A program made the translations under genes and the position numbers. The notes beneath the pieces were generated by a model. The model worked only from the letters and a program-made list of their open reading frames with translations. It did no database searches and had not been told where the DNA came from. Below, piece by piece: positions 1 to 64,000 of a DNA stretch of 64,000 nt. The stretch comes from Clostridiales bacterium (GTDB taxonomy: Bacteria; Bacillota; Clostridia; TANB77; CAG-508): positions 10,286-74,285 of the forward strand of contig DPDV01000013.1 in the NCBI GenBank assembly GCA_003534295.1, in the 5' to 3' direction. Each line of letters opens with the position of its first letter. The stretch's first letter is position 1.

Positions 1-2
1 TA

Positions 3-926
3 ATAAGAGCAAATATAAAACTAATTGCAGATGAATATAACATAAAGGTTGAAAATTTAGATTGGGTAGCTTCTTTTCATACAGAAGAGAGGCACCCGCA
101 CATACATTTTGTATTTTATGATAAATCAATTTCAAAAAAAGCTAAACCATATGTTCAATATGATAAAATTAAGGAGAAGTTAAACTATTCCGTGTATAAA
201 AAGGACATACAACCATTATTAGACCAAAAGAATACCATAAAAAAGGAAATAAAGGATATTTTTAAAGATAATATTGATGAAATTATTTCTTATGATGCAA
301 ATAAAATATTTGGCAATAAAATTGCACAAAATAGCTTAAACGAAATTGCAGAATTACTAAAAGAGATTTATGAGATAAAAGATTTAGAATATAAAACAAC
401 CAAAAGAGGATCTTGGAAAATGCAGTATCAGACTCCTGAAGTAAAAGAAAAAATAAGAGCTATAATTAATAAAATAATACAGTCATCATCACAAATAAAA
501 TCCGAAGTTAATTCATATATAAATGCTTGCATAGAAACAGAAAAAATTAAAAACATAAATAATACATCACAACGAAGTAATATAAAAATGGAGCAAACTA
601 TAAAAAGAGAAACGGAGTTTATTCTAAAAAAGGTTGACAATCAAATTTTAGAATTTTTAAAAGAATCTAAAGGAAAGATTATGGAGGAACAACAAAAATT
701 GTTTGAAAAGGATTTTGATAAGAAAAAATGTAATAAATTAATTTTAAATATACTTTCTAAAAAGATGAGTCACTTATTTATAAATATCAATAATGATTTA
801 AACAATACTTTAAATGTAAAAAAATATCTAAATAAAAAAACAATAAATTTATCATTATCAAAAAGAGCCAAAAGGGAATTTGCATTGAAGCATAGAGATG
901 TTGGAACTATAGATTGGGAAAAATAA
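3..926 (+). CDS. Putative relaxase/mobilisation protein, 5' end outside the window
   Basis: Frame 3 is open from base 3 (IRANIKLIADEYNIKVENLDWVASFHTEERHPHIHFVFYD...) and runs into the 192..926 track ORF. The HxxxxHPHIH histidine cluster resembles the metal-binding His triad of MOB relaxases. The C-terminal tail is K/E/N-rich. Confidence 0.5.
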   Translation: MRANIKLIADEYNIKVENLDWVASFHTEERHPHIHFVFYDKSISKKAKPYVQYDKIKEKLNYSVYKKDIQPLLDQKNTIKKEIKDIFKDNIDEIISYDANKIFGNKIAQNSLNEIAELLKEIYEIKDLEYKTTKRGSWKMQYQTPEVKEKIRAIINKIIQSSSQIKSEVNSYINACIETEKIKNINNTSQRSNIKMEQTIKRETEFILKKVDNQILEFLKESKGKIMEEQQKLFEKDFDKKKCNKLILNILSKKMSHLFININNDLNNTLNVKKYLNKKTINLSLSKRAKREFALKHRDVGTIDWEK

Positions 927-1054
927 ACTTGATTAAATAAAATCAAAAATTTGTTCTGTGTTCGCTTGAACTTCGGAGCAAGTTAATATATAATGAGATA
1001 GCATTAGCAATAAATATACATAAGGATATTAAAAATTATAAGGATGGCAAAACA

Positions 1055-1346
1055 ATGGGACGATTTGTAGAGATGAAAAATGAAGAGCTGTTTGATTTTA
1101 TTAAAAATTACATAGCTGATAAAATTGAGAAGAATAGTGACGAAGTTAGGTATTCATACTTTGAATTAAAAGTAAAGATGGATATGGACGAAAGTGATAT
1201 AGATAGATTTCTAAAATGCAGTATAATTATATTGGAAGGACTTCGGTTACAGAGTTTACTTTACAGGATCAAAATTTGAATTTAAAAATGCAAAAAGAAC
1301 TGTGGAAGATAATGAACTTATGATTGCAGTAAAGGATGGAGAATAG
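1055..1346 (+). CDS. Small hypothetical element protein with a frame break at in-frame CGG 1244-1246
   Basis: The 0-frame ends 11 codons after CGG (RLQSLLYRIKI*). Skipping C1244 gives GYRVYFTGSKFEFKNAKRTVEDNELMIAVKDGE*, ending at 1346, one base before the ATG of the next ORF (1348). That is typical operon packing. Confidence 0.4.
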
Positions 1347-1347
1347 G

Positions 1348-1548
1348 ATGAATTTATATAATAATTTTAACAAACAAGAAAAAGATCTATTAGCAGAGGC
1401 TAATGTAACAATAGAAAATAAAGAATATTCAAAAGATGAGTGTAAAAATATGATTTTTAGTATAGTTGATTATGTAATGAATTATAGTAAGAATGACATT
1501 AGTAAAAATATGAATAAATATAATGAAATCATAGAAAAACTACGATAA
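1348..1548 (+). CDS. Small hypothetical protein (66 aa)
   Basis: The ATG at 1348 lies 6 nt after GGAG. This is the track ORF 1336..1548 trimmed to the start with a Shine-Dalgarno. Confidence 0.4.
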   Translation: MNLYNNFNKQEKDLLAEANVTIENKEYSKDECKNMIFSIVDYVMNYSKNDISKNMNKYNEIIEKLR

Positions 1549-1639
1549 GTTTTATATAAAGTAAAATTTAATGAAAAAGATATATTATTTTCAAGATAGA
1601 GAAGGAAATGGGTTATGGGAAAATTTAATATTTTGATAG

Positions 1640-1668
1640 TTGACAGGCTTTACATAAAGTAATATAAT
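1640..1668 (+). promoter_or_regulatory. Consensus sigma-A-type promoter (TTGACA-17 nt-TATAAT)
   Basis: TTGACA at 1640-1645 and TATAAT at 1663-1668 with a 17-nt spacer, directly upstream of the 1673-4448 gene string. Confidence 0.6.
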
Positions 1669-1672
1669 AACC

Positions 1673-1975
1673 ATGTTTTTACATAATGATATGGGATTTT
1701 TTAGTGTAGTAACTGAATTATTGGCAAATTTATTAACTGATGATTTAAAAATAAAAATTAGTCCAGGGTATGTAGCTATGCACTCAAATTTTACACAAAT
1801 ATATGACAAAACAGCTAATATAGCAGATGAAATAGAAGAGTCAAGTGAAATTATTGATTTACAAAAAATGCCTATAATTGAAAATGGACAAGATGTATTA
1901 GATGATATATATAATTTAGGTAGTAAATCGCCGAAAACAAAATTTATGAAATGGAGTATAGAAAATGCAAAATGA
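1673..1975 (+). CDS. Hypothetical acidic protein (100 aa), first ORF of the nucleotide operon
   Basis: The ORF is co-directional with the downstream genes and overlaps the next ORF by 11 nt. It has no Shine-Dalgarno, and its ATG sits 5 nt after the -10 box, so it may be leaderless. The antisense ORF 1591..2013 looks like an AT-rich artefact. Confidence 0.35.
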   Translation: MFLHNDMGFFSVVTELLANLLTDDLKIKISPGYVAMHSNFTQIYDKTANIADEIEESSEIIDLQKMPIIENGQDVLDDIYNLGSKSPKTKFMKWSIENAK

Positions 1976-2516
1976 TAATAAATTGATAATTGTTTGCTCA
2001 AAGAATAAAGCAAAAAATGAAGCTGTAAAAAATGTAATGATGCAATATTTTAAAAATTTTGAAATAAAGTCTTTAGAAACAAATTCAAATGTGTCGGAAA
2101 CACCAATAGGTGATGAAGAGGGAATAAAAGGATGCCTTCATAGAATAAAAGATGCTATTAGTCAAAATGAAAATGGTAACTTGTATATTGCAATGGAGGG
2201 AATATTATCAAAAACAACATATGGTAGTTTTCTTTGTGGTTGGACAGTTATTTATAATAAAGTTGAAAATGAATATTATTATGGATGTAGTGCAAAAATT
2301 AAAATACCAGATGAAATTATAGAAAAAACTGATAAATCGCAACGATTATCGGAAGTTGTTGCGAAGTTTGTAGGAAGGACAGATGATGAAATAAGTACTA
2401 TAGGTACTAATGGATTACTTACACAAGGAGCTTATACAAGAACTGATGAATTTACAGATTCCATTGTGTGTGCTATAGCAACTAAATATAAAAAAATAAA
2501 TAATAAGGAGAATTAG
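1965..2516 (+). CDS. Inosine/xanthosine triphosphatase-like NTPase (YjjX / NTPase_I-T family)
   Basis: Aligns by eye along its length with E. coli YjjX: SNVSETPIGDEEGIKGCLHRIKDA vs [24 protein letters not shown], and GTNGLLTQGAYTRTDEFTDSIVCAI vs [25 protein letters not shown]. Confidence 0.7.
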   Translation: MQNDNKLIIVCSKNKAKNEAVKNVMMQYFKNFEIKSLETNSNVSETPIGDEEGIKGCLHRIKDAISQNENGNLYIAMEGILSKTTYGSFLCGWTVIYNKVENEYYYGCSAKIKIPDEIIEKTDKSQRLSEVVAKFVGRTDDEISTIGTNGLLTQGAYTRTDEFTDSIVCAIATKYKKINNKEN

Positions 2517-2520
2517 TTAA

Positions 2521-3138
2521 ATGAAACCAAGTATTATTACTATTTCTGGTCCTTCGGCTGCGGGAAAATCATTTTTAGTAGATGAAATAATACAGAATTT
2601 TCCTAATATTACAGAAATAATAGGCTTAACAACTAGACCTAAGAGAAAAGATGAAGTAGATGGAAAATCTAGTCATTTTATGACAAAACTAGAATTGGAA
2701 CAACTTGAAAAAGCGGGGGAGTTAATATTAGTAAAGGAATTTTTTGGTAATAAATATGCCTGGTACAAAAGAGATTTAGTTAATACTGAAGAATTGAGAA
2801 TTATCAATATTTCATATAAGAGTATAGAAGAATTGAAAAGAAACGGCTTGAATATTTTTTCTATATTTGTTCGTCCAAAATCTGAAGAACAGTTAAAAGA
2901 GGTATTGAGATTAAGAACGACATCAAGAGTTGAATACGAAAAAAGATTAAGAGATTATTATGAAAGTGAACAATTTCTTGAAACATCTAAACAAAATTTT
3001 GATTTGTTATTTACAAATTGTTACGATAAAGAGTCTTCAAGAAGATTGCTAAATTATATAAGAAATACATTTATTCGTGACGGAGATTATAGTAGAGGTG
3101 TTAAAAAGATAAGAGAAGATGATGAATATGAAAGATAG
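2521..3138 (+). CDS. Guanylate-kinase-like P-loop nucleoside monophosphate kinase
   Basis: P-loop GPSAAGKS. TTRPKRKDEVDGKSSHF matches the GK motif TTRxxRxGExxGxxYxF. The divergent GNKYAW replaces GNxYGT. Confidence 0.65.
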   Translation: MKPSIITISGPSAAGKSFLVDEIIQNFPNITEIIGLTTRPKRKDEVDGKSSHFMTKLELEQLEKAGELILVKEFFGNKYAWYKRDLVNTEELRIINISYKSIEELKRNGLNIFSIFVRPKSEEQLKEVLRLRTTSRVEYEKRLRDYYESEQFLETSKQNFDLLFTNCYDKESSRRLLNYIRNTFIRDGDYSRGVKKIREDDEYER

Positions 3139-3207
3139 CGAAATATATGATAAAAGTAAAAAATATGAAATCGATTAAAAAGATAAAAAGTTTTTGAGGT
3201 GATAAAG

Positions 3208-3813
3208 ATGAAAGAAATATTATTTGCAACAGGAAATATAGCAAAAGTTGATAGATTTTATGAAAAATTATTAAAAAAGGGAATATTATTAAAATCATTA
3301 AAAGATATAGATATTAAAATTGATGTAGATGAAAATGGAAAAACAGCAATAGAAAATGCAACAATAAAAGCAAAAGCATATTATGACGCAACTAAAATAA
3401 CTACTATGGCTATGGATGATACAATGTATATAGAAGGTATTCCAGAAGATAAACAACCAGGAGTTTTTGTAAGAAGGATAAATGGCAAAAGATTAAATGA
3501 TGAAGAAATGATTGACTATTATACTAATCTTGTAAAAACATACGGTAAAGATGGAAAATTAAATACAAAATGGATATTAGGTATGGTAATTATAAAAGAT
3601 GGTGAAATTTCAACTTATACAGGGGTTACAAATGAATATTATTTGGTGGATGAGCCTGCTAAAGATATAAAAGAAGGTTATCCATTGAGCTCAATATTAA
3701 TAAATAAAAAGCTTAATAAGTATGATATATATTTGACAGAAGAAGATATGAAAATTGGTCAAGCTGATGATAGTGATTTTATTAATTTTATTGAAAACGT
3801 TATCAATAAATAA
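3208..3813 (+). CDS. Ham1/RdgB-like non-canonical purine NTP pyrophosphatase (divergent)
   Basis: N-terminal ILFATGNIAKV (the ATGNxxK signature), ENATIKAKA and MDDT motifs. The C-terminal FGYDP/SHR motifs are not obvious. Start moved to the ATG at 3208, downstream of GAGGTGA. Confidence 0.6.
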   Translation: MKEILFATGNIAKVDRFYEKLLKKGILLKSLKDIDIKIDVDENGKTAIENATIKAKAYYDATKITTMAMDDTMYIEGIPEDKQPGVFVRRINGKRLNDEEMIDYYTNLVKTYGKDGKLNTKWILGMVIIKDGEISTYTGVTNEYYLVDEPAKDIKEGYPLSSILINKKLNKYDIYLTEEDMKIGQADDSDFINFIENVINK

Positions 3814-3851
3814 AAAATCTAAAATAGAATGATGAGGATATAAATTATAAA

Positions 3852-4448
3852 ATGGATATAACAGAAAATATTGAGAATATAATAGAAGAGCCTATACACG
3901 GTAGAAAATTTTATACAGATGATAATATAATCACACTAAAAAGAAAATTAATTGAAATATATGAAAGAATAAATTTAGAGAAGCTTGAAGAAAAGGATAT
4001 AATAAAATATATTGGCGATTTTGTAAAAAATAATGTAAAATATAAGAAATCATATTTTGATAGTTTTACAGGAAAAGTAGAAAAATTTGATTATAGTGAT
4101 GTTAAGTATAGAACTGCATATGGGGCACTTGTTGAAGGAGAAGCAATGTGTGCTGGATATGCCGAAGCTATTAGAATTTTACTTAGTTTGTATAATATTA
4201 AAAGTTTTACAATTTTATCAAAACTTCCATTAGAGCGAAAAAAATTATTACATTATGTTGTTGCTATAAAGTGCAATTGTGATGGAGAGTATATTATATT
4301 AGATCCTGAAAGCGAGCAGTATTGTGAAAAAAATAAAATTGATTATGAAGAATATAAAGAAAAATGTATATATATGCTTTCAGATAAAATATTTACAAAT
4401 AATGTTTTAGGAAAAGATGGAGCAGGAATGCTTGCAGAAGAATATTAA
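3852..4448 (+). CDS. Transglutaminase-like cysteine peptidase superfamily protein
   Basis: Candidate Cys-His-Asp triad: GEAMCAGYAEA, LLHYVVAI, ILDPES. Confidence 0.6.
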   Translation: MDITENIENIIEEPIHGRKFYTDDNIITLKRKLIEIYERINLEKLEEKDIIKYIGDFVKNNVKYKKSYFDSFTGKVEKFDYSDVKYRTAYGALVEGEAMCAGYAEAIRILLSLYNIKSFTILSKLPLERKKLLHYVVAIKCNCDGEYIILDPESEQYCEKNKIDYEEYKEKCIYMLSDKIFTNNVLGKDGAGMLAEEY

Positions 4449-4580
4449 AAAAATATTGAAATACCTAGAGTAATAGGAACTAAAAAAATAGAAAATTTGA
4501 TAGAAAATATCGAAAAGATGGATAGTGTATGTAGATAATATTTTTATAAAATTTTACATAAAAGGAGTTATACTCTTAGT

Positions 4581-4843
4581 TTCTCGAATGAGGACGAAGC
4601 AAAAAAATTCGAGAGTGAGCTCAATGCTACGCAGGTCGATTTTTGGAAAAATGGCAGAGATAATGCTGTAAGAAGAAAGTCGATGCATGCAGACCCGTTG
4701 GATTGTTCCGTTAGTGTGAATTTTGACACTGCCAACTGCACTGAAAAGTGGTCTTTCAAGGTCGCTCTGGCAAATGTCGATGAGATGAATCAGTTTTTTG
4801 CTGATCTCAAGTTCGCACTGTGGGGACCGATGCCGAGTATTTA
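4581..4843 (+). pseudogene. Start-less remnant of a foreign gene with higher GC
   Basis: Open frame FSNEDEAKKFESELNATQVDFWKNGRDNAVRRKSMHADPLDCSVSVNFDTANCTEKWSFKVALANVDEMNQFFADLKFALWGPMPSI* begins right after a TAG and has no plausible start. G+C is about 40-45% by hand count, against a much more AT-rich background. Confidence 0.4.
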
Positions 4844-4881
4844 ACCTGAAATGACGCGTTTGCTAGTGCGTCAAGGAAAAA

Positions 4882-4927
4882 AGAAAGCGTATGGGAGTTA
4901 CATAACTTCCGTACGTTTCTTTTTTTA
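4882..4927 (+). terminator. Rho-independent terminator
   Basis: Stem AGAAAGCGTATGGGA / TCCGTACGTTTCT followed by a T7 run. Confidence 0.55.
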
Positions 4928-5121
4928 TTTAGAGAAAAAATAAAAATATTATAATTCAATGAAAGAACTTTGATATGTTAGATAAAACTAATAAAAAACA
5001 TTTCAAAATTCTTTCATTGTTTTTCTAAAAAAATAAAATATAATGGTATTATGAAAATGAAGAGGTCTAAAAACGGACTTCTTCATTTTTATTTTTTTAA
5101 AAAATGAAGGAGGTTGCAAAT

Positions 5122-6333
5122 ATGAAAAGAAAAATTATAGCAAAAGTAATTATGATGTTTGGTATTGTATTACTATTAACAATTAATTCATCAAATATTG
5201 CAAAAGCAGATACTACAACAATACAGTATGATGGAAAAATAACATATGGATCTTCAACGGTTGGCTCATTCTATGTTGATGGAAAAAGGGCTTTTTGTAT
5301 GGATCATAGTAAGCTAAGTCCATCTAGTGGTACTGTAGCTGAAACTAGCATATATTCAGATTCAAATGTGGTAAAATGCTTGTATTATGGTTGGGAAGGT
5401 GTTGAAGTCTGGTCAGGATTTAACGGTAATAGTAATTATGGTATAGTCGCTACAACTTTAGCATTAGATCACTATGTAAATGGAAGCAATAAGACTGTAG
5501 CAAAAGATTTTATTGCATTTTTAGATTCAGCTCCAATACCAAAAGAATCATTAGAATTTACTACAAAAGATCTTGAAGCTAAAATTCAAGATGGAAAACA
5601 AGTAACAGAACAAACTACAGTTATGGGAACAACAGGAATAACTTTAAAATTTGATATACCAAATGATGTTACTATTGTATGTGACAGTGGTAATTGGTCA
5701 AAAACAGGAGGTACAGTGGAAGTTAGTAATGGAGATTTAATTCATTTTGAAGCTCCAATTACAAAGACAGGTACTTGGTCATCTTCACAAATACCAAACT
5801 CATATATATTAAATGCAATATTAGCTCAAACAAGTGATTCAGGATTACAAAGATTAGTAAGACTTGGGAAAAAAGATCCTACAACATATACAAGTATATC
5901 TATTAATTTTATAAGTACAGGTGCTTTTGAAATCCACAAAACAGATAGTGAAACTGGTAATGGGATAAAAGATACTGTGTATACTGTAAAAAATTTTTCA
6001 GGAGAGCTAGTTGGAAAAATTAAAACAGATGAAAATGGATATGGAACTTTAGAAGGATTATATGCAGGCAACTATACTTTAAATGAAGAAAATTCAAATG
6101 AAAATTATATAAAGGCAACAAGTGATGTAAATAGTGAGATTACAGCAGGAGAAACAACAAAATTGGAATTAACTAATGAGCATAAAAAAGGAAACTTAAA
6201 GATATACAAAGTAGATAAAGATAACAATAGAGTTGTACTTGGAAATGTGCAATTTGACCTATATTCAGAGGAGCTACAAAAAGTTATTGGAACATATACA
6301 ACTGACGTAAATTGTAATAAATTTTACTTGTAA
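5122..6333 (+). pseudogene. Secreted surface adhesin (possible thioester-type N-domain plus Cna-B/SpaA repeats), 3'-truncated by an IS remnant
   Basis: Signal peptide MKRKIIAKVIMMFGIVLLLTINSSNIAKA. RAFCMDH and GLQRLV could form a Cys/Gln thioester pair. There is a clear Cna-B repeat (FEIHKTDSETGNGIKDTVYTV...TDENGYGTLEGLYAGNYTLNE). The second repeat stops at GTYTTD (about 6306) and continues into IS-derived sequence. No LPXTG motif is present. Confidence 0.6.
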
Positions 6334-7429
6334 CATTAAGTCCAACTAAATATTCTGGGACAGAGTAAAAATTATTTTCTATTTGTACAAAGCTGTATTT
6401 ATTAACTAGACTCTTTCTAATATTAGCTAATTCTAAAGGTGGCTTAGTCGGTTTTAAATTTCTTTTTTCTTCTTCAATTTTACTGTTTTCATTAAGTTTC
6501 ATAAGTCGACTTTCCATATATTCAATTACGGAATCTTCTGAAGGAAACTTGTAATTTTCAGCAAATATCTTATTTCTTAAATACTTTACACTACCTTCAA
6601 CATAACCTTTTTCATTGCCACTAAATGCATTTGTTACATTAATGTCAAAACCATAATATATGCTCATTTTTACTAAATCCTCATTTAATTCTTTTTCGCT
6701 TTTTCCAATAAATTTAGAAACTACATTTCTCATATTATCGTAAACAACTTCTTTCTAAACACCTCCAATCATTTCAAAAAATTTAACATGAGAATCTAAA
6801 AATACATCTTTTTTACAGTTATCATAAAGATAGCACCATCTAAAATTTCCAGCAGGACTGGATAAAACAGCTATGTAATATCTTTTCAAAACACCATTTA
6901 TTACAAGTTTAACTTCACCAAAATCATATTCTAATCTATCTCCAAATTCATAATCCTGTTTAATGAAACATTCATTACCAGATTGTTTAAATTTCCTAAT
7001 CTCTAATATCACTGAAGAATAACTTACATCAAACCCTAGCCTTTTAAGTAATTCATAAATTTGTTGTTTTGTTAAAGCTTATTTATTTGTTCCAAGAACC
7101 TTACATTTATTTTCTTCATCTTTTAAAATATTTTCTAATGCTTAAAAAAAATCTGGTGTTAATTTTCTTCTAACTCTTGAAACAGAATTATATTTAGGTT
7201 TGGAAACAATGTCCTCTTGAATTCTTAAAATATTAGTTGAATTAGTTTCATTGTCTAATTTACTTAAATTTTCTTTATATTCATTCCAATATTTATTTAC
7301 GGTTTTTTTATCAATTCCTAAAGATTTAGCAACAGATCTATTAGATAATCCTTTTTCCTTTAATTTTAATATTGCTGATAAATCCATAAAATTTTTCATC
7401 TCCCTCAACCTCCAAATATATTTAAACAT
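6284..7429 (-). pseudogene. istA: IS21-family transposase (IstA) pseudogene
   Basis: HTH N-terminus (LKEKGLSNRSVAKSLGIDKKTVNKYW), GDRLEYDFGEV and VVYDNMRNVV...YYGFDINVTNAFSGNEKGYVEGSVKY motifs. Three in-frame stops are read directly (TAA at 7142-7144, TAA near 7080, TAG near 6752). The C-terminus and istB are missing. Confidence 0.7.
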
Positions 7430-7510
7430 ATATTTGAAGTTATGTAAAAAAGTGGTCCGTTTTTCAATTATTATTAATTGAATTTTTGGTCCACTTTTAG
7501 TTTATCAAAA
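6307..7510 (-). mobile_element. Truncated IS21-family insertion sequence remnant
   Basis: The decayed istA, plus repeated GTGGTCC/GGTCCAC motifs at 7452-7495 that look like multi-site IS21 termini. The other end is lost at the junction with the adhesin gene, about 6306. Confidence 0.55.
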
Positions 7511-7662
7511 ACAGAAGAAAGTTATCTAATATGGCTTATAGAAATTGGAACGTTAGTGCTTATAGTTATGATAGTGATAGAAAACGATATGTTTTTAAAA
7601 GTGAGCTTGGAAAAAGCATTGATGTTCCTAAATATATAAAATTGCGAAAGTAGGGATATAGA

Positions 7663-7863
7663 ATGGACAAGAGTTTGTTAAAAAGAATAATTGTTAGTTA
7701 CGGGGTTTTGGCACTACATTCACTACAAAAATCGGCTAACAAAGATTATAAATTAAAAGATTTTAAGATAGAGCATTTGGCAGATGAAATTGAAGTAATG
7801 ATTGGAGTATATCCAAAAGAAATAGCAATTGTAAAATACTTTAATTTAAAAGATGAAGATTAG
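7663..7863 (+). CDS. Small hypothetical protein
   Basis: Track ORF among a string of short co-directional ORFs (7532-8154), typical of element accessory regions. Confidence 0.3.
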   Translation: MDKSLLKRIIVSYGVLALHSLQKSANKDYKLKDFKIEHLADEIEVMIGVYPKEIAIVKYFNLKDED

Positions 7864-8174
7864 AGTTGAAGGAAGTTATCTTAGACTTTTTAAATGAAGA
7901 ACACGAAAGATTTTATAAAAGGGTATGTGATGAAATGATGTATGATGGTGAAGAAGATATTAGGACACTATGTATCTAAAATCCAACAAGATCAATATTC
8001 TGAGGAGGAAGAGCCATAAAAATTTGGATAGTGTTGTTTGTAGGAATTAGTAGTTGGTGGAAACATGAATAAATCAGATTACGAAAGAAAAATGAGAGAT
8101 AAAGAGGCGATGAGATATTGGAAACAAAAGAATAATTATACACAAAAAACATAAAATTTATTGTGGAGGGTATT

Positions 8175-8387
8175 ATGCAAATTTTTAAATCGAAACATAA
8201 TGGATTGGATTTTTGCCAAATCTATGCCACAAAAGATGAATTACAAAATGAAGAAATACAAGAAAAAATTAACAATATTAAGAAATCTGAGTCAAAGGTT
8301 GCTATGTTTGTGAGTGGGGACGATGAATACTTAAAGATAATTGAAAGAATCATTATGTTGGAGGTAGAAAAAAGAAATGTTTTGTGA
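8175..8387 (+). CDS. Small conserved protein paired with serine recombinase (copy 1)
   Basis: Homologous to 24641..24856 (QIYATKDELQ / QIYLTEDELQ; AMFVSGDDEYLKIIERII / AIFVTGKENYPEILGKII). Both lie immediately 5' of homologous recombinases. The ATG at 8175 follows GGAGGG. Confidence 0.5.
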   Translation: MQIFKSKHNGLDFCQIYATKDELQNEEIQEKINNIKKSESKVAMFVSGDDEYLKIIERIIMLEVEKRNVL

Positions 8388-8455
8388 TATAATAGCTCCA
8401 ATATCTAAAACAGCAAATTACATATATAGCAAGCTCGGAAGGAGCATATATATAT

Positions 8456-10034
8456 ATGAAAGTAGTTGGATATTGTAGATTAAGTAGAGATGAGGATAAA
8501 GAAAATTATGCAAGCATAGAGGAACAAAAAATTATACTACAAGATTATGCTATGTCTAGAGGTTGGAAAATATTAGACCGTGATTTTTATATAGATGATA
8601 ATTTTTCAGGTTATACACTAGATAGACCAAAATTTTCAAAAATGTTAAGAAAGGTGCAAAGAGGAGATATAGATGTTGTTTTAGCAAAAGACCTTTCTAG
8701 AATTGGAAGAAATAATGGAAAAGTATTAGTATTAATTGATGAGTTCAAAGCTATGCAGAAAAATTTAATTTTAGTATCAGAAATGGGAGGGTGTTATGAT
8801 GTTCTAAATGATAGGGATGACACTATTGGTATTACAACTTGGTATAATGAAAGATATGTAAAAGATTGTTCAAAGAAAACAAGAGATCATATGCTTTCAA
8901 AACAAAAAACAGGTAGATTAATAATGGGAAATTACTATGGTTATGTGAAAGATCCAGATGACATTACAAAATTGACTGTTGATGAAGAAATAAGACCTGT
9001 AATTGAATTAGTTTTTAAATTATATATAGATGGAAATGGAATGAAAAAAATAAGTAATATACTGAATGAAAACTATAATTATCCAACGCCATCAGTATAT
9101 TATCAAAAAAAACATTTACAAAGAGGTCGTATATACAAACACCCAGTTCAAGAGTTATGGTCAGATTATATGATAAAGAACATCATAGGTAATGATGTGT
9201 ACTGTGGAACATTAAGAACTCATAAAAAGAAAACAATCTCGATTAGAGGAAAAGCTATAAAATTGCCTGAAAGTGAGCATTTTGTTTTTGAGAATCATCA
9301 TGAGGCTATAGTTTCAAAAGAGACCTTTCAATCAGCAAATGACATAAGAAATCGAAGAGCAACAATGAATCGTCAATGTGGTAAACCTAAAAGAAATTAT
9401 TTCTTTGGAGGATTATGCAGGTGCGCTGAGTGTGGTATGTCAGCATCTGGAATGGTACTTAGGAGAAAAAATAACGCTAAGGCTTATGAATGTAATGATT
9501 ATAAGAAATATGGAACTAAAAGATGTAAAGGACATGAAATTCTTGAAGAAGATATGTGGTTTCAATTTAAAGATTTTTTAAAGAATACTAAAAAAGTTTA
9601 TTTAGATGAAATAAAAAAAATCAATGTACAAAATAAAAAGAAGAAAATGCAGTCCAATAGAAAGAAAATACAGCTCGAACTAGAACAAGCTAATTTAGAA
9701 TACAAAATGATTCTAACTCAGAAAATAAAAGATATAGCTACTCGGACAGAACCCAGAGCAAAATCAAATTATAGTTGATACATATAATAAATTAGAGCAA
9801 GAAAAAATGAATACTATTATTAAATTACAAAAGACACTAGAAAAAGAAGAAGAGGAAATAATTAATGAAAAATTAGAAGAAATTCATACAGCAATAGATT
9901 ATTTTGACGAAATAATCAAAGCAAAAGAGCCAAATAGAGCAATACTAGAAGCTTTAATTGATACAGTATGGATAAATCACGACAAATCTGTAAGATTTGA
10001 CTTAAAACCAGATATTAAATCATTAATTTTATAA
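8456..10034 (+). pseudogene. Large serine recombinase, reading frame broken at in-frame CGG 9743-9745
   Basis: Catalytic N-terminus GYCRLSRDED and a zinc ribbon (CRCAECG...YECNDYKKYGTKRCKGH). The 0-frame stops at 9776-9778. Skipping C9743 gives GQNPEQNQIIVDTYNKLEQEKMNT..., colinear with the intact paralog at 24904..26469 to the shared end KPDIK.LI. Confidence 0.8.
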
Positions 10035-10046
10035 ATTCAAATATAT

Positions 10047-10078
10047 CAATCTAACACATCAAAAGGTGTGTTAGATTG
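10047..10078 (+). terminator. Hairpin terminator after recombinase 1
   Basis: CAATCTAACACA-TCAAAAGG-TGTGTTAGATTG, followed by T-rich sequence. Confidence 0.45.
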
Positions 10079-10151
10079 ATTAAATTTTATTCTAAAAAAT
10101 TTGTCTGATATAGTAATATTGTTTATATACATCAGATAAAAAAATTCCTAC

Positions 10152-10181
10152 GGTATGGAACATACCCCCGTATGAGCATAC
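10152..10181. other. att-like array of alternating GTATG/CATAC half-sites
   Basis: GGTATG-gaa-CATAC-cccc-GTATG-ag-CATAC. It contains TACCCCCGTATG (10163-10174), which is identical to 27968-27979. Confidence 0.45.
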
Positions 10182-10548
10182 AATTTGGGAAAATATCAGA
10201 AACGCTTGCTATTGCATAACATTTCTTTAATCGATAACTTACTCTAAAATGAATAAAAATTGCCACAAAATCGATCGTGAGGCGATTGATTAGGAAGGTT
10301 TAGCAATCATAATTAAAGATGAGTGGATATTCCAAGTTTTTTTACAACACTTACTCACATCAAAATATATTGTATCATAAAAAAGTGAAAAAATAAATAA
10401 CTTTTGGCGTTTTTGCACTTTTAGTGCAAAATTTAATAAAAAATTGCACCAAAAGTACAATAGTAATTTAAGAAATTTTATGTTATAAAATTCTTATAAT
10501 TATATTAATGATAGGAAAATATATTAAATTTTACAAAGGAGGTTAATC

Positions 10549-11385
10549 TTGAAAAAAACAGTTATAACAATTGCAATTACAGCACTTTTAACAGCAGTAT
10601 TAATGATAAGTGGATATTTTATCTATACTAAAATAATTAATAAAGACAATAATGCAAATAGTAATATGACAAAAAAGAATGATAACAATTCTGAAAATGT
10701 TGAAAATTAAATACCAAATGACATTAAGAATATTAGTTTAGAAGAATGGAGAAAAGTAATAGCTCTTTTCTATAAAGAGCATTATGGCTATAAACCAGAC
10801 AACATAACTTGTACAGAAGTAGGACCCAATATAATATATGTAACAATATATCATAATACAGAATTAGTGGCAGAATACACTCTTGATGCAGAAACAGGAA
10901 TTGCATCAAGTCCAACAGAAAGAACAGCAAATTTCTTTAAAGGAATATTTTTAGATAACTTATCAACAAAAGTTAATTTTAAAAATAATGAATGTATTGC
11001 AATAGGATATATAGAAAAGGGAAAAGAAGCACAAATTAAAGAAAAATACTTTAATTCTGATATTGAATATGAATCTTTAACAACTGTTGTAGAAGGAGAT
11101 GAATATCAATTTATAGTCATTCCAAAAAGTTTAGATGCCACATTAAGAATTTGGAAATATAATGTATCAGAAAATGGAGAACTATATTCTGAAGAATTAT
11201 TATTAGAAGCAGTAGGAACACCACTATTAATAGAAACACAATGTACAGAAGTGTTTCCAAGAGTTGGTGTAGAATATGAATTTGGCGATACAAAATTTAC
11301 CATACCACTAATGATTAGTGGTATGGATGGAAAATTTACAATAACTGATTATAAAAACCTAGTGAAAGACATATCAATATATTAG
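10549..11385 (+). pseudogene. Membrane-anchored hypothetical protein interrupted by an in-frame TAA
   Basis: The TTG at 10549 lies 6 nt after AAAGGAGG and encodes a TM anchor (KKTVITIAITALLTAVLMISGYFIY). A TAA at 10708-10710 is in the same frame as the open sequence IPNDIKNISLEEWRKV... that leads into the track ORF 10867..11385. Confidence 0.5.
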
Positions 11386-11494
11386 TTTTTAATTTGAAAT
11401 TATTATAAAAAAGGTGGTGGAAAAGTTATAAAAAAATAGAATATTAAAAGCTATCAAAAAAACTTGTACAAACGTATATTTTAGGAGGAAAAAA

Positions 11495-12517
11495 ATGAAT
11501 AAAAAAATAATTCTTTCAGTATTAGCAATTTTAATTAGCATATGCTTAATACTAACAGGTTGTGGTAAAAACAAAGAAGATGAAAACAAAGAAATAGCAA
11601 AATTAGTTGATGAATATGCTCCTTTTGAATTTACAATTAAATATCCAAAAGATGCAGGATATAAATTCGAAGCAGATTTAGAAAATACACCATATGTAGC
11701 AGGTAAACTTATAAACGAAGAAAAAAATATCAAAATTTCATTTAATTTTTCAAAAACATATGAAAGTTCAATGAAAAAAGAAAAAGAGAATAAGTCTAGC
11801 CAAGAAAATTATGCGGAAACAAATTATACTAAATTAGGTGGATATGAGTATTATGATAAATTCAACTATTATGGAGTAAGCTTATTAAACAAAAATGAAG
11901 AAGGTAGTTGCTTACAAGTTATAGTCAAAATAAGTAAAAACAAAAATAATGGAGCAAAATTAGATGTAACAGAATTTGCAAAAACAGAAGAATTAAAAAA
12001 TATCTTAAGTTCTATGACATTAAATGATAAGATAGAAGGTAAAAAAGTTGATGGAATAATATCATCAAACCATAAATTAATAGTAAAAAACCTAGAAAAT
12101 CCAGACGAAAGCAAGTATTATGTTAATCAATATCCAGATACAAATGGTGTAAAAAGCATATATGCCTTAAAAGAAGTAAATAAATACAAAGGAGAAGGAG
12201 CATCTTTCAGACTAACATATTATGGAAATGAAGGAAACTACAAAGATTTAGATACATGTCTTGCATACCAAGAAAAAACATTCAAAATGAAATTTGAAGA
12301 TTATACATTATTTGGACAAAAAGTTAAAGTAGATGTATCAAGACACGCAATAGGAGAAAGTTCATCACCAGAAAAATACAAAACTTGGATAGCAGGTTAT
12401 TTTGAAAAAGATGGAAAAGTATATGATTTTCTATATATTCAGTATGTTGGGGTAGATGATAGTCTTGGAGAAAAATTAGTTAATAATGTATTAAATAATT
12501 TTACAATACAAGAATAA
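11495..12517 (+). CDS. Lipoprotein
   Basis: Signal peptide with lipobox LILTGC. Strong RBS. Confidence 0.7.
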   Translation: MNKKIILSVLAILISICLILTGCGKNKEDENKEIAKLVDEYAPFEFTIKYPKDAGYKFEADLENTPYVAGKLINEEKNIKISFNFSKTYESSMKKEKENKSSQENYAETNYTKLGGYEYYDKFNYYGVSLLNKNEEGSCLQVIVKISKNKNNGAKLDVTEFAKTEELKNILSSMTLNDKIEGKKVDGIISSNHKLIVKNLENPDESKYYVNQYPDTNGVKSIYALKEVNKYKGEGASFRLTYYGNEGNYKDLDTCLAYQEKTFKMKFEDYTLFGQKVKVDVSRHAIGESSSPEKYKTWIAGYFEKDGKVYDFLYIQYVGVDDSLGEKLVNNVLNNFTIQE

Positions 12518-12546
12518 TGAAATAATAGGAAGAGAGGGAATTAAAT

Positions 12547-13725
12547 ATGGGATTTATTAAAGCATTTACAGGAGCATTAGGAGGAACATTTGCGGATCAA
12601 TGGAAGGATTTTATTGTACCAAGAAGTGATGTGCCAGCAACAGCAGCAATTTTTGGAGCTGAAAGAAGAGGAACAGATAGTGGAAGAGGATCAAATACAA
12701 AAGGATCAGAAAACATAATAACAAATGGAAGTAAAATAGTAGTACCTGAAGGAACAGCATTACTTACATTCCAAGACGGAGCAATAACAGGATGCGTAAC
12801 AGAACCAGGTGGCTTTATATATTCATCAGATGATCAAAATTCACAATCATTTTTAGCAGGAGATGGATTCTTTTCATCAACCCTAAAAACATCTTGGGAG
12901 AGATTTAAATTTGGTGGAACACCAGGTGGAGAACAAACTGTTATATATGTAAATCTAAAAGAAATACCAGGAAATAGATTTGGAACACAAGCTGAAATTT
13001 ATTGGGATGATGCGTTTTTAGGAACACAGGTTGGAGCTATAACAAGAGGAACATATACAATGAAAATAGTAGATCCAATACTATTTGCAAAAAACTTTGT
13101 TCCAATGGAATATTTAAGACCAGGTGCAGAAGTATTTGATTTTGCTGATATGGATAATCCAGCAGGTGAACAACTATTTAATGAAGTAGTAGGAAGCTTA
13201 TCAGCAGCATTTTCAAACTACACAAATGACCCAAGTAGAGGAAATCGTATATCAAAAATACAAGGAGATCAAATAGGATTTGCTCAAAGTTTATCACAAG
13301 CAGTAGAAGAAGGATATACTTGGAAATCTGGAAGAGGATTAGAAATAGTAAAAGTTGCAATAACAGCAATTGAATATGATGAAGACACGAAGAAACTATT
13401 AAGCGATGTAAAAAAGGCAGATGCTCTATCAGGAGCAAGAGGAAATTCATTTATGCAACAATCAGTTGCTCGTGGTTTCCAAGCAGCTGGAGAAAATGGT
13501 GGAGGAGCTGGAATGGCATTTATGGGAATGGGCATGAATGCTGCTGGAAATGTTATGGGAGGATTCCAACAACCAGTTTACCAACAACCTCAACAGCCTC
13601 AACAACAAACACAACAACAAGAAGATCCTTATGAAAAATTAGCAAAATTAAAAAAACTATTAGATGATGGAGTTATTTCTCAAGAAGAATTTGATGAAGC
13701 AAAGAAAAAACTTTTGGGGGTTTAA
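12547..13725 (+). CDS. SPFH-like (YdjI/virion-core-protein-like) protein with C-terminal SHOCT domain
   Basis: N-terminus MGFIKAFTGALGGTFADQWKDFI, a Q/P-rich linker (QQPVYQQPQQPQQQTQQQ), and a SHOCT-like tail YEKLAKLKKLLDDGVISQEEFDEAKKKLLG. Confidence 0.6.
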   Translation: MGFIKAFTGALGGTFADQWKDFIVPRSDVPATAAIFGAERRGTDSGRGSNTKGSENIITNGSKIVVPEGTALLTFQDGAITGCVTEPGGFIYSSDDQNSQSFLAGDGFFSSTLKTSWERFKFGGTPGGEQTVIYVNLKEIPGNRFGTQAEIYWDDAFLGTQVGAITRGTYTMKIVDPILFAKNFVPMEYLRPGAEVFDFADMDNPAGEQLFNEVVGSLSAAFSNYTNDPSRGNRISKIQGDQIGFAQSLSQAVEEGYTWKSGRGLEIVKVAITAIEYDEDTKKLLSDVKKADALSGARGNSFMQQSVARGFQAAGENGGGAGMAFMGMGMNAAGNVMGGFQQPVYQQPQQPQQQTQQQEDPYEKLAKLKKLLDDGVISQEEFDEAKKKLLGV

Positions 13726-13728
13726 TAA

Positions 13729-15192
13729 ATGAATGAAAATGAAAATGTAGTTGAAAATCAAGAAGAAATATCTCAAGTACAAGAAAATAATGCAACTGTT
13801 ATAAAAACAGATGTAGATGCAAAAGACGGGCAAAACAAATGCCCTAAATGTGGAGCAACAGATATCTCTTTGAACCCCAAAAATGGAAAATTAAGATGTA
13901 ATTTTTGTAGACACGAATTTGAACCAGAAAAACTAGATGCAATGGAAAAAGACATAAGCAAACTAGAAGGAGAAATAGTAGGGTCAGGTGCTACAAATAT
14001 AATAGCAGATACAAATGATATGGTAACATTTAAATGTAGTAGCTGTGGTGCAGAGGTAGTAGTAGATACTGCCAAAGCAACACAAGCCAGGTGTCACTGG
14101 TGTAGAAATACATTATCTGTAAATCAACAAATACCAAATGGTGCAGTACCAGACACAGTATTGCCATTTAGCATTCCTAAAAAAGAAGCAAAGGAAGCAA
14201 TAGAAAAATTTGTTGGTAAAAGAAAATTCTTTGCACATCCAATGTTTAGAAAAGAATTTACAACAGATAACGTAATGGGAGTATATTTACCATATATGAT
14301 AGTTGATGCAAATACACATGCAAATTTAAAAGGACAAGGAGAACATGAAACAAGAAGATGGACAGAAAAAAATGGGGATAGTTATGATACATACTATGAT
14401 GCGGATTTATATGATGTAGAAAGAGATTTTGATTTAACAATAGAAGGATTAACTGTAGAATCAAGCAAAGATAAATTAGATACAGGATCTAAAGATAAAA
14501 CAAACAATATAATCAATTCAATAATGCCATTTGATACAGAAAATTGCGTAAAATGGGATGCAAATTATATAAAAGGATACACATCAGAAAAAAGAGATAC
14601 TAATGTAGAAGAATTAAAAGGTTTAGTCAAAGAGCAATCAAAAGATGTAGCAAGATTTGCAGCTAATAAAACCTTGGAATTTTATGACCGTGGTGTCAGA
14701 TGGGATTCTGAAAATTTAGAAGTGAAAGGACAACAATGGAAATCTGCATATTTACCAGTATGGCTTTACAGCTATCAACAAAAAAAAGGAAATAAGAGTT
14801 TACTTCATTATGTAGCGGTAAATGCAAGAACTAAGGAAACAACGGGAAGTGTTCCAATACATATGCCAAAACTTGTATTGATTTCAGCACTTGTTGAAAT
14901 ATTAGGTATAATTGCAATGATATTCACAAAAACAGATGATAATAATTGGCCATGGCTATTTTTATTAAGTGGTATTATATATTTTTGGTTAATGCATTCA
15001 AGATATAGAAATAGTGGTGCAAGACATAGCCACGAAACAGAAACAAAAACAAATATGACAAATTTAAGAGAATATGATAAATTTGTTACAAAACGAAGAA
15101 GACTTGATAATTCTACAATGGAAGGTGCAAATAACACAAAAATTAAAGGAAATTCAAATAAACTAGATTTTAAAAAGCTTCTTAAGAAATAA
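13729..15192 (+). CDS. Double zinc-ribbon membrane protein (YdjG-like)
   Basis: CPKCG...CNFC and CSSCG...CHWC ribbons, with two C-terminal TM helices (LVLISALVEILGIIAMIF, WLFLLSGIIYFWLM). Confidence 0.55.
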   Translation: MNENENVVENQEEISQVQENNATVIKTDVDAKDGQNKCPKCGATDISLNPKNGKLRCNFCRHEFEPEKLDAMEKDISKLEGEIVGSGATNIIADTNDMVTFKCSSCGAEVVVDTAKATQARCHWCRNTLSVNQQIPNGAVPDTVLPFSIPKKEAKEAIEKFVGKRKFFAHPMFRKEFTTDNVMGVYLPYMIVDANTHANLKGQGEHETRRWTEKNGDSYDTYYDADLYDVERDFDLTIEGLTVESSKDKLDTGSKDKTNNIINSIMPFDTENCVKWDANYIKGYTSEKRDTNVEELKGLVKEQSKDVARFAANKTLEFYDRGVRWDSENLEVKGQQWKSAYLPVWLYSYQQKKGNKSLLHYVAVNARTKETTGSVPIHMPKLVLISALVEILGIIAMIFTKTDDNNWPWLFLLSGIIYFWLMHSRYRNSGARHSHETETKTNMTNLREYDKFVTKRRRLDNSTMEGANNTKIKGNSNKLDFKKLLKK

Positions 15193-15247
15193 AATTAAAA
15201 AAGCTGACATAAAGCAAAAATTTATAAAATTTTAAAGGAGGAATTTT

Positions 15248-16114
15248 ATGGGATTATTTTCAAAAGAGGAGTGTTGCTTCTGTAATAAAAAAGTAGGAAT
15301 GCTATCAAGAAAAAAATTAAGAGATAAGAAATATATATGTAGAGATTGTGAAAAAAATTGTAGTGCATTTATAGATATTTCAAAATTTGATTCAGAATAT
15401 GCAAAGCAACACTTTGAATACATGAAAAAGCAAGATATTTTATACAAACAAGCTTTCGAACCATTAAGCAAAGAAGAAAAACTTAGAACATTTTATCAAT
15501 TTAGCGGTATAGTTTTTGCAGATAGTATAGCGATGTTTGAGGTGATTACTCCAAAAACAGAAAAGAAAAATTTTAAAGAGTTATTCAGATATGATCAAAT
15601 AAAAGATTATGAAATCTATTCTAGTTTAAACAATCAAGAAGGTGGAAAAAAATATTCAGAAGTTGGTGTTCAAATAAACTTATATTGTAAAAATGGAATA
15701 GACAGTGTCGGAATGACAGAACAAGAAAAAGCAATGGCTCATCCATATGTGAAAACAATAAAAATTTGTTATGGAAAAAATGTTAACAGCGATTTATGTG
15801 TAAAAGATCCAATAAACCATTTAGATGAAATCTTTTTAAGAGAGCCACGATTTAAATCATTTGCAAGAGGAATAAAAGAATCATTTACAGGAACAGAAAC
15901 AGAAAGAAGAAATATGAAACAAAGTGTAGATGCAATAAAAGCACTTGGAGGACTTGCAAAGGCTAAGTTAAGTGGAGATGAGAGCAGTATGGAAGCAGCA
16001 AAGGCAAATATGAAAGATACAATTGTTAGCACAGTAAATTTAGCAAGTGGAAATCGACTTAAATATAAAGAAATAGCAGATTCCGTTGAAAAAAGAGTTT
16101 GGAATGAACAATAA
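15248..16114 (+). CDS. Zinc-ribbon protein (DUF4428-like N-terminus)
   Basis: MGLFSKEECCFCNKKVGMLSRKKLRDKKYICRDCEKNC, the typical N-terminal CxxC...CxxC module. Confidence 0.5.
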   Translation: MGLFSKEECCFCNKKVGMLSRKKLRDKKYICRDCEKNCSAFIDISKFDSEYAKQHFEYMKKQDILYKQAFEPLSKEEKLRTFYQFSGIVFADSIAMFEVITPKTEKKNFKELFRYDQIKDYEIYSSLNNQEGGKKYSEVGVQINLYCKNGIDSVGMTEQEKAMAHPYVKTIKICYGKNVNSDLCVKDPINHLDEIFLREPRFKSFARGIKESFTGTETERRNMKQSVDAIKALGGLAKAKLSGDESSMEAAKANMKDTIVSTVNLASGNRLKYKEIADSVEKRVWNEQ

Positions 16115-16129
16115 AGGGGAAAGTATAAT

Positions 16130-16975
16130 ATGGCTAAAAAAATAAAAATTGTAATATATATAATAGTTGTTATTTTTTCGGTTTTTCTAGTAGCAAAAGC
16201 CATAAAACAGGAAAGTGGAGCAAATCCAGAAGTATTAGATAAAGTAGTTATTTTGAATGAAGCAAAAGTACTTCCAGAAAACGAAGGTAAACTTGTTTTA
16301 GTTTCCGGAAAACTTAAAGCAAGTGAAGTATTTAAAGATAATACATTTGGATTAGAACTAGATACATTCAGGGTAAATAAAATAGTAGAGATGTATCAAT
16401 ATAAAGAAGGTAATGATGAAGTTGGTTTTGAATGGAAAGAAAAAGTTGAAAAAAAGTCTATTATATCAGGTTCAGGGGGAATATATAGAAACCCAGAAAA
16501 ATCAATGAGCAGTATAAATAAGTGTGATAAAGCATATTTAGGAGAATTTACTGTTTCAGAAAAATTAACACAAAGAATAAATAACAATGAAAAAGTAGAA
16601 CTACCAGAAATAGAGGGATTTAAGAGAAAAGGTGAATACCTAACAAATTCAAAATGGGGGCCTAGTGTTGGAGATATAAGAATAAAAATGAGCTATGTAA
16701 ATTTAGAAAAATTAGGAGACATATCAATACTTGCTAAACAAGTAGGAGATGGATTTGAAGAGTATAAATTAGATACAGGAGCTTATGCTTTTAATGTATA
16801 TCAAACAAAAATTTCAAACAAAGAAGAACTAGCAAAAGCACTAGAACAAGACAGTAAGAACATGGCTGGTGGAATGATATTCATAATTATAGTACTTATA
16901 ATTATAGGAATAATCCTATTTAGAACTAACATAAAAAATTTAATTGATAAAATTAAAAATAAAACAAGCAAATGA
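16130..16975 (+). CDS. TMEM43-like membrane protein (YdjH-like)
   Basis: One N-terminal and one C-terminal TM helix flank a soluble domain. The gene is packed tightly after the preceding three genes. Confidence 0.45.
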   Translation: MAKKIKIVIYIIVVIFSVFLVAKAIKQESGANPEVLDKVVILNEAKVLPENEGKLVLVSGKLKASEVFKDNTFGLELDTFRVNKIVEMYQYKEGNDEVGFEWKEKVEKKSIISGSGGIYRNPEKSMSSINKCDKAYLGEFTVSEKLTQRINNNEKVELPEIEGFKRKGEYLTNSKWGPSVGDIRIKMSYVNLEKLGDISILAKQVGDGFEEYKLDTGAYAFNVYQTKISNKEELAKALEQDSKNMAGGMIFIIIVLIIIGIILFRTNIKNLIDKIKNKTSK

Positions 16976-17062
16976 AAAGAGAATGGTTTTATGGAAAATA
17001 AAACAAAATATTTAGTAGCAATATTATTAATGCTAAAAAGAAAAATAGAAATGATTTTTTCA

Positions 17063-17180
17063 ATAATAGTTCTATAATTTTATAGAGGCGTCAAAATGTC
17101 GCCTCTATATTTTTCGAGTATCCCACTAAAAACCACGCTTTTAGGCTCTTATTGGGATTCGGGACGTCTCCCTCTTCCTG
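17063..17180 (+). repeat. 118-bp direct repeat, copy 1 (terminator hairpin plus two further hairpins)
   Basis: 112/118 identical to 24255-24372, aligned by hand. All 6 differences are transitions. Confidence 0.85.
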
Positions 17181-17365
17181 TCAAAATTATCCAATGAATA
17201 ATTTTGACAGGATAAATGAGTTTGTGGTATTATATGAATTAGAAAAATAGTAATTTGTTGAAATGGAGGATTGATTATGAAAAAATTAAAAATATGAATA
17301 TTATTAATTATATTAGGAAACTTATTATATTTAGCTTATATATTTTTTTGTAAAGAGGTGTGAAT

Positions 17366-26640: not shown

Positions 26641-27945
26641 ATGTATAGAGAAAGAATGGAAACGTTAAAAGAATGGAAGGTATCTAAAAATAGAAAACCT
26701 TTAATAATTAGAGGTGCAAGACAAGTTGGAAAAACTTGGCTCATGAAAGAATTTGGAAAATTATATTATGAAAAATGTGCTTACATAAATTTTGATAATA
26801 ATTCAAGAATGGATATATTATTTAATGAAGAGTTTGATTTGGATAGAATAATACAAGGATTAAAGATTGAATCAGGAATAAATATTGAGCCTGAAAATAC
26901 TCTAATAATCTTTGATGAAATTCAAGAAACTCCCAAAGCATTAAAAACACTAAAATATTTTTATGAAAATGCAAATGAATACCATATTGTTGCAGCTGGT
27001 TCTCTTTTGGGAGTGGCTATGCATCAAGGAACTTCATTCCCCGTTGGTAAAGTAAATTTTATGGACTTAATGCCTTTAAGCTTTTTTGAGTTTTTAGATG
27101 CATTGGGGCAAGAACATTTATTAAATTTATTAAAAAACAATGAATTTGATATGATTAGTGTATTTAATAATAAATATAAAGATTATTTAAAACTTTATTA
27201 TTATATTGGTGGAATGCCAGAAGTGGTTAATTCGTATATAGAAGAAAAAAATTTAGAAGAAGTTCGTAACATACAAAAAACACTATTAAAAGATTATGAA
27301 CAAGATTTTTCTAAACATGCACCAAACAATGTTGTTCCAAGAATTAGGCAACTATGGAATAATATTCCTACACAACTTGCAAAAGAAAATAAAAAATTCA
27401 TATATGGTTTAGTAAAAGAAGGTGCTAGAGCAAGAGAATATGAAATTGCATTATCATGGCTTATAGATTGTGGACTTGTTTATCAAGTTAACAGGGTAAA
27501 TAACTGCAAAGTTCCATTATCTGCATATCAAGATTTCAATGCATTTAAGTTATATTTATTGGATGTGGGATTATTAGGAGCAATGGCAGATTTAGATTCT
27601 AAAACAATTTTAGAAGGCAATGATATTTTTGAAGAATTTAAAGGAAGCTTAACAGAGCAATATGTTTTATGTCAACTAAAAGAATGTACAGAATTAAATG
27701 TGTTTTATTGGTCATCCGAAAAAGGAATTGCAGAAATTGATTTTATAGTGCAAATTGGTAAAAACAATGTACCAATAGAAGTGAAATCAAATGAAAATTT
27801 ACAAGCCAAAAGCTTAAAATCATTTGTAGAAAAATATAATACAAAAATTAATATTAGAACTTCAATGGCTAATTTTAGAGTAGAAGAATGGCTAACTAAT
27901 ATACCATTATATAGTATAGGAAATATAGAAAGAATAATTAAATAA
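26641..27945 (+). CDS. AAA-type ATPase with C-terminal DUF4143 / PD-(D/E)xK-like nuclease motif
   Basis: Walker A GARQVGKT, Walker B LIIFDEIQ. The C-terminal EIDFIVQIGKNNVPIEVK fits D-x(n)-ExK. Confidence 0.7.
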   Translation: MYRERMETLKEWKVSKNRKPLIIRGARQVGKTWLMKEFGKLYYEKCAYINFDNNSRMDILFNEEFDLDRIIQGLKIESGINIEPENTLIIFDEIQETPKALKTLKYFYENANEYHIVAAGSLLGVAMHQGTSFPVGKVNFMDLMPLSFFEFLDALGQEHLLNLLKNNEFDMISVFNNKYKDYLKLYYYIGGMPEVVNSYIEEKNLEEVRNIQKTLLKDYEQDFSKHAPNNVVPRIRQLWNNIPTQLAKENKKFIYGLVKEGARAREYEIALSWLIDCGLVYQVNRVNNCKVPLSAYQDFNAFKLYLLDVGLLGAMADLDSKTILEGNDIFEEFKGSLTEQYVLCQLKECTELNVFYWSSEKGIAEIDFIVQIGKNNVPIEVKSNENLQAKSLKSFVEKYNTKINIRTSMANFRVEEWLTNIPLYSIGNIERIIK

Positions 27946-27956
27946 CTATCCCCAAA

Positions 27957-28532
27957 TTGAAGGCTTTTACCCCCGTATGTACTACAGAGATAATTGCTTT
28001 TTCAAAAGCAAATCCATATTTTGAACAATTAAATGCGTGCTTGCTAGGATTAAGCGTAGATAGTAATGCATCACATTTAGCTTGGGTATATGACATTTAT
28101 TGCAAAACTGGAATTAGAGTTCCTTTTCCAATTATAGCAGATAGAAGTGGAGAAATTGCTAGAAAATATGGAATGATATCAAATGAAGTTAGTAAAACGG
28201 AAACTGTAAGAAATGTATTTATTATTGATGATAAAGGAGTAGTAAGACTTATTTTAATATATCCAATGAATGTTGGAAGATGTATCCCAGAAATCTTAAG
28301 AGCGTTAACGGCATTACAAGTGGCAGATAGTAATAAGCTTTCAACGCCGGCTAACTGGGTACCTTGTCAGCCAGGAATAATATCTCCACCACAAACATTT
28401 GAAGCATTGGAAAAGAGAAAAAGAGAAATTGAGAAAAATCAAAATGGAATGACTTGGTATCTTAGTTTTCAAAATGTAAAAGATTGTGAAAAAATAGGTC
28501 AAACAAGTTGTGAGGGAAATAAATTAGAATAG
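27957..28532 (+). pseudogene. Peroxiredoxin (1-Cys/Prx6-like), 5'-truncated
   Basis: It begins at the peroxidatic motif FTPVCTTE. The roughly 40 N-terminal residues normally preceding that motif are absent, a stop lies 5 codons upstream in frame, and there is no RBS. Confidence 0.7.
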
Positions 28533-28715
28533 GTATTTTTTTCTTTTTTTAGGGGCAATTGTGCTCCTTTTTTTAATTGAATTATTATTTTCTAAAAAAT
28601 ATATACAAAGAATATAGTGAATGATATAATGTAACAAATAGTAACTAATATAATTACCCAAATTAAAAGAGTACTAAACTAATAAGAAAAGTTATGTTAA
28701 AATGTGTAATGAAAA

Positions 28716-28889
28716 ATGATGGGATTGGCAAATACAACAGATGTGATAATGTCAATTGCAATTTTAATTGCAACAATAATTGCTATTGCTAATATTGCTA
28801 TAAAAATATATTCAAATGCAATATTAAATTATGGTACAAAGATGGGCATCAAAGATATTATAAAAATGTATAAGGACAAACAAAATTAA
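28716..28889 (+). pseudogene. Possible 3' remnant of an ABC-2/NatB-type permease gene
   Basis: A 57-codon ORF with one TM helix and a tail IYSNAILNYGTKMGIKDIIKMYK that resembles the C-terminus of NatB-like permeases. No upstream partner gene is present. Confidence 0.3.
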
Positions 28890-28954
28890 TACTATTATTA
28901 TATAATTACATAGAAGCATTTATAGAAAACAAAAGAATAATAAGAGGTGAAAAA

Positions 28955-29593
28955 TTGAAAGATAATTGGAAAGAATATATCAAGAAAAATTTAAAATGGG
29001 TTGTATTATTTATCTGTTTAGTTGGATTTTTAGCATTAACAGAAGATGTTTTTAATAAAGAAATAATGCAAGGGGATATTATAGGATATAAAATTATATC
29101 AACATTTTTAATATCTGATTTCGTAACTCCAATTGCAAAATTCATAACTAATTTTGGAGGAGCAATTTTTTTATCAATAGCAACAATTGCATTACTTTTA
29201 TTAATAAAAAATAAAAAAATAGGATTGTCTATTTTTTCTAATATAGTTATTATTACAATATTAAATCAATTGCTAAAAAGAATATTGCGAAGACCAAGAC
29301 CAACTGAATTTAGAATAGTTGAAGAAACAGGATATAGTTTTCCATCAGGACACTCAATGGTAAGTATGGCTTTTTATGGATATTTAATATATTTAATTTA
29401 TAGATATATAAAAAATAAATATATAAAATGGTCATTGATTGTATTATTAAGCATATTAATCTGTTTAATAGGCATAAGTAGAATTTATCTTGGAGTACAT
29501 TACACAAGTGATGTTTTAGGTGGATTCCTATTATCAATATCATATTTAGTTGTATATATAAGTTTAATAAAAAAAATATTATCAGAAGAATAA
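28955..29593 (+). CDS. PAP2-family phosphatase (BcrC/undecaprenyl-diphosphatase-like)
   Basis: The three PAP2 motifs are present: KRILRRPRP, PSGHS, SRIYLGVHYTSDV. Confidence 0.75.
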   Translation: MKDNWKEYIKKNLKWVVLFICLVGFLALTEDVFNKEIMQGDIIGYKIISTFLISDFVTPIAKFITNFGGAIFLSIATIALLLLIKNKKIGLSIFSNIVIITILNQLLKRILRRPRPTEFRIVEETGYSFPSGHSMVSMAFYGYLIYLIYRYIKNKYIKWSLIVLLSILICLIGISRIYLGVHYTSDVLGGFLLSISYLVVYISLIKKILSEE

Positions 29594-29674
29594 TAGGACA
29601 CTAAAAAAACTATTGACCAGTAGAGACTATCATAATATACAATAATGGGAAAATATAAAAAGAGGTAATTTATA

Positions 29675-29809
29675 ATGATAAAACAAACGGCAAGTAGAGA
29701 TAATTTAGGAAAACTTGCACCCAAATTTGCAAAATTAAATGATGATGTATTATTTGGTGAAGTATAGCCAAGAGAAGACAAACTATCATTGAGAGATAAA
29801 AAACAGTAA
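29675..29809 (+). pseudogene. Carboxymuconolactone-decarboxylase-family gene remnant
   Basis: MIKQTASRDNLGKLAPKFAKLNDDVLFGEV*PREDKLSLRD. The TAG at 29765-29767 replaces the Trp of the conserved GEVW motif, and the frame ends after about 44 codons. Confidence 0.5.
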
Positions 29810-29865
29810 TAATTAAAAGAGCAAAAAATATAAAAAACTAAAATAAATGGATTAAAGGAAAGCGT

Positions 29866-30486
29866 ATGAAAACAAAGATTATAAAATTAAATAATAAAGT
29901 GGATACAAAAAAATTTGAGAGAAAGATTTGGATTTATAAAAGCATAATATATAAAAGAACAAAATTTATATTAGAAAACAATGTAAAAAATATAAACTAT
30001 AGTAGTGTAATAGAAGCACTAAATATAAAAAACAGAATTAAAAGGATTAACTATATATATGACAAAGCGTGCTCGGAGATTGACGAATATAACAAAATCA
30101 AGCATATAGACTGTGAATTTAAAAATGGTAAGTGCATGAATCAACACAATACAAAAAGAATTAATGGTTGCTGTAGATTGTGCAGGCTTCAAAGTTCACA
30201 TGGGTGTACATCTCAAAATATAACTTGTAAATTATTTTTTTGCGATCAATTGGAGAAAAAATATAAAACAATTAAGTTTAATGACATAAAAATACTAAAA
30301 TGTCTATCACTAACTAATAGAATAATTGTAAAAGACAACTACTTCGAAACAAAAGAAAATTTTTTAAGAACGCTGTATTTAAATAGTATAATTGTTTTTT
30401 CAATAAAGGTTGTTATTAATATTATAAAAAACGGAGTATATCTACATAAAATACGTAAAAATATAACAAAAGAAAATGGAGGTTAA
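29866..30486 (+). CDS. Cys-rich hypothetical protein
   Basis: Cysteine cluster [44 protein letters not shown]. Its stop is 1 nt before the pgi ATG. Confidence 0.45.
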
Positions 30487-30487
30487 T

Positions 30488-31798
30488 ATGAAAAATATAA
30501 AAATTGATTTAAAAAATACAAATGTAACTGACAAGGAAATTGTAAAATATGCAGAAGAAGTAAAAAGAATACATGAAGATCTACATAAAAGAGCCGGAAA
30601 TAAAAAGGATTTTGTTGGATGGTTAGAACTTCCAAATAATTATGATAAAAAAGAATTTGATAAAATAAAAAAAGCAGCGGAAAAAATAAAAAAAGATTCA
30701 GAGATATTGATTGTAATAGGAATAGGTGGCTCTTATTTGGGGGCAAGAGCGGTTATAGAGGCGTTAAACAACACTTTTTATAATTTACAATCAGATAGAA
30801 AAACACCATTAATATTATATGTTGGAAACAATTTAAGTACAAATTATATAAATGATTTAATAGAGATTATAGGAAATAAAGATTTTTCTATAAATGTAAT
30901 ATCAAAATCTGGAACAACAACAGAACCTGCTATCGCATTTAGAATTTTTAGGGAAATGATAGAAAATAAATATGGAATAAAGGAAGCAAGAAAAAGAATA
31001 TATGTTACTACAGATAGCAAAAAAGGTGCTCTTAAAACATTAGCAAAAGAAGAAAAATATACTACATTTGTAATACCAGATAATATAGGTGGAAGATATT
31101 CAGTTCTTACAGCGGTAGGGCTACTGCCAATAGCTACAGCGGGAATAGACATAGATAAGCTTATTAAAGGAGCTCAAAATGCGCAGGAGCAGTATTCAGA
31201 CAAAAATGTTAAATATAATGAGTGTTACAAATATGCTGTAGTTAGAAATATATTATATAAAAATAAAAAAGACATAGAAATACTTGTTACATATGAACCA
31301 AAGTTACACTATTTAATAGAATGGTGGAAGCAATTATTTGGGGAAAGCGAAGGAAAAGACAAAAAAGGAATATACCCTTCAGGAGTAGAGTTTACTACTG
31401 ATTTACATTCATTAGGACAATATATACAAGATGGAAGAAGAAACTTATTTGAAACAGTAATAAACATAGAAAAAATTAACTCAGAAATAAAGATAAATAT
31501 GGATGAAGATAATTTAGATGGATTGAATTATCTGTCTGGAAAAACATTGGATTTCGTCAATAAAAAGGCTATGGAGGGTACTATAGCAGCACATGTGGAG
31601 GGAGATGTACCAAATATATTAATAAATATGGAAGAACTAAATGAAGAAACCATGGGTTACTTAATATATTTCTTTGAATTAGCATGTGCTATGTCAGGAA
31701 ATTTATTAGGTGTAGATCCATTCAATCAACCAGGAGTAGAAAAATATAAAACTAATATGTTTAAATTACTAAAAAAACCGGGATATGAAGAAAATTAG
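30488..31798 (+). CDS. pgi: Glucose-6-phosphate isomerase
   Basis: Firmicute-type PGI, about 440 aa: [50 protein letters not shown]. Confidence 0.9.
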
Positions 31799-31879
31799 GA
31801 AAACACTTGCATTTGTTAAAAATATAAAGTATAATAATTATATATTTAATATTAAAAACATAAATGAGACAAAGTAAAA

Positions 31880-32075
31880 TAAAGGTTATTTAAAGAGAGG
31901 ATTAGTTGAAAGCTGAAAGCTAATCTAAAAAAACATATTTGAAAAACTACCTCATTGTTCCTAGCAAAAACTAGGCGTGTGCTTGCGTTAAAAGTTAATT
32001 AAGTAAAAAACAAGGATGGAACCGTGTTAATAAAAGCACTCCTGGGCGTAGTTAAATGCCTAGGAGTTTTTTGAT
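31880..32075 (+). promoter_or_regulatory. T-box leader (threonine specifier) with terminator
   Basis: AGAGAGG stem-I element. Thr codons ACU/ACC at 31946-31951 in the specifier region. T-box sequence AAGGATGGAACCGTG at 32011-32026. Terminator GCACTCCTGGGCG...GCCTAGGAGTTTTTT. Confidence 0.8.
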
Positions 32076-32113
32076 ATGCTAATTTATAGGCATAAAAAAG
32101 GAGGAAAAATAAA

Positions 32114-34018
32114 ATGATAAAAATTGAATTGAAAGATGGAGCTATTATTGAAGTAGAAAAAGGTAGTTCAATAATAGATGTGGCAAAAAAAATTAGTGAA
32201 GGCTTAGCAAGAGTAACATTAGCAGGATTAGTAAATGGAGAAGTACAGGATTTAAGACATAAATTGACTGAAGATTGCAAACTTGAAATATTAACATTTG
32301 ATAGTCTAGAGGGAAAAAAAGCATATTGGCATACAACATCCCACATAATGGCACAAGCAATAAAAAGACTATATCCAGAAATAAAACTTGCAATAGGACC
32401 ATCAATAGATAATGGATTTTATTATGACTTCGATACAGAAAAACCATTTTCAGAAGAAGATTTAATCAAAATTGAAGATGAAATGAAAAAAATAATAAAA
32501 GAAGATTTACCACTAGAAAGATTTGAACTCCCAAGAAAAGAAGCAATAAAATTTATGGAGGAAAAAGGAGAGCCATATAAGGTAGAACTAATCAACGATT
32601 TGCCAGAAGATGCAATAATATCATTCTACAAACAAGGCGAATTTACAGATCTTTGTGCAGGTCCTCATGTTGCGAAAACAGGTAATATTAAAGCTGTAAA
32701 ACTGTTAACATCTTCAGGAGCTTATTGGAGAGGAAACGAAAAAAATAAAATGCTACAAAGGATTTATGGTATTTCATATCCAAAAGCTAGCCAATTAGAA
32801 GAATACTTGAATATGTTAGAAGAAGCAAAAAAGAGAGATCATAAAAAATTGGGTAAAGAGTTAGAATTATTTATGATTACAGGAGAAGGACCAGGATTTC
32901 CATTCTTTTTACCAAAAGGAATGGTGCTTAGAAATGTATTAGAAGATTATTGGAGAAAAATTCATACTTTAAATGGATATCAAGAAGTTAAAACACCGGT
33001 AATGTTAAATGAAGAATTATGGCATCGTTCAGGACACTGGGATCATTATAAGGACAATATGTATACAACAAAAATAGATGAACAAGACTTTGCTTTAAAA
33101 CCAATGAACTGCCCAGGAGGTATGTTAGTATATAAAAGCAAAATGCATTCATACAAGGACTTACCTATAAGGATGGGAGAATTGGGACTTGTACATAGAC
33201 ATGAAAAATCTGGCCAATTAAACGGGCTATTTAGGGTAAGATGTTTTACTCAAGACGATGCTCATATATTCTGTTTACCAGAACAAATTGAATCAGAAAT
33301 AATTGACTTAATGCACTTAATAAACCAAGTATATAGCTTGTTTGGATTTACATATACAGTAGAGCTATCTACAAGACCAGAAGACTCTATGGGAAGCGAT
33401 GAAGATTGGACAACAGCAGAAAATGCTTTGAGAAAGGCATTAGAGCATGAGAACATGGAATATGTTATAAATGAAGGCGATGGAGCATTTTACGGACCAA
33501 AAATTGATTTTCATATAAAAGATAGCTTGGGCAGAGATTGGCAATGTGGAACTATACAGCTAGATTTTCAGATGCCGGAAAGATTTGACTTGAATTATAT
33601 AGGACAAGATGGAGAGAAGCATAGACCTGTTATGTTACATAGAGTTGTATTTGGTAGTATAGAAAGATTTATAGGAGTCTTAATAGAACATTATGCAGGT
33701 GCATTCCCAACATGGCTTGCACCAGTACAAGTAAAAATACTTACTATTTCTGATAAACAAAAAGAATATGCAGATGAATTGGTAAAACAATTTATGAAGG
33801 AGGGAATAAGAGCTGAATTAGATGACAGAGAAGAAAAGATAGGATACAAAATAAGAGAAGCACAACTTCAAAAAATTCCATATATGCTAATAATTGGAGA
33901 AAAAGAGGTAGAAGCAAATGCAGTAGGAGTACGTGCAAGAAAAGAAGGCGATATAGGACAAATGCCTGTAAAAGAATTTATTTCTAAGATTAAAGAGGAA
34001 ATAGAAGAAAAGAAATAA
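32114..34018 (+). CDS. thrS: Threonine--tRNA ligase
   Basis: TGS N-domain, HTTSHIMAQA editing-domain motif, class II core (FRVRCFTQDDAHIF). Confidence 0.95.
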   Translation: MIKIELKDGAIIEVEKGSSIIDVAKKISEGLARVTLAGLVNGEVQDLRHKLTEDCKLEILTFDSLEGKKAYWHTTSHIMAQAIKRLYPEIKLAIGPSIDNGFYYDFDTEKPFSEEDLIKIEDEMKKIIKEDLPLERFELPRKEAIKFMEEKGEPYKVELINDLPEDAIISFYKQGEFTDLCAGPHVAKTGNIKAVKLLTSSGAYWRGNEKNKMLQRIYGISYPKASQLEEYLNMLEEAKKRDHKKLGKELELFMITGEGPGFPFFLPKGMVLRNVLEDYWRKIHTLNGYQEVKTPVMLNEELWHRSGHWDHYKDNMYTTKIDEQDFALKPMNCPGGMLVYKSKMHSYKDLPIRMGELGLVHRHEKSGQLNGLFRVRCFTQDDAHIFCLPEQIESEIIDLMHLINQVYSLFGFTYTVELSTRPEDSMGSDEDWTTAENALRKALEHENMEYVINEGDGAFYGPKIDFHIKDSLGRDWQCGTIQLDFQMPERFDLNYIGQDGEKHRPVMLHRVVFGSIERFIGVLIEHYAGAFPTWLAPVQVKILTISDKQKEYADELVKQFMKEGIRAELDDREEKIGYKIREAQLQKIPYMLIIGEKEVEANAVGVRARKEGDIGQMPVKEFISKIKEEIEEKK

Positions 34019-34084
34019 GTTAAATGCAATTCTATAAAATAAATATGATTATTAAATTTAATGTAAGATTAAGTGGAGGTAAAA

Positions 34085-36331
34085 ATGCCAGAGATTACTA
34101 ATGACGAAAAGGAAATAATAGAACAGAAACTAGAATATATTGGTTTAGATTTAGAAAATGTACCAGAGTTTTTAAAAAGTTTTAAACCACTTAATTATAG
34201 ACCGCTAGAGTCATATGATGATACATATAAAATTTATAAATATATAAACATTTGTGATATTCAAATTTTAATAACTCCAACAGACAGGCTAACATCACTA
34301 CAAGAAAAATATAAATTAGCAAGCCCAATTTTAGAGTACTTAGATTCTGAAAATGAGGAAGACATAGAAAAGTTTGCTAAATTTTTAGAAATGGTAAAAA
34401 ATTTGAAAATAGATGATATAGAAGAGATAGAAACAGAGCAAGAATTATTAAAAGATAAAATACCATTTGAAGTTAAATATAAAAATAATTTTATATGGCA
34501 GATATATTATTCGGATTATTGCAATAAATACTTTATGCTAGTGCCAACGAGGGAAGCTAACAATCCAGAACTATTTTATATATTAAAACAACAAATTCAA
34601 TGTAATAAAGAAAAAGGTCAAAGAAAAATTTTTGTCCCAATTAGTAATATGGAGTACTCTGAAAGATATCTAAAAAAAACAGAGATAAACGATATAGAAA
34701 ATTATTTGTGGTATTTTACTAAACAATGGCCAAATATATATGAAGTATATGATAACGATGAAAATTTAGAAGTACAAATTTTAGGGCAAGTAGATGTCTA
34801 TGAAAAAGTTTTAAGCACATATAAAATTAAAATAAAAAATAAAGAAGAAGCAACTGAATTTTTAAAATTATTAAAAGCATTATTTATCTTATCAACTGGA
34901 GCAGAAGAACAATATAAAATTGATTTAAAAATAAATGAACAAGCAGGTCTCTATTTTTTATATAACAATGAGAAAATAGAATATTCATATTTACCTATTT
35001 TTATAAATACAGAAGTAAATAAAAAGATAAAAGAAATAGAAAAAGTTAAAAATGAAATAACAACAAAAAAAGAAAGGCTACAAAGACTTAAAAAGGTAAA
35101 TGATGGTGCAACGGCTGAGTATTTAGAAAGACAAAAGCAAATATCTACCTTCCTAGAATGTAAAAAAACTTTTCTTGGAAAAATTAAATACTATTTTAAG
35201 AATAAGAGTATAAAAAAACAAATAATAAATGATGTGAAAACAAAAGTGGAAAGGGAAAATATAGAGCCGGAAACAATATATGAAAAAAAAGAACAGTATA
35301 CTTTGGAGGATCTAATTGGACTTTGTACAAGATTAAATAGTAAAAATGAAATAAACAAAAACATGAAGTTAGATATAAATGCTATGGAACTAAAAATTAC
35401 TAACTTAACAAAAAAAATAGAAAATGCAGAATTATATATAAATGAGATAGAAAAGCATAAAAAGAGTATTTTTGAATTTTGGAAATTTACTAATAAAGAC
35501 GAAATATCAACTTTGACACAAGGAGAACAAGAAGAGTTACCAAAAACAAAAATTGAAAAATGTTTTGATTATATTGAAGACATGGAAGAATTAGGAAAAA
35601 AAGCAGATGAACTCCAAAGGAGGAAACTATCTAAAAATGAAACAGATGCTATATTTGCTGTAAAACAAGCTATAAATTCTGTTAAGGCATTTGAGAACGA
35701 GTATGAAGATATAAAAGAGTTTAAAAAACTAAAACAAGAATATGAAGACAACATGGAATACATAAATATGAAAGACTTTAATATATTTGGAAGCATGAAT
35801 AAAGACAAAACACAAATCAGTACAATAAATAATCAAAAGCATAGAGAAATACCAAAAGATAAATATAAAGTGTTAAACATAAATGCAAACACAGAAATAG
35901 ATATGTTTAAAGAAAATTTAAAGAATTATACAAAACTAGTAGAAGAGGCATTTAACAAGATAACTTTACAAAACAATATAGCTGTGTATAAACTTTTGCA
36001 AGCAAACATGAACGGTTTGGAGATATTTAATATAAGCCCCATAAAAGAACTTGAAAACATAAAAGAGGACTCAACTACATTGCACAAATTTAATCTTCAA
36101 GAAGGAGTACCAATATTATTTTACTCGAACATTATATTTTATGAAAATTTTAATAAAACACTACCAATTGGGATGGACTTATCTACAGAGGTATTATTAG
36201 ATTTAAATCAACTTGAAATGGAAAAAATTAATGAAAATGAATTTAATTATAATGTTAAAAGAAATGAGTTCGATTATGAAATAAGAAAAATAAAAGTAAT
36301 AGAATATAATGTAAAGAAAAAAAGAATATAG
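34085..36331 (+). CDS. Large hypothetical protein with long K/E-rich coiled-coil region
   Basis: A 748-aa ORF with start ATG 34085 after GGAGG. I recognised no family. Confidence 0.5.
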   Translation: MPEITNDEKEIIEQKLEYIGLDLENVPEFLKSFKPLNYRPLESYDDTYKIYKYINICDIQILITPTDRLTSLQEKYKLASPILEYLDSENEEDIEKFAKFLEMVKNLKIDDIEEIETEQELLKDKIPFEVKYKNNFIWQIYYSDYCNKYFMLVPTREANNPELFYILKQQIQCNKEKGQRKIFVPISNMEYSERYLKKTEINDIENYLWYFTKQWPNIYEVYDNDENLEVQILGQVDVYEKVLSTYKIKIKNKEEATEFLKLLKALFILSTGAEEQYKIDLKINEQAGLYFLYNNEKIEYSYLPIFINTEVNKKIKEIEKVKNEITTKKERLQRLKKVNDGATAEYLERQKQISTFLECKKTFLGKIKYYFKNKSIKKQIINDVKTKVERENIEPETIYEKKEQYTLEDLIGLCTRLNSKNEINKNMKLDINAMELKITNLTKKIENAELYINEIEKHKKSIFEFWKFTNKDEISTLTQGEQEELPKTKIEKCFDYIEDMEELGKKADELQRRKLSKNETDAIFAVKQAINSVKAFENEYEDIKEFKKLKQEYEDNMEYINMKDFNIFGSMNKDKTQISTINNQKHREIPKDKYKVLNINANTEIDMFKENLKNYTKLVEEAFNKITLQNNIAVYKLLQANMNGLEIFNISPIKELENIKEDSTTLHKFNLQEGVPILFYSNIIFYENFNKTLPIGMDLSTEVLLDLNQLEMEKINENEFNYNVKRNEFDYEIRKIKVIEYNVKKKRI

Positions 36332-36430
36332 TGAGCAAATAAAAAATATTTGCTCATTTTTATTGACAAATTAAATTTAAAATAGTATTATTGTATTACG
36401 CAAGTAATACAATACAGAAAGGAGGTAATT

Positions 36431-36802
36431 ATGAATTACATATTTGACAATGAAAGACCAATTTATATTCAGTTAGTTGAGATAATAAGAATAGAAATAG
36501 TTTCTGGTAAATTCAAAAAAGGACAAAGAATGCCTTCTGTAAGAGAGCTAGCACTTATAATGAAGGTTAATCCAAACACAATGCAAAAAGCATTGGCTGA
36601 ACTTGAGAATGAACAGTTAATTTATACAGAAAGAACAAATGGAAAATATGTAACAGAAGATGAAGAATTGATTGAAAAAATAAAAAGAAAATTGGCAAAA
36701 GAAATAATTGATAATTATCTTAATAATATGAAAAAAATCGGCATAGATTATAACTCAGCTGTAAAATACTTGCAAGAAGGAGGAAAAGATGGAATTAGTT
36801 AA
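36431..36802 (+). CDS. GntR-family (YtrA-type) transcriptional regulator
   Basis: Winged-helix motif LPSVRELALIMKVNPNTMQKALAELE, with the short size typical of the YtrA subfamily. Confidence 0.8.
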   Translation: MNYIFDNERPIYIQLVEIIRIEIVSGKFKKGQRMPSVRELALIMKVNPNTMQKALAELENEQLIYTERTNGKYVTEDEELIEKIKRKLAKEIIDNYLNNMKKIGIDYNSAVKYLQEGGKDGIS

Positions 36803-37484
36803 ATGTAATAATTTGTGCAAAAAATTTGATGACAAGCAAGTTTTAAACAATATAAATTTAAGTATTCCAAAAGGAAAAATTATAGGTTTACTTGGGAAAA
36901 ATGGAATGGGGAAAACAACTTTAATAAAATTGATTAATGATTTATTAACTCCTACAAGTGGCGAGGTGCTTATAAATGGTGAAAAACCAGGTGTAAACTC
37001 TAAGAAAATTATTTCATATTTACCAGAGAGAACATATCTTGATAAAAATATGAATGTTTCACAAATAATAACTTTTTTTAATGAATTTTATGATAATTTT
37101 AATGAAGAGAAAGCGATTAAGCTATTAAAAGATTTAGATTTAGATATAAATTTAAAAATAAATAAAATGTCAAAAGGAATGCAAGAGAAATTACAACTAA
37201 TATTAGTTATGAGCAGAGAGGCAGAATTATATATATTAGATGAGCCATTAGGTGGAGTTGATCCAGCGACTAGAGATTATATTTTAGATACAATTCTTTT
37301 AAACTTTAACGAAGGAGCAAGCTTAATTATATCTACTCATATAATTAGTGATGTTGAAAGAATATTAGATGATGTCATTTTTATTGATAAGGGAGAAATT
37401 ATATTAACATCATCAGCAGATGAGCTAAGAAAAAAAGAAAGTGCATCAATAGACGAAATATTTAGGAGGTGCTTTAAATGTTAG
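36789..37484 (+). CDS. ABC transporter ATP-binding protein
   Basis: Walker A GKNGMGKTT, signature MSKGMQEKL, Walker B LYILDEP. Confidence 0.85.
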   Translation: MELVKCNNLCKKFDDKQVLNNINLSIPKGKIIGLLGKNGMGKTTLIKLINDLLTPTSGEVLINGEKPGVNSKKIISYLPERTYLDKNMNVSQIITFFNEFYDNFNEEKAIKLLKDLDLDINLKINKMSKGMQEKLQLILVMSREAELYILDEPLGGVDPATRDYILDTILLNFNEGASLIISTHIISDVERILDDVIFIDKGEIILTSSADELRKKESASIDEIFRRCFKC

Positions 37485-38266
37485 GTAAATTATTAAAATA
37501 TGATTTGAAATGGTGCTTTAAACCTTTATTAGTATTTTATATGTTAGCGATTTTCTTTTCAATAATAGTAAGAATTGTTGAAAGTTTTGAACAAAGCTTG
37601 ATAATATTGATAATTGACAAGGTATGCTGTGGTATTGTTATTGCAATGCTAGTAAACATATTAATAAATTGCTTTATGAGAAATTGGGCAAGATTTGTAA
37701 AAAATATATATAAAGATGAAGCATACTTGACACACACACTTCCTATAAGCAAAAGTGAAATCTACTTATCAAAAATTCTAACAGCTATTATAACATTGCT
37801 TACTTCATTTGTTGTTGTAGTTATTTGTCTAGCTATTAGTTGCCTAAATAAGGAAACATGTGTTATGTTAAAAGAGTCCTTAGAACAATCAGCAATATAT
37901 TTGAATAGTTCAGTATTTAGTTTAATACTTGTAATGGTTATTACATTATTCTTTGAGTGTTTGTTTATGATGATGAGTGGAATATTAGGACTTATAATAG
38001 GACATAGAAGCAATAATTCGAAAATAATTAAGTCTATAATAATAGGATTTGCAATATATAGTTTATTGTCAGCGATATCACTAGGAATATTATTTATGGC
38101 AGGTGTGATAAATCCAGAAATAATGTCATTATTTAACAATGTTAATGTAAATTCAGAAGGACTTAAGGGCATGATGTTAGTTGGAATATTAGTATATGCT
38201 ATATACAACGTGGGAATTTATTATTCAGGAAATAAATTTTTAAATAAAGGAGTAAATATAGATTAA
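37478..38266 (+). CDS. ABC-2-type membrane permease
   Basis: A polytopic membrane protein whose start overlaps the end of the ATPase gene. Confidence 0.6.
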   Translation: MLGKLLKYDLKWCFKPLLVFYMLAIFFSIIVRIVESFEQSLIILIIDKVCCGIVIAMLVNILINCFMRNWARFVKNIYKDEAYLTHTLPISKSEIYLSKILTAIITLLTSFVVVVICLAISCLNKETCVMLKESLEQSAIYLNSSVFSLILVMVITLFFECLFMMMSGILGLIIGHRSNNSKIIKSIIIGFAIYSLLSAISLGILFMAGVINPEIMSLFNNVNVNSEGLKGMMLVGILVYAIYNVGIYYSGNKFLNKGVNID

Positions 38267-38273
38267 AATTAAG

Positions 38274-38356
38274 TGGTACCGATGGTGGGACTCGAACCCA
38301 CATGGTTTCCCGCCAGATTTTGAGTCTGGTGCGTCTGCCAATTCCGCCACATCGGC
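38274..38356 (-). tRNA. tRNA-Leu (anticodon CAA), CCA encoded
   Basis: The reverse complement folds as a cloverleaf: acceptor GCCGATG/CATCGGT, anticodon stem CCAGA/TCTGG with loop CTCAAAA, a long variable arm, T-arm GGGTTCGAGTCCC, and 3' CCA. Confidence 0.85.
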
Positions 38357-38600
38357 ATATTTAAAATACAATATATATAATAACAGATATTAACTGGTTT
38401 GGCAAGATAAAATTAAAATTTTTTTGAAATATCAATAGGCGGTTAAAATCGCCTATTTTTGTCTTCAATATTAGAAATTCATTTGAAATGAAGGAAAAAA
38501 TATTTGTAATATAAACTAGAATATGCTAAAATAATGTATGATATGTGGGAAAAATAAAAAAATGATGTAATAAATTTATTAAGAAAGGAACAAAAATAGT

Positions 38601-39206
38601 ATGAATATAGGAATAGATATAGATGATACAATGTCAAATTCATTTGAAATTATGTTAGCAGATTCACAAATATATGATATTGAGGAAATGAAGGGAACGG
38701 GGGATATTAAAAATTTAGGAAGCATACCTACATATGATCAAATAGAGAATATGTATAAGTGGGAAGAGGAAGCATTAAAAAAATTTTGGTATAAACACTT
38801 TGAAAGAGTTTTAAGAGAGGCAACTCCAAAACAATATGTAGCAGAAACTATAAAAAAATTAAAAGAAGAAGGAAACAACATTTATATTATAACCGCAAGG
38901 TATGAGCAAGATGGAATAGAAAGCGTAGAGGGGTTAACAGAAGAATGGCTTAAAAAGAACAAAATAGAATATGATAGATTATTAATAAATTCATCTGACA
39001 AATTAAAGATAGCTAGAGAATACAATATAGATGTATTTATAGATGATTGCTTTAAATTTTGTAAAGAAATAAATGATGCAGGAATAAAATCATATATGTT
39101 TGTTGGCACAACAAATAATAATATAGAAACAGGAGAAGTAGAAAAAGTGTATTCATGGCCACAAGTTTATTTTAAAATCAAAGAATTTACCCAAAAAACA
39201 CAATAA
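38601..39206 (+). CDS. HAD-superfamily hydrolase, 5'(3')-nucleotidase-like
   Basis: N-terminal DxDxT motif (IGIDIDDTM) and C-terminal FIDD. Confidence 0.55.
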   Translation: MNIGIDIDDTMSNSFEIMLADSQIYDIEEMKGTGDIKNLGSIPTYDQIENMYKWEEEALKKFWYKHFERVLREATPKQYVAETIKKLKEEGNNIYIITARYEQDGIESVEGLTEEWLKKNKIEYDRLLINSSDKLKIAREYNIDVFIDDCFKFCKEINDAGIKSYMFVGTTNNNIETGEVEKVYSWPQVYFKIKEFTQKTQ

Positions 39207-39271
39207 TATAATTAATGCAACACATAAAGATTAAAATCATTTAAAACATAAAAAGGAGGAATAACAAGCAA

Positions 39272-41518
39272 ATGCTTAAAATATTAAAAAACCTAAAAGA
39301 ATCACTAATCTCAGTAATAATTATAGTGATTTTGCTATGTTTGCAAGCAGGTACAGACTTAGCATTACCAGATTATACATCTAAAATAGTTAATATTGGA
39401 ATACAACAAGGGGGAATACAAAATGTTTCTCCAGAAGCAATACGAAAAGAGCAAATGGAAAATTTATTACTATTTTCAACAGATGATGAAAAAATATTAA
39501 ATTGTTATACTCTAATTTCTAAAAAAGAAATGGAGGATAAAGAGTATGAAAAATATTTAAAACAATATCCAGAATTAGAAAATCAAGATATTTATGTACT
39601 TAATAATTTAAAGAAAGAACAGAAAGAAGAACTTGATACATTAATAGCAAAACCATTAATGATAATATATAGTATAAGTAATGAAGAAACAGCCAAAGAG
39701 ATCAAAAAGAATATTCTACAGAACACACCTAAAGCACAACAAAGCATACTAGAACAAGCAGATTTGCTAACAATAATTAAAAATATGCCAGAAGAAACAA
39801 GGAATAATATTTTGGAAGAAAGTAGCAAAATGATAGACGAGAAATTTGGCAATATGACAGAACAAGTTGCAATACAAGCTACAAAGCAAGAATATGCCCA
39901 AATAGGGATGGACTTAGATAAAATACAAAATGATTATATACTATTTACAGGTATGCAGATGTTAGGAATAGCATTAATAAGTATGATTGCAGCAATAATA
40001 ATAATGTATTTATCATCGAGAGTTGCAGCTAAGTTAGGACAAAACCTAAGAAATAAGGTTTTCAAAAAGGTTTTAGGCTTTTCCATAGAGGAATTTAAGG
40101 CGTTTTCTACAGCATCACTAATAACACGTAGCACAAATGATATACAGCAAATTCAAAATTTAATTGCAATGTTATTTAGAGTAGTAGTATATGCGCCAAT
40201 AGTAGGTATAGGCGGTTTTATAAGGGTATTAAATAACAGCCATACTTCAATGGCTTGGATAATAGGTTTGGCAATTTTATGTATATTAGGAATAATATTA
40301 ACATTATTTATTATAGCAATGCCAAAATTCAAGAAACTACAAGAGCTTGTTGACCGTTTAAATTTAGTTGCAAGAGAAATACTAACTGGTTTGCCAGTAA
40401 TTAGAGCGTTTAATACAGAAAAGAAAGAAGAAAAAAGGTTTGAAGATGCAAATAAAATATTAATGAAAACTAATATATTTGTTAATAAGGCTATGAGTTT
40501 AATGATGCCAGCATTAATGTTTGTTATGAATTCAGTGGCTTTACTAATTATATGGGTAGGAGGACATAATGTAGCAAATGGAAATATACAAGTTGGAGAT
40601 ATGATGGCGTTTATACAATATACAATGCAAATTGTAATAAGTTTTTTAGTTATTTCTATGATATCTATAATGATACCTCGTGCTCAGGTTTCTGCTAATC
40701 GTATAAATGAAATTTTAGAAAAAGAGCCAAGAATAAAAGATAATGAGAATACAAAAAAATTTGACAACAGTAAGAAAGGATTGGTTGAATTTAAAAATGT
40801 TTCATTTAGATATCCAGATGCAGATGCAGAAATATTAACAGATATTAATTTTACAGCAGAACCGGGAAAAACTACGGCAATAATAGGAAGTACAGGTAGT
40901 GGAAAATCTACTATTGTAAATTTAATACCAAGATTTTATGATGTAACTGGTGGAGAACTATTAATAGACGGAGTTAATATAAAAGATGTACCTCAACATG
41001 AATTGAGAAAAAGAATAGGTTTTGTTCCACAAAAAGGCTTACTATTTTCTGGAACAATAGAATCAAATATAAAATATGGAAATCCTAAAATGTCTGACAA
41101 ACAGATGAAAGAAGCTGCAGAAATAGCACAGGCAACAGAATTTATAGAAGCAAAGCCAGAAAAATATAAATCAGAGATAGCACAAGGCGGAACAAACGTG
41201 TCTGGTGGGCAAAAACAGCGTTTATCAATAGCAAGAGCGATTGCAATAGACCCAGAAATATTTGTTTTTGATGACAGTTTTTCAGCATTAGATTTAAAAA
41301 CTGATAGTAAATTAAGAGCAGCATTAGCAGAAAAAACTAAAAACAAAACTGTAATTATAGTTGCGCAAAGAGTAAGCACAATACTAAATGCTGACCAAAT
41401 TGTGGTGCTAGAAGAGGGAAAAATTGTAGGAATAGGAAAGCATCAAGAGCTTATGAAAAATTGTGATACATATTCACAGATAGCATTATCACAGCTTTCA
41501 AAGGAGGAGCTAGAATAA
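39272..41518 (+). CDS. ABC exporter, fused permease/ATPase subunit with an enlarged extracytoplasmic loop
   Basis: GSTGSGKST, VSGGQKQR, IFVFDDS. An insert of about 190 aa lies between TM1 and TM2. Confidence 0.85.
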   Translation: MLKILKNLKESLISVIIIVILLCLQAGTDLALPDYTSKIVNIGIQQGGIQNVSPEAIRKEQMENLLLFSTDDEKILNCYTLISKKEMEDKEYEKYLKQYPELENQDIYVLNNLKKEQKEELDTLIAKPLMIIYSISNEETAKEIKKNILQNTPKAQQSILEQADLLTIIKNMPEETRNNILEESSKMIDEKFGNMTEQVAIQATKQEYAQIGMDLDKIQNDYILFTGMQMLGIALISMIAAIIIMYLSSRVAAKLGQNLRNKVFKKVLGFSIEEFKAFSTASLITRSTNDIQQIQNLIAMLFRVVVYAPIVGIGGFIRVLNNSHTSMAWIIGLAILCILGIILTLFIIAMPKFKKLQELVDRLNLVAREILTGLPVIRAFNTEKKEEKRFEDANKILMKTNIFVNKAMSLMMPALMFVMNSVALLIIWVGGHNVANGNIQVGDMMAFIQYTMQIVISFLVISMISIMIPRAQVSANRINEILEKEPRIKDNENTKKFDNSKKGLVEFKNVSFRYPDADAEILTDINFTAEPGKTTAIIGSTGSGKSTIVNLIPRFYDVTGGELLIDGVNIKDVPQHELRKRIGFVPQKGLLFSGTIESNIKYGNPKMSDKQMKEAAEIAQATEFIEAKPEKYKSEIAQGGTNVSGGQKQRLSIARAIAIDPEIFVFDDSFSALDLKTDSKLRAALAEKTKNKTVIIVAQRVSTILNADQIVVLEEGKIVGIGKHQELMKNCDTYSQIALSQLSKEELE

Positions 41519-41519
41519 T

Positions 41520-43361
41520 ATGAGTAATCAAACAAAAAAGCCTCCAATGGGAGGTATGGGACCAGGAAAAGGACCAATGACAATAGAAAAAGCAAAAGAC
41601 TTTAAAGGGACTACAAATAAATTGATAAAAAACTACTTATCTAAATATAAAATTGCAGTGGTTATAGTAATGATATTTGCAATTGGAGGTACAATTTTCT
41701 CAATTGTAGGACCAAAAATATTGGGAAACGCAACAACAGAAATATATAATGGATTAATAAGTAAATTATCAGGAGGAGAAGGAATTAATTTTCAAAAAAT
41801 TGCAGAAATTCTTCTAACATTATTAACATTGTATTTGATTAGCATGGTATTCTCTGCAGTGCAGGGATTTACAATGACAGGAGTGGCACAAAAAATAACA
41901 TATAAAATGCGCAATGAGTTAATAGAAAAAATTAATAAACTTCCTATGAAATATTTTGATAAAAAAACAAATGGAGAAGTATTATCAATAATATCAAACG
42001 ATGTAGATACATTATCTCAAAATTTGAACCAATGTGTTACGCAAATAATAACAGCTATTTGCACATTAATAGGAATATTAATAATGATGTTTTCTATTAG
42101 CTGGCAAATGACTATTACGTCTTTGATAATACTACCAATTGCAGCATTTTTAGTTAAAACAATAGTATCTAAGTCGCAAAAATACTTTAAAGCTCAACAA
42201 GATTATTTAGGACATGTAAATGGACAGGTAGAGGAAATTTATGGAGGACACACTGTTGTAAAAGCATTCAACAGTGAAGATGTAGTAATAAACAAATTTG
42301 AAGAAGCAAGTGAGGAGTTATATAAATCTGGTTGGAAATCTCAATTTCTATCTGGACTAATACATCCGGTAACCAACTTTATAAGTAATGTTGGATATGT
42401 GGCAGTAGCAATACTAGGTGGATATTTTGCTATACAAGGCAAAATAACAGTAGGAAATATTCAGTCTTTTATACAGTATAATAAGCAATTTACTCAACCA
42501 ATAAATCAAATAGCCCAAGTTTCTGGAATGTTACAAGCCATGGTAGCGGCAGCGGAGAGAGTGTTTGAATTTTTGGAGGAACCAGAAGAAATAAAAACTA
42601 TTGCGAATCCTAAAAGTACAAAAGATATAGAAGGCAATGTGGAATTTGAACATGTTCATTTTGGCTATGATGAGGATAAAATAATAATAAATGATTTTAA
42701 TGCAGATATAAAAGCTGGACAAAAAATAGCAATTGTAGGTCCAACAGGGGCAGGAAAAACGACAATAGTTAAGCTTTTAATGAGATTTTATGATGTGAAC
42801 AGTGGAGCAATATTGCTTGATGGAACAAATATAAAGAAGTTTGATAGAGGAAAACTAAGACAGGTATTTGGAATGGTTTTACAGGATACATGGCTATTTA
42901 ATGGAACGGTTAAGGATAATATCAAATATGGAAAAGAAGATGCAACAGATACAGAAATAATAGAGGCCGCTAAAGCTGCACATGTACACCACTTTATAAA
43001 AACATTGCCTAAAGGATATGATGCACTAATAGATGAAGAGTCAAGTAATATTTCAGCAGGTCAAAAGCAATTATTAACAATAGCAAGGGTTATTTTAACA
43101 GATCCTAAAATATTGATACTGGACGAAGCTACAAGTTCTATAGACACAAGAACAGAACAACAAATACAATCAGCAATGGATAATTTAATGAAAGGTAGAA
43201 CAAGCTTTATAATAGCACATAGATTATCTACAATAAAAAATGCAGATTTGATACTTGTAATGGATCAAGGAGATATTGTAGAACAAGGAACGCATGAAGA
43301 ATTATTAAAAAAGAACGGTGCATATGCAAAATTGTATAATTCACAATTTGAAGAAAACTAA
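41520..43361 (+). CDS. ABC exporter, fused permease/ATPase subunit (heterodimer partner)
   Basis: GPTGAGKTT, ISAGQKQL, ILILDEAT. Confidence 0.85.
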   Translation: MSNQTKKPPMGGMGPGKGPMTIEKAKDFKGTTNKLIKNYLSKYKIAVVIVMIFAIGGTIFSIVGPKILGNATTEIYNGLISKLSGGEGINFQKIAEILLTLLTLYLISMVFSAVQGFTMTGVAQKITYKMRNELIEKINKLPMKYFDKKTNGEVLSIISNDVDTLSQNLNQCVTQIITAICTLIGILIMMFSISWQMTITSLIILPIAAFLVKTIVSKSQKYFKAQQDYLGHVNGQVEEIYGGHTVVKAFNSEDVVINKFEEASEELYKSGWKSQFLSGLIHPVTNFISNVGYVAVAILGGYFAIQGKITVGNIQSFIQYNKQFTQPINQIAQVSGMLQAMVAAAERVFEFLEEPEEIKTIANPKSTKDIEGNVEFEHVHFGYDEDKIIINDFNADIKAGQKIAIVGPTGAGKTTIVKLLMRFYDVNSGAILLDGTNIKKFDRGKLRQVFGMVLQDTWLFNGTVKDNIKYGKEDATDTEIIEAAKAAHVHHFIKTLPKGYDALIDEESSNISAGQKQLLTIARVILTDPKILILDEATSSIDTRTEQQIQSAMDNLMKGRTSFIIAHRLSTIKNADLILVMDQGDIVEQGTHEELLKKNGAYAKLYNSQFEEN

Positions 43362-43374
43362 CAAACGAAATAAA

Positions 43375-43408
43375 TTAACCTGAGCGGTTTTAGCCACTCA
43401 GGTTAATT
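43375..43408. terminator. Bidirectional terminator between the convergent ABC and XRE genes
   Basis: AACCTGAGCGG-TTTTA-GCCACTCAGGTT hairpin. Confidence 0.5.
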
Positions 43409-43720
43409 TATACTTTTAATAAAAACTGCTAATTTTTTTAAAGTCTCACAACCAAGTTCTATTTCTTCATTACTAAAAGATTCTAATATTTTACTAGTTT
43501 CCGATTTTATATTATTATTTTTGCCAAACAAAATATAATCAGCACTGGTATTGGTTAAATCACAAAGTCTTTTTAACTTTTCAATGGATAAGCAACTTTT
43601 CCCACGTTCAACAATTCCTAGATATTGACCAGAGATACCAAGTAATTTAGAAAATTCTTCTTTTGACATATTCATATTTTCACGTATATTTTTTATTCTT
43701 AAACCAATTTGCTTTTTCAT
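43403..43720 (-). CDS. XRE-family HTH regulator
   Basis: Cro/C1-type HTH: MSKEEFSKLLGISGQYLGIVERGKSCLSIEKLKRL. Confidence 0.75.
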   Translation of the reverse strand: MKKQIGLRIKNIRENMNMSKEEFSKLLGISGQYLGIVERGKSCLSIEKLKRLCDLTNTSADYILFGKNNNIKSETSKILESFSNEEIELGCETLKKLAVFIKSIN

Positions 43721-43869
43721 AAAAAACCTCACAAAATTAATATCAAATTAATTCTAAAATTATAAACAAATTATAAAATGACAAAAAACAATACATATTA
43801 GTGGAAAAAAATGAAAAAATATGATAATATATGAAAAAACAAGAGGTATTTATTTTTATGGAGAATAAA

Positions 43870-44646
43870 ATGAAATTATTATTAGTGGAAGATGATGTTA
43901 ATACTTGTGAAATATTTAAGAAAATTGAAAGAGCAAAAAGTGAGATAAAATTTATTGCAATAACAAACTCGGAAGTAGAAGCGTTAAACTGTGTAAAAAA
44001 TAATATGCCAGACGGTATTATATTAGATCTAGAATTAACAAATGGAAAAGGTAGTGGATTTGGATTTCTAAAAGAGTTAAGGAAAATTAAGTTAAAAATA
44101 TTGCCTAAAATAATAGTAACTACAAACATATGCACAGACTCTGTTTATGATTATTTACATGATAATAAAGTTGATTTTATATTTTATAAAAAACAGGAAG
44201 GTTATTCGGAAGAAAGCGTAATAGATACATTACTATTGTTAAATGGGTATACAGATAATATAAGCTACACTGAAAATACTAAACACAATGAATCAAATGA
44301 TGATAAAGAAATATTGGAAGAAATTGACAAAGAACTTGATTTGATAGGAGTAGGAACTCATTTACAAGGCAGAAAGTATTTACATGACTCTATATATTAT
44401 GCAATAATGCAAGAAAATAATGAAAGCAAAATATCAATAATACAATATTTAGGTGGTAAATATAAAAGGTCTACAAGTACTATAAGCAGAGCAATGCAGA
44501 ATGCAATACTTTATGCTTGGCGAATATCTGCAATAGAAGATTTAACCACATATTACACAGCAAAAATTAATTATGAAACAGGAGTACCAACACCAACTGA
44601 ATTTATATATTATTATGCCAATAAAATAAAGAAAAAGATGATCTAA
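43870..44646 (+). CDS. Response regulator with Spo0A-type C-terminal DNA-binding domain (Spo0A paralog)
   Basis: Receiver domain (KLLLVEDD...GIILDLEL). The C-domain is colinear with Spo0A_C: IGVGTHLQGRKYLHDSIYYAI...STSTISRAMQNAILYAWRIS...GVPTPTEFIYYYANKI. It is not in the usual spoIVB-spo0A context. Confidence 0.7.
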   Translation: MKLLLVEDDVNTCEIFKKIERAKSEIKFIAITNSEVEALNCVKNNMPDGIILDLELTNGKGSGFGFLKELRKIKLKILPKIIVTTNICTDSVYDYLHDNKVDFIFYKKQEGYSEESVIDTLLLLNGYTDNISYTENTKHNESNDDKEILEEIDKELDLIGVGTHLQGRKYLHDSIYYAIMQENNESKISIIQYLGGKYKRSTSTISRAMQNAILYAWRISAIEDLTTYYTAKINYETGVPTPTEFIYYYANKIKKKMI

Positions 44647-44866
44647 AAAGCGCCACAATGCATTGCATTGTGGCAAAATTCAAATATTACTTGGTAGATG
44701 AAAGAAAGTATGTCTACAAAGTGACAAAATGTCACAAAAAGTAACAATCGCTAAATGACAAAAATCAGATTTAATCAAATAATTGAATCACTACTGTTCA
44801 CTTATATAAATGAATATAAGTGATATTTTTTTATTGTAAAAAATAAAAAAATAGGTGGTGATATGA

Positions 44867-44908
44867 ATGGATTTCTGGGAATGGTTAAGATATTGGTTAG
44901 GATTATAA
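44867..44908 (+). CDS. 13-codon Trp-rich micro-ORF (MDFWEWLRYWLGL), candidate signalling peptide
   Basis: The ATG lies 8 nt after AGGTGG. The ORF is flanked by hairpins at 44800-44830 upstream and 44916-44946 plus a T-run downstream. An overlapping 20-codon alternative runs 44863..44925. Confidence 0.3.
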   Translation: MDFWEWLRYWLGL

Positions 44909-44983
44909 AAATACAAGAGAAGTAAAAAAATATTGATTACTTCTCTTTTTTTATTTATAATATAGTCATATTTAATTATTAAG

Positions 44984-46465
44984 GTGAGAAAAGTGAAAAT
45001 TGATTTATTAAATACACTTATAAAAATGTTCTTTCTATTAAACTATACAAGCTATATATATGCTAGGATTATGAATAAAAACTATAGTAAAAAAACATGT
45101 GCTTTGATATTTATTATTAATTTCTTTTTAAGTGCTTTAAACCTTCTAATGAAGAGTTATTTTAAAACAAATGAAGTAATGATTATAATAATTATATTAT
45201 CTGCCATAATAATAAATCAAATAAGTACTGAGAAAATTAGACCTTCAGCGATTTTACTGGCTTTTGCGGTATGTATAATGTCATTAGTTATTTCTGTGAC
45301 TGCTATTTTTCCATTACAAAATATATTAAATAGGGTAAATAATGCCAAAATAGTTATGATGATTTTAATGGTGGTAATACAAGGACTAACAATTTGTGTA
45401 CTTTTCAGAATTAAAAGATTTAATAAAGGGCTGGCTTTTATTAAGGAAAAAATCAATAATGAGTATATAGACATAATAACTATAAACATAAGTATTGCTG
45501 TGATATTTGTATACACCTTATTTGGCAATTATTATGGCAATTTGACAAGGCATATTTTGATTTCATTTATTATTTTAGGTACTATTATGTTTGTTATGAT
45601 TCAAAAAACATTGGTTTTATATTATAAGCAAAAGTTATTGGAAAAAACAATGGCAGATTATGAAAATGAAATTAAACAAAAGGATGAGAAAATAAAAGTT
45701 CTTTCAGAGGAAAAGTTTAAGATTAGCAAAATTAATCATGAATTCTATAATAGACAAAAAGCATTAGAGATGACAGTAAATGACTTTATAAATAATACAA
45801 ATATGGAAGTTGGAAGGGAACTAGCTATTACGAACAAAATAAATAGTTTATCAAAAGAATATTCTAATAAAATGAAATCAATAAAACAAGTGGAAAAGCT
45901 ATCGCTTACAGGAATAGAAGAAATTGATGAAATGTTTAAATATATGCAAATTGAATGTATAAAAAATAATATTGATTTTAAGCTAAAAATAGAAGGAAAT
46001 GTATATCCATTAGTTAATAATATTATAGAAAAGGATAGATTAGTAACTTTAATTGGGGATCATTTAAAAGATGCAATAATAGCAATAAATTTTAGTAAAA
46101 ATAAGTTTAAAAGTATTATAGCAATATTGGGTATAAAAAATAACTGTTATGAATTTTGCATATGTGATACAGGTATAGAATTTCAAATAGAAACATTGTT
46201 AAAATTAGGATTGGAACCTGTAACAACACACAAAGAAACTGGCGGTACAGGCATTGGATTTATATCTACATTTGAAACACTAAAAAAGTGTAATGCTAGT
46301 CTAATAATAGATGAAAAACATGAAGAAAGTAACAATGATTATACTAAATCAGTTACAATAAAATTTGATGGGAAGAGCCAATATATAATAAAATCATATA
46401 GAGCAGATAAAATAAAAGATAAAGCAGAAGATGATAGAATAATAATAAAAAGGAATGATAATTAG
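44984..46465 (+). CDS. AgrC-like polytopic sensor histidine kinase (GHKL ATPase)
   Basis: About six N-terminal TM helices, H-box KINHEFYNRQ, DTG and GGTGIGF ATP-lid motifs. The start could instead be the GTG at 44993. Confidence 0.7.
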   Translation: MRKVKIDLLNTLIKMFFLLNYTSYIYARIMNKNYSKKTCALIFIINFFLSALNLLMKSYFKTNEVMIIIIILSAIIINQISTEKIRPSAILLAFAVCIMSLVISVTAIFPLQNILNRVNNAKIVMMILMVVIQGLTICVLFRIKRFNKGLAFIKEKINNEYIDIITINISIAVIFVYTLFGNYYGNLTRHILISFIILGTIMFVMIQKTLVLYYKQKLLEKTMADYENEIKQKDEKIKVLSEEKFKISKINHEFYNRQKALEMTVNDFINNTNMEVGRELAITNKINSLSKEYSNKMKSIKQVEKLSLTGIEEIDEMFKYMQIECIKNNIDFKLKIEGNVYPLVNNIIEKDRLVTLIGDHLKDAIIAINFSKNKFKSIIAILGIKNNCYEFCICDTGIEFQIETLLKLGLEPVTTHKETGGTGIGFISTFETLKKCNASLIIDEKHEESNNDYTKSVTIKFDGKSQYIIKSYRADKIKDKAEDDRIIIKRNDN

Positions 46466-47365
46466 ATGAACAAATTACCCGATTTTTTTATGGAAAGATT
46501 ATATAAAGAATATAACGAAGAGCAAGCTAATCAAATAATAGAAGGCTATAAGTTAGAAAGAAAACTTACTTTTAGAGTTAATACAATAAAAACAACAGCA
46601 GAAGAAATTGAACAGAGGCTAGTTGAAAATGGAATAATGTATAAAAAAGTAAAATGGAGTAAAGAGGCTTTTATAATACTTAATAGAAATGAAGAAGAGA
46701 TACAAAAATTAGAAATGTATAAAAATGGAGAAATATATTTACAAAGTTTGTCATCTATGTTGCCACCAATAATTTTAAATCCTACAGAAAAAACAGATAT
46801 TTTAGACATGACTTCAGCGCCAGGAGGAAAAACCACACAAATAGCAGCACTTACTAATAACAATGCAAATATAACAGCCTGCGAAATGAGTAATATACGA
46901 GCGGAGAGACTAAAATACAATCTAGAAAAGCAAGGAGCTCTAGCATATGTTATGGTAAAAGATGCAAGAAATATAGATAAATTTTTCTCTTTTGATCAAA
47001 TACTTCTAGATAGCCCATGTAGTGGAAGTGGTACTATAAATATGAATAATACAGATTTGAATAAGTATTTTACATTAGAGCTTGTTGAAAAATGCAAAAA
47101 AACACAAAGAAGTTTAATAAATAAAGCAGTACAAATATTAAAAGGTGGCAAAGAATTGGTATATTCAACGTGTTCAATATTAAAAGAAGAAAATGAAGAA
47201 ATAGTAAAAACAATAATGAATAAAGGAATGGAAATTGTTCCAATTGAATTTGAAGGTAAGGAAACATTACCACAATTACCAACAACAATAGATGGAACTT
47301 TATGCATATGTCCAACACAAGAATATGAAGGATTTTTTATTGCTAAATTAAGAAAAATATGTTAA
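46466..47365 (+). CDS. RsmB/RsmF-family RNA m5C methyltransferase
   Basis: SAM motif SAPGGKTT. Catalytic motifs DSPCSGSGT and YSTCS. Confidence 0.8.
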   Translation: MNKLPDFFMERLYKEYNEEQANQIIEGYKLERKLTFRVNTIKTTAEEIEQRLVENGIMYKKVKWSKEAFIILNRNEEEIQKLEMYKNGEIYLQSLSSMLPPIILNPTEKTDILDMTSAPGGKTTQIAALTNNNANITACEMSNIRAERLKYNLEKQGALAYVMVKDARNIDKFFSFDQILLDSPCSGSGTINMNNTDLNKYFTLELVEKCKKTQRSLINKAVQILKGGKELVYSTCSILKEENEEIVKTIMNKGMEIVPIEFEGKETLPQLPTTIDGTLCICPTQEYEGFFIAKLRKIC

Positions 47366-47407
47366 ATTTAAAAATGAATTGTTTGTTTATGAAGAGGAGA
47401 GAAAAAA

Positions 47408-48244
47408 ATGAGAAATGTATTTACATACTTTATGCTGTTTTTTATTTATGCAATTTTGGGTTGGATAATAGAAACAACATTAGTATCTATAGAAAAAAGA
47501 AAATTTGTAAATAGAGGCTTTTTAATAGGCCCATATTGTCCAATTTATGGATTTGGTGGACTAGCCATTACAATTTTATTAAAAAACTATACCAAAGATC
47601 CAATAGTATTATTTTTGATGGCAGTAATAATATGTGGAACATTAGAGTATTTTACAAGTTACATAATGGAAAAAATATTTAAAGCAAGATGGTGGGATTA
47701 TAGCGCTAAAAAATATAACATAAATGGAAGAATATGTCTAGAAACAGTTGTGCCATTTGGAATATTGGGATGTTTGGTTATGTATGTATTAAATCCAATA
47801 ACATTTAAATATTTAAATATGCTTTCAAATTCTATGTTAAATATTATTTCTGCAATTTGTTTTACAATATTTATTACAGATAATATTGTTTCATATAATG
47901 TAATATCAAGTTTTACAAAAACTGTTAAAACCATAAATGTAGGTAAAATAAAGGATAACACAGAAGAAATTACAAAAAAGGTAAGGGAAGTATTAATAGG
48001 AAAATCTTTTTTCAACAAAAGACTTATGGAAGCATACCCAAATTTGCAGGCTAAGATAAAAGAAAAAGCAAGGCAAATAGCACAAAAGGCTAAGGAAGTA
48101 AAAACAGAAATGTCAGATAAAGTTGAAAGCATGAAAGAAAAAATAACCCAGAGTGCAAGCGAAATAAAAGATAATATAGGGGATAAGGTAGAAGAAATGC
48201 AAAAGGAAATAAGGAAAAAACCTTCTAAAAAAGAAGGTAAATAA
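47408..48244 (+). CDS. Putative ABC-transporter type IV membrane protein family (PF06541-like), with a K/E-rich tail
   Basis: GPYCPIYGFGG and RWWDYS...NINGRICL motifs. Paralog of 56841..57671. Confidence 0.6.
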   Translation: MRNVFTYFMLFFIYAILGWIIETTLVSIEKRKFVNRGFLIGPYCPIYGFGGLAITILLKNYTKDPIVLFLMAVIICGTLEYFTSYIMEKIFKARWWDYSAKKYNINGRICLETVVPFGILGCLVMYVLNPITFKYLNMLSNSMLNIISAICFTIFITDNIVSYNVISSFTKTVKTINVGKIKDNTEEITKKVREVLIGKSFFNKRLMEAYPNLQAKIKEKARQIAQKAKEVKTEMSDKVESMKEKITQSASEIKDNIGDKVEEMQKEIRKKPSKKEGK

Positions 48245-48249
48245 TTAAG

Positions 48250-48681
48250 CTAACTATGTATTGCCATTCTGGCTAATTCATCACATCTATTATTAAATTC
48301 ATTGTCTGCATGACCTTTTACTTTGTGAAATGTGACTTTATGAGTTTTGGTAAGAGAAAGTAATTCTTGCCAAAGCTCTTTATTTTTTACCTCTTTTTTA
48401 TCAGATGTTTTCCAATTATTTTTAACCCAATTTTTAATCCAATTTTGATTAAAAGCATTTACCACATAAGCACTATCACTATAAAGATGAACATTACATG
48501 GAAATTTTAGAAGCTTTAATCCCTCTATTACAGCAGTTAGTTCCATTACATTGTTGGTAGTATTTTTTAAGCCACCAGAAATTTCTTTTTTATTATCTTT
48601 ATACATTAAAATTGTTCCCCAACCACCTGGTCCAGGATTACCACTACAGGCACCATCAGTATATATAATAACTTCTTCCAT
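48250..48681 (-). CDS. rnhA: Ribonuclease HI
   Basis: [43 protein letters not shown]. Confidence 0.9.
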
Positions 48682-48770
48682 TTAATTTTCTCCTTCTAAT
48701 TGTAAATATTTTTATTATATGATATTATAACAATAAATAAAAAACAATACAATATAAAGAAGGTGAGTTT

Positions 48771-50003
48771 ATGCCAAAAGTATTAGGGACAATAGCTGAA
48801 TATAATCCATTTCATAATGGCCATTTATATCATATAAAAAAATCTATAGAAGAAACAGGTGCAGATTTTGTAATATGTGTGATGTCAGGAAATTTTGTAC
48901 AAAGAGGTAATACTTCTATTATAGATAAATGGACAAAAGCAAAAATGGCATTGGCTAATGGAGTAGATTTAGTAATAGAATTACCAACTGTATATAGTGT
49001 TTCAAGCGCAGAAAACTTTGCAGAAGGTGCTATAAAATTATTAGACTCATTAAAAATAGTTGATACAATATCTTTTGGTATAGAGGCAAAAGATATTGCT
49101 AGTTTAAACAATATAGCAAATGTTTTTTATATGGAGCCAAAAGAATATACCAATATATTAAACCATGAGCTAAAAAAAGGAATATCCTTTCCAAAGGCTA
49201 GAGAAAATGCTGTAATGATGTACTTGAATGATATTAAACAATATGCAAATATATTAACAGGGGCAAACAATATATTGGCAATAGAATATTTAAAGGCAAT
49301 AAAAAAGTTAAAAAGCAAATTAAATCCAATAGGAATTAGAAGAGAAAAAGTATTATATAATGATGAAATAATTATAGATGATTTTGCAAGCGCAACAGCA
49401 ATAAGAAAAATGATAGCAACAGGTCAGTTTGAAGAAATACAAAAAGTTATGCCTAAGTCTTCGTATGCACTTTTAGCAGATGAACTAAGAAGAGGACACT
49501 ATGTATTAGATTTATCAAAATTTCAGAAAGAAATAATATATAACTTAAGAAAAATGAAGGTGGGAGATATTGCTCAACTTGCAGATGTATCAGAGGGATT
49601 AGAAAATGCTATAAAAAATGCAGCAAATTCTTGCAATAATGTTGTTGACTTTGTCAATATAGTAAAATGTAAAAGATATACCCAGACAAGAATACAAAGA
49701 ATTCTAATATATGCTTTACTAGGAATAACAAGTGAAAAAATGATGACTTCTAAAAAAACAACTCCATATGCAAGAATTTTAGGTTTTAATGAAAAAGGTA
49801 AAAAACTGATATCACAAATAGTAAAACATAATAAAAGAGCGCAAATAGTAACTTCAGTAAAAAAATATATGGATGAATCTAAAAATAAGGCATTAAAGGA
49901 AATGCTAGAAACTGATATATTTGCGACCAATGTATATACTCTAGGATATGAAAGCGATTCTTGGTCTAACTTAGACTATACTAATAAAATAATTACCATG
50001 TAA
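48771..50003 (+). CDS. tmcAL: tRNA(Met) cytidine acetate ligase (YlbM/UPF0348 family)
   Basis: N-terminus GTIAEYNPFHNGHLYHI, and length about 410 aa. Confidence 0.75.
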   Translation: MPKVLGTIAEYNPFHNGHLYHIKKSIEETGADFVICVMSGNFVQRGNTSIIDKWTKAKMALANGVDLVIELPTVYSVSSAENFAEGAIKLLDSLKIVDTISFGIEAKDIASLNNIANVFYMEPKEYTNILNHELKKGISFPKARENAVMMYLNDIKQYANILTGANNILAIEYLKAIKKLKSKLNPIGIRREKVLYNDEIIIDDFASATAIRKMIATGQFEEIQKVMPKSSYALLADELRRGHYVLDLSKFQKEIIYNLRKMKVGDIAQLADVSEGLENAIKNAANSCNNVVDFVNIVKCKRYTQTRIQRILIYALLGITSEKMMTSKKTTPYARILGFNEKGKKLISQIVKHNKRAQIVTSVKKYMDESKNKALKEMLETDIFATNVYTLGYESDSWSNLDYTNKIITM

Positions 50004-50092
50004 AATATTACAAAAATATTACATTTCATTATTTTTATTGAAATGTAATATTTTTTATCATATAATCTGCGTAAGGGAAATCACATAATTGT

Positions 50093-50674
50093 ATGCATAA
50101 GACATTCCCATTTATTATGGAAGGAAACATTGAAATGGAAACTTTTGCAACATATATAATGGAAGAAAAAGACTGGGTAAAGAAACTTGAAATAGCATAT
50201 TATTTGCGAAAAAAAGCTAATACTTTTTTTAATAACACTGTTATTTTTAAGACGGTGTTGGCCAAGTTATTTCTAGATCACACAGAAATTGATTTGGATA
50301 AAAATTTAATTTTAACAGCATGCATATTGTGTAATTGTAAAAAAGTTGATAATTTTTCTGATATGGAGAAAATCAAAACATATGCAAAAGAAGGAGCCGA
50401 GTATTTAAGAAATCTTGGATTTGACGAAAGATTTTGCAGAATATGTGAACAAGTAAATAGATATAGTGGGCTAGAACCTAGAGAGCCAGAAGCAGATATT
50501 TTAGAATTAATTGATCAATTTGGTGGAATGCTTCTGGACAGACCAGAAAGAATTGGATTTAAATGTGATGAAGCCTTAGTTCTATTGGAATTTAGAAATT
50601 TAAAGGATAAAGAAAATAGATATTTAGAAATATTTAAGGATTTTGTAAATAGAATGGAGGCAATAAAGATATGA
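50093..50674 (+). CDS. Hypothetical protein
   Basis: Track ORF. The true start may be the ATG at 50135. Its stop overlaps the next ORF's start (ATGA). Confidence 0.4.
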   Translation: MHKTFPFIMEGNIEMETFATYIMEEKDWVKKLEIAYYLRKKANTFFNNTVIFKTVLAKLFLDHTEIDLDKNLILTACILCNCKKVDNFSDMEKIKTYAKEGAEYLRNLGFDERFCRICEQVNRYSGLEPREPEADILELIDQFGGMLLDRPERIGFKCDEALVLLEFRNLKDKENRYLEIFKDFVNRMEAIKI

Positions 50675-50946
50675 ATGAAAATAGAGAAGTAATTATTCCA
50701 GATGTTTTAGGTGTTCTAAGTTTTATAGCAAAAGAGATAAATAGTATTCCAGATGATAATGACATGGTTAAAGGAATGAAGGTAATATCTAGAATATATC
50801 CTATTGTACAAGGAAGAATACAAGGGATCCCGTTATCAGATTTAACAAAAGATACAGATATGAAAATAGCTGAAAATAAAGAAAGCAGTTCTGTGGAAAA
50901 CACTTTAAGAAAGCCAGGAAGATTTTATGATGAATTAGGATTGTAA
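50671..50946 (+). CDS. Hypothetical small protein
   Basis: Translationally coupled to the neighbouring genes. Confidence 0.4.
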   Translation: MNENREVIIPDVLGVLSFIAKEINSIPDDNDMVKGMKVISRIYPIVQGRIQGIPLSDLTKDTDMKIAENKESSSVENTLRKPGRFYDELGL

Positions 50947-50970
50947 AAGGAAAAGGAAATGTGGTAAGAA

Positions 50971-52164
50971 ATGAGAGAAATATTTGCAGATTTACATGTA
51001 CATATAGGAAGAAGTGAAAGCGGAAAACCAATAAAGATAACAGCAGCAAAAAGTTTGAACTTTGCTAATATAGCAAAAGAGTGTGCAGATAGAAAAGGAA
51101 TACAAATAGTAGGAATAATAGATTGTGCATCACCATATGTAATAGAAGATATAGAGAATTTCTTGAGAACAGGACAGGCATATGAAATAGAAGATGGTGG
51201 AATAATATATAAAGATAAAGTATGCATATTATTGGGCAGTGAAGTGGAAACATCTGAAGTTGGAAGAAATGGGAAAAAGGGAGCGGCACATAATGTTTGC
51301 TTTTTTCCGCACTTAGACGATATAAAGGCTTTTTCAAAAGAAATGAGCACGCATATAAAAAATATAACATTAAGCACGCAAAGGTCTGATATTTCTGGTT
51401 ATGAGCTAATAGATATAGTAGAAAAAAATAATGGAATTTTAATACCAGCACATTGCTTTACTCCATTTAAAAGTTATTACGGAAATTGCGTGGATAGAAT
51501 GCAAAATATATTTAAAGAAAAATTTAGTAAGATATTTGCAATAGAATTAGGATTAAGTGCAGATACATATTTGGCAGATACAATATCAGAATTAGAAGAT
51601 AAAACATTCATAACAAATTCAGATGCGCATTCATTGCCTAAAATAGCTAGAGAATATAATAAAATGCAAGTGCAAGATATAAGTTTTAAAGAAGTTGTAA
51701 AAGCTTTGAAAAATGAAGAGGGAAGAAAAGTACTGTGTAACTATGGTTTGGATCCTAAATTAGGTAAATACCATAGAACATTTTGCGATAATTGTAGTTC
51801 GGTAATAGAAACAAAAGAACCAGTGGAAAGATGTCCAAAATGTTCAAGCGAAAAGGTTACTTTTGGAGTATTTGATAGAATAGAATTAATAAAAGACAAA
51901 AAGGAATTTAAAAGCCCAAAACATAGGCCACCATATATATATCAGGTTCCACTTACTTTCATACCAGGGTTGGGCGCAAAAACAATAGAGAAATTATTAA
52001 ATACTTTTGGGACAGAAATGGATATATTGCACAAGTTGTCTAAAGATGATATAGAAAGTGTAGTTGGCGAAAAGGTTGCAAACACAATAATAGATGCAAG
52101 AGAGGGTAATATAAAAATACAATCTGGTGGCGGAGGAGTTTATGGAAAATTAACAGCAAGCTAG
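50971..52164 (+). CDS. Endonuclease Q-like PHP-domain protein (TIGR00375 family)
   Basis: ADLHVHIGRS PHP start, zinc finger CDNCSS...CPKCSS, helix-hairpin-helix GLGAKTIEKLL. Confidence 0.65.
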   Translation: MREIFADLHVHIGRSESGKPIKITAAKSLNFANIAKECADRKGIQIVGIIDCASPYVIEDIENFLRTGQAYEIEDGGIIYKDKVCILLGSEVETSEVGRNGKKGAAHNVCFFPHLDDIKAFSKEMSTHIKNITLSTQRSDISGYELIDIVEKNNGILIPAHCFTPFKSYYGNCVDRMQNIFKEKFSKIFAIELGLSADTYLADTISELEDKTFITNSDAHSLPKIAREYNKMQVQDISFKEVVKALKNEEGRKVLCNYGLDPKLGKYHRTFCDNCSSVIETKEPVERCPKCSSEKVTFGVFDRIELIKDKKEFKSPKHRPPYIYQVPLTFIPGLGAKTIEKLLNTFGTEMDILHKLSKDDIESVVGEKVANTIIDAREGNIKIQSGGGGVYGKLTAS

Positions 52165-52234
52165 GTTCTAAAACTCATTTTATTGAATAGATATTATGTA
52201 TAAAATATATATCTAAAGAAGGAATGATAATAAA

Positions 52235-52876
52235 ATGAGAAAAACAACTGCAAAAAGTACAATTGCAAACATTATAAAGAAACACATATATGATAACATA
52301 AGAGAATATGCAATAGTATCAATTTTATTTTTAATAGGATTAATTTTAGGAGTTATATTTATAAACAATGCAAATGAAACACAAATAACGCAGATAACGG
52401 AATATCTTAACAATTTTTCTAATTCACTAAAGACTAATTATAAAATTGACAATATGGAACTTATAAAAAACTCTATAAAAGATAATGTAATTCTTACAAT
52501 AATAATGTGGTTTGCTGGTTCAACAATAATAGGGTTGCCTATAGTGTTTGGCATAGTATCTTTTAGGGGATTTTGTATGGGATATACTATATCTTCAGCT
52601 GTAGCAACATTTGGAATAGGGAAAGGAGCTATATTTGCTACATGTAGCTTATTAATGCAAAATATAATTTTTATACCGGCATTGCTAGCATTAGCAGTTA
52701 CAGGAATAAAAGTATATAAGTCGATAATAAAAGATAAAAGAAGAGAAAATATTAAATTTGAGATAATAAGGCATACATTATTTTCGGTAATAATATTAAT
52801 TTTGCTAGTTATATCAGCCGTGGTTGAAACATACATATCACCTAATTTATTAAAGATGGTAATAAATTACATATAA
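52235..52876 (+). CDS. spoIIM: Stage II sporulation protein M
   Basis: N-terminus and five-TM layout typical of SpoIIM. Sits next to xerD, as in many Firmicutes. Confidence 0.7.
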   Translation: MRKTTAKSTIANIIKKHIYDNIREYAIVSILFLIGLILGVIFINNANETQITQITEYLNNFSNSLKTNYKIDNMELIKNSIKDNVILTIIMWFAGSTIIGLPIVFGIVSFRGFCMGYTISSAVATFGIGKGAIFATCSLLMQNIIFIPALLALAVTGIKVYKSIIKDKRRENIKFEIIRHTLFSVIILILLVISAVVETYISPNLLKMVINYI

Positions 52877-52965
52877 AATTTTTTGAAAAACTATTTACTT
52901 TTTAGTCGAAATTTGGTATAACATATATAAAGTTTATGTTAATTGAGAGAAGGAGAATAACAATA

Positions 52966-53847
52966 ATGGAAAAGCAAATAAAATTATTTTTAGAATTTTT
53001 AGAAAATGACAAAAGAGTATCAAAAAACACACTTGAATCATATAGAAGAGATATAATGCAATATGCAGATTATATAGAAGAAAACCATATGAATTATACA
53101 AAAACAAGCAATGAAGAAATAGAAGAATATATGGACTATTTAAAAGAAGAAGGAAAAAAAGCTTCAACAATATCTAGAAATTTAGCATCAATAAGGTCTT
53201 TTTACCAATATTTAATAAGAACTAAAAAAATAAAAAATGATCCTACAGAAAATATACAATCGCCTAAAGTAGAAAAGAAAATTCCAAGTGTATTAACTTC
53301 ACAAGAGGTAGAATTGTTGTTAGAGCAACCTAAGGATGTAGACTTAAAAGGTACTAGAGACAAGGCAATGTTAGAGTTTGCATATGCAACTGGAATGAGA
53401 GTTACAGAGATAATCTCGTTGAACATAGAAAATGTTGATTTAGAACAAGGTTTTGTTATATGTAATACAGTAGGTAAAAAAAGAAATATTCCATTAGGCT
53501 CTATATCATTAAAGGCTTTAAAAGAATATGTTGAAAAAGCAAGACCAATACTTATAAAAGACGAAAATGAAAAAGCTTTATTTGTTAATGTTAATGGAAA
53601 AAGATTAACAAGACAAGGGTTCTGGAAAATTGTTAAATATTATAAAGAACAAGCACATATTACAAAGGATATAACTCCACATGTTTTAAGACATTCTTTT
53701 GCAACACATTTACTACAAAATGGTGCAGACCTTAAAGCAATACAAACAATGCTTGGACATTCAGATATATCTTCAACACAAGTATATATGCAATTTCAAG
53801 ATCCAGCATTAAGAAATGTTTACAAAAAAGCTCATCCAAGAGCATAA
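52966..53847 (+). CDS. xerD: Tyrosine recombinase XerD
   Basis: LSKNTLESYRRDI N-domain, plus ATGMRVTE, HVLRHSFATHLL and LGHSDISSTQVY catalytic motifs. Confidence 0.85.
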   Translation: MEKQIKLFLEFLENDKRVSKNTLESYRRDIMQYADYIEENHMNYTKTSNEEIEEYMDYLKEEGKKASTISRNLASIRSFYQYLIRTKKIKNDPTENIQSPKVEKKIPSVLTSQEVELLLEQPKDVDLKGTRDKAMLEFAYATGMRVTEIISLNIENVDLEQGFVICNTVGKKRNIPLGSISLKALKEYVEKARPILIKDENEKALFVNVNGKRLTRQGFWKIVKYYKEQAHITKDITPHVLRHSFATHLLQNGADLKAIQTMLGHSDISSTQVYMQFQDPALRNVYKKAHPRA

Positions 53848-53949
53848 AATAACATAAATACAGTAAAAAAATACAACTTTGGGTTGTATTTTTTTTATTT
53901 ATTGGTATAATATTATAAGAATATTTTAATTTGAAAGGAAGAAAATCAT

Positions 53950-55092
53950 ATGATAAAGAAGGTAGCAATACTTGCTAATGGTGGAGATGTTTCTGGTTTT
54001 AATGCAGTAATGCGTGCAATTATAAAAACAGCAGAAAATAATAATATAGAATGTTATGGATTTATAGATGGATATAGAGGATTATTACAAAACAATTTTG
54101 TACAGTTAGCAACTGATGCTACTGGTAATGCAAAAGGTATATTACCTAAAGGAGGGTCAATAATAGGCTCGTCAACAAATGCCAATGTTTTCAATTACCC
54201 AGTAGAAGAAAACGGAGAGAAAGTATATAAGGATTTATCAGATATATGTGTAGAAAACATTAAAAAGGATGAAATAGATTGTCTATTTACTTTAGGAGGA
54301 GATGGAACACAAAAATCGGCAAGAGATTTATCATTAAAAGGAATAAATGTTATTGGAGTTCCAAAAACAATAGATAACGATGTTGCATGTACAGAAATAA
54401 CATTTGGGTACAACACGGCAGTATCTGTTGCAGCAGAAGCGATAGATAGATTGCACACAACAGGAGAAACACATCATAGAATAATGGTATTAGAAGTAAT
54501 GGGAAGATATGCAGGATGGATTGCATTAGAATCAGCAATAGCGGGAGGTGCTGATGTGGCACTTATTCCAGAAATACCATATGATATAAATAGTGCAGCA
54601 AGAAAAATACTTAATAGAAAAAACAGAGGAAAGGCATTTAGTATAGTTGTCGTAGCAGAAGGAGCAAAGCCAATAAATGGCGATATTACTATAATGGGAA
54701 CAAGAAACAATGGAAAAGGTGTAGATAATACAAAATTAGGAGGAGCAGGATTTAAGGTTGCAAAAGAATTAGAAGAGTTAACAGGGTTAGAAGCAAGATG
54801 TACAGTTTTGGGATACATGCAAAGAGGTGGTAGTCCAACTGCTTTTGATAGAGTCCTTTCAACTAAATATGGAGCAAAAGCAATGGAGCTTGCTATGGAA
54901 GGTAAATTTAATGTATTAACAGTAATAAAAGATGGTAGATTAAATTATGTTCCACTTGAAGATGTAGTAGGAAACAATAAAAAAATAGGTGCAGCATCTG
55001 GCAATACCGCAGAGAGCAATATAAGAAAAGTAAATCTGGATCACGATTTGGTGAAAACAGCAAGACACATAGGAATAAATTTAGGAGATTAA
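53950..55092 (+). CDS. pfkA: 6-phosphofructokinase
   Basis: GGDVSGFNA, GGDGT, PKTIDND, MGRYAG motifs. Confidence 0.85.
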   Translation: MIKKVAILANGGDVSGFNAVMRAIIKTAENNNIECYGFIDGYRGLLQNNFVQLATDATGNAKGILPKGGSIIGSSTNANVFNYPVEENGEKVYKDLSDICVENIKKDEIDCLFTLGGDGTQKSARDLSLKGINVIGVPKTIDNDVACTEITFGYNTAVSVAAEAIDRLHTTGETHHRIMVLEVMGRYAGWIALESAIAGGADVALIPEIPYDINSAARKILNRKNRGKAFSIVVVAEGAKPINGDITIMGTRNNGKGVDNTKLGGAGFKVAKELEELTGLEARCTVLGYMQRGGSPTAFDRVLSTKYGAKAMELAMEGKFNVLTVIKDGRLNYVPLEDVVGNNKKIGAASGNTAESNIRKVNLDHDLVKTARHIGINLGD

Positions 55093-55115
55093 TATATAAT
55101 AAAGGGGAAATTAAT

Positions 55116-56825
55116 TTGGTAGATTTTAAGAAAATTATATCGGAAAAAATTGGAGAAATAACTAATGTGGATTCAAAAAATATATATGAATTTATAGAAA
55201 CTCCGCCAAACAAAGAAATGGGAGATTATGCATTTCCTTGCTTTAAGTTGGCAAAGGATTTAAAAAAAGCTCCACCAGTTATTGCTAATGAATTAAAAGA
55301 TAAATTAACATTTGAAAATAATGAAATAGTTAAAATAGAAATAGCGGGAGGATATTTAAACTTTTATGTAAATGCTCAGATGCTTATTTCTGAAGTTTTA
55401 ACAGAGGTAGAAAAACTAAAAGAGAATTATGGCTCAAGTAAAGTAGGAGAAGGAAAAAATATAGTAATAGACTATTCGTCGCCTAATATAGCAAAGCCTT
55501 TTCATATAGGACATTTACGTACTACTGTAATAGGAAATAGTATATATAAACTGTATAAATTCTTGGGTTATAACTGCATAGGTGTAAATCATTTAGGAGA
55601 CTGGGGTACACAATTTGGAAAATTAATAGAAGGTTACAAAAGATGGGGAGAAGAGTACAATATAGATGAAAATCCAATTGATGAATTAACTAAAATTTAT
55701 ATAAGAATAAATGCGCTTTGCAAAGAGGACGAAACAGTATTAAATGATTGCAGAAATAATTTTAAAAAATTGGAAGATGGAGATGAATATTGTACAAATC
55801 TATGGAAGAAATTTAGAGATCTAAGTATAAAAGAGTTTCAAAAAGTCTATGATATGCTTGACATACATTTTGATTCTTTAAATGGCGAAGCTTTTTATGC
55901 AGATAAAATGGATGAAGTAGTACATATTTTAGAAAGTACCGGAAAACTTGTTGAATCCGAAGGGGCAAGGATAATAGACTTATCTGATAAAAATATGGCA
56001 CCTTGTATAATAGGCAAAACGAATGGCTCTACAACATATGCAACGCGTGACTTAGCAGCTATAATGTATAGAGCAAGAGAATATAATTATGATAAAAATA
56101 TATATGTTACTTCATATGAGCAAATATTACATTTTAAACAGGTATTTGAGGTGGCTAAGTTATTAGGCTTAGATGAAAAATACATTAATGGACTAGTACA
56201 TGTTCCATTTGGAATGATTCAATCAAAAAATGGAAAATTATCAACAAGAGATGGAAATGTAATAAAATTAGAAGACTTATTAAATGAAGCGACCTCAAGA
56301 GTAGAAACAATAATTGATGCTAAAAATCCTGAGTTAGAGAATAAGAAAGAAATTGCAAAAAAAATAGGAATAGGAGCAGTTATATTCAATGATTTATATA
56401 ATAGCAGAATAAAAGATGAATTATTTGACTGGGATACAATGCTTAATTTTAATGGAGAAACAGGACCTTATGTTCAATATATATATGTAAGAACTAAAAG
56501 TGTTTTAGAAAAAGCAGGATACATTCCAAAAATAGAAAATGTTAATTTTGAGAAGCTACAAGACGAAAAATCTTTAGAAATTATAAAATTAATCTATAAT
56601 TTTGGAGATATAATTATGCAAGCTGCTGAAAAATATGAACCATATATATTAGCAAGGTATCTAATAAGCCTTGCACAAGCATTTAGTAGCTTCTATAATG
56701 AAAACAAAATAATAGGTGAAGAACAACAAACACAAGATGCAAGATTATATTTAACTTATGCAACAGGAATTATATTGAAAAGAGGCGCAAATTTACTAGG
56801 AATACAGATGCCAGAAAAGATGTAG
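55116..56825 (+). CDS. argS: Arginine--tRNA ligase
   Basis: HIGH-type motif PFHIGHLR and KLSTRDGN (the KMSK equivalent). TTG start 7 nt after AAGGGG. Confidence 0.9.
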   Translation: MVDFKKIISEKIGEITNVDSKNIYEFIETPPNKEMGDYAFPCFKLAKDLKKAPPVIANELKDKLTFENNEIVKIEIAGGYLNFYVNAQMLISEVLTEVEKLKENYGSSKVGEGKNIVIDYSSPNIAKPFHIGHLRTTVIGNSIYKLYKFLGYNCIGVNHLGDWGTQFGKLIEGYKRWGEEYNIDENPIDELTKIYIRINALCKEDETVLNDCRNNFKKLEDGDEYCTNLWKKFRDLSIKEFQKVYDMLDIHFDSLNGEAFYADKMDEVVHILESTGKLVESEGARIIDLSDKNMAPCIIGKTNGSTTYATRDLAAIMYRAREYNYDKNIYVTSYEQILHFKQVFEVAKLLGLDEKYINGLVHVPFGMIQSKNGKLSTRDGNVIKLEDLLNEATSRVETIIDAKNPELENKKEIAKKIGIGAVIFNDLYNSRIKDELFDWDTMLNFNGETGPYVQYIYVRTKSVLEKAGYIPKIENVNFEKLQDEKSLEIIKLIYNFGDIIMQAAEKYEPYILARYLISLAQAFSSFYNENKIIGEEQQTQDARLYLTYATGIILKRGANLLGIQMPEKM

Positions 56826-56840
56826 TTTAAAGGAGCACTA

Positions 56841-57671
56841 ATGAGAGAAAAAATAAACGAATCAAAAAAAGAACCATTAAAAATACAAGGATTTACAATA
56901 ACAACTTTACTTGCATATTTTATAATTTATAGTATTATTGGTTTTATAATAGAAACAATATTTGGAATATTAACTAAAGGCGTGTTAGAAAGCCGAAAAA
57001 GCTTTATTATTGGACCATTTTGTTCAATTTATGGTTTGGGAGCTGTTATAATGATTTTGGCTCTACAGAAATTTAAAAAGAATAATTACACATTATTTTT
57101 TGGAGGCTTTTTAGTTGGCTCAATTATAGAATATGTGGTTAGTTTAATAGGAGAAGCCATATTCCATGTGGTATGGTGGGATTACTCGGATATGGCTTTT
57201 AATATTAATGGTAGAATTTGTGTAGCATTTTCTATGTTCTGGGGAATTTTGGCAATTTATCTAATCACACATTTTAATCCAAAAGTGGACAAATTTTTAG
57301 AAAAATTTTCATACAAACAATTGAAAAAAGCTGTTATAATTATTATGATATTTTTGATGATAGATATGGTAATTACAGGAATTGGGCTAAAGGTATTTTT
57401 TGTAAGACTTGTAAGCGAAAATAAAGTACAGCTAAATATAGAAGAAAAATATATAGATAAATATATTGAACAATATAAAAATATGCCAATGAAATCACTA
57501 GTTGATAAAATTTTTTCAAATAAGGAAATGTTAAAAACATTTCCAAATCTTAAAATTACAAATAAAGATGGAAATGTAGTTCTAATTAGAGATATACTAA
57601 GTGATATAAATCCATATTATTTAAAAGTATTTACACCAAAAGTAATTGACAAAGTAAAATTTGCAGAATAA
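56841..57671 (+). CDS. PF06541-like membrane protein (paralog of 47408..48244)
   Basis: GPFCSIYGLGA and VWWDYS...NINGRICV motifs. Confidence 0.6.
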   Translation: MREKINESKKEPLKIQGFTITTLLAYFIIYSIIGFIIETIFGILTKGVLESRKSFIIGPFCSIYGLGAVIMILALQKFKKNNYTLFFGGFLVGSIIEYVVSLIGEAIFHVVWWDYSDMAFNINGRICVAFSMFWGILAIYLITHFNPKVDKFLEKFSYKQLKKAVIIIMIFLMIDMVITGIGLKVFFVRLVSENKVQLNIEEKYIDKYIEQYKNMPMKSLVDKIFSNKEMLKTFPNLKITNKDGNVVLIRDILSDINPYYLKVFTPKVIDKVKFAE

Positions 57672-57710
57672 TATGTAGTATAAATAAAAGAAAGGAAATG
57701 TGATTGAAAA

Positions 57711-59075
57711 ATGAGAAAATATTTTGGAACAGATGGAATAAGAAGAATCGCTAATACTGAACTCTCTCCAGAATTAGTTTATAAAGTTGCAAAAGCTGGT
57801 GCATATGTTTTATCTAAACATACAGACCATACACCAACAATATTAATAGGTAGAGATACAAGAATATCTGGTACTCTTATAGAAAGTGCAATGGTTGCAG
57901 GCTTCTTAAGCTATGGAGCTAATGTAAAAATATTAGGTGTTATGCCAACCCCAGGAGTGGCATATTTGACTAAAAAACTTAAAGCAGATGCAAGTGTTGT
58001 GATTTCTGCATCTCATAATACATATGAATTTAATGGTGTTAAATACTTTAGTAATAAAGGAATGAAAATTCCAGATACAATTGAAGAAGAAATAGAAGAA
58101 ATAATGGACTCAGATAAATTAACAGACTTTACAGCTGTAAATGATAAAATAGGCGTTTCAGAAATAAGAACAGATTTATTAGATGAATATGTATATTTCT
58201 TTAGGAAAAATTTTGAAGAAGACTTTGAAAATTATGAAAAAGAAAATTTTGTAGTTGCCATAGATACTGCAAATGGTGCTACATCTGTTGTTGCAGAAAA
58301 AGTATTTGCCGCTCTAGGAATAAAACACTATATATTAAATAATACACCAAATGGAATAAATATAAATGATAATTGTGGCTCTACACATTTAGATGTACTA
58401 AAAAAATATGTTGTAGAAAATAAATGTAACTTAGGAATTGCTTATGACGGAGATGGAGACAGATGCTTAGCAGTTGATGAAAATGGAGAAGAAATAGATG
58501 GCGACAGACTAATAGCTATTATTTCTAAGTATCTAAAAGAAAAAGGAAAGCTTGCTAATAATGCAATAGTAGCAACTGTTATGAGTAACTTGGGCTTAAA
58601 AAAATATGCCGAAGAAAATGGAATAACAATAAAACAAACAAAAGTTGGGGACAGATATGTTCTAGAAGAAATGTTGAAAAATGGATATAATATAGGTGGA
58701 GAACAGTCAGGACACGTTATTTTATTAGATTATAACCCAACAGGAGATGGAATATTAACATCATTAATGCTAATTAGAGTAATGTTAGAAAGTAATAAAT
58801 CAGCATCAGAATTGTGTAAAATTATTAAAATGTATCCTCAAGTATTAGTAAATGCTAAGATTGATTCTAAAAAGAAAAAAGACTATGAAACAGATGATGA
58901 GATTCAAACAGAAATTAGAAAATTAGAAGAGGAATTTTCTGGAAATGGAAGAGTATTAATTAGACCTTCTGGAACAGAACCACTAATAAGAGTAATGTTA
59001 GAGGGAGAAGACGAAGCATATTTAAAAGAAAAAGCAGAAAACCTTGCACAATTGATTGAAAAAAAATTAAAATAA
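57711..59075 (+). CDS. glmM: Phosphoglucosamine mutase
   Basis: MRKYFGTDGIR, active-site SASHN, DGDGDR, GGEQSGH. Confidence 0.95.
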   Translation: MRKYFGTDGIRRIANTELSPELVYKVAKAGAYVLSKHTDHTPTILIGRDTRISGTLIESAMVAGFLSYGANVKILGVMPTPGVAYLTKKLKADASVVISASHNTYEFNGVKYFSNKGMKIPDTIEEEIEEIMDSDKLTDFTAVNDKIGVSEIRTDLLDEYVYFFRKNFEEDFENYEKENFVVAIDTANGATSVVAEKVFAALGIKHYILNNTPNGININDNCGSTHLDVLKKYVVENKCNLGIAYDGDGDRCLAVDENGEEIDGDRLIAIISKYLKEKGKLANNAIVATVMSNLGLKKYAEENGITIKQTKVGDRYVLEEMLKNGYNIGGEQSGHVILLDYNPTGDGILTSLMLIRVMLESNKSASELCKIIKMYPQVLVNAKIDSKKKKDYETDDEIQTEIRKLEEEFSGNGRVLIRPSGTEPLIRVMLEGEDEAYLKEKAENLAQLIEKKLK

Positions 59076-59094
59076 ACTAAGGAGTAAATGTAAA

Positions 59095-59448
59095 ATGCCA
59101 ATAATTGATTTTACAAAGCCACTAATTATTGTGTTTGCATTAATTATATATACTGTATTAATGTATATATCCTACAAGAGAAGAAAAAGCATAGTAATAG
59201 CATTAATGCTTTTTACATCTTTAATGATTCTTATATTTCATTCGGCAGATTATATTTTACTAAAACCAGATACAGTAGATGAAATTAAAAAAGCATTAAT
59301 GTATTCTATTATTGGAGATATGTTTTTTATATATTTATCATTCATATCGTATTTGTATTTAGACAAAAAATTTGAAGAATTTAAAACGAAAAAACCAAAA
59401 GATAATAAAAAGGATAAAGACTTAGATTGGTTTTGGAGTAAAACGTAA
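59095..59448 (+). CDS. Small membrane protein
   Basis: Three hydrophobic helices and a basic tail. Confidence 0.45.
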   Translation: MPIIDFTKPLIIVFALIIYTVLMYISYKRRKSIVIALMLFTSLMILIFHSADYILLKPDTVDEIKKALMYSIIGDMFFIYLSFISYLYLDKKFEEFKTKKPKDNKKDKDLDWFWSKT

Positions 59449-59479
59449 TATAAAATTAAAGAAAAGGATGTAAAAACAA

Positions 59480-64000: not shown

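Follow-up and report, generated by a model that had tools for sequence, protein, structure and literature searches.

The window, by which we mean the whole 64,000-nucleotide stretch of DNA that was analysed, holds the decayed remainder of a five-gene mobile-element operon whose first gene has been mostly deleted. The five-gene operon travels on integrative mobilizable elements in Clostridia of low GC content from the human gut, and the published literature that we searched yielded no account of the cassette. Because the deleted gene is like the T4 enzyme for 5-hydroxymethyl-cytosine nucleotides, the two "ITPases" and the kinase encoded behind it are, judging from sequence, more likely to be helpers in a cytosine pathway than an inosine-clearing device. 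We see about an even chance that the intact operon encodes a T4-style route on mobilizable elements—from dCTP through dCMP and 5-hydroxymethyl-dCMP to the diphosphate—that is disabled in the window.

Operon Layout and Mobile Context

The features discussed below are the following (window positions).

1-926, + strand: MobP3-family relaxase; ~45 initial codons precede the window, frame from base 3
1055-1279 (74 aa) and 1336-1548 (70 aa), + strand: two small ORFs, always between relaxase and operon
1640-4925, + strand: operon, damaged copy (TS-like, NTPase_I-T, GK-like kinase, Ham1-like, transglutaminase-like)
1640-1668, + strand: operon promoter, TTGACA-17-TATAAT, sigma-70-type consensus
1679-1689, + strand: point where the 599-bp deletion is joined, with a short homology (TTACATA..)
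1691-1975, + strand: 3' remnant of the TS-like gene, 94 codons, with the same translation as the C-terminal end of the intact L002 protein (284 aa)
1965-2516, + strand: NTPase_I-T (YjjX-fold) NTP phosphatase; PF01931 at 4e-37, top PDB matches YjjX and VC0702
2521-3138, + strand: guanylate-kinase-fold (GK-like) NMP kinase; Guanylate_kin PF00625 at 2e-20
3208-3813, + strand: NTP pyrophosphatase, Ham1/RdgB fold, divergent subfamily; Ham1p_like PF01725 at 5e-13
3852-4448, + strand: transglutaminase-fold Cys-His-Asp protein; DUF553 PF04473 at 3e-7
4560-4844, + strand: small-ORF remnant of higher GC, without start codon; a 114-aa ORF 3' of the transglutaminase-like gene in L040
4885-4918, + strand: first terminator-like hairpin 3' of the operon
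5104-6333, + strand: truncated thioester-domain/SpaA adhesin gene, other element cargo
6284-7429, - strand: IS remnants truncating the adhesin gene (element cargo region 5104-7429)
8456-9778, + strand: large serine recombinase, 440 aa, with Resolvase, Recombinase and Zn_ribbon_recom domains
10163-10301, no strand: element right-end repeat (blastn, equals L001 329-467)

The sequence-only reading had described a tightly packed gene string behind a consensus promoter, and both points hold: an 11-nt overlap is followed by gaps of 4, ~69 and 38 nt, and the promoter at 1640-1668 matches the consensus at 12/12 positions. In a three-way alignment the identical promoter sequence lies 5' of the intact TS-like gene of a sister element (L002). 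Pfam bears out the YjjX-type, GK-like and Ham1-like families (PF01931, PF00625, PF01725); the transglutaminase-like family also stands, although through PF04473/DUF553 (3e-7) and not through the PF01841 profile that had been suggested. NCBIfam agrees on the families, with every match far under the equivalog cut-offs (98 vs 199 and 56 vs 234 bits for the two ITPase families). PDB sequence matches, too, place both ITPases in their families. The two NTPase families had been called unrelated; a profile-profile comparison instead joins them at E 1.4e-4 over 165 columns, and they have been described as having a common ITPase/Maf/YjjX fold (PMC3899018).

The view of the operon as cargo of a transferable element is confirmed by near-identical copies in two different MobP3-relaxase/serine-recombinase elements, while diverged copies adjoin either a 604-aa serine recombinase or a tyrosine integrase accompanied by a MobV relaxase. 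The full 353-aa relaxase (L002) matches NF041499 MobP3 at 8e-40; its HPHIH motif falls at window ~94-108, and the first base of the window aligns with L001 position 8037. A 97%-identical copy of the right-end repeat lies at the left flank, adjoining an N-terminal fragment of a split peroxiredoxin gene. The string does sit between relaxase and serine recombinase, as had been stated, but these are not its immediate neighbours: small ORFs, the ORF remnant, the adhesin gene and IS remnants intervene. The 74-aa and 70-aa ORFs keep their place in the two element types and have no family matches in Pfam or NCBIfam. The survey of gene neighbourhoods that had been proposed places the near-identical copies on elements; of the lineages with the kinase, about half and no more have mobility genes within the fetched flanks.

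The Deleted First Gene

What had been read as an acidic 100-aa ORF (1673-1975) is no gene, but an upstream leader ATG joined to the final 94 codons of a thymidylate-synthase-like (TS-like) gene. Sister elements that are 99.9% identical, such as L002, retain this gene intact at 284 aa, and blastn aligns window 1-1689 with L002 7428-9115 and window 1679-4561 with 9715-12597. The 599-bp deletion took the ribosome-binding site and ~186 codons, about two thirds of the gene. L004, L008 and L011 carry a different lesion of independent origin, with 128 bp deleted from within the gene. Among public assemblies, the 94-aa remnant is found on at least 1,000 contigs and a 109-aa fragment on 392+49, so that broken alleles together occupy more than 1,400; the intact gene is found on 315+14 (~330). 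In pairs of copies that are 48-87% identical, dN/dS is 0.06-0.54 for all five genes, values that are approximate because dS is near saturation.

Predicted Chemistry of the TS-Like Protein

The intact L002 protein matches PF00303 at 6e-14, and its top PDB sequence match is T4 dCMP hydroxymethylase (T4 dCH, gp42). Its predicted model (pLDDT 94) has the CMP hydroxymethylase MilA as top fold match (TM 0.79); T4 dCH and ThyA are also strong fold matches. Databases label the gene "thymidylate synthase".

We aligned 30 family members in E. coli ThyA numbering and read the diagnostic residues, which are invariant or nearly so, by published rules for substrate and chemistry in the TS family (PMC13326640, PMC5175136). 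The catalytic C146 is kept (DFPCT). At position N177, 29 of the 30 carry Asp in place of Asn, which points to a cytosine base, and the Asp at position L143, shared with T4 dCH (DFMCT), suggests hydroxymethylase-like chemistry. Retention of D169 ruled out a 5-hydroxy-dCMP synthase. Finally, S167 and R126' are kept, indicating the deoxyribose type; MilA and BcmA have Ala/Lys there. The product of the operon's true first gene thus resembles a dCMP hydroxymethylase and carries the active-site signature of the T4 enzyme. The nearest phage homologues, which have the PYD and (D/E)PCT motifs in common with the family, lie beside genes for glucosyltransferases, a nucleotide kinase and a dUTPase.

Two known groups of enzymes are instructive here. 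T4 gp42 has the same catalytic Cys, base-site Asp, L143-position Asp and deoxyribose Ser/Arg; identity to the TS-like protein is only ~20-25%, however, and the top fold match is MilA instead. MilA/MilB (mildiomycin) and BcmA/BcmB (bacimethrin) each pair a CMP hydroxymethylase with an N-glycosidase. MilA and BcmA are, as predicted for the TS-like protein, TS-family cytosine-nucleotide hydroxymethylases of cellular rather than viral genomes; they have Ala/Lys ribose sites and prefer CMP, whereas Ser/Arg is invariant in the TS-like family (PMC5175136).

Coupling to NTPase_I-T

In the window, the start codon of NTPase_I-T lies within the 3' end of the TS-like gene. We surveyed the neighbourhoods of 52 dereplicated TS-like relatives (lineages), from Clostridia to Enterobacteria, and found NTPase_I-T directly 3' of the TS-like gene in 25, usually with a stop/start overlap that is kept from Clostridia to Pectobacterium; a MutT-like NUDIX gene takes its slot in nine others. 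TS-linked NTPases are 36-40% identical to the window protein, vs 29% for one chromosomal house-cleaning copy; identity and gene context together assign the window NTPase to a subfamily that accompanies TS-like genes. The other members of the cassette are rarer companions (kinase in 8 of the 52 lineages, Ham1-like in 5, transglutaminase-like in 4), and most of the 25 lineages with the pair have neither kinase nor mobile context. The pair has other companions as well. In Pectobacterium and on many soil contigs these are a HAD phosphatase, an amidohydrolase, a formyltransferase and an MFS exporter; in Acetivibrio the companion is a LOG-like glycosidase, and elsewhere the pair is joined by nucleoside deoxyribosyltransferase-like proteins. 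These clusters look like small-molecule clusters, so the pair is not tied to DNA modification.

Such contexts bear on the possibility that the product of the cassette is soluble, a pyrimidine antimetabolite or a nucleoside or nucleotide, for example 5-hydroxymethyl-cytosine derivatives, used in competition or signalling rather than incorporated into DNA. Besides the metabolite-like clusters, the fold match to MilA speaks for it; the first enzyme of the Clostridium botulinum bacimethrin pathway is a TS-family CMP hydroxymethylase (PMC5175136), and a glycosidase-type partner (LOG-like or Nuc_deoxyrib_tr) accompanies some TS-like/NTPase pairs. We nevertheless consider a soluble product unlikely: the Clostridial version has a kinase and not a phosphatase, glycosidase or exporter, its ribose determinants are of the deoxy type, and the operon has no tailoring or export gene. 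It likewise differs from the MilA and BcmA systems in having a kinase, without a glycosidase, methyltransferase or exporter.

The conservation of the junction weighs against another explanation, that of an accidental string of house-cleaning and salvage genes in which the TS-like protein is an extra thymidylate synthase, conferring for instance antifolate tolerance as with thyE-dfrA on Tn4003. The database name of the first gene and the chromosomal Ham1-like relatives at 84-87% identity would fit, as would the L053 cassette, which is flanked by two DHFR genes and adjoins thyA and glyA; but the thyA next to the L053 cassette is a canonical one. Moreover, the specificity residue is Asp and not Asn in all but one of the aligned family members, gene order and overlapping junction are kept across phyla, and purifying selection acts on all five genes in copies down to 69% TS identity. 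We therefore regard an accidental string as very improbable.

Kinase, Ham1-Like Protein, and ITP Clearing

The kinase keeps its P-loop and TTRxxRxxE motif, but an alignment of its clade and one to mouse guanylate kinase (1lvg) place Leu, an invariant Trp and Asn/Ser at the guanine-binding Glu, Ser/Thr and Asp positions; it is predicted to act on a modified (d)NMP. The Ham1-like protein, whose start is the ATG at 3208 according to gene callers and homologues (alternative 3199), matches only profile positions 1-134 of 186 of PF01725. The alignment shows a retained catalytic Asp and no trace of the SHR motif that RdgB/ITPA-type enzymes have at the C-terminus. Its closest relatives (84-87% identity) lie in ordinary chromosomal contexts, in house-cleaning clusters; in L014 a member of the subfamily adjoins a canonical RdgB-like gene, and it is therefore a paralogue, presumably with a different substrate.

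The sequence-only reading had proposed ITP/XTP clearing as counter-defence: NTPase_I-T and the Ham1-like protein would clear ITP, XTP and dITP while the kinase handles purine NMPs, giving the element or its host protection against purine deamination (RADAR). In a version that we add to it, they would erase the dITP alarm of Kongming-type immunity. The idea has substance. Like E. coli YjjX and RdgB/Ham1/ITPA, both operon ITPases have the N-terminal (S/T)xNxxK motif and acidic catalytic residues, and characterised members of both families hydrolyse ITP, XTP and dITP (PMC3899018). Kongming (KomABC) and RADAR both involve (d)ITP, and dITP is a proven immune messenger that phage dNMP kinases help to make; Kongming, which is found on mobile elements and includes a HAM1-family protein, is itself triggered by foreign dNMP kinases (10.1101/2024.12.20.629578), of which the kinase of this operon would be an example. 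In the HAM1-family protein of Kongming, the catalytically dead KomB, the catalytic Asp is replaced by His and a SIR2 effector is always the partner (10.1101/2024.12.20.629578), whereas the Ham1-like protein here has Asp-Asp intact and no SIR2. The operon is borne by mobile elements, the window still has intact NTPase_I-T, Ham1-like and kinase genes after the loss of the TS-like gene, and the house-cleaning neighbourhoods of the closest Ham1-like relatives point the same way. Even so, we find the proposal unsupported and quite unlikely. NTPase_I-T is translationally coupled to a cytosine-type TS-family enzyme in 25 lineages and replaced by a MutT-like NUDIX protein in 9; the kinase is without guanine-binding residues; the Ham1-like protein is without SHR and can stand beside a canonical RdgB. 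Gene context reveals no deaminase, SIR2, RADAR or Kongming component near the operon, and PADLOC returned nothing relevant.

A Candidate Route to Modified Cytosine

The preferred reading is thus a T4-style cytosine modification, with all chemical steps drawn from residues and gene context. NTPase_I-T, and probably the Ham1-like protein, would turn dCTP into dCDP/dCMP, feeding hydroxymethylation and shrinking the canonical dCTP pool. The TS-like enzyme would use methylene-tetrahydrofolate to convert dCMP to 5-hydroxymethyl-dCMP, and the GK-fold kinase, with its replaced guanine-binding residues, would phosphorylate the modified dNMP. Host nucleoside-diphosphate kinase would then make the triphosphate, for DNA polymerases to incorporate. 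A more speculative purpose is that donor-replicated DNA, the element included, would become partly restriction-resistant. Expression from a consensus promoter may burden the host, and such a cost would account for the repeated loss of the first gene. In the window the pathway would be dead, and the four remaining genes would at most hydrolyse or phosphorylate nucleotides.

T4 gp56 (dCTPase/dUTPase), gp42 (dCMP hydroxymethylase) and gp1 (dNMP kinase) provide the same three activities that we predict here: NTP-to-NMP hydrolysis, dCMP C5 modification and NMP re-phosphorylation. gp56 is a MazG-type dCTPase, whereas the hydrolases here have the ITPase fold (YjjX-type and Ham1-type), and the kinase has a guanylate-kinase fold with no match to gp1. 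Characterised YjjX and Ham1 enzymes act, to our knowledge, on ITP, XTP and dITP, not dCTP, and we know of no described bacterium that pre-replicatively hydroxymethylates its own DNA. T4 is a virulent phage, the carrier a 12-18 kb integrative mobilizable element, and the operon has no glucosyltransferase, DNA polymerase or host-DNA nuclease. Against the cytosine reading, the elements have no DNA polymerase, glycosyltransferase or obvious protection from hmC-dependent restriction, and the top fold match, MilA, is a nucleoside-antibiotic enzyme. The metabolite-like clusters with TS-like/NTPase_I-T pairs, the chromosomal setting of the closest Ham1-like relatives and the limited share of kinase lineages with nearby mobility genes speak against it as well. 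Co-expression of a phage TS homologue and a dNMP kinase in E. coli did, however, yield modified cytosine in plasmid DNA (PMC13326640).

The Transglutaminase-Like Protein

In the window the last gene carries a TAA at codon 199, which is Leu in the 228-aa allele P0121; 30 residues are thereby lost, and their codons are still readable at 4449-4538. Homologues are 226-238 aa long. An AlphaFold2 model (pLDDT 92) has TglA, a TGase and LapG as top fold matches, and C100, H134 and D151 are invariant.

Operon Layout and Family Assignments

The operon in the window is a broken copy, and its pathway is inactivated; in its intact form, found on mobile elements, the operon is best read as a T4-style route to C5-modified dCTP built from non-orthologous parts, with the chemistry predicted. 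Pfam profile searches placed its four enzymes in the families that the sequence-only reading had named. The consensus promoter described there is present, as are the relaxase-like and serine recombinase genes—all are listed here by window position.

Off the left edge to 926: MobP3 relaxase gene (8e-40 for the full-length protein of a sister locus)
1640-1668: perfect consensus promoter, TTGACA-17-TATAAT
1965-2516: NTPase_I-T, YjjX-type (PF01931, 4e-37)
2521-3138: guanylate-kinase-like (GK-like) kinase (Guanylate_kin PF00625, 2e-20)
3199/3208-3813: Ham1/RdgB-like protein, here Ham1-like (Ham1p_like PF01725, 5e-13, profile positions 1-134 of 186 only)
3852-4448: transglutaminase-fold protein (transglutaminase-like DUF553 PF04473, 3e-7)
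4885-4918: first terminator-like hairpin
8456-9778: large serine recombinase gene, 440 aa

NCBIfam returned the same families with every score far under the equivalog cut-off, so the four enzymes are divergent members rather than orthologues of characterised enzymes; the NTPase_I-T, for example, scored 88.7 bits where NF003459 asks for 175 and 80.4 where TIGR00258 asks for 117.1, and the kinase 87 against a cut-off of 160. Databases name the operon proteins by family only. In PHROGs, matches among these proteins were limited to the kinase and the thymidylate-synthase-like (TS-like) protein described below; PADLOC gave no meaningful match to the operon proteins—the kinase had only a weak mad8 match, and the methyltransferase matches belong to a neighbouring MT-A70 gene.

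The G+C content is 24-33% across the window. Human-gut metagenome contigs (e.g., locus L001) are 99.99% identical to its first ~10.3 kb, and the nearest named records are uncultured Clostridia MAGs; a near-identity DNA search of positions 1-9800 against plasmid and phage collections gave no match.

Loss of the First Gene and Damage to the Last

The sequence-only reading had also called an acidic 100-aa ORF as the first gene of the operon. This ORF is a deletion chimera: on translation, it is identical to the last 94 residues of an intact TS-like protein. An exact search of public assemblies with the window NTPase protein gave 4,219 blocks that contain it, and ten loci were examined. In three of the ten (L002, L003, and L005) the gene directly 5' of the NTPase encodes a 265-284-aa Thymidylat_synt (PF00303) protein, with a TS-like/NTPase overlap exactly as in the window. 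By blastn, window 1-1689 corresponds to L002 7428-9115 and window 1679-4561 to L002 9715-12597, both at 99.9%; the difference is 599 bp missing from the window. A short repeat (TTACATA..) lies at the breakpoints, and the deletion took the ribosome-binding site and about 186 codons of the TS-like gene; the promoter was kept, and a leader ATG is now in frame with the remnant. We considered a genuine acidic protein (e.g., an antitoxin or inhibitor) and rejected it because of this chimeric origin; the practical message for the window is to leave the "100-aa acidic ORF" out of the gene annotation.

In three other loci (L004, L008, and L011) the TS-like gene is in pieces of 131 aa and 109 aa, owing to an independent internal deletion of 128 bp. 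Counted as exact-sequence matches across public assemblies, the 94-aa remnant occurs in at least 1,000 contigs, the 109-aa fragment in 392+49, and the intact 284-aa protein in 315, with 14 more called as 265 aa; the cluster representative, P0001, differs by one residue from the common allele. Two independent deletions and these contig counts indicate at least two separate losses of the lead gene, which most copies carry in broken form. Damage extends to the last gene: where the 228-aa transglutaminase-like allele P0121 has Leu, the window has TAA, and the sequence after it can still be read as the 30 missing codons (homologues have 226-238 aa).

Predicted Activity of the Intact TS-like Enzyme

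The intact TS-like protein belongs to PF00303 (6e-14), and its best solved-structure match by sequence is T4 dCMP hydroxymethylase (dCH; 8.5e-7). By fold, the best match to its AlphaFold2 model (pLDDT 94) is the CMP hydroxymethylase MilA (TM 0.79), followed by T4 dCH and ThyA (TM 0.65-0.67). We aligned 30 family members at 47-82% identity, and the diagnostic residues proved invariant or nearly so. The catalytic Cys (E. coli C146) is kept, within a DFPCT motif that is invariant in the 30 sequences. The Asn177 position is Asp in 29 of the 30, in the motif PYD(M/I)GFF, and aligns with T4 Asp179; Asp replacing Asn177 marks a cytosine rather than a uracil substrate (PMC13326640; PMC5175136). At the Leu143 position the family has Asp (D156-F-P-C), matching the D-F-M-C of T4 dCH (DFMCT). 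Where that site has no bulky hydrophobic residue, products tend to be hydroxymethylated and not methylated, which is attributed to water access—a correlation only (PMC13326640). Asp169 is kept as D182, invariant in the 30 members; because D169N marks 5-hydroxy-dCMP synthases (PMC13326640), the TS-like enzyme is not of that flavin-dependent type.

The choice between dCMP and CMP turns on the sugar. Ser167 and Arg126' form the deoxyribose pattern of ThyA and T4 dCH, and are Ala and Lys in the CMP-preferring MilA and BcmA (PMC5175136); in the TS-like family both deoxyribose determinants are kept and invariant, as S180 (SRSTD) and R139 (DTRR). A MilA-like CMP substrate, raised by the fold match, was accordingly judged less likely. 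On these residues alone, the intact TS-like protein is a predicted dCMP 5-hydroxymethylase.

The nearest phage homologues, from Lactobacillus phage ATCCB and Enterococcus phage Planchet, have the same motifs, and their genes adjoin those for glucosyltransferases, a nucleotide kinase, and a dUTPase; the kinases beside them are non-homologous to the GK-like kinase. Bacterial relatives at 48-57% identity occur in Pectobacterium, Erwinia, Salmonella, Vibrio, Bacillus, Acetivibrio, and Saccharibacteria. One lineage (L041 5829-7100, P0007) has a 423-aa TS-like protein with a GrpB-like (PF04229) domain at its N-terminus; an internal deletion leaves 244 aa in the related L046, and both loci have a split kinase gene.

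A Conserved Hydrolase Partner

Homologue look-ups and scans of viral and metagenome collections yielded 90 loci with a TS-like relative. We classified the neighbours by phmmer and Pfam and dereplicated at 90% identity, leaving 52 lineages with enough downstream sequence.

Gene that follows the TS-like gene in 52 lineages
NTPase_I-T: 25
MutT-like NUDIX (PF00293/PF14815): 9, three viral contigs included
Peptidase_S51 protein: 4
Something else or nothing: 14, chiefly the most distant TS relatives

From Clostridia to Pectobacterium, the TS-like stop codon and the NTPase start codon overlap in one and the same manner (..AATGCAxAATAA), and this conserved overlap hints at a complex of the two proteins. 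One NTP hydrolase family is swapped for an unrelated one at the same position, which argues that the TS-like enzyme needs NTP hydrolysis. The obvious reason would be a supply of dCMP from dCTP, as T4 gp56 provides for gp42. The TS-like/NTPase_I-T pair is an uncharacterised enzyme couple that reaches from Clostridia to Pectobacterium, Salmonella, and Saccharibacteria-like genomes.

What lies 3' of the pair varies with lineage. A GK-like kinase follows in 8 lineages, all low-GC Firmicutes-like except L053; of the lineages with this version, 5 also have the Ham1-like gene and 4 the transglutaminase-like gene, at TS identities as low as 69% (L040, L042, and L073). Pairwise dN/dS is 0.06-0.54 for all five genes, values that are approximate since dS is near saturation. 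Elsewhere the pair is followed by a LOG-like protein (Acetivibrio), by two nucleoside-deoxyribosyltransferase-like proteins (L048), or, in many proteobacterial and soil contigs, by a HAD phosphatase, an amidohydrolase, a formyltransferase, and an MFS transporter. One main alternative to C5-modified dCTP is a soluble hydroxymethyl-cytosine-derived metabolite as the product; metabolite-like clusters in other phyla and the MilA fold match of the TS-like model both speak for it.

Two of these arrangements deserve separate mention. A six-gene cluster—cytosine-type TS-like, NTPase_I-T, HAD phosphatase, Amidohydro_1, Formyl_trans_N, and MFS transporter—is widespread in Pectobacterium/Erwinia/Salmonella-like genomes and soil contigs (L026, L050, L054, L056, L057, L059, L061, L065, L068, L074, and others); it is apparently uncharacterised, and its genes suggest that it makes a pyrimidine-derived compound for export. 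In the NUDIX branch (L035-L037, L055, L063, L070, L076, L079, and L091), the TS-like protein has a hydrophobic N-terminal extension and its gene overlaps a ~135-aa MutT-like NUDIX gene 3'; three of these loci are on IMG/VR viral contigs.

The NTPase_I-T and Ham1-like Proteins

The window NTPase_I-T covers positions 1-159 of the 162 in PF01931, a near-whole domain, and aligns with YjjX and VC0702 over 165 residues, with N14, K17, E78, and T153 invariant. It is 36-40% identical to TS-linked copies versus 29% to a chromosomal house-cleaning copy, and groups with the former. The operon's two NTPase families had been called unrelated; profile-profile comparison joins them (E 1.4e-4 over 165 columns), and they share a fold. 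This ITPase/Maf/YjjX fold also includes pyrimidine-specific and 5-methyl-CTP-specific pyrophosphatases (PMC3899018).

The Ham1-like protein conserves T8, N10, K13, E42, and D70, and its MDD aligns with the ADD motif of RdgB, so that the catalytic Asp-Asp is kept. Purine recognition in this family involves the C-terminal motifs GFGYDPxF and SHR, as known from ITPA. The Ham1-like protein is without this base-recognition region: alignment A3 has EGYPLSSI against the canonical GFGFDEIF...KISAR. Relatives that share 40-87% identity with it lie on chromosomes amid NUDIX and HD-domain genes, with a canonical RdgB-like gene adjacent in one genome and a house-cleaning NTPase_I-T 2 kb away in some; the Ham1-like protein looks like a recruited paralogue. 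In two uncultured Clostridia loci (L013 2588-3829 and L019 7589-8815) the same subfamily is fused to an HD-domain phosphohydrolase, in a cluster with canonical Ham1, NUDIX, a small nucleoside-deoxyribosyltransferase-like protein, and house-cleaning NTPase_I-T—what looks like a chromosomal nucleotide-sanitation island.

The sequence-only reading proposed that the operon clears ITP or dITP, and this is the other main alternative. The Kongming defence system lends it an interesting twist, as foreign dNMP kinases trigger its dITP alarm; contextual support at the window, however, is absent. We also considered whether the Ham1-like protein could itself be a Kongming-like defensive HAM1. In KomB, the HAM1 of Kongming, the catalytic Asp is replaced by His and the gene is linked to a SIR2 effector and an adenosine deaminase; in contrast, the protein here keeps Asp-Asp, and no SIR2 or deaminase gene was present in any locus examined. 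We rejected this role on the catalytic Asp and the missing SIR2 partner.

The Kinase and the Transglutaminase-like Protein

The kinase retains the P-loop GxxGxGK(S/T), as GPSAAGKS, and TTRxxRxxE, as TTRPKRKDE, and matches structure 1lvg at 9e-16. In yeast and mouse guanylate kinase structures, guanine is bound by Glu, Ser/Thr, and Asp (yeast Glu69, Ser80, and Asp100). The aligned positions here are Leu, a clade-invariant Trp, and Asn/Ser (NISY), and with these replacements the kinase is unlikely to be GMP-specific.

The transglutaminase-like protein belongs to a small, unnamed family of 34 proteins. Its model (pLDDT 92) has a papain-like core with an invariant Cys100-His134-Asp151 triad, and the nearest structures are TglA, the bacterial TGase 4xz7, and LapG (Foldseek E 2.5e-4 to 1e-3, TM up to 0.48).

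Proposed Pathway and Its Implications

Pre-replicative base replacement, by a TS-family enzyme, a dNMP kinase, and a dNTPase, is regarded as a virulent-phage trick. We infer the mechanism of the cassette to be a version of this pyrimidine modification. The intact cassette would make 5-hydroxymethyl-dCTP inside a bacterium: ITPase-fold enzymes would provide the dCTPase step, and an enzyme of the guanylate-kinase fold would phosphorylate hm-dCMP; the Ham1-like protein may act as a second dCTPase or a safety valve. To our knowledge, this would be the first such pathway outside viruses. A phage TS homologue and a dNMP kinase suffice in E. coli to put modified cytosine into plasmid DNA (PMC13326640), which makes the predicted output plausible without a dedicated polymerase.

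Driven by a perfect constitutive promoter, the pathway would plausibly be costly, and such a cost fits the two independent deletions and the dominance of broken alleles. It is a tentative and rather doubtful further step that a non-viral mobile element, possibly along with the host chromosome, carries pre-replicative hydroxymethylcytosine made from the cassette's 5-hydroxymethyl-dCTP, and that its cost explains the repeated loss of the first gene. An anti-restriction purpose for the cassette is a guess.

The literature searched contains no description of the TS-like/NTPase_I-T pair, of the pair with the kinase, or of the five-gene cassette, which is not proof of novelty; the MetaGPA paper does not mention the families of the TS-like/NTPase_I-T/kinase cassette. 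If the proposed route to C5-modified dCTP is true, a conserved version of the phage strategy, made from different parts, resides on small integrative mobilizable elements of common human-gut Clostridia, and chemical disguise is available to non-viral mobile DNA too. It would also mean that YjjX/Ham1-type "ITPases" have pyrimidine-pathway roles hidden by current annotation, and that gut metagenomes may contain hydroxymethyl-cytosine bacterial DNA that sequencing pipelines ignore.

Carrier Elements

Two different elements carry the operon together with the relaxase segment that precedes it (5.1 kb, 99.9% identity). The window type belongs to a tandem array of serine-recombinase elements whose insertion has divided a 1-Cys peroxiredoxin (AhpC-TSA) gene: the N-terminal 51-55 codons are left of the window, and the C-terminal 191 codons (from LKAFTPVCTTE) are at 27957-28532, after the last recombinase and an AAA_14/DUF4143 ATPase. 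A 139-bp repeat at 10163-10301 marks the right end of this element. The other type (L002/L003/L005, 4620-17966) is ~12.5 kb long, has the intact TS-like gene, and splits the sporulation protease gene yabG, resembling the 'skin'-type intervening elements of sporulation genes; its cargo includes an MT-A70 methyltransferase with an RHH domain and three serine-recombinase ORFs. The two parts of the split yabG (Peptidase_U57) encode 116 aa and 150 aa.

No conjugation machinery or type IV secretion genes were found among the called genes of the element, making the carriers mobilizable elements. A relaxase, a recombinase, no conjugation genes, and insertion into specific genes with flanking repeats are what define an integrative mobilizable element, and the carriers have all of these; their mobility is predicted.

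The sequence-only reading took the cluster for the cargo of a transferable element. This holds for the two MobP3/serine-recombinase elements and for two diverged copies, in L032 (adjoining a tyrosine integrase and a MobV relaxase) and L042 (adjoining a 604-aa serine recombinase); the copies in L033 and L041/L046 are in chromosomal-looking contexts. In L053, a GK-like/TS-like/NTPase_I-T copy (6756-10286) has an identical dihydrofolate reductase gene on each side and canonical thyA and glyA as neighbours; either an insertion that duplicated its target or an artefact of assembly could account for this arrangement.

Several smaller features of the window accompany these elements. The tandem array occupies the first ~28 kb (1-28532), with recombinases at 8456-9778 and 24904-26469, and its second element carries SPFH/SHOCT, zinc-ribbon, TMEM43-like, cation-ATPase, DUF1697, and HSP20 genes. 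A patch of clearly higher G+C at 4560-4844 holds a small ORF remnant without a start, homologous to a 114-aa ORF 3' of the transglutaminase-like gene in L040. Within 5104-7429, a gene for a 409-aa surface adhesin of the thioester-domain/SpaA type, signal peptide included, stops abruptly at IS-like remnants: three minus-strand ORFs (149, 85, and 95 aa) that encode HTH domains. Rfam and tRNA scans found only a tRNA-Leu, at 38274-38356. Around it, at window ~37.5-38.4 kb, is a second variable spot with a Ham1 gene: locus L120 (7417-8901), from another strain, has a small minus-strand insert that includes a 186-aa Ham1p_like gene, at a site where the window has the end of an ABC-transporter gene and this tRNA.

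Follow-up and report, generated by a model that had tools for sequence, protein, structure and literature searches.

The ComC/ComD/ComE-type systems (CSP, BlpC, plantaricin A) are the peptide three-component systems of streptococci and lactobacilli, and they are among the closest described systems to the locus reported here. Other small peptides are tied to their regulators in different ways. The PSM and delta-toxin peptides are controlled by agr. MgrB and PhoQ are the model for the logic of a feedback peptide; modulators of the MgrB and SafA type are 47 to 65 aa long with a transmembrane helix and are encoded away from the kinase, and they are not known to show allele co-variation. The peptides of the Rgg/SHP and ComR/ComS systems are partly Trp-containing and are exported by transporters encoded elsewhere. 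In Bacillus subtilis, Spo0A, sinI and SinR (about 111 aa) provide the parallel for an anti-repressor.

The locus lies in a 64-kb stretch of DNA, called the window. Here, a conserved peptide gene that varies together with the sensor half of the adjacent kinase gene suggests an undescribed peptide signalling system. The module has the layout xre <- | rr -> pep -> hk ->, that is, a divergent XRE-family gene followed by genes for a response regulator, a micro-ORF peptide, and a histidine kinase (Table 1). All of the parts described in an earlier sequence-only reading are present, with details corrected, and its interpretation is partly supported.

Table 1. Features of the locus, in window coordinates
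Feature	Position	Strand	Basis or remark
XRE-family regulator gene	43403..43720	-	105 aa from ATG 43720; ORF reaches GTG 43732
Divergent xre/rr promoter region	43721..43869		holds 12-mer AAATGACAAAAA at 43776-43787
Response regulator gene (rr), receiver plus Spo0A-type C-terminal DNA-binding domain	43870..44646	+	258 aa
GC-rich hairpin, likely rr terminator	44651..44675		hairpin scan
Tandem boxes plus AAATGACAAAAA, candidate regulator sites	44721..44764	+	pattern search
Hairpin 1, micro-ORF leader	44798..44823	+	covariation in 48 species, RNAfold
Hairpin 2, micro-ORF leader	44824..44853	+	RNAfold
Shine-Dalgarno (SD) AGGTGGTGA of micro-ORF	44853..44861	+	alignment of 48 species
Micro-ORF, 13 codons plus stop, MDFWEWLRYWLGL	44867..44908	+	homologous ORFs in 56/63 species-level loci
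Hypervariable allele cassette	44872..45469	+	window vs L004 alignment
Intrinsic-terminator-like hairpin plus T run	44915..44953	+	RNAfold
Sigma-A-type promoter-like site for kinase	44933..44961	+	scan match at 10/12 positions
Polytopic sensor histidine kinase gene	44993..46465	+	490 aa

The module and its three proteins

Across 64 loci, the only recurring neighbours of the peptide gene are the XRE gene, the gene for the REC plus Spo0A_C regulator, and the kinase gene, which the peptide gene directly precedes in every locus; the flanking genes differ between genera. In these loci, the module has no accompanying gene for AgrB, an exporter, a protease, or a modifying enzyme; the lack of AgrB had been pointed out for the window. 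The comparison shows that the module is conserved and that its kinase and receiver keep their catalytic residues.

The divergent regulator is an XRE protein as reported (Pfam HTH_3, E 1.4e-12), encoded on the minus strand. ATG 43720 is its likely start, and gene callers also give 105 aa in relatives; this short protein has no TPR peptide-binding domain. The sequence-only reading was right about its presence and took it for a neighbour only, yet it proved to be a core part of the module: 53/64 loci carry a homologue oriented divergently to the regulator gene or the peptide gene, and the XRE gene is also kept in the seven loci where no regulator gene separates it from the peptide gene.

The regulator ORF is open from 43831, with 43870 as the likely start. 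The protein matches Response_reg (5.3e-8) and Spo0A_C (2.5e-15) in Pfam, and its C-terminal domain matches the Spo0A structure 1fc3 in the PDB (E 3.9e-7). The phospho-acceptor Asp is kept in 47/47 members, and the acidic pocket, Thr, and Lys are present. With 90.8 bits on TIGR02875 (cut-off 200) and 21% identity to B. subtilis Spo0A, the protein is best described as Spo0A-like and not as the canonical Spo0A, a distinction that had been drawn correctly. Its recognition helix reads STISRAMQNAI, compared to SRVERAIRHAI in Spo0A and NTITNGIQNAI in the regulator of a distant clade, and it is unlike that of Spo0A even in clades with 0A-consensus boxes.

The kinase likely starts at GTG 44993 rather than 44984, which gives the length of database protein P0001. 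Its TAG ends at 46465, abutting the ATG at 46466 as described; that ATG opens a gene for an RsmB/F-type methyltransferase (Pfam 3.6e-44). The AF2 model (pLDDT 66.9) has about seven membrane helices instead of the six claimed, followed by a DHp domain with His249 (45737-45739) and a GHKL ATP-binding domain. The loops are short, and the sensor is entirely membrane-embedded. The His is invariant in 57/57 members, as are the G1 and G2 motifs. In Foldseek, the core resembles AgrC 6e95, DesK, and HK853 (E about 1e-4). Pfam HATPase_c weakly matches 32/33 family members; the window kinase has no Pfam match at E<0.01 and is recognized by none of the HPK10, HATPase_c_5, and AgrC models. The NCBIfam AgrC model scores it at 18.6 bits (cut-off 500) and matches only 3/33 family members. 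The label “AgrC-type” is therefore weakly supported, and not supported beyond general architecture. The protein belongs to an uncharacterised family of histidine kinases, to which a search of 1.84 billion representatives assigns 1068 clusters at E<=1e-10.

The micro-ORF and its surroundings

The micro-ORF runs from ATG 44867 to a TAA ending at 44908 and is missing from all annotation. A homologous ORF of 12 to 18 codons is found upstream of the kinase gene in 56 of the 63 species-level loci, and the remaining seven are truncated upstream. It is accompanied by an invariant strong SD: across 48 aligned species, the motif GG(T/A)GGTG hardly varies and its positions G..GGTG not at all. The window copy, AGGTGGTGA, ends 5 nt before the ATG, in keeping with the good SD reported earlier. 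Conservation at the amino-acid level in syntenic loci, the first check proposed in the sequence-only reading, is clear. Codon-position entropy is 8.5/6.0/11.3, third positions being the most variable; the synonymous share of codon differences is 31% in frame vs 14% and 11% in the shifted frames, and Ser codons alternate between AGY and TCA across loci. The other two frames, including the overlapping 20-codon alternative that had been suggested, show no conservation across relatives. The micro-ORF, with its SD and coding-type codon variation, is a real gene, and at least 56 species of gut Clostridia retain it. The recurrence of the same ORF family in 56 species-level loci likewise puts the arrangement far beyond what chance would be expected to give.

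The product in the window, MDFWEWLRYWLGL, has three Trp residues (TGG codons 4, 6, and 10) and not the four first counted. Among the homologues there are 58 distinct peptides, of 12 to 18 residues and 19.6% Trp. Their hydrophobic moment is maximal at 100 degrees. An acidic N-terminal half precedes a basic C-terminal half, the net charge is neutral to anionic, and the last residues are conserved. They are predicted to form Trp-rich amphipathic helices. They have no leader and no conserved Cys, nor a conserved Ser fit for a thiolactone ring. Some genomes carry two or three tandem peptide genes, and an identical peptide, MDIWEWIRYVLGL, is common to two different species.

The two hairpins reported after the regulator gene are both found, at 44651-44675 and 44798-44823. 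The former (11 pairs, 6 GC) lies directly 3' of the regulator stop codon and is likely the rr terminator; the scan hit itself is a minus-strand one, and the identical palindrome stands 3' of the rr stop on the plus strand. The latter, hairpin 1 of the leader, has the arms TCACTTATA...TATAAGTGA, is also folded by RNAfold, and matches no Rfam family. In 48 species, 86.8% of its cells are paired compared to at most 48% with slid partners, compensatory changes occur in 7/12 pairs, and the observed covariation was reached by 0/500 shuffles. In hairpin 2, RNAfold pairs the U tract after hairpin 1 with an A tract ending at the SD; most loci of the close clade have it, and their C:G or G:C pairs shift in position but preserve the pairing.

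A terminator-like hairpin also follows the micro-ORF, as claimed (44915-44947, then the T run). It is found in most loci with differing stem sequences and is predicted to end the peptide transcript. The promoter-like site of the kinase gene, TTGATT-17-TATAAT, overlaps the 3' arm of this terminator, and across species TTGATTAC recurs in that arm with TATAAT about 17 nt later.

The boxes upstream of the micro-ORF (GTGACAA / GTCACAA / GTAACAA) have a 10-bp period, and the first two form the palindrome GTGACAAAATGTCAC. The 12-mer AAATGACAAAAA occurs only twice in the 64 kb (chance expectation 0.39), once upstream of the micro-ORF (44753-44764) and once in the xre/rr promoter region, where it may be an operator. 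Box-like words are common to both intergenic regions in several other species as well. A 10-bp tandem word stands at the equivalent place in 41/51 loci, a raw count without a background rate. The exact 0A-box consensus TTCGNCA/TGNCGAA is found upstream of the peptide gene in 15/51 loci; there are 24 such boxes in 4131 nt against a background of 0.023 per 81 nt, an enrichment of about 20-fold. The window boxes are degenerate and differ between the alleles of the species although the regulator is identical, allele B departing by paired transitions that preserve the palindrome. These tandem boxes are candidate binding sites of the regulator.

Allelic variation and its possible meaning

The cassette takes in those codons of the peptide that vary, the terminator- and promoter-bearing spacer, and TM helices 1 to 5 of the kinase. 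The window and L004 are 99.3% identical up to 44908 and 99.6% identical from 45470, with no alignable DNA in between, and their peptides differ at 3/13 residues (F3I, L7I, W10V). A like mosaic is seen in two further species. In all three, the flanks are about 99% identical, the divergent block runs from within the micro-ORF to kinase residue 80-160, and each sensor allele has its own peptide variant. Among 20 metagenome contigs of the window species, 13 carry the B/B and 7 the A/A peptide/sensor haplotype, two alleles at comparable frequency, and recombinants between peptide and sensor types number 0/20. The alleles are thus a mosaic with perfect peptide/sensor linkage. The sensors of the two species that carry MDIWEWIRYVLGL are 61% identical, vs 26% between the two alleles of the window species.

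The reading we favour, tentatively and at somewhat less than an even chance, is that of a linear autoinducing peptide, which a new family of kinases would sense and relay through the Spo0A-like regulator. A small transcript of its own, strongly translated and equipped with a structured 5' leader, consensus SD, and separate terminator, would give rise to the 13-residue peptide. Release would proceed without a dedicated processing enzyme. The amphipathic Trp-rich helix of the peptide would partition into the membrane interface and bind the membrane-embedded sensor (TM1-5) of the adjacent 7-TM kinase, which would autophosphorylate on His249 and pass the phosphate to Asp57 of the regulator. The Spo0A-type domain would then bind the 10-bp-period boxes upstream of the peptide gene, leading to autoinduction and control of a regulon, and would probably also bind in the xre/rr promoter region. 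The small XRE would be a co-regulator, most likely a threshold-setting repressor, and the allelic peptide/sensor pairs would be pherotypes. In this scheme, we infer secretion, peptide-kinase binding, phosphotransfer, DNA binding, and the XRE role.

Autoinduction is favoured by the amino-acid-level conservation and coding signature in 56 loci, by the three constant neighbours, by leaderless amphipathic peptides next to a membrane-embedded sensor, and by the divergent block that spans micro-ORF and sensor in three species. The 20/20 linked contigs, the sharing of MDIWEWIRYVLGL, the tandem peptide genes, the 0A-type boxes, and the invariant His and Asp count in the same direction. Of course, there are points against it. 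The module comes with no linked gene for export, proteolysis, or modification that would release the peptide. The peptide core is far more conserved than the sensor domain, and cross-species peptide similarity (partial r 0.25-0.28 with XRE and regulator vs 0.09 with the sensor) tracks general phylogeny rather than the sensor. The co-segregation fits the peptide input to the kinase that the sequence-only reading proposed, but within a species it could come from physical linkage alone. The degenerate, allele-differing boxes, the non-Spo0A recognition helix, and the seven regulator-less loci also count against autoinduction, as does the possibility that hairpin 1 with its U tract could serve as a terminator ahead of the peptide gene.

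The peptide could instead be cell-autonomous, induced by the regulator, staying at the inner face of the membrane and modulating its own kinase, with no cell-to-cell signalling. This is unlikely, though it is the strongest of the rivals: the absence of exporter and leader, the candidate boxes, and an amphipathic peptide that would seek the membrane interface all suit it, and kinase adjacency and co-segregation fit it equally well. It does not readily explain why a species should keep two or three balanced and highly divergent sensor alleles, or why types are shared between species, and 12 to 18 residues are too short to span a membrane, unlike known kinase-modulating small proteins. Rather less probable is a SinI-like anti-repressor, switched on by the regulator, that binds the XRE in the cytoplasm and lifts repression. 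The XRE is close to SinR in length and, the kinase aside, is the most constant partner, the boxes resemble 0A boxes, and the peptide presumably resembles the SinI/SinR helix in its D/E-x-E-W-x-x-L flavour. Across species, peptide similarity does follow the C-terminal part of the XRE (partial r 0.28), but not more strongly than it follows the HTH domain or the regulator. However, the XRE is 97-100% identical between alleles A and B while the peptide differs, Pfam finds no SinI or SinR domain in it, the PDB gives generic HTH_3 proteins only with no SinR match at E<0.01, and the variable block joining peptide to sensor is left unexplained.

Slightly more doubtful still is that the peptide is output and not input, a secreted effector (surfactant, toxin, or interference peptide) under two-component control, with the kinase sensing something else. 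A leaderless, amphipathic, helical product with a strong SD, its own transcript, regulator-type boxes, and tandem copies in some genomes would fit. The peptides, however, are shorter than known PSMs, are unlike cationic Trp-rich antimicrobial peptides in charge, and are encoded strictly upstream of the kinase in a shared variable block, which points to sensor interaction. It is quite improbable that translation or stalling on the micro-ORF controls the downstream hairpin and thus read-through into the kinase gene. The hairpin does lie within 10 nt of the stop in about 23/57 loci, and conserved C-terminal residues are also a trait of arrest peptides. But the stop and the hairpin lie anywhere from 1 to >80 nt apart, and two alleles of a single species can differ in this (4 nt in the window vs 85 nt in L004), the kinase promoter-like site lies downstream of and inside the hairpin, and amphipathic periodicity, tandem copies, and the kinase as the only downstream gene misfit an attenuator. 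Finally, the micro-ORF could be a product of chance within a regulatory region that is conserved but non-coding, which would account for its very small size and for its being called by no annotation; with ATG, frame, stop, and SD kept in 56 loci, Ser codon switching, mostly third-position variation, and unconserved other frames, the probability of this is very slight.

Comparison with known systems

Like SinI/SinR, the module pairs a small XRE (about 105-120 aa) with a small helical peptide gene that has a Spo0A-type box upstream. Unlike SinI, of 57 aa, its peptide is one short helix (13-18 aa) that varies between alleles as the XRE does not; the kinase is part of the unit, and there is no SinI/SinR domain or structural match by sequence. 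As in MgrB-PhoQ and SafA-PhoQ, a very small unannotated product would act on a kinase and obey its regulator. Rgg/SHP and ComR/ComS (RRNPP) also have a very short hydrophobic peptide encoded beside an XRE-family regulator, but the XRE here lacks their TPR domain and the sensor-like variability resides in the membrane kinase. With Spo0A, the regulator shares the receiver plus Spo0A_C architecture, a C-terminal domain that aligns to the crystal structures, and 10-bp-period boxes, some TGNCGAA, in its candidate target promoter. It differs in lying beside a dedicated kinase and peptide gene outside the usual spo0A neighbourhood, in its low identity and score below the equivalog cut-off, and in its recognition helix, and nothing in the analysis ties it to sporulation.

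Compared to agr (AgrB/AgrD/AgrC/AgrA), the module has no AgrB, precursor of about 46 residues, LytTR regulator, or conserved Cys or Ser for a thiolactone ring. The two share a polytopic sensor kinase, a hypervariable region made up of the peptide gene and the sensor half between nearly identical flanks, and types shared between species. From the ComC/ComD/ComE-type systems the module differs in having no double-glycine leader and no ComAB-type peptidase or ABC exporter in the locus, a primary product of 12-18 residues, a Spo0A-type output instead of LytTR, a kinase missed by the HPK10, HATPase_c_5, and AgrC models, and a small XRE regulator as an added constant member. Like them, it has a linear peptide, predicted to be an amphipathic helix, encoded beside a regulator and a polytopic kinase without an extracellular domain, direct-repeat boxes upstream of the peptide gene, and peptide and sensor alleles that co-vary within a species in the manner of pherotypes.

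Layout of the module and its neighbourhood

The gene order described in the sequence-only reading, in which a divergent XRE gene, a response regulator, a micro-ORF and a membrane kinase follow one another, was borne out by reading the sequence from 43000 to 47000 and by protein scans, and the positions are collected in the table. Some details have changed. The peptide encoded by the micro-ORF contains three Trp residues, not four, and the AF2 model of the kinase predicts about seven transmembrane (TM) helices, where six had been counted. The GTG listed as the kinase start is the most likely one because AGGTGAG lies 4 nt upstream of it and an identical database protein (P0001) has 490 aa. The overlapping 20-codon frame proposed as an alternative to the micro-ORF (MNGFLG...) is not conserved, its ATG being missing in one relative's locus (L001) and its C-terminus different in another (L004), and it was dropped.

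Features of the peptide–kinase module and of its surroundings in the window
Feature	Position	Strand	Remarks
Two large serine recombinases	8456-9778 and 24904-26469		Resolvase + Recombinase + Zn_ribbon_recom
Further features noted with the serine recombinases	5104-6333, 12547-13725, 17360-19456
Operon-like group	36431-38356		GntR regulator, ABC ATPase and 262-aa protein without Pfam match; ends at an opposite-strand tRNA-Leu(caa) gene
Two fused TMD-NBD ABC exporter genes	39272-43361		directly upstream of the module
Hairpin with 18-bp stem	43370-43411		separates the ABC exporter and XRE genes, which converge here; resembles a bidirectional terminator
XRE-type regulator	43403-43720	-	HTH_3, 1.4e-12
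Response regulator	43870-44646	+	receiver 5e-8; Pfam Spo0A_C 2.5e-15; divergent from the XRE gene
GC-rich terminator hairpin	44651-44675		3' of the regulator gene; AT-rich intergenic stretch follows
Degenerate boxes	44721-44747		GTGACAA/GTCACAA/GTAACAA
Hairpin 1	44798-44823		upstream of the Shine-Dalgarno (SD) sequence
Hairpin 2	44824-44853		ends at the SD
Micro-ORF MDFWEWLRYWLGL, 13 codons	ATG 44867 to TAA 44908		SD AGGTGGTGA in front
Terminator-like hairpin	44915-44947		T run behind
Membrane kinase ORF	GTG 44993 to 46465		stop codon directly followed by the ATG of an RsmB/F-type methyltransferase gene
Kinase N-box	46055-46075		GDHL[KR]DAI, kinase residues 355-361

Loci for comparison came from contigs encoding kinase homologues, from a scan of one genome per species and from a DNA-pattern scan of metagenomes. 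The one-genome-per-species scan gave 63 loci, all of them from uncultured gut Clostridia, including Clostridium sp. CAG:245, CAG:780 and 28_12. When all ORFs were clustered against each other, three families recurred, namely the kinase (64 loci), the XRE protein (53) and the regulator with a receiver and a Spo0A_C domain (47). There was no fourth recurring protein family in the 64 loci and no linked exporter, protease or modification enzyme; AgrB, whose absence from the window had been pointed out, is likewise linked in none of them. The neighbours RsmF, CmpB and RNase H are found in the window's own genus only. The ABC exporter pair occurs in the window's species only (also in L004 and L068). 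Other genera lack it, as does the sister species, where PHP, AAA_28 and glycosyltransferase genes stand in its place, and it therefore does not belong to the module.

In a sub-group of seven loci (L047, L049, L060, L061, L063, L064 and L067) the regulator is missing from its place, and the next gene upstream of peptide and kinase is that for the XRE protein. Their XRE proteins are extended by about 15 residues at the N-terminus, and the gene after the kinase often encodes a NUDIX hydrolase. L061 has an additional gene, of 404 aa, that separates the peptide gene from the kinase. Elsewhere in the window, the two serine recombinases bracket a SHOCT-domain protein and a P-type ATPase, with a SpaA/thioester-domain surface protein just upstream, and this region is probably one or two integrated mobile elements.

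The micro-ORF and its putative control region

Of the 63 species-level loci, 56 have an ORF of 12-18 codons, always of one family, just in front of the kinase gene, and in the seven loci without it the kinase begins within 420 nt of the contig start. The check on conservation in syntenic loci that had been proposed for the micro-ORF thus comes out in its favor: it is one family with a coding signature, and by that signature it is a gene. The coding test compared the 12-codon core in its twenty different nucleotide sequences. Codon positions 1, 2 and 3 have entropies of 8.5, 6.0 and 11.3; synonymous changes make up 31% of the codon differences in frame vs 14% and 11% in the shifted frames; and Ser codons alternate between AGY and TCA. 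The SD, GG(T/A)GGTG, is almost invariant, and translation would start 4-8 nt after it. Standard gene callers miss the peptide gene.

In the window's kinase clade the peptides follow the pattern M-[STD]-[FIL]-W-[ED]-W-[LI]-x-Y-x-x-G-L, and longer forms have an extra N-terminal S/T-W-D/E-E. Examples from the distant clade, whose kinases are 35-45% identical, are MSWWEELADWIKKWLP and MREWYQAFLMWISHWMG. Among 58 distinct peptides, Trp makes up 19.6% of the residues and no Cys or Pro is conserved. The hydrophobic moment peaks at 100 degrees per residue and for 95% of the peptides exceeds the mean of their own shuffles, and the N-terminal half is acidic (-1.6) while the C-terminal half is basic (+0.9). 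The peptides are accordingly predicted as short amphipathic helices, too short to span the membrane. Tandem peptide genes occur in two loci, with two copies in L048 (13-57 and 238-291) and three in L050 (3088, 3201 and 3492); these copies have diverged and have a single kinase downstream.

The leader in front of the micro-ORF is itself conserved. Hairpin 1 is kept in 48 species, with 86.8% of cells paired compared to at most 48% in slid controls, and shows compensatory changes at 7 of 12 pairs, a covariation that was reached by none of 500 shuffles. It may be a stabilizer or an attenuator. The T run behind it was considered as a simple terminator tail and rejected, since this U tract pairs with the A tract ending at the SD to form hairpin 2, with covariation (C:G and G:C pairs at shifting positions). 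A search of Rfam with 43300-45100 found nothing near any gathering score for leader hairpins.

Upstream of hairpin 1 there are tandem words with a 10-bp period. The exact 0A-box consensus TTCGNCA/TGNCGAA is present in 15 of 51 loci, and with the loci themselves as background there are 24 boxes in 4131 nt, compared to about 1.2 expected. The boxes of the window are degenerate, and those of its species' second haplotype (allele B, from L004) differ by paired transitions that keep the palindrome. The 12-mer AAATGACAAAAA has only two copies in the window, one upstream of the peptide gene and one in the xre/rr promoter region. In the distant clade hairpin 1 is preceded, at a distance of 3 nt, by TATTAT or TATCAC, and the window's clade has no convincing conserved -10 element for the peptide gene. 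A terminator hairpin follows the micro-ORF in most loci, its stem varying in sequence; its 3' arm carries TTGATTAC, with TATAAT about 17 nt later, and the two together make a promoter-like site for the kinase. The simplest reading would be a small, monocistronic peptide transcript with candidate regulator boxes in front and two hairpins in its 5' leader, the kinase being transcribed separately.

The kinase, the regulator and the XRE protein

The kinase has the features of a sensor histidine kinase in general, that is, a DHp His and a GHKL domain with N, G1 and G2 boxes. All 57 of 57 members have the phospho-acceptor His of the motif SK-x-[NS]-H-[EST]-[FLI], and G1 (D[ST]G[IV]EF) and G2 (GG[TSN]G[IM]GF) are likewise invariant in the family alignment. 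The N-box Asn of the ATP-binding domain normally binds Mg2+. It is replaced by Asp in the window's clade and kept in the distant clade. The AF2 model (pLDDT 66.9) predicts seven helices between residue 2 and about 205, joined by loops of 4-8 residues except for one longer, positively charged loop after TM5. The TM bundle continues as one long helix into the DHp, with the phospho-acceptor His in this helix after the last TM helix, and an alpha/beta domain follows. The protein is therefore modelled as a polytopic sensor of 6-7 TM helices that lacks an extracellular domain and is joined directly to the DHp. Foldseek places its cytoplasmic part among the histidine kinase cores of AgrC (6e95), DesK, HK853 and YycG, with E values of 1e-4 to 5e-3.

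Sequence models are less generous. The kinase had been taken for an AgrC-type protein, and this membership was rejected on the model scores: NCBIfam AgrC gives the window kinase 18.6 bits (E 8e-4) vs a cut-off of 500 and matches 3 of 33 members. No Pfam family matches the window kinase at E<0.01, HATPase_c_5 included, and the generic HATPase_c gives weak matches in 32 of 33 relatives (best 3e-4); the sequence profile of the kinase found nothing significant, and no AgrC, in the PDB. Against 1.84 billion cluster representatives the family profile retrieved 1352 proteins at E<=1e-3 and 1068 at E<=1e-10. As profile searches delimit it, the family is discrete and does not run into generic kinases. 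It comprises more than 1000 clusters at 50% identity, its named members are all "hypothetical protein" from Clostridia metagenome-assembled genomes (MAGs), and a single member is indexed in 771 blocks of the contig collection, with 481 contigs in the protein table. There was no match to the kinase in 50,697 phage records, IMG/VR contigs or PADLOC defence-system models. Along the alignment, the cytoplasmic part is highly conserved and TM6-TM7 are conserved, while TM1-TM5 are hypervariable. The kinase frame is split in two in two MAGs (L040 3583-5053 and L049 1804-3241), in both of which the peptide ORF is intact, and one long contig (L102) has homopolymer indels in both peptide and kinase; these genes are either pseudogenes or sequencing errors.

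The regulator keeps the acidic pocket, Asp57, Thr and Lys of a receiver, and the Asp aligned to Spo0A D56 is present in 47 of 47 regulators. All 47 linked regulators combine this receiver with a Spo0A_C output domain, and none is of the LytTR type. The C-terminal domain had been recognized as colinear with that of Spo0A, and it does align to the Spo0A structure 1fc3 (E 3.9e-7). The regulator as a whole is Spo0A-like, probably a paralogue, and not canonical Spo0A: identity to the B. subtilis protein is 21%, the TIGR02875 equivalog gives 90.8 bits (cut-off 200), and the recognition helix differs. The 0A-box recognition helix of Spo0A, SRVERAIRHAIE, is replaced by STISRAMQNAIL in the window and its clade and by NTITNGIQNAII in the distant clade. 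A SleB/CwlJ-type hydrolase in one relative's locus (L014; Pfam Hydrolase_2 5.6e-18) is a weak hint that the lineage may form spores. Spo0A_C-type proteins in gut phage contigs are no more than distantly similar to the regulator, at about 21-30% identity. The records with regulator-like proteins, MT835718, MT836727 and five others, are unannotated contigs from human faeces, and the likeness is mostly over the Spo0A-type C-terminal domain.

The XRE protein, of 105-120 aa, consists of an HTH domain and about 40 further residues. In Pfam it matches HTH families only, with no SinR-type oligomerization domain or SinI domain, and its PDB matches are generic HTH_3 proteins such as C.BclI and PezA, none of those at E<0.01 being a SinR. 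A kinship with SinR is therefore without sequence support in either database. It also lacks the fusion of an HTH to a TPR peptide-binding domain that marks the RRNPP proteins (Rgg, ComR, PlcR).

Peptide and sensor alleles within species

The main argument that the peptide would work with the kinase sensor comes from their co-variation within species. The window (allele A) and L004 (allele B) belong to one species, and their XRE proteins and regulators are 100% identical. Their DNA is 99.3% identical up to the micro-ORF stop at 44908 and 99.6% identical from 45470, about kinase residue 159; no alignment is possible over the 561 nt that separate these two stretches. The differences in the micro-ORF are concentrated in codons 2-10 (F3I, L7I, W10V), giving the peptides MDFWEWLRYWLGL and MDIWEWIRYVLGL, and the two sensors are 26% identical. 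A second species has three alleles with the peptides MSFEEIMEWLRYVFGL, MDIWEWIRYVLGL and MDIWEWIRFIMGL, and a third also has three, with MSLWEWLRYLLGDRF, MSFWEWLRYVLGNGSHR and MSFWEWLRYILGDNGHK. The clearest pairs (L001 vs L073, L075 vs L077 and L076 vs L077) lose identity at the micro-ORF or within it and regain it at kinase residue 80-140; L074 vs L073 can be aligned through the micro-ORF, and L001 vs L074 and L075 vs L076 throughout, all three at lower identity. This means that in three species, with 2, 3 and 3 alleles, a hypervariable block of peptide and sensor lies between conserved flanks. The same peptide occurs in allele B of the window's species and in one allele of the second species, with sensors 61% identical. 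At the sequence level, the within-species mosaic is that of the agr, comCD and comQXP pherotypes.

The metagenome scan found 21 contigs of the window's species, 13 with peptide B and sensor B, seven with peptide A and sensor A, and one A contig with homopolymer indels. The types are linked in 20 of 20 contigs, with no recombinants; peptide and kinase genes are adjacent, and linkage alone would hold the types together. Across species, peptide similarity tracks general phylogeny and not specifically the sensor. In partial Mantel tests of peptide vs sensor, r is about 0.09 (p 0.02-0.06) and the XRE protein and regulator give stronger values; we take this as uninformative, as sensor divergence is close to saturation and the kinase core corrects poorly for phylogeny.

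Assemblies of metagenomes often break inside the variable block because of this strain-level polymorphism. For example, the window-species contigs L071 and L072 and the proteins P0004-P0016 (433 aa) end in the cassette and yield truncated kinase calls. In allele B (L004 4874-4897; also L068-L070) the peptide gene and its terminator are separated by an additional GC-rich hairpin, GTAGGGGCGATTTTAATCGCCC. Another species (L016, about 27-50) has a close counterpart, GTAGGGGCGAATTGCATTCGCCC, upstream of the kinase, and the two may be copies of a small mobile repeat.

Readings of the module and comparison with known systems

That the peptide acts on the kinase in one way or another is probable. The particular form we favor, to which we give a little less than an even chance, is an autoinducing linear peptide that the neighboring kinase would perceive at the membrane interface. 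The peptide gene would in turn be stimulated by the Spo0A-like regulator, giving positive feedback, with the XRE protein as a co-regulator. The other uses of the peptide are each less likely. It is unlikely to be a cell-autonomous feedback peptide, a role in which it would serve the cell that makes it. By analogy it could also be a peptide that antagonizes the XRE protein in the manner of SinI and whose expression is switched on by the Spo0A-like regulator. This is attractive, but the XRE protein is 97-100% identical between alleles whose peptides differ and, again, has no SinR-type match (the peptide itself is too short for a SinI profile search), so that we consider it rather improbable. The peptide is just as hard to see as a secreted effector, and an output role of this kind is improbable too. 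A leader peptide is a very doubtful description of the micro-ORF, and beside its conservation and coding signature a chance ORF is hardly credible.

The favored reading of an autoinducing peptide can be taken one step further, and here we are more tentative. The unprocessed translation product of 12-18 residues may itself be the quorum-sensing pheromone: a leaderless, Trp-rich amphipathic helix without a dedicated maturation or export gene, read by a new family of 7-TM kinases through a Spo0A-type domain in place of LytTR, with balanced pherotypes that abundant, uncultured human gut Clostridia maintain and have in common. If true, this would be a new class of peptide signal in Gram-positive communication and the shortest gene-encoded precursor known, without a leader or linked processing gene. 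Also new would be the family of kinases, and for the first time the Spo0A DNA-binding domain would be seen to serve signalling in a role other than the control of sporulation. The module is widespread; its hosts are uncultured gut Clostridia of low GC content, whose behavior is almost unknown, and the two or three alleles per species are natural material for comparing specificity with synthetic 13-mers. The variable cassette matters to assembly as well, since it breaks metagenome assemblies, and MAG surveys that take "spo0A" or a Spo0A_C match as a marker of sporulation (e.g., PMC11536998) may miscount this probable paralogue.

Literature searches found no description of the module. The small-protein family of Sberro et al. 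(10.1101/494179) is agr-like and has AgrB, and is a different system. In its predicted operation the module is most like the three-component peptide systems of the ComCDE/Blp/Pln type and agr. Unlike ComC, BlpC and PlnA, its peptide has no GG leader, the whole ORF being 12-18 codons, and there is no linked C39-peptidase ABC exporter. Unlike agr, it has no AgrB, and its peptides of 12-18 aa have no conserved Cys and no AgrD-type residue to form a thiolactone ring. The agr, Com and Blp systems use a LytTR regulator, whereas the output domain here is Spo0A_C; the kinase does not reach the curated AgrC models, and the regulator has only its domain architecture in common with Spo0A. The scheme of peptide, kinase and regulator is thus already familiar, and what is new here is the class of peptide and the kinase family, together with an output domain that is unexpected in such a system.
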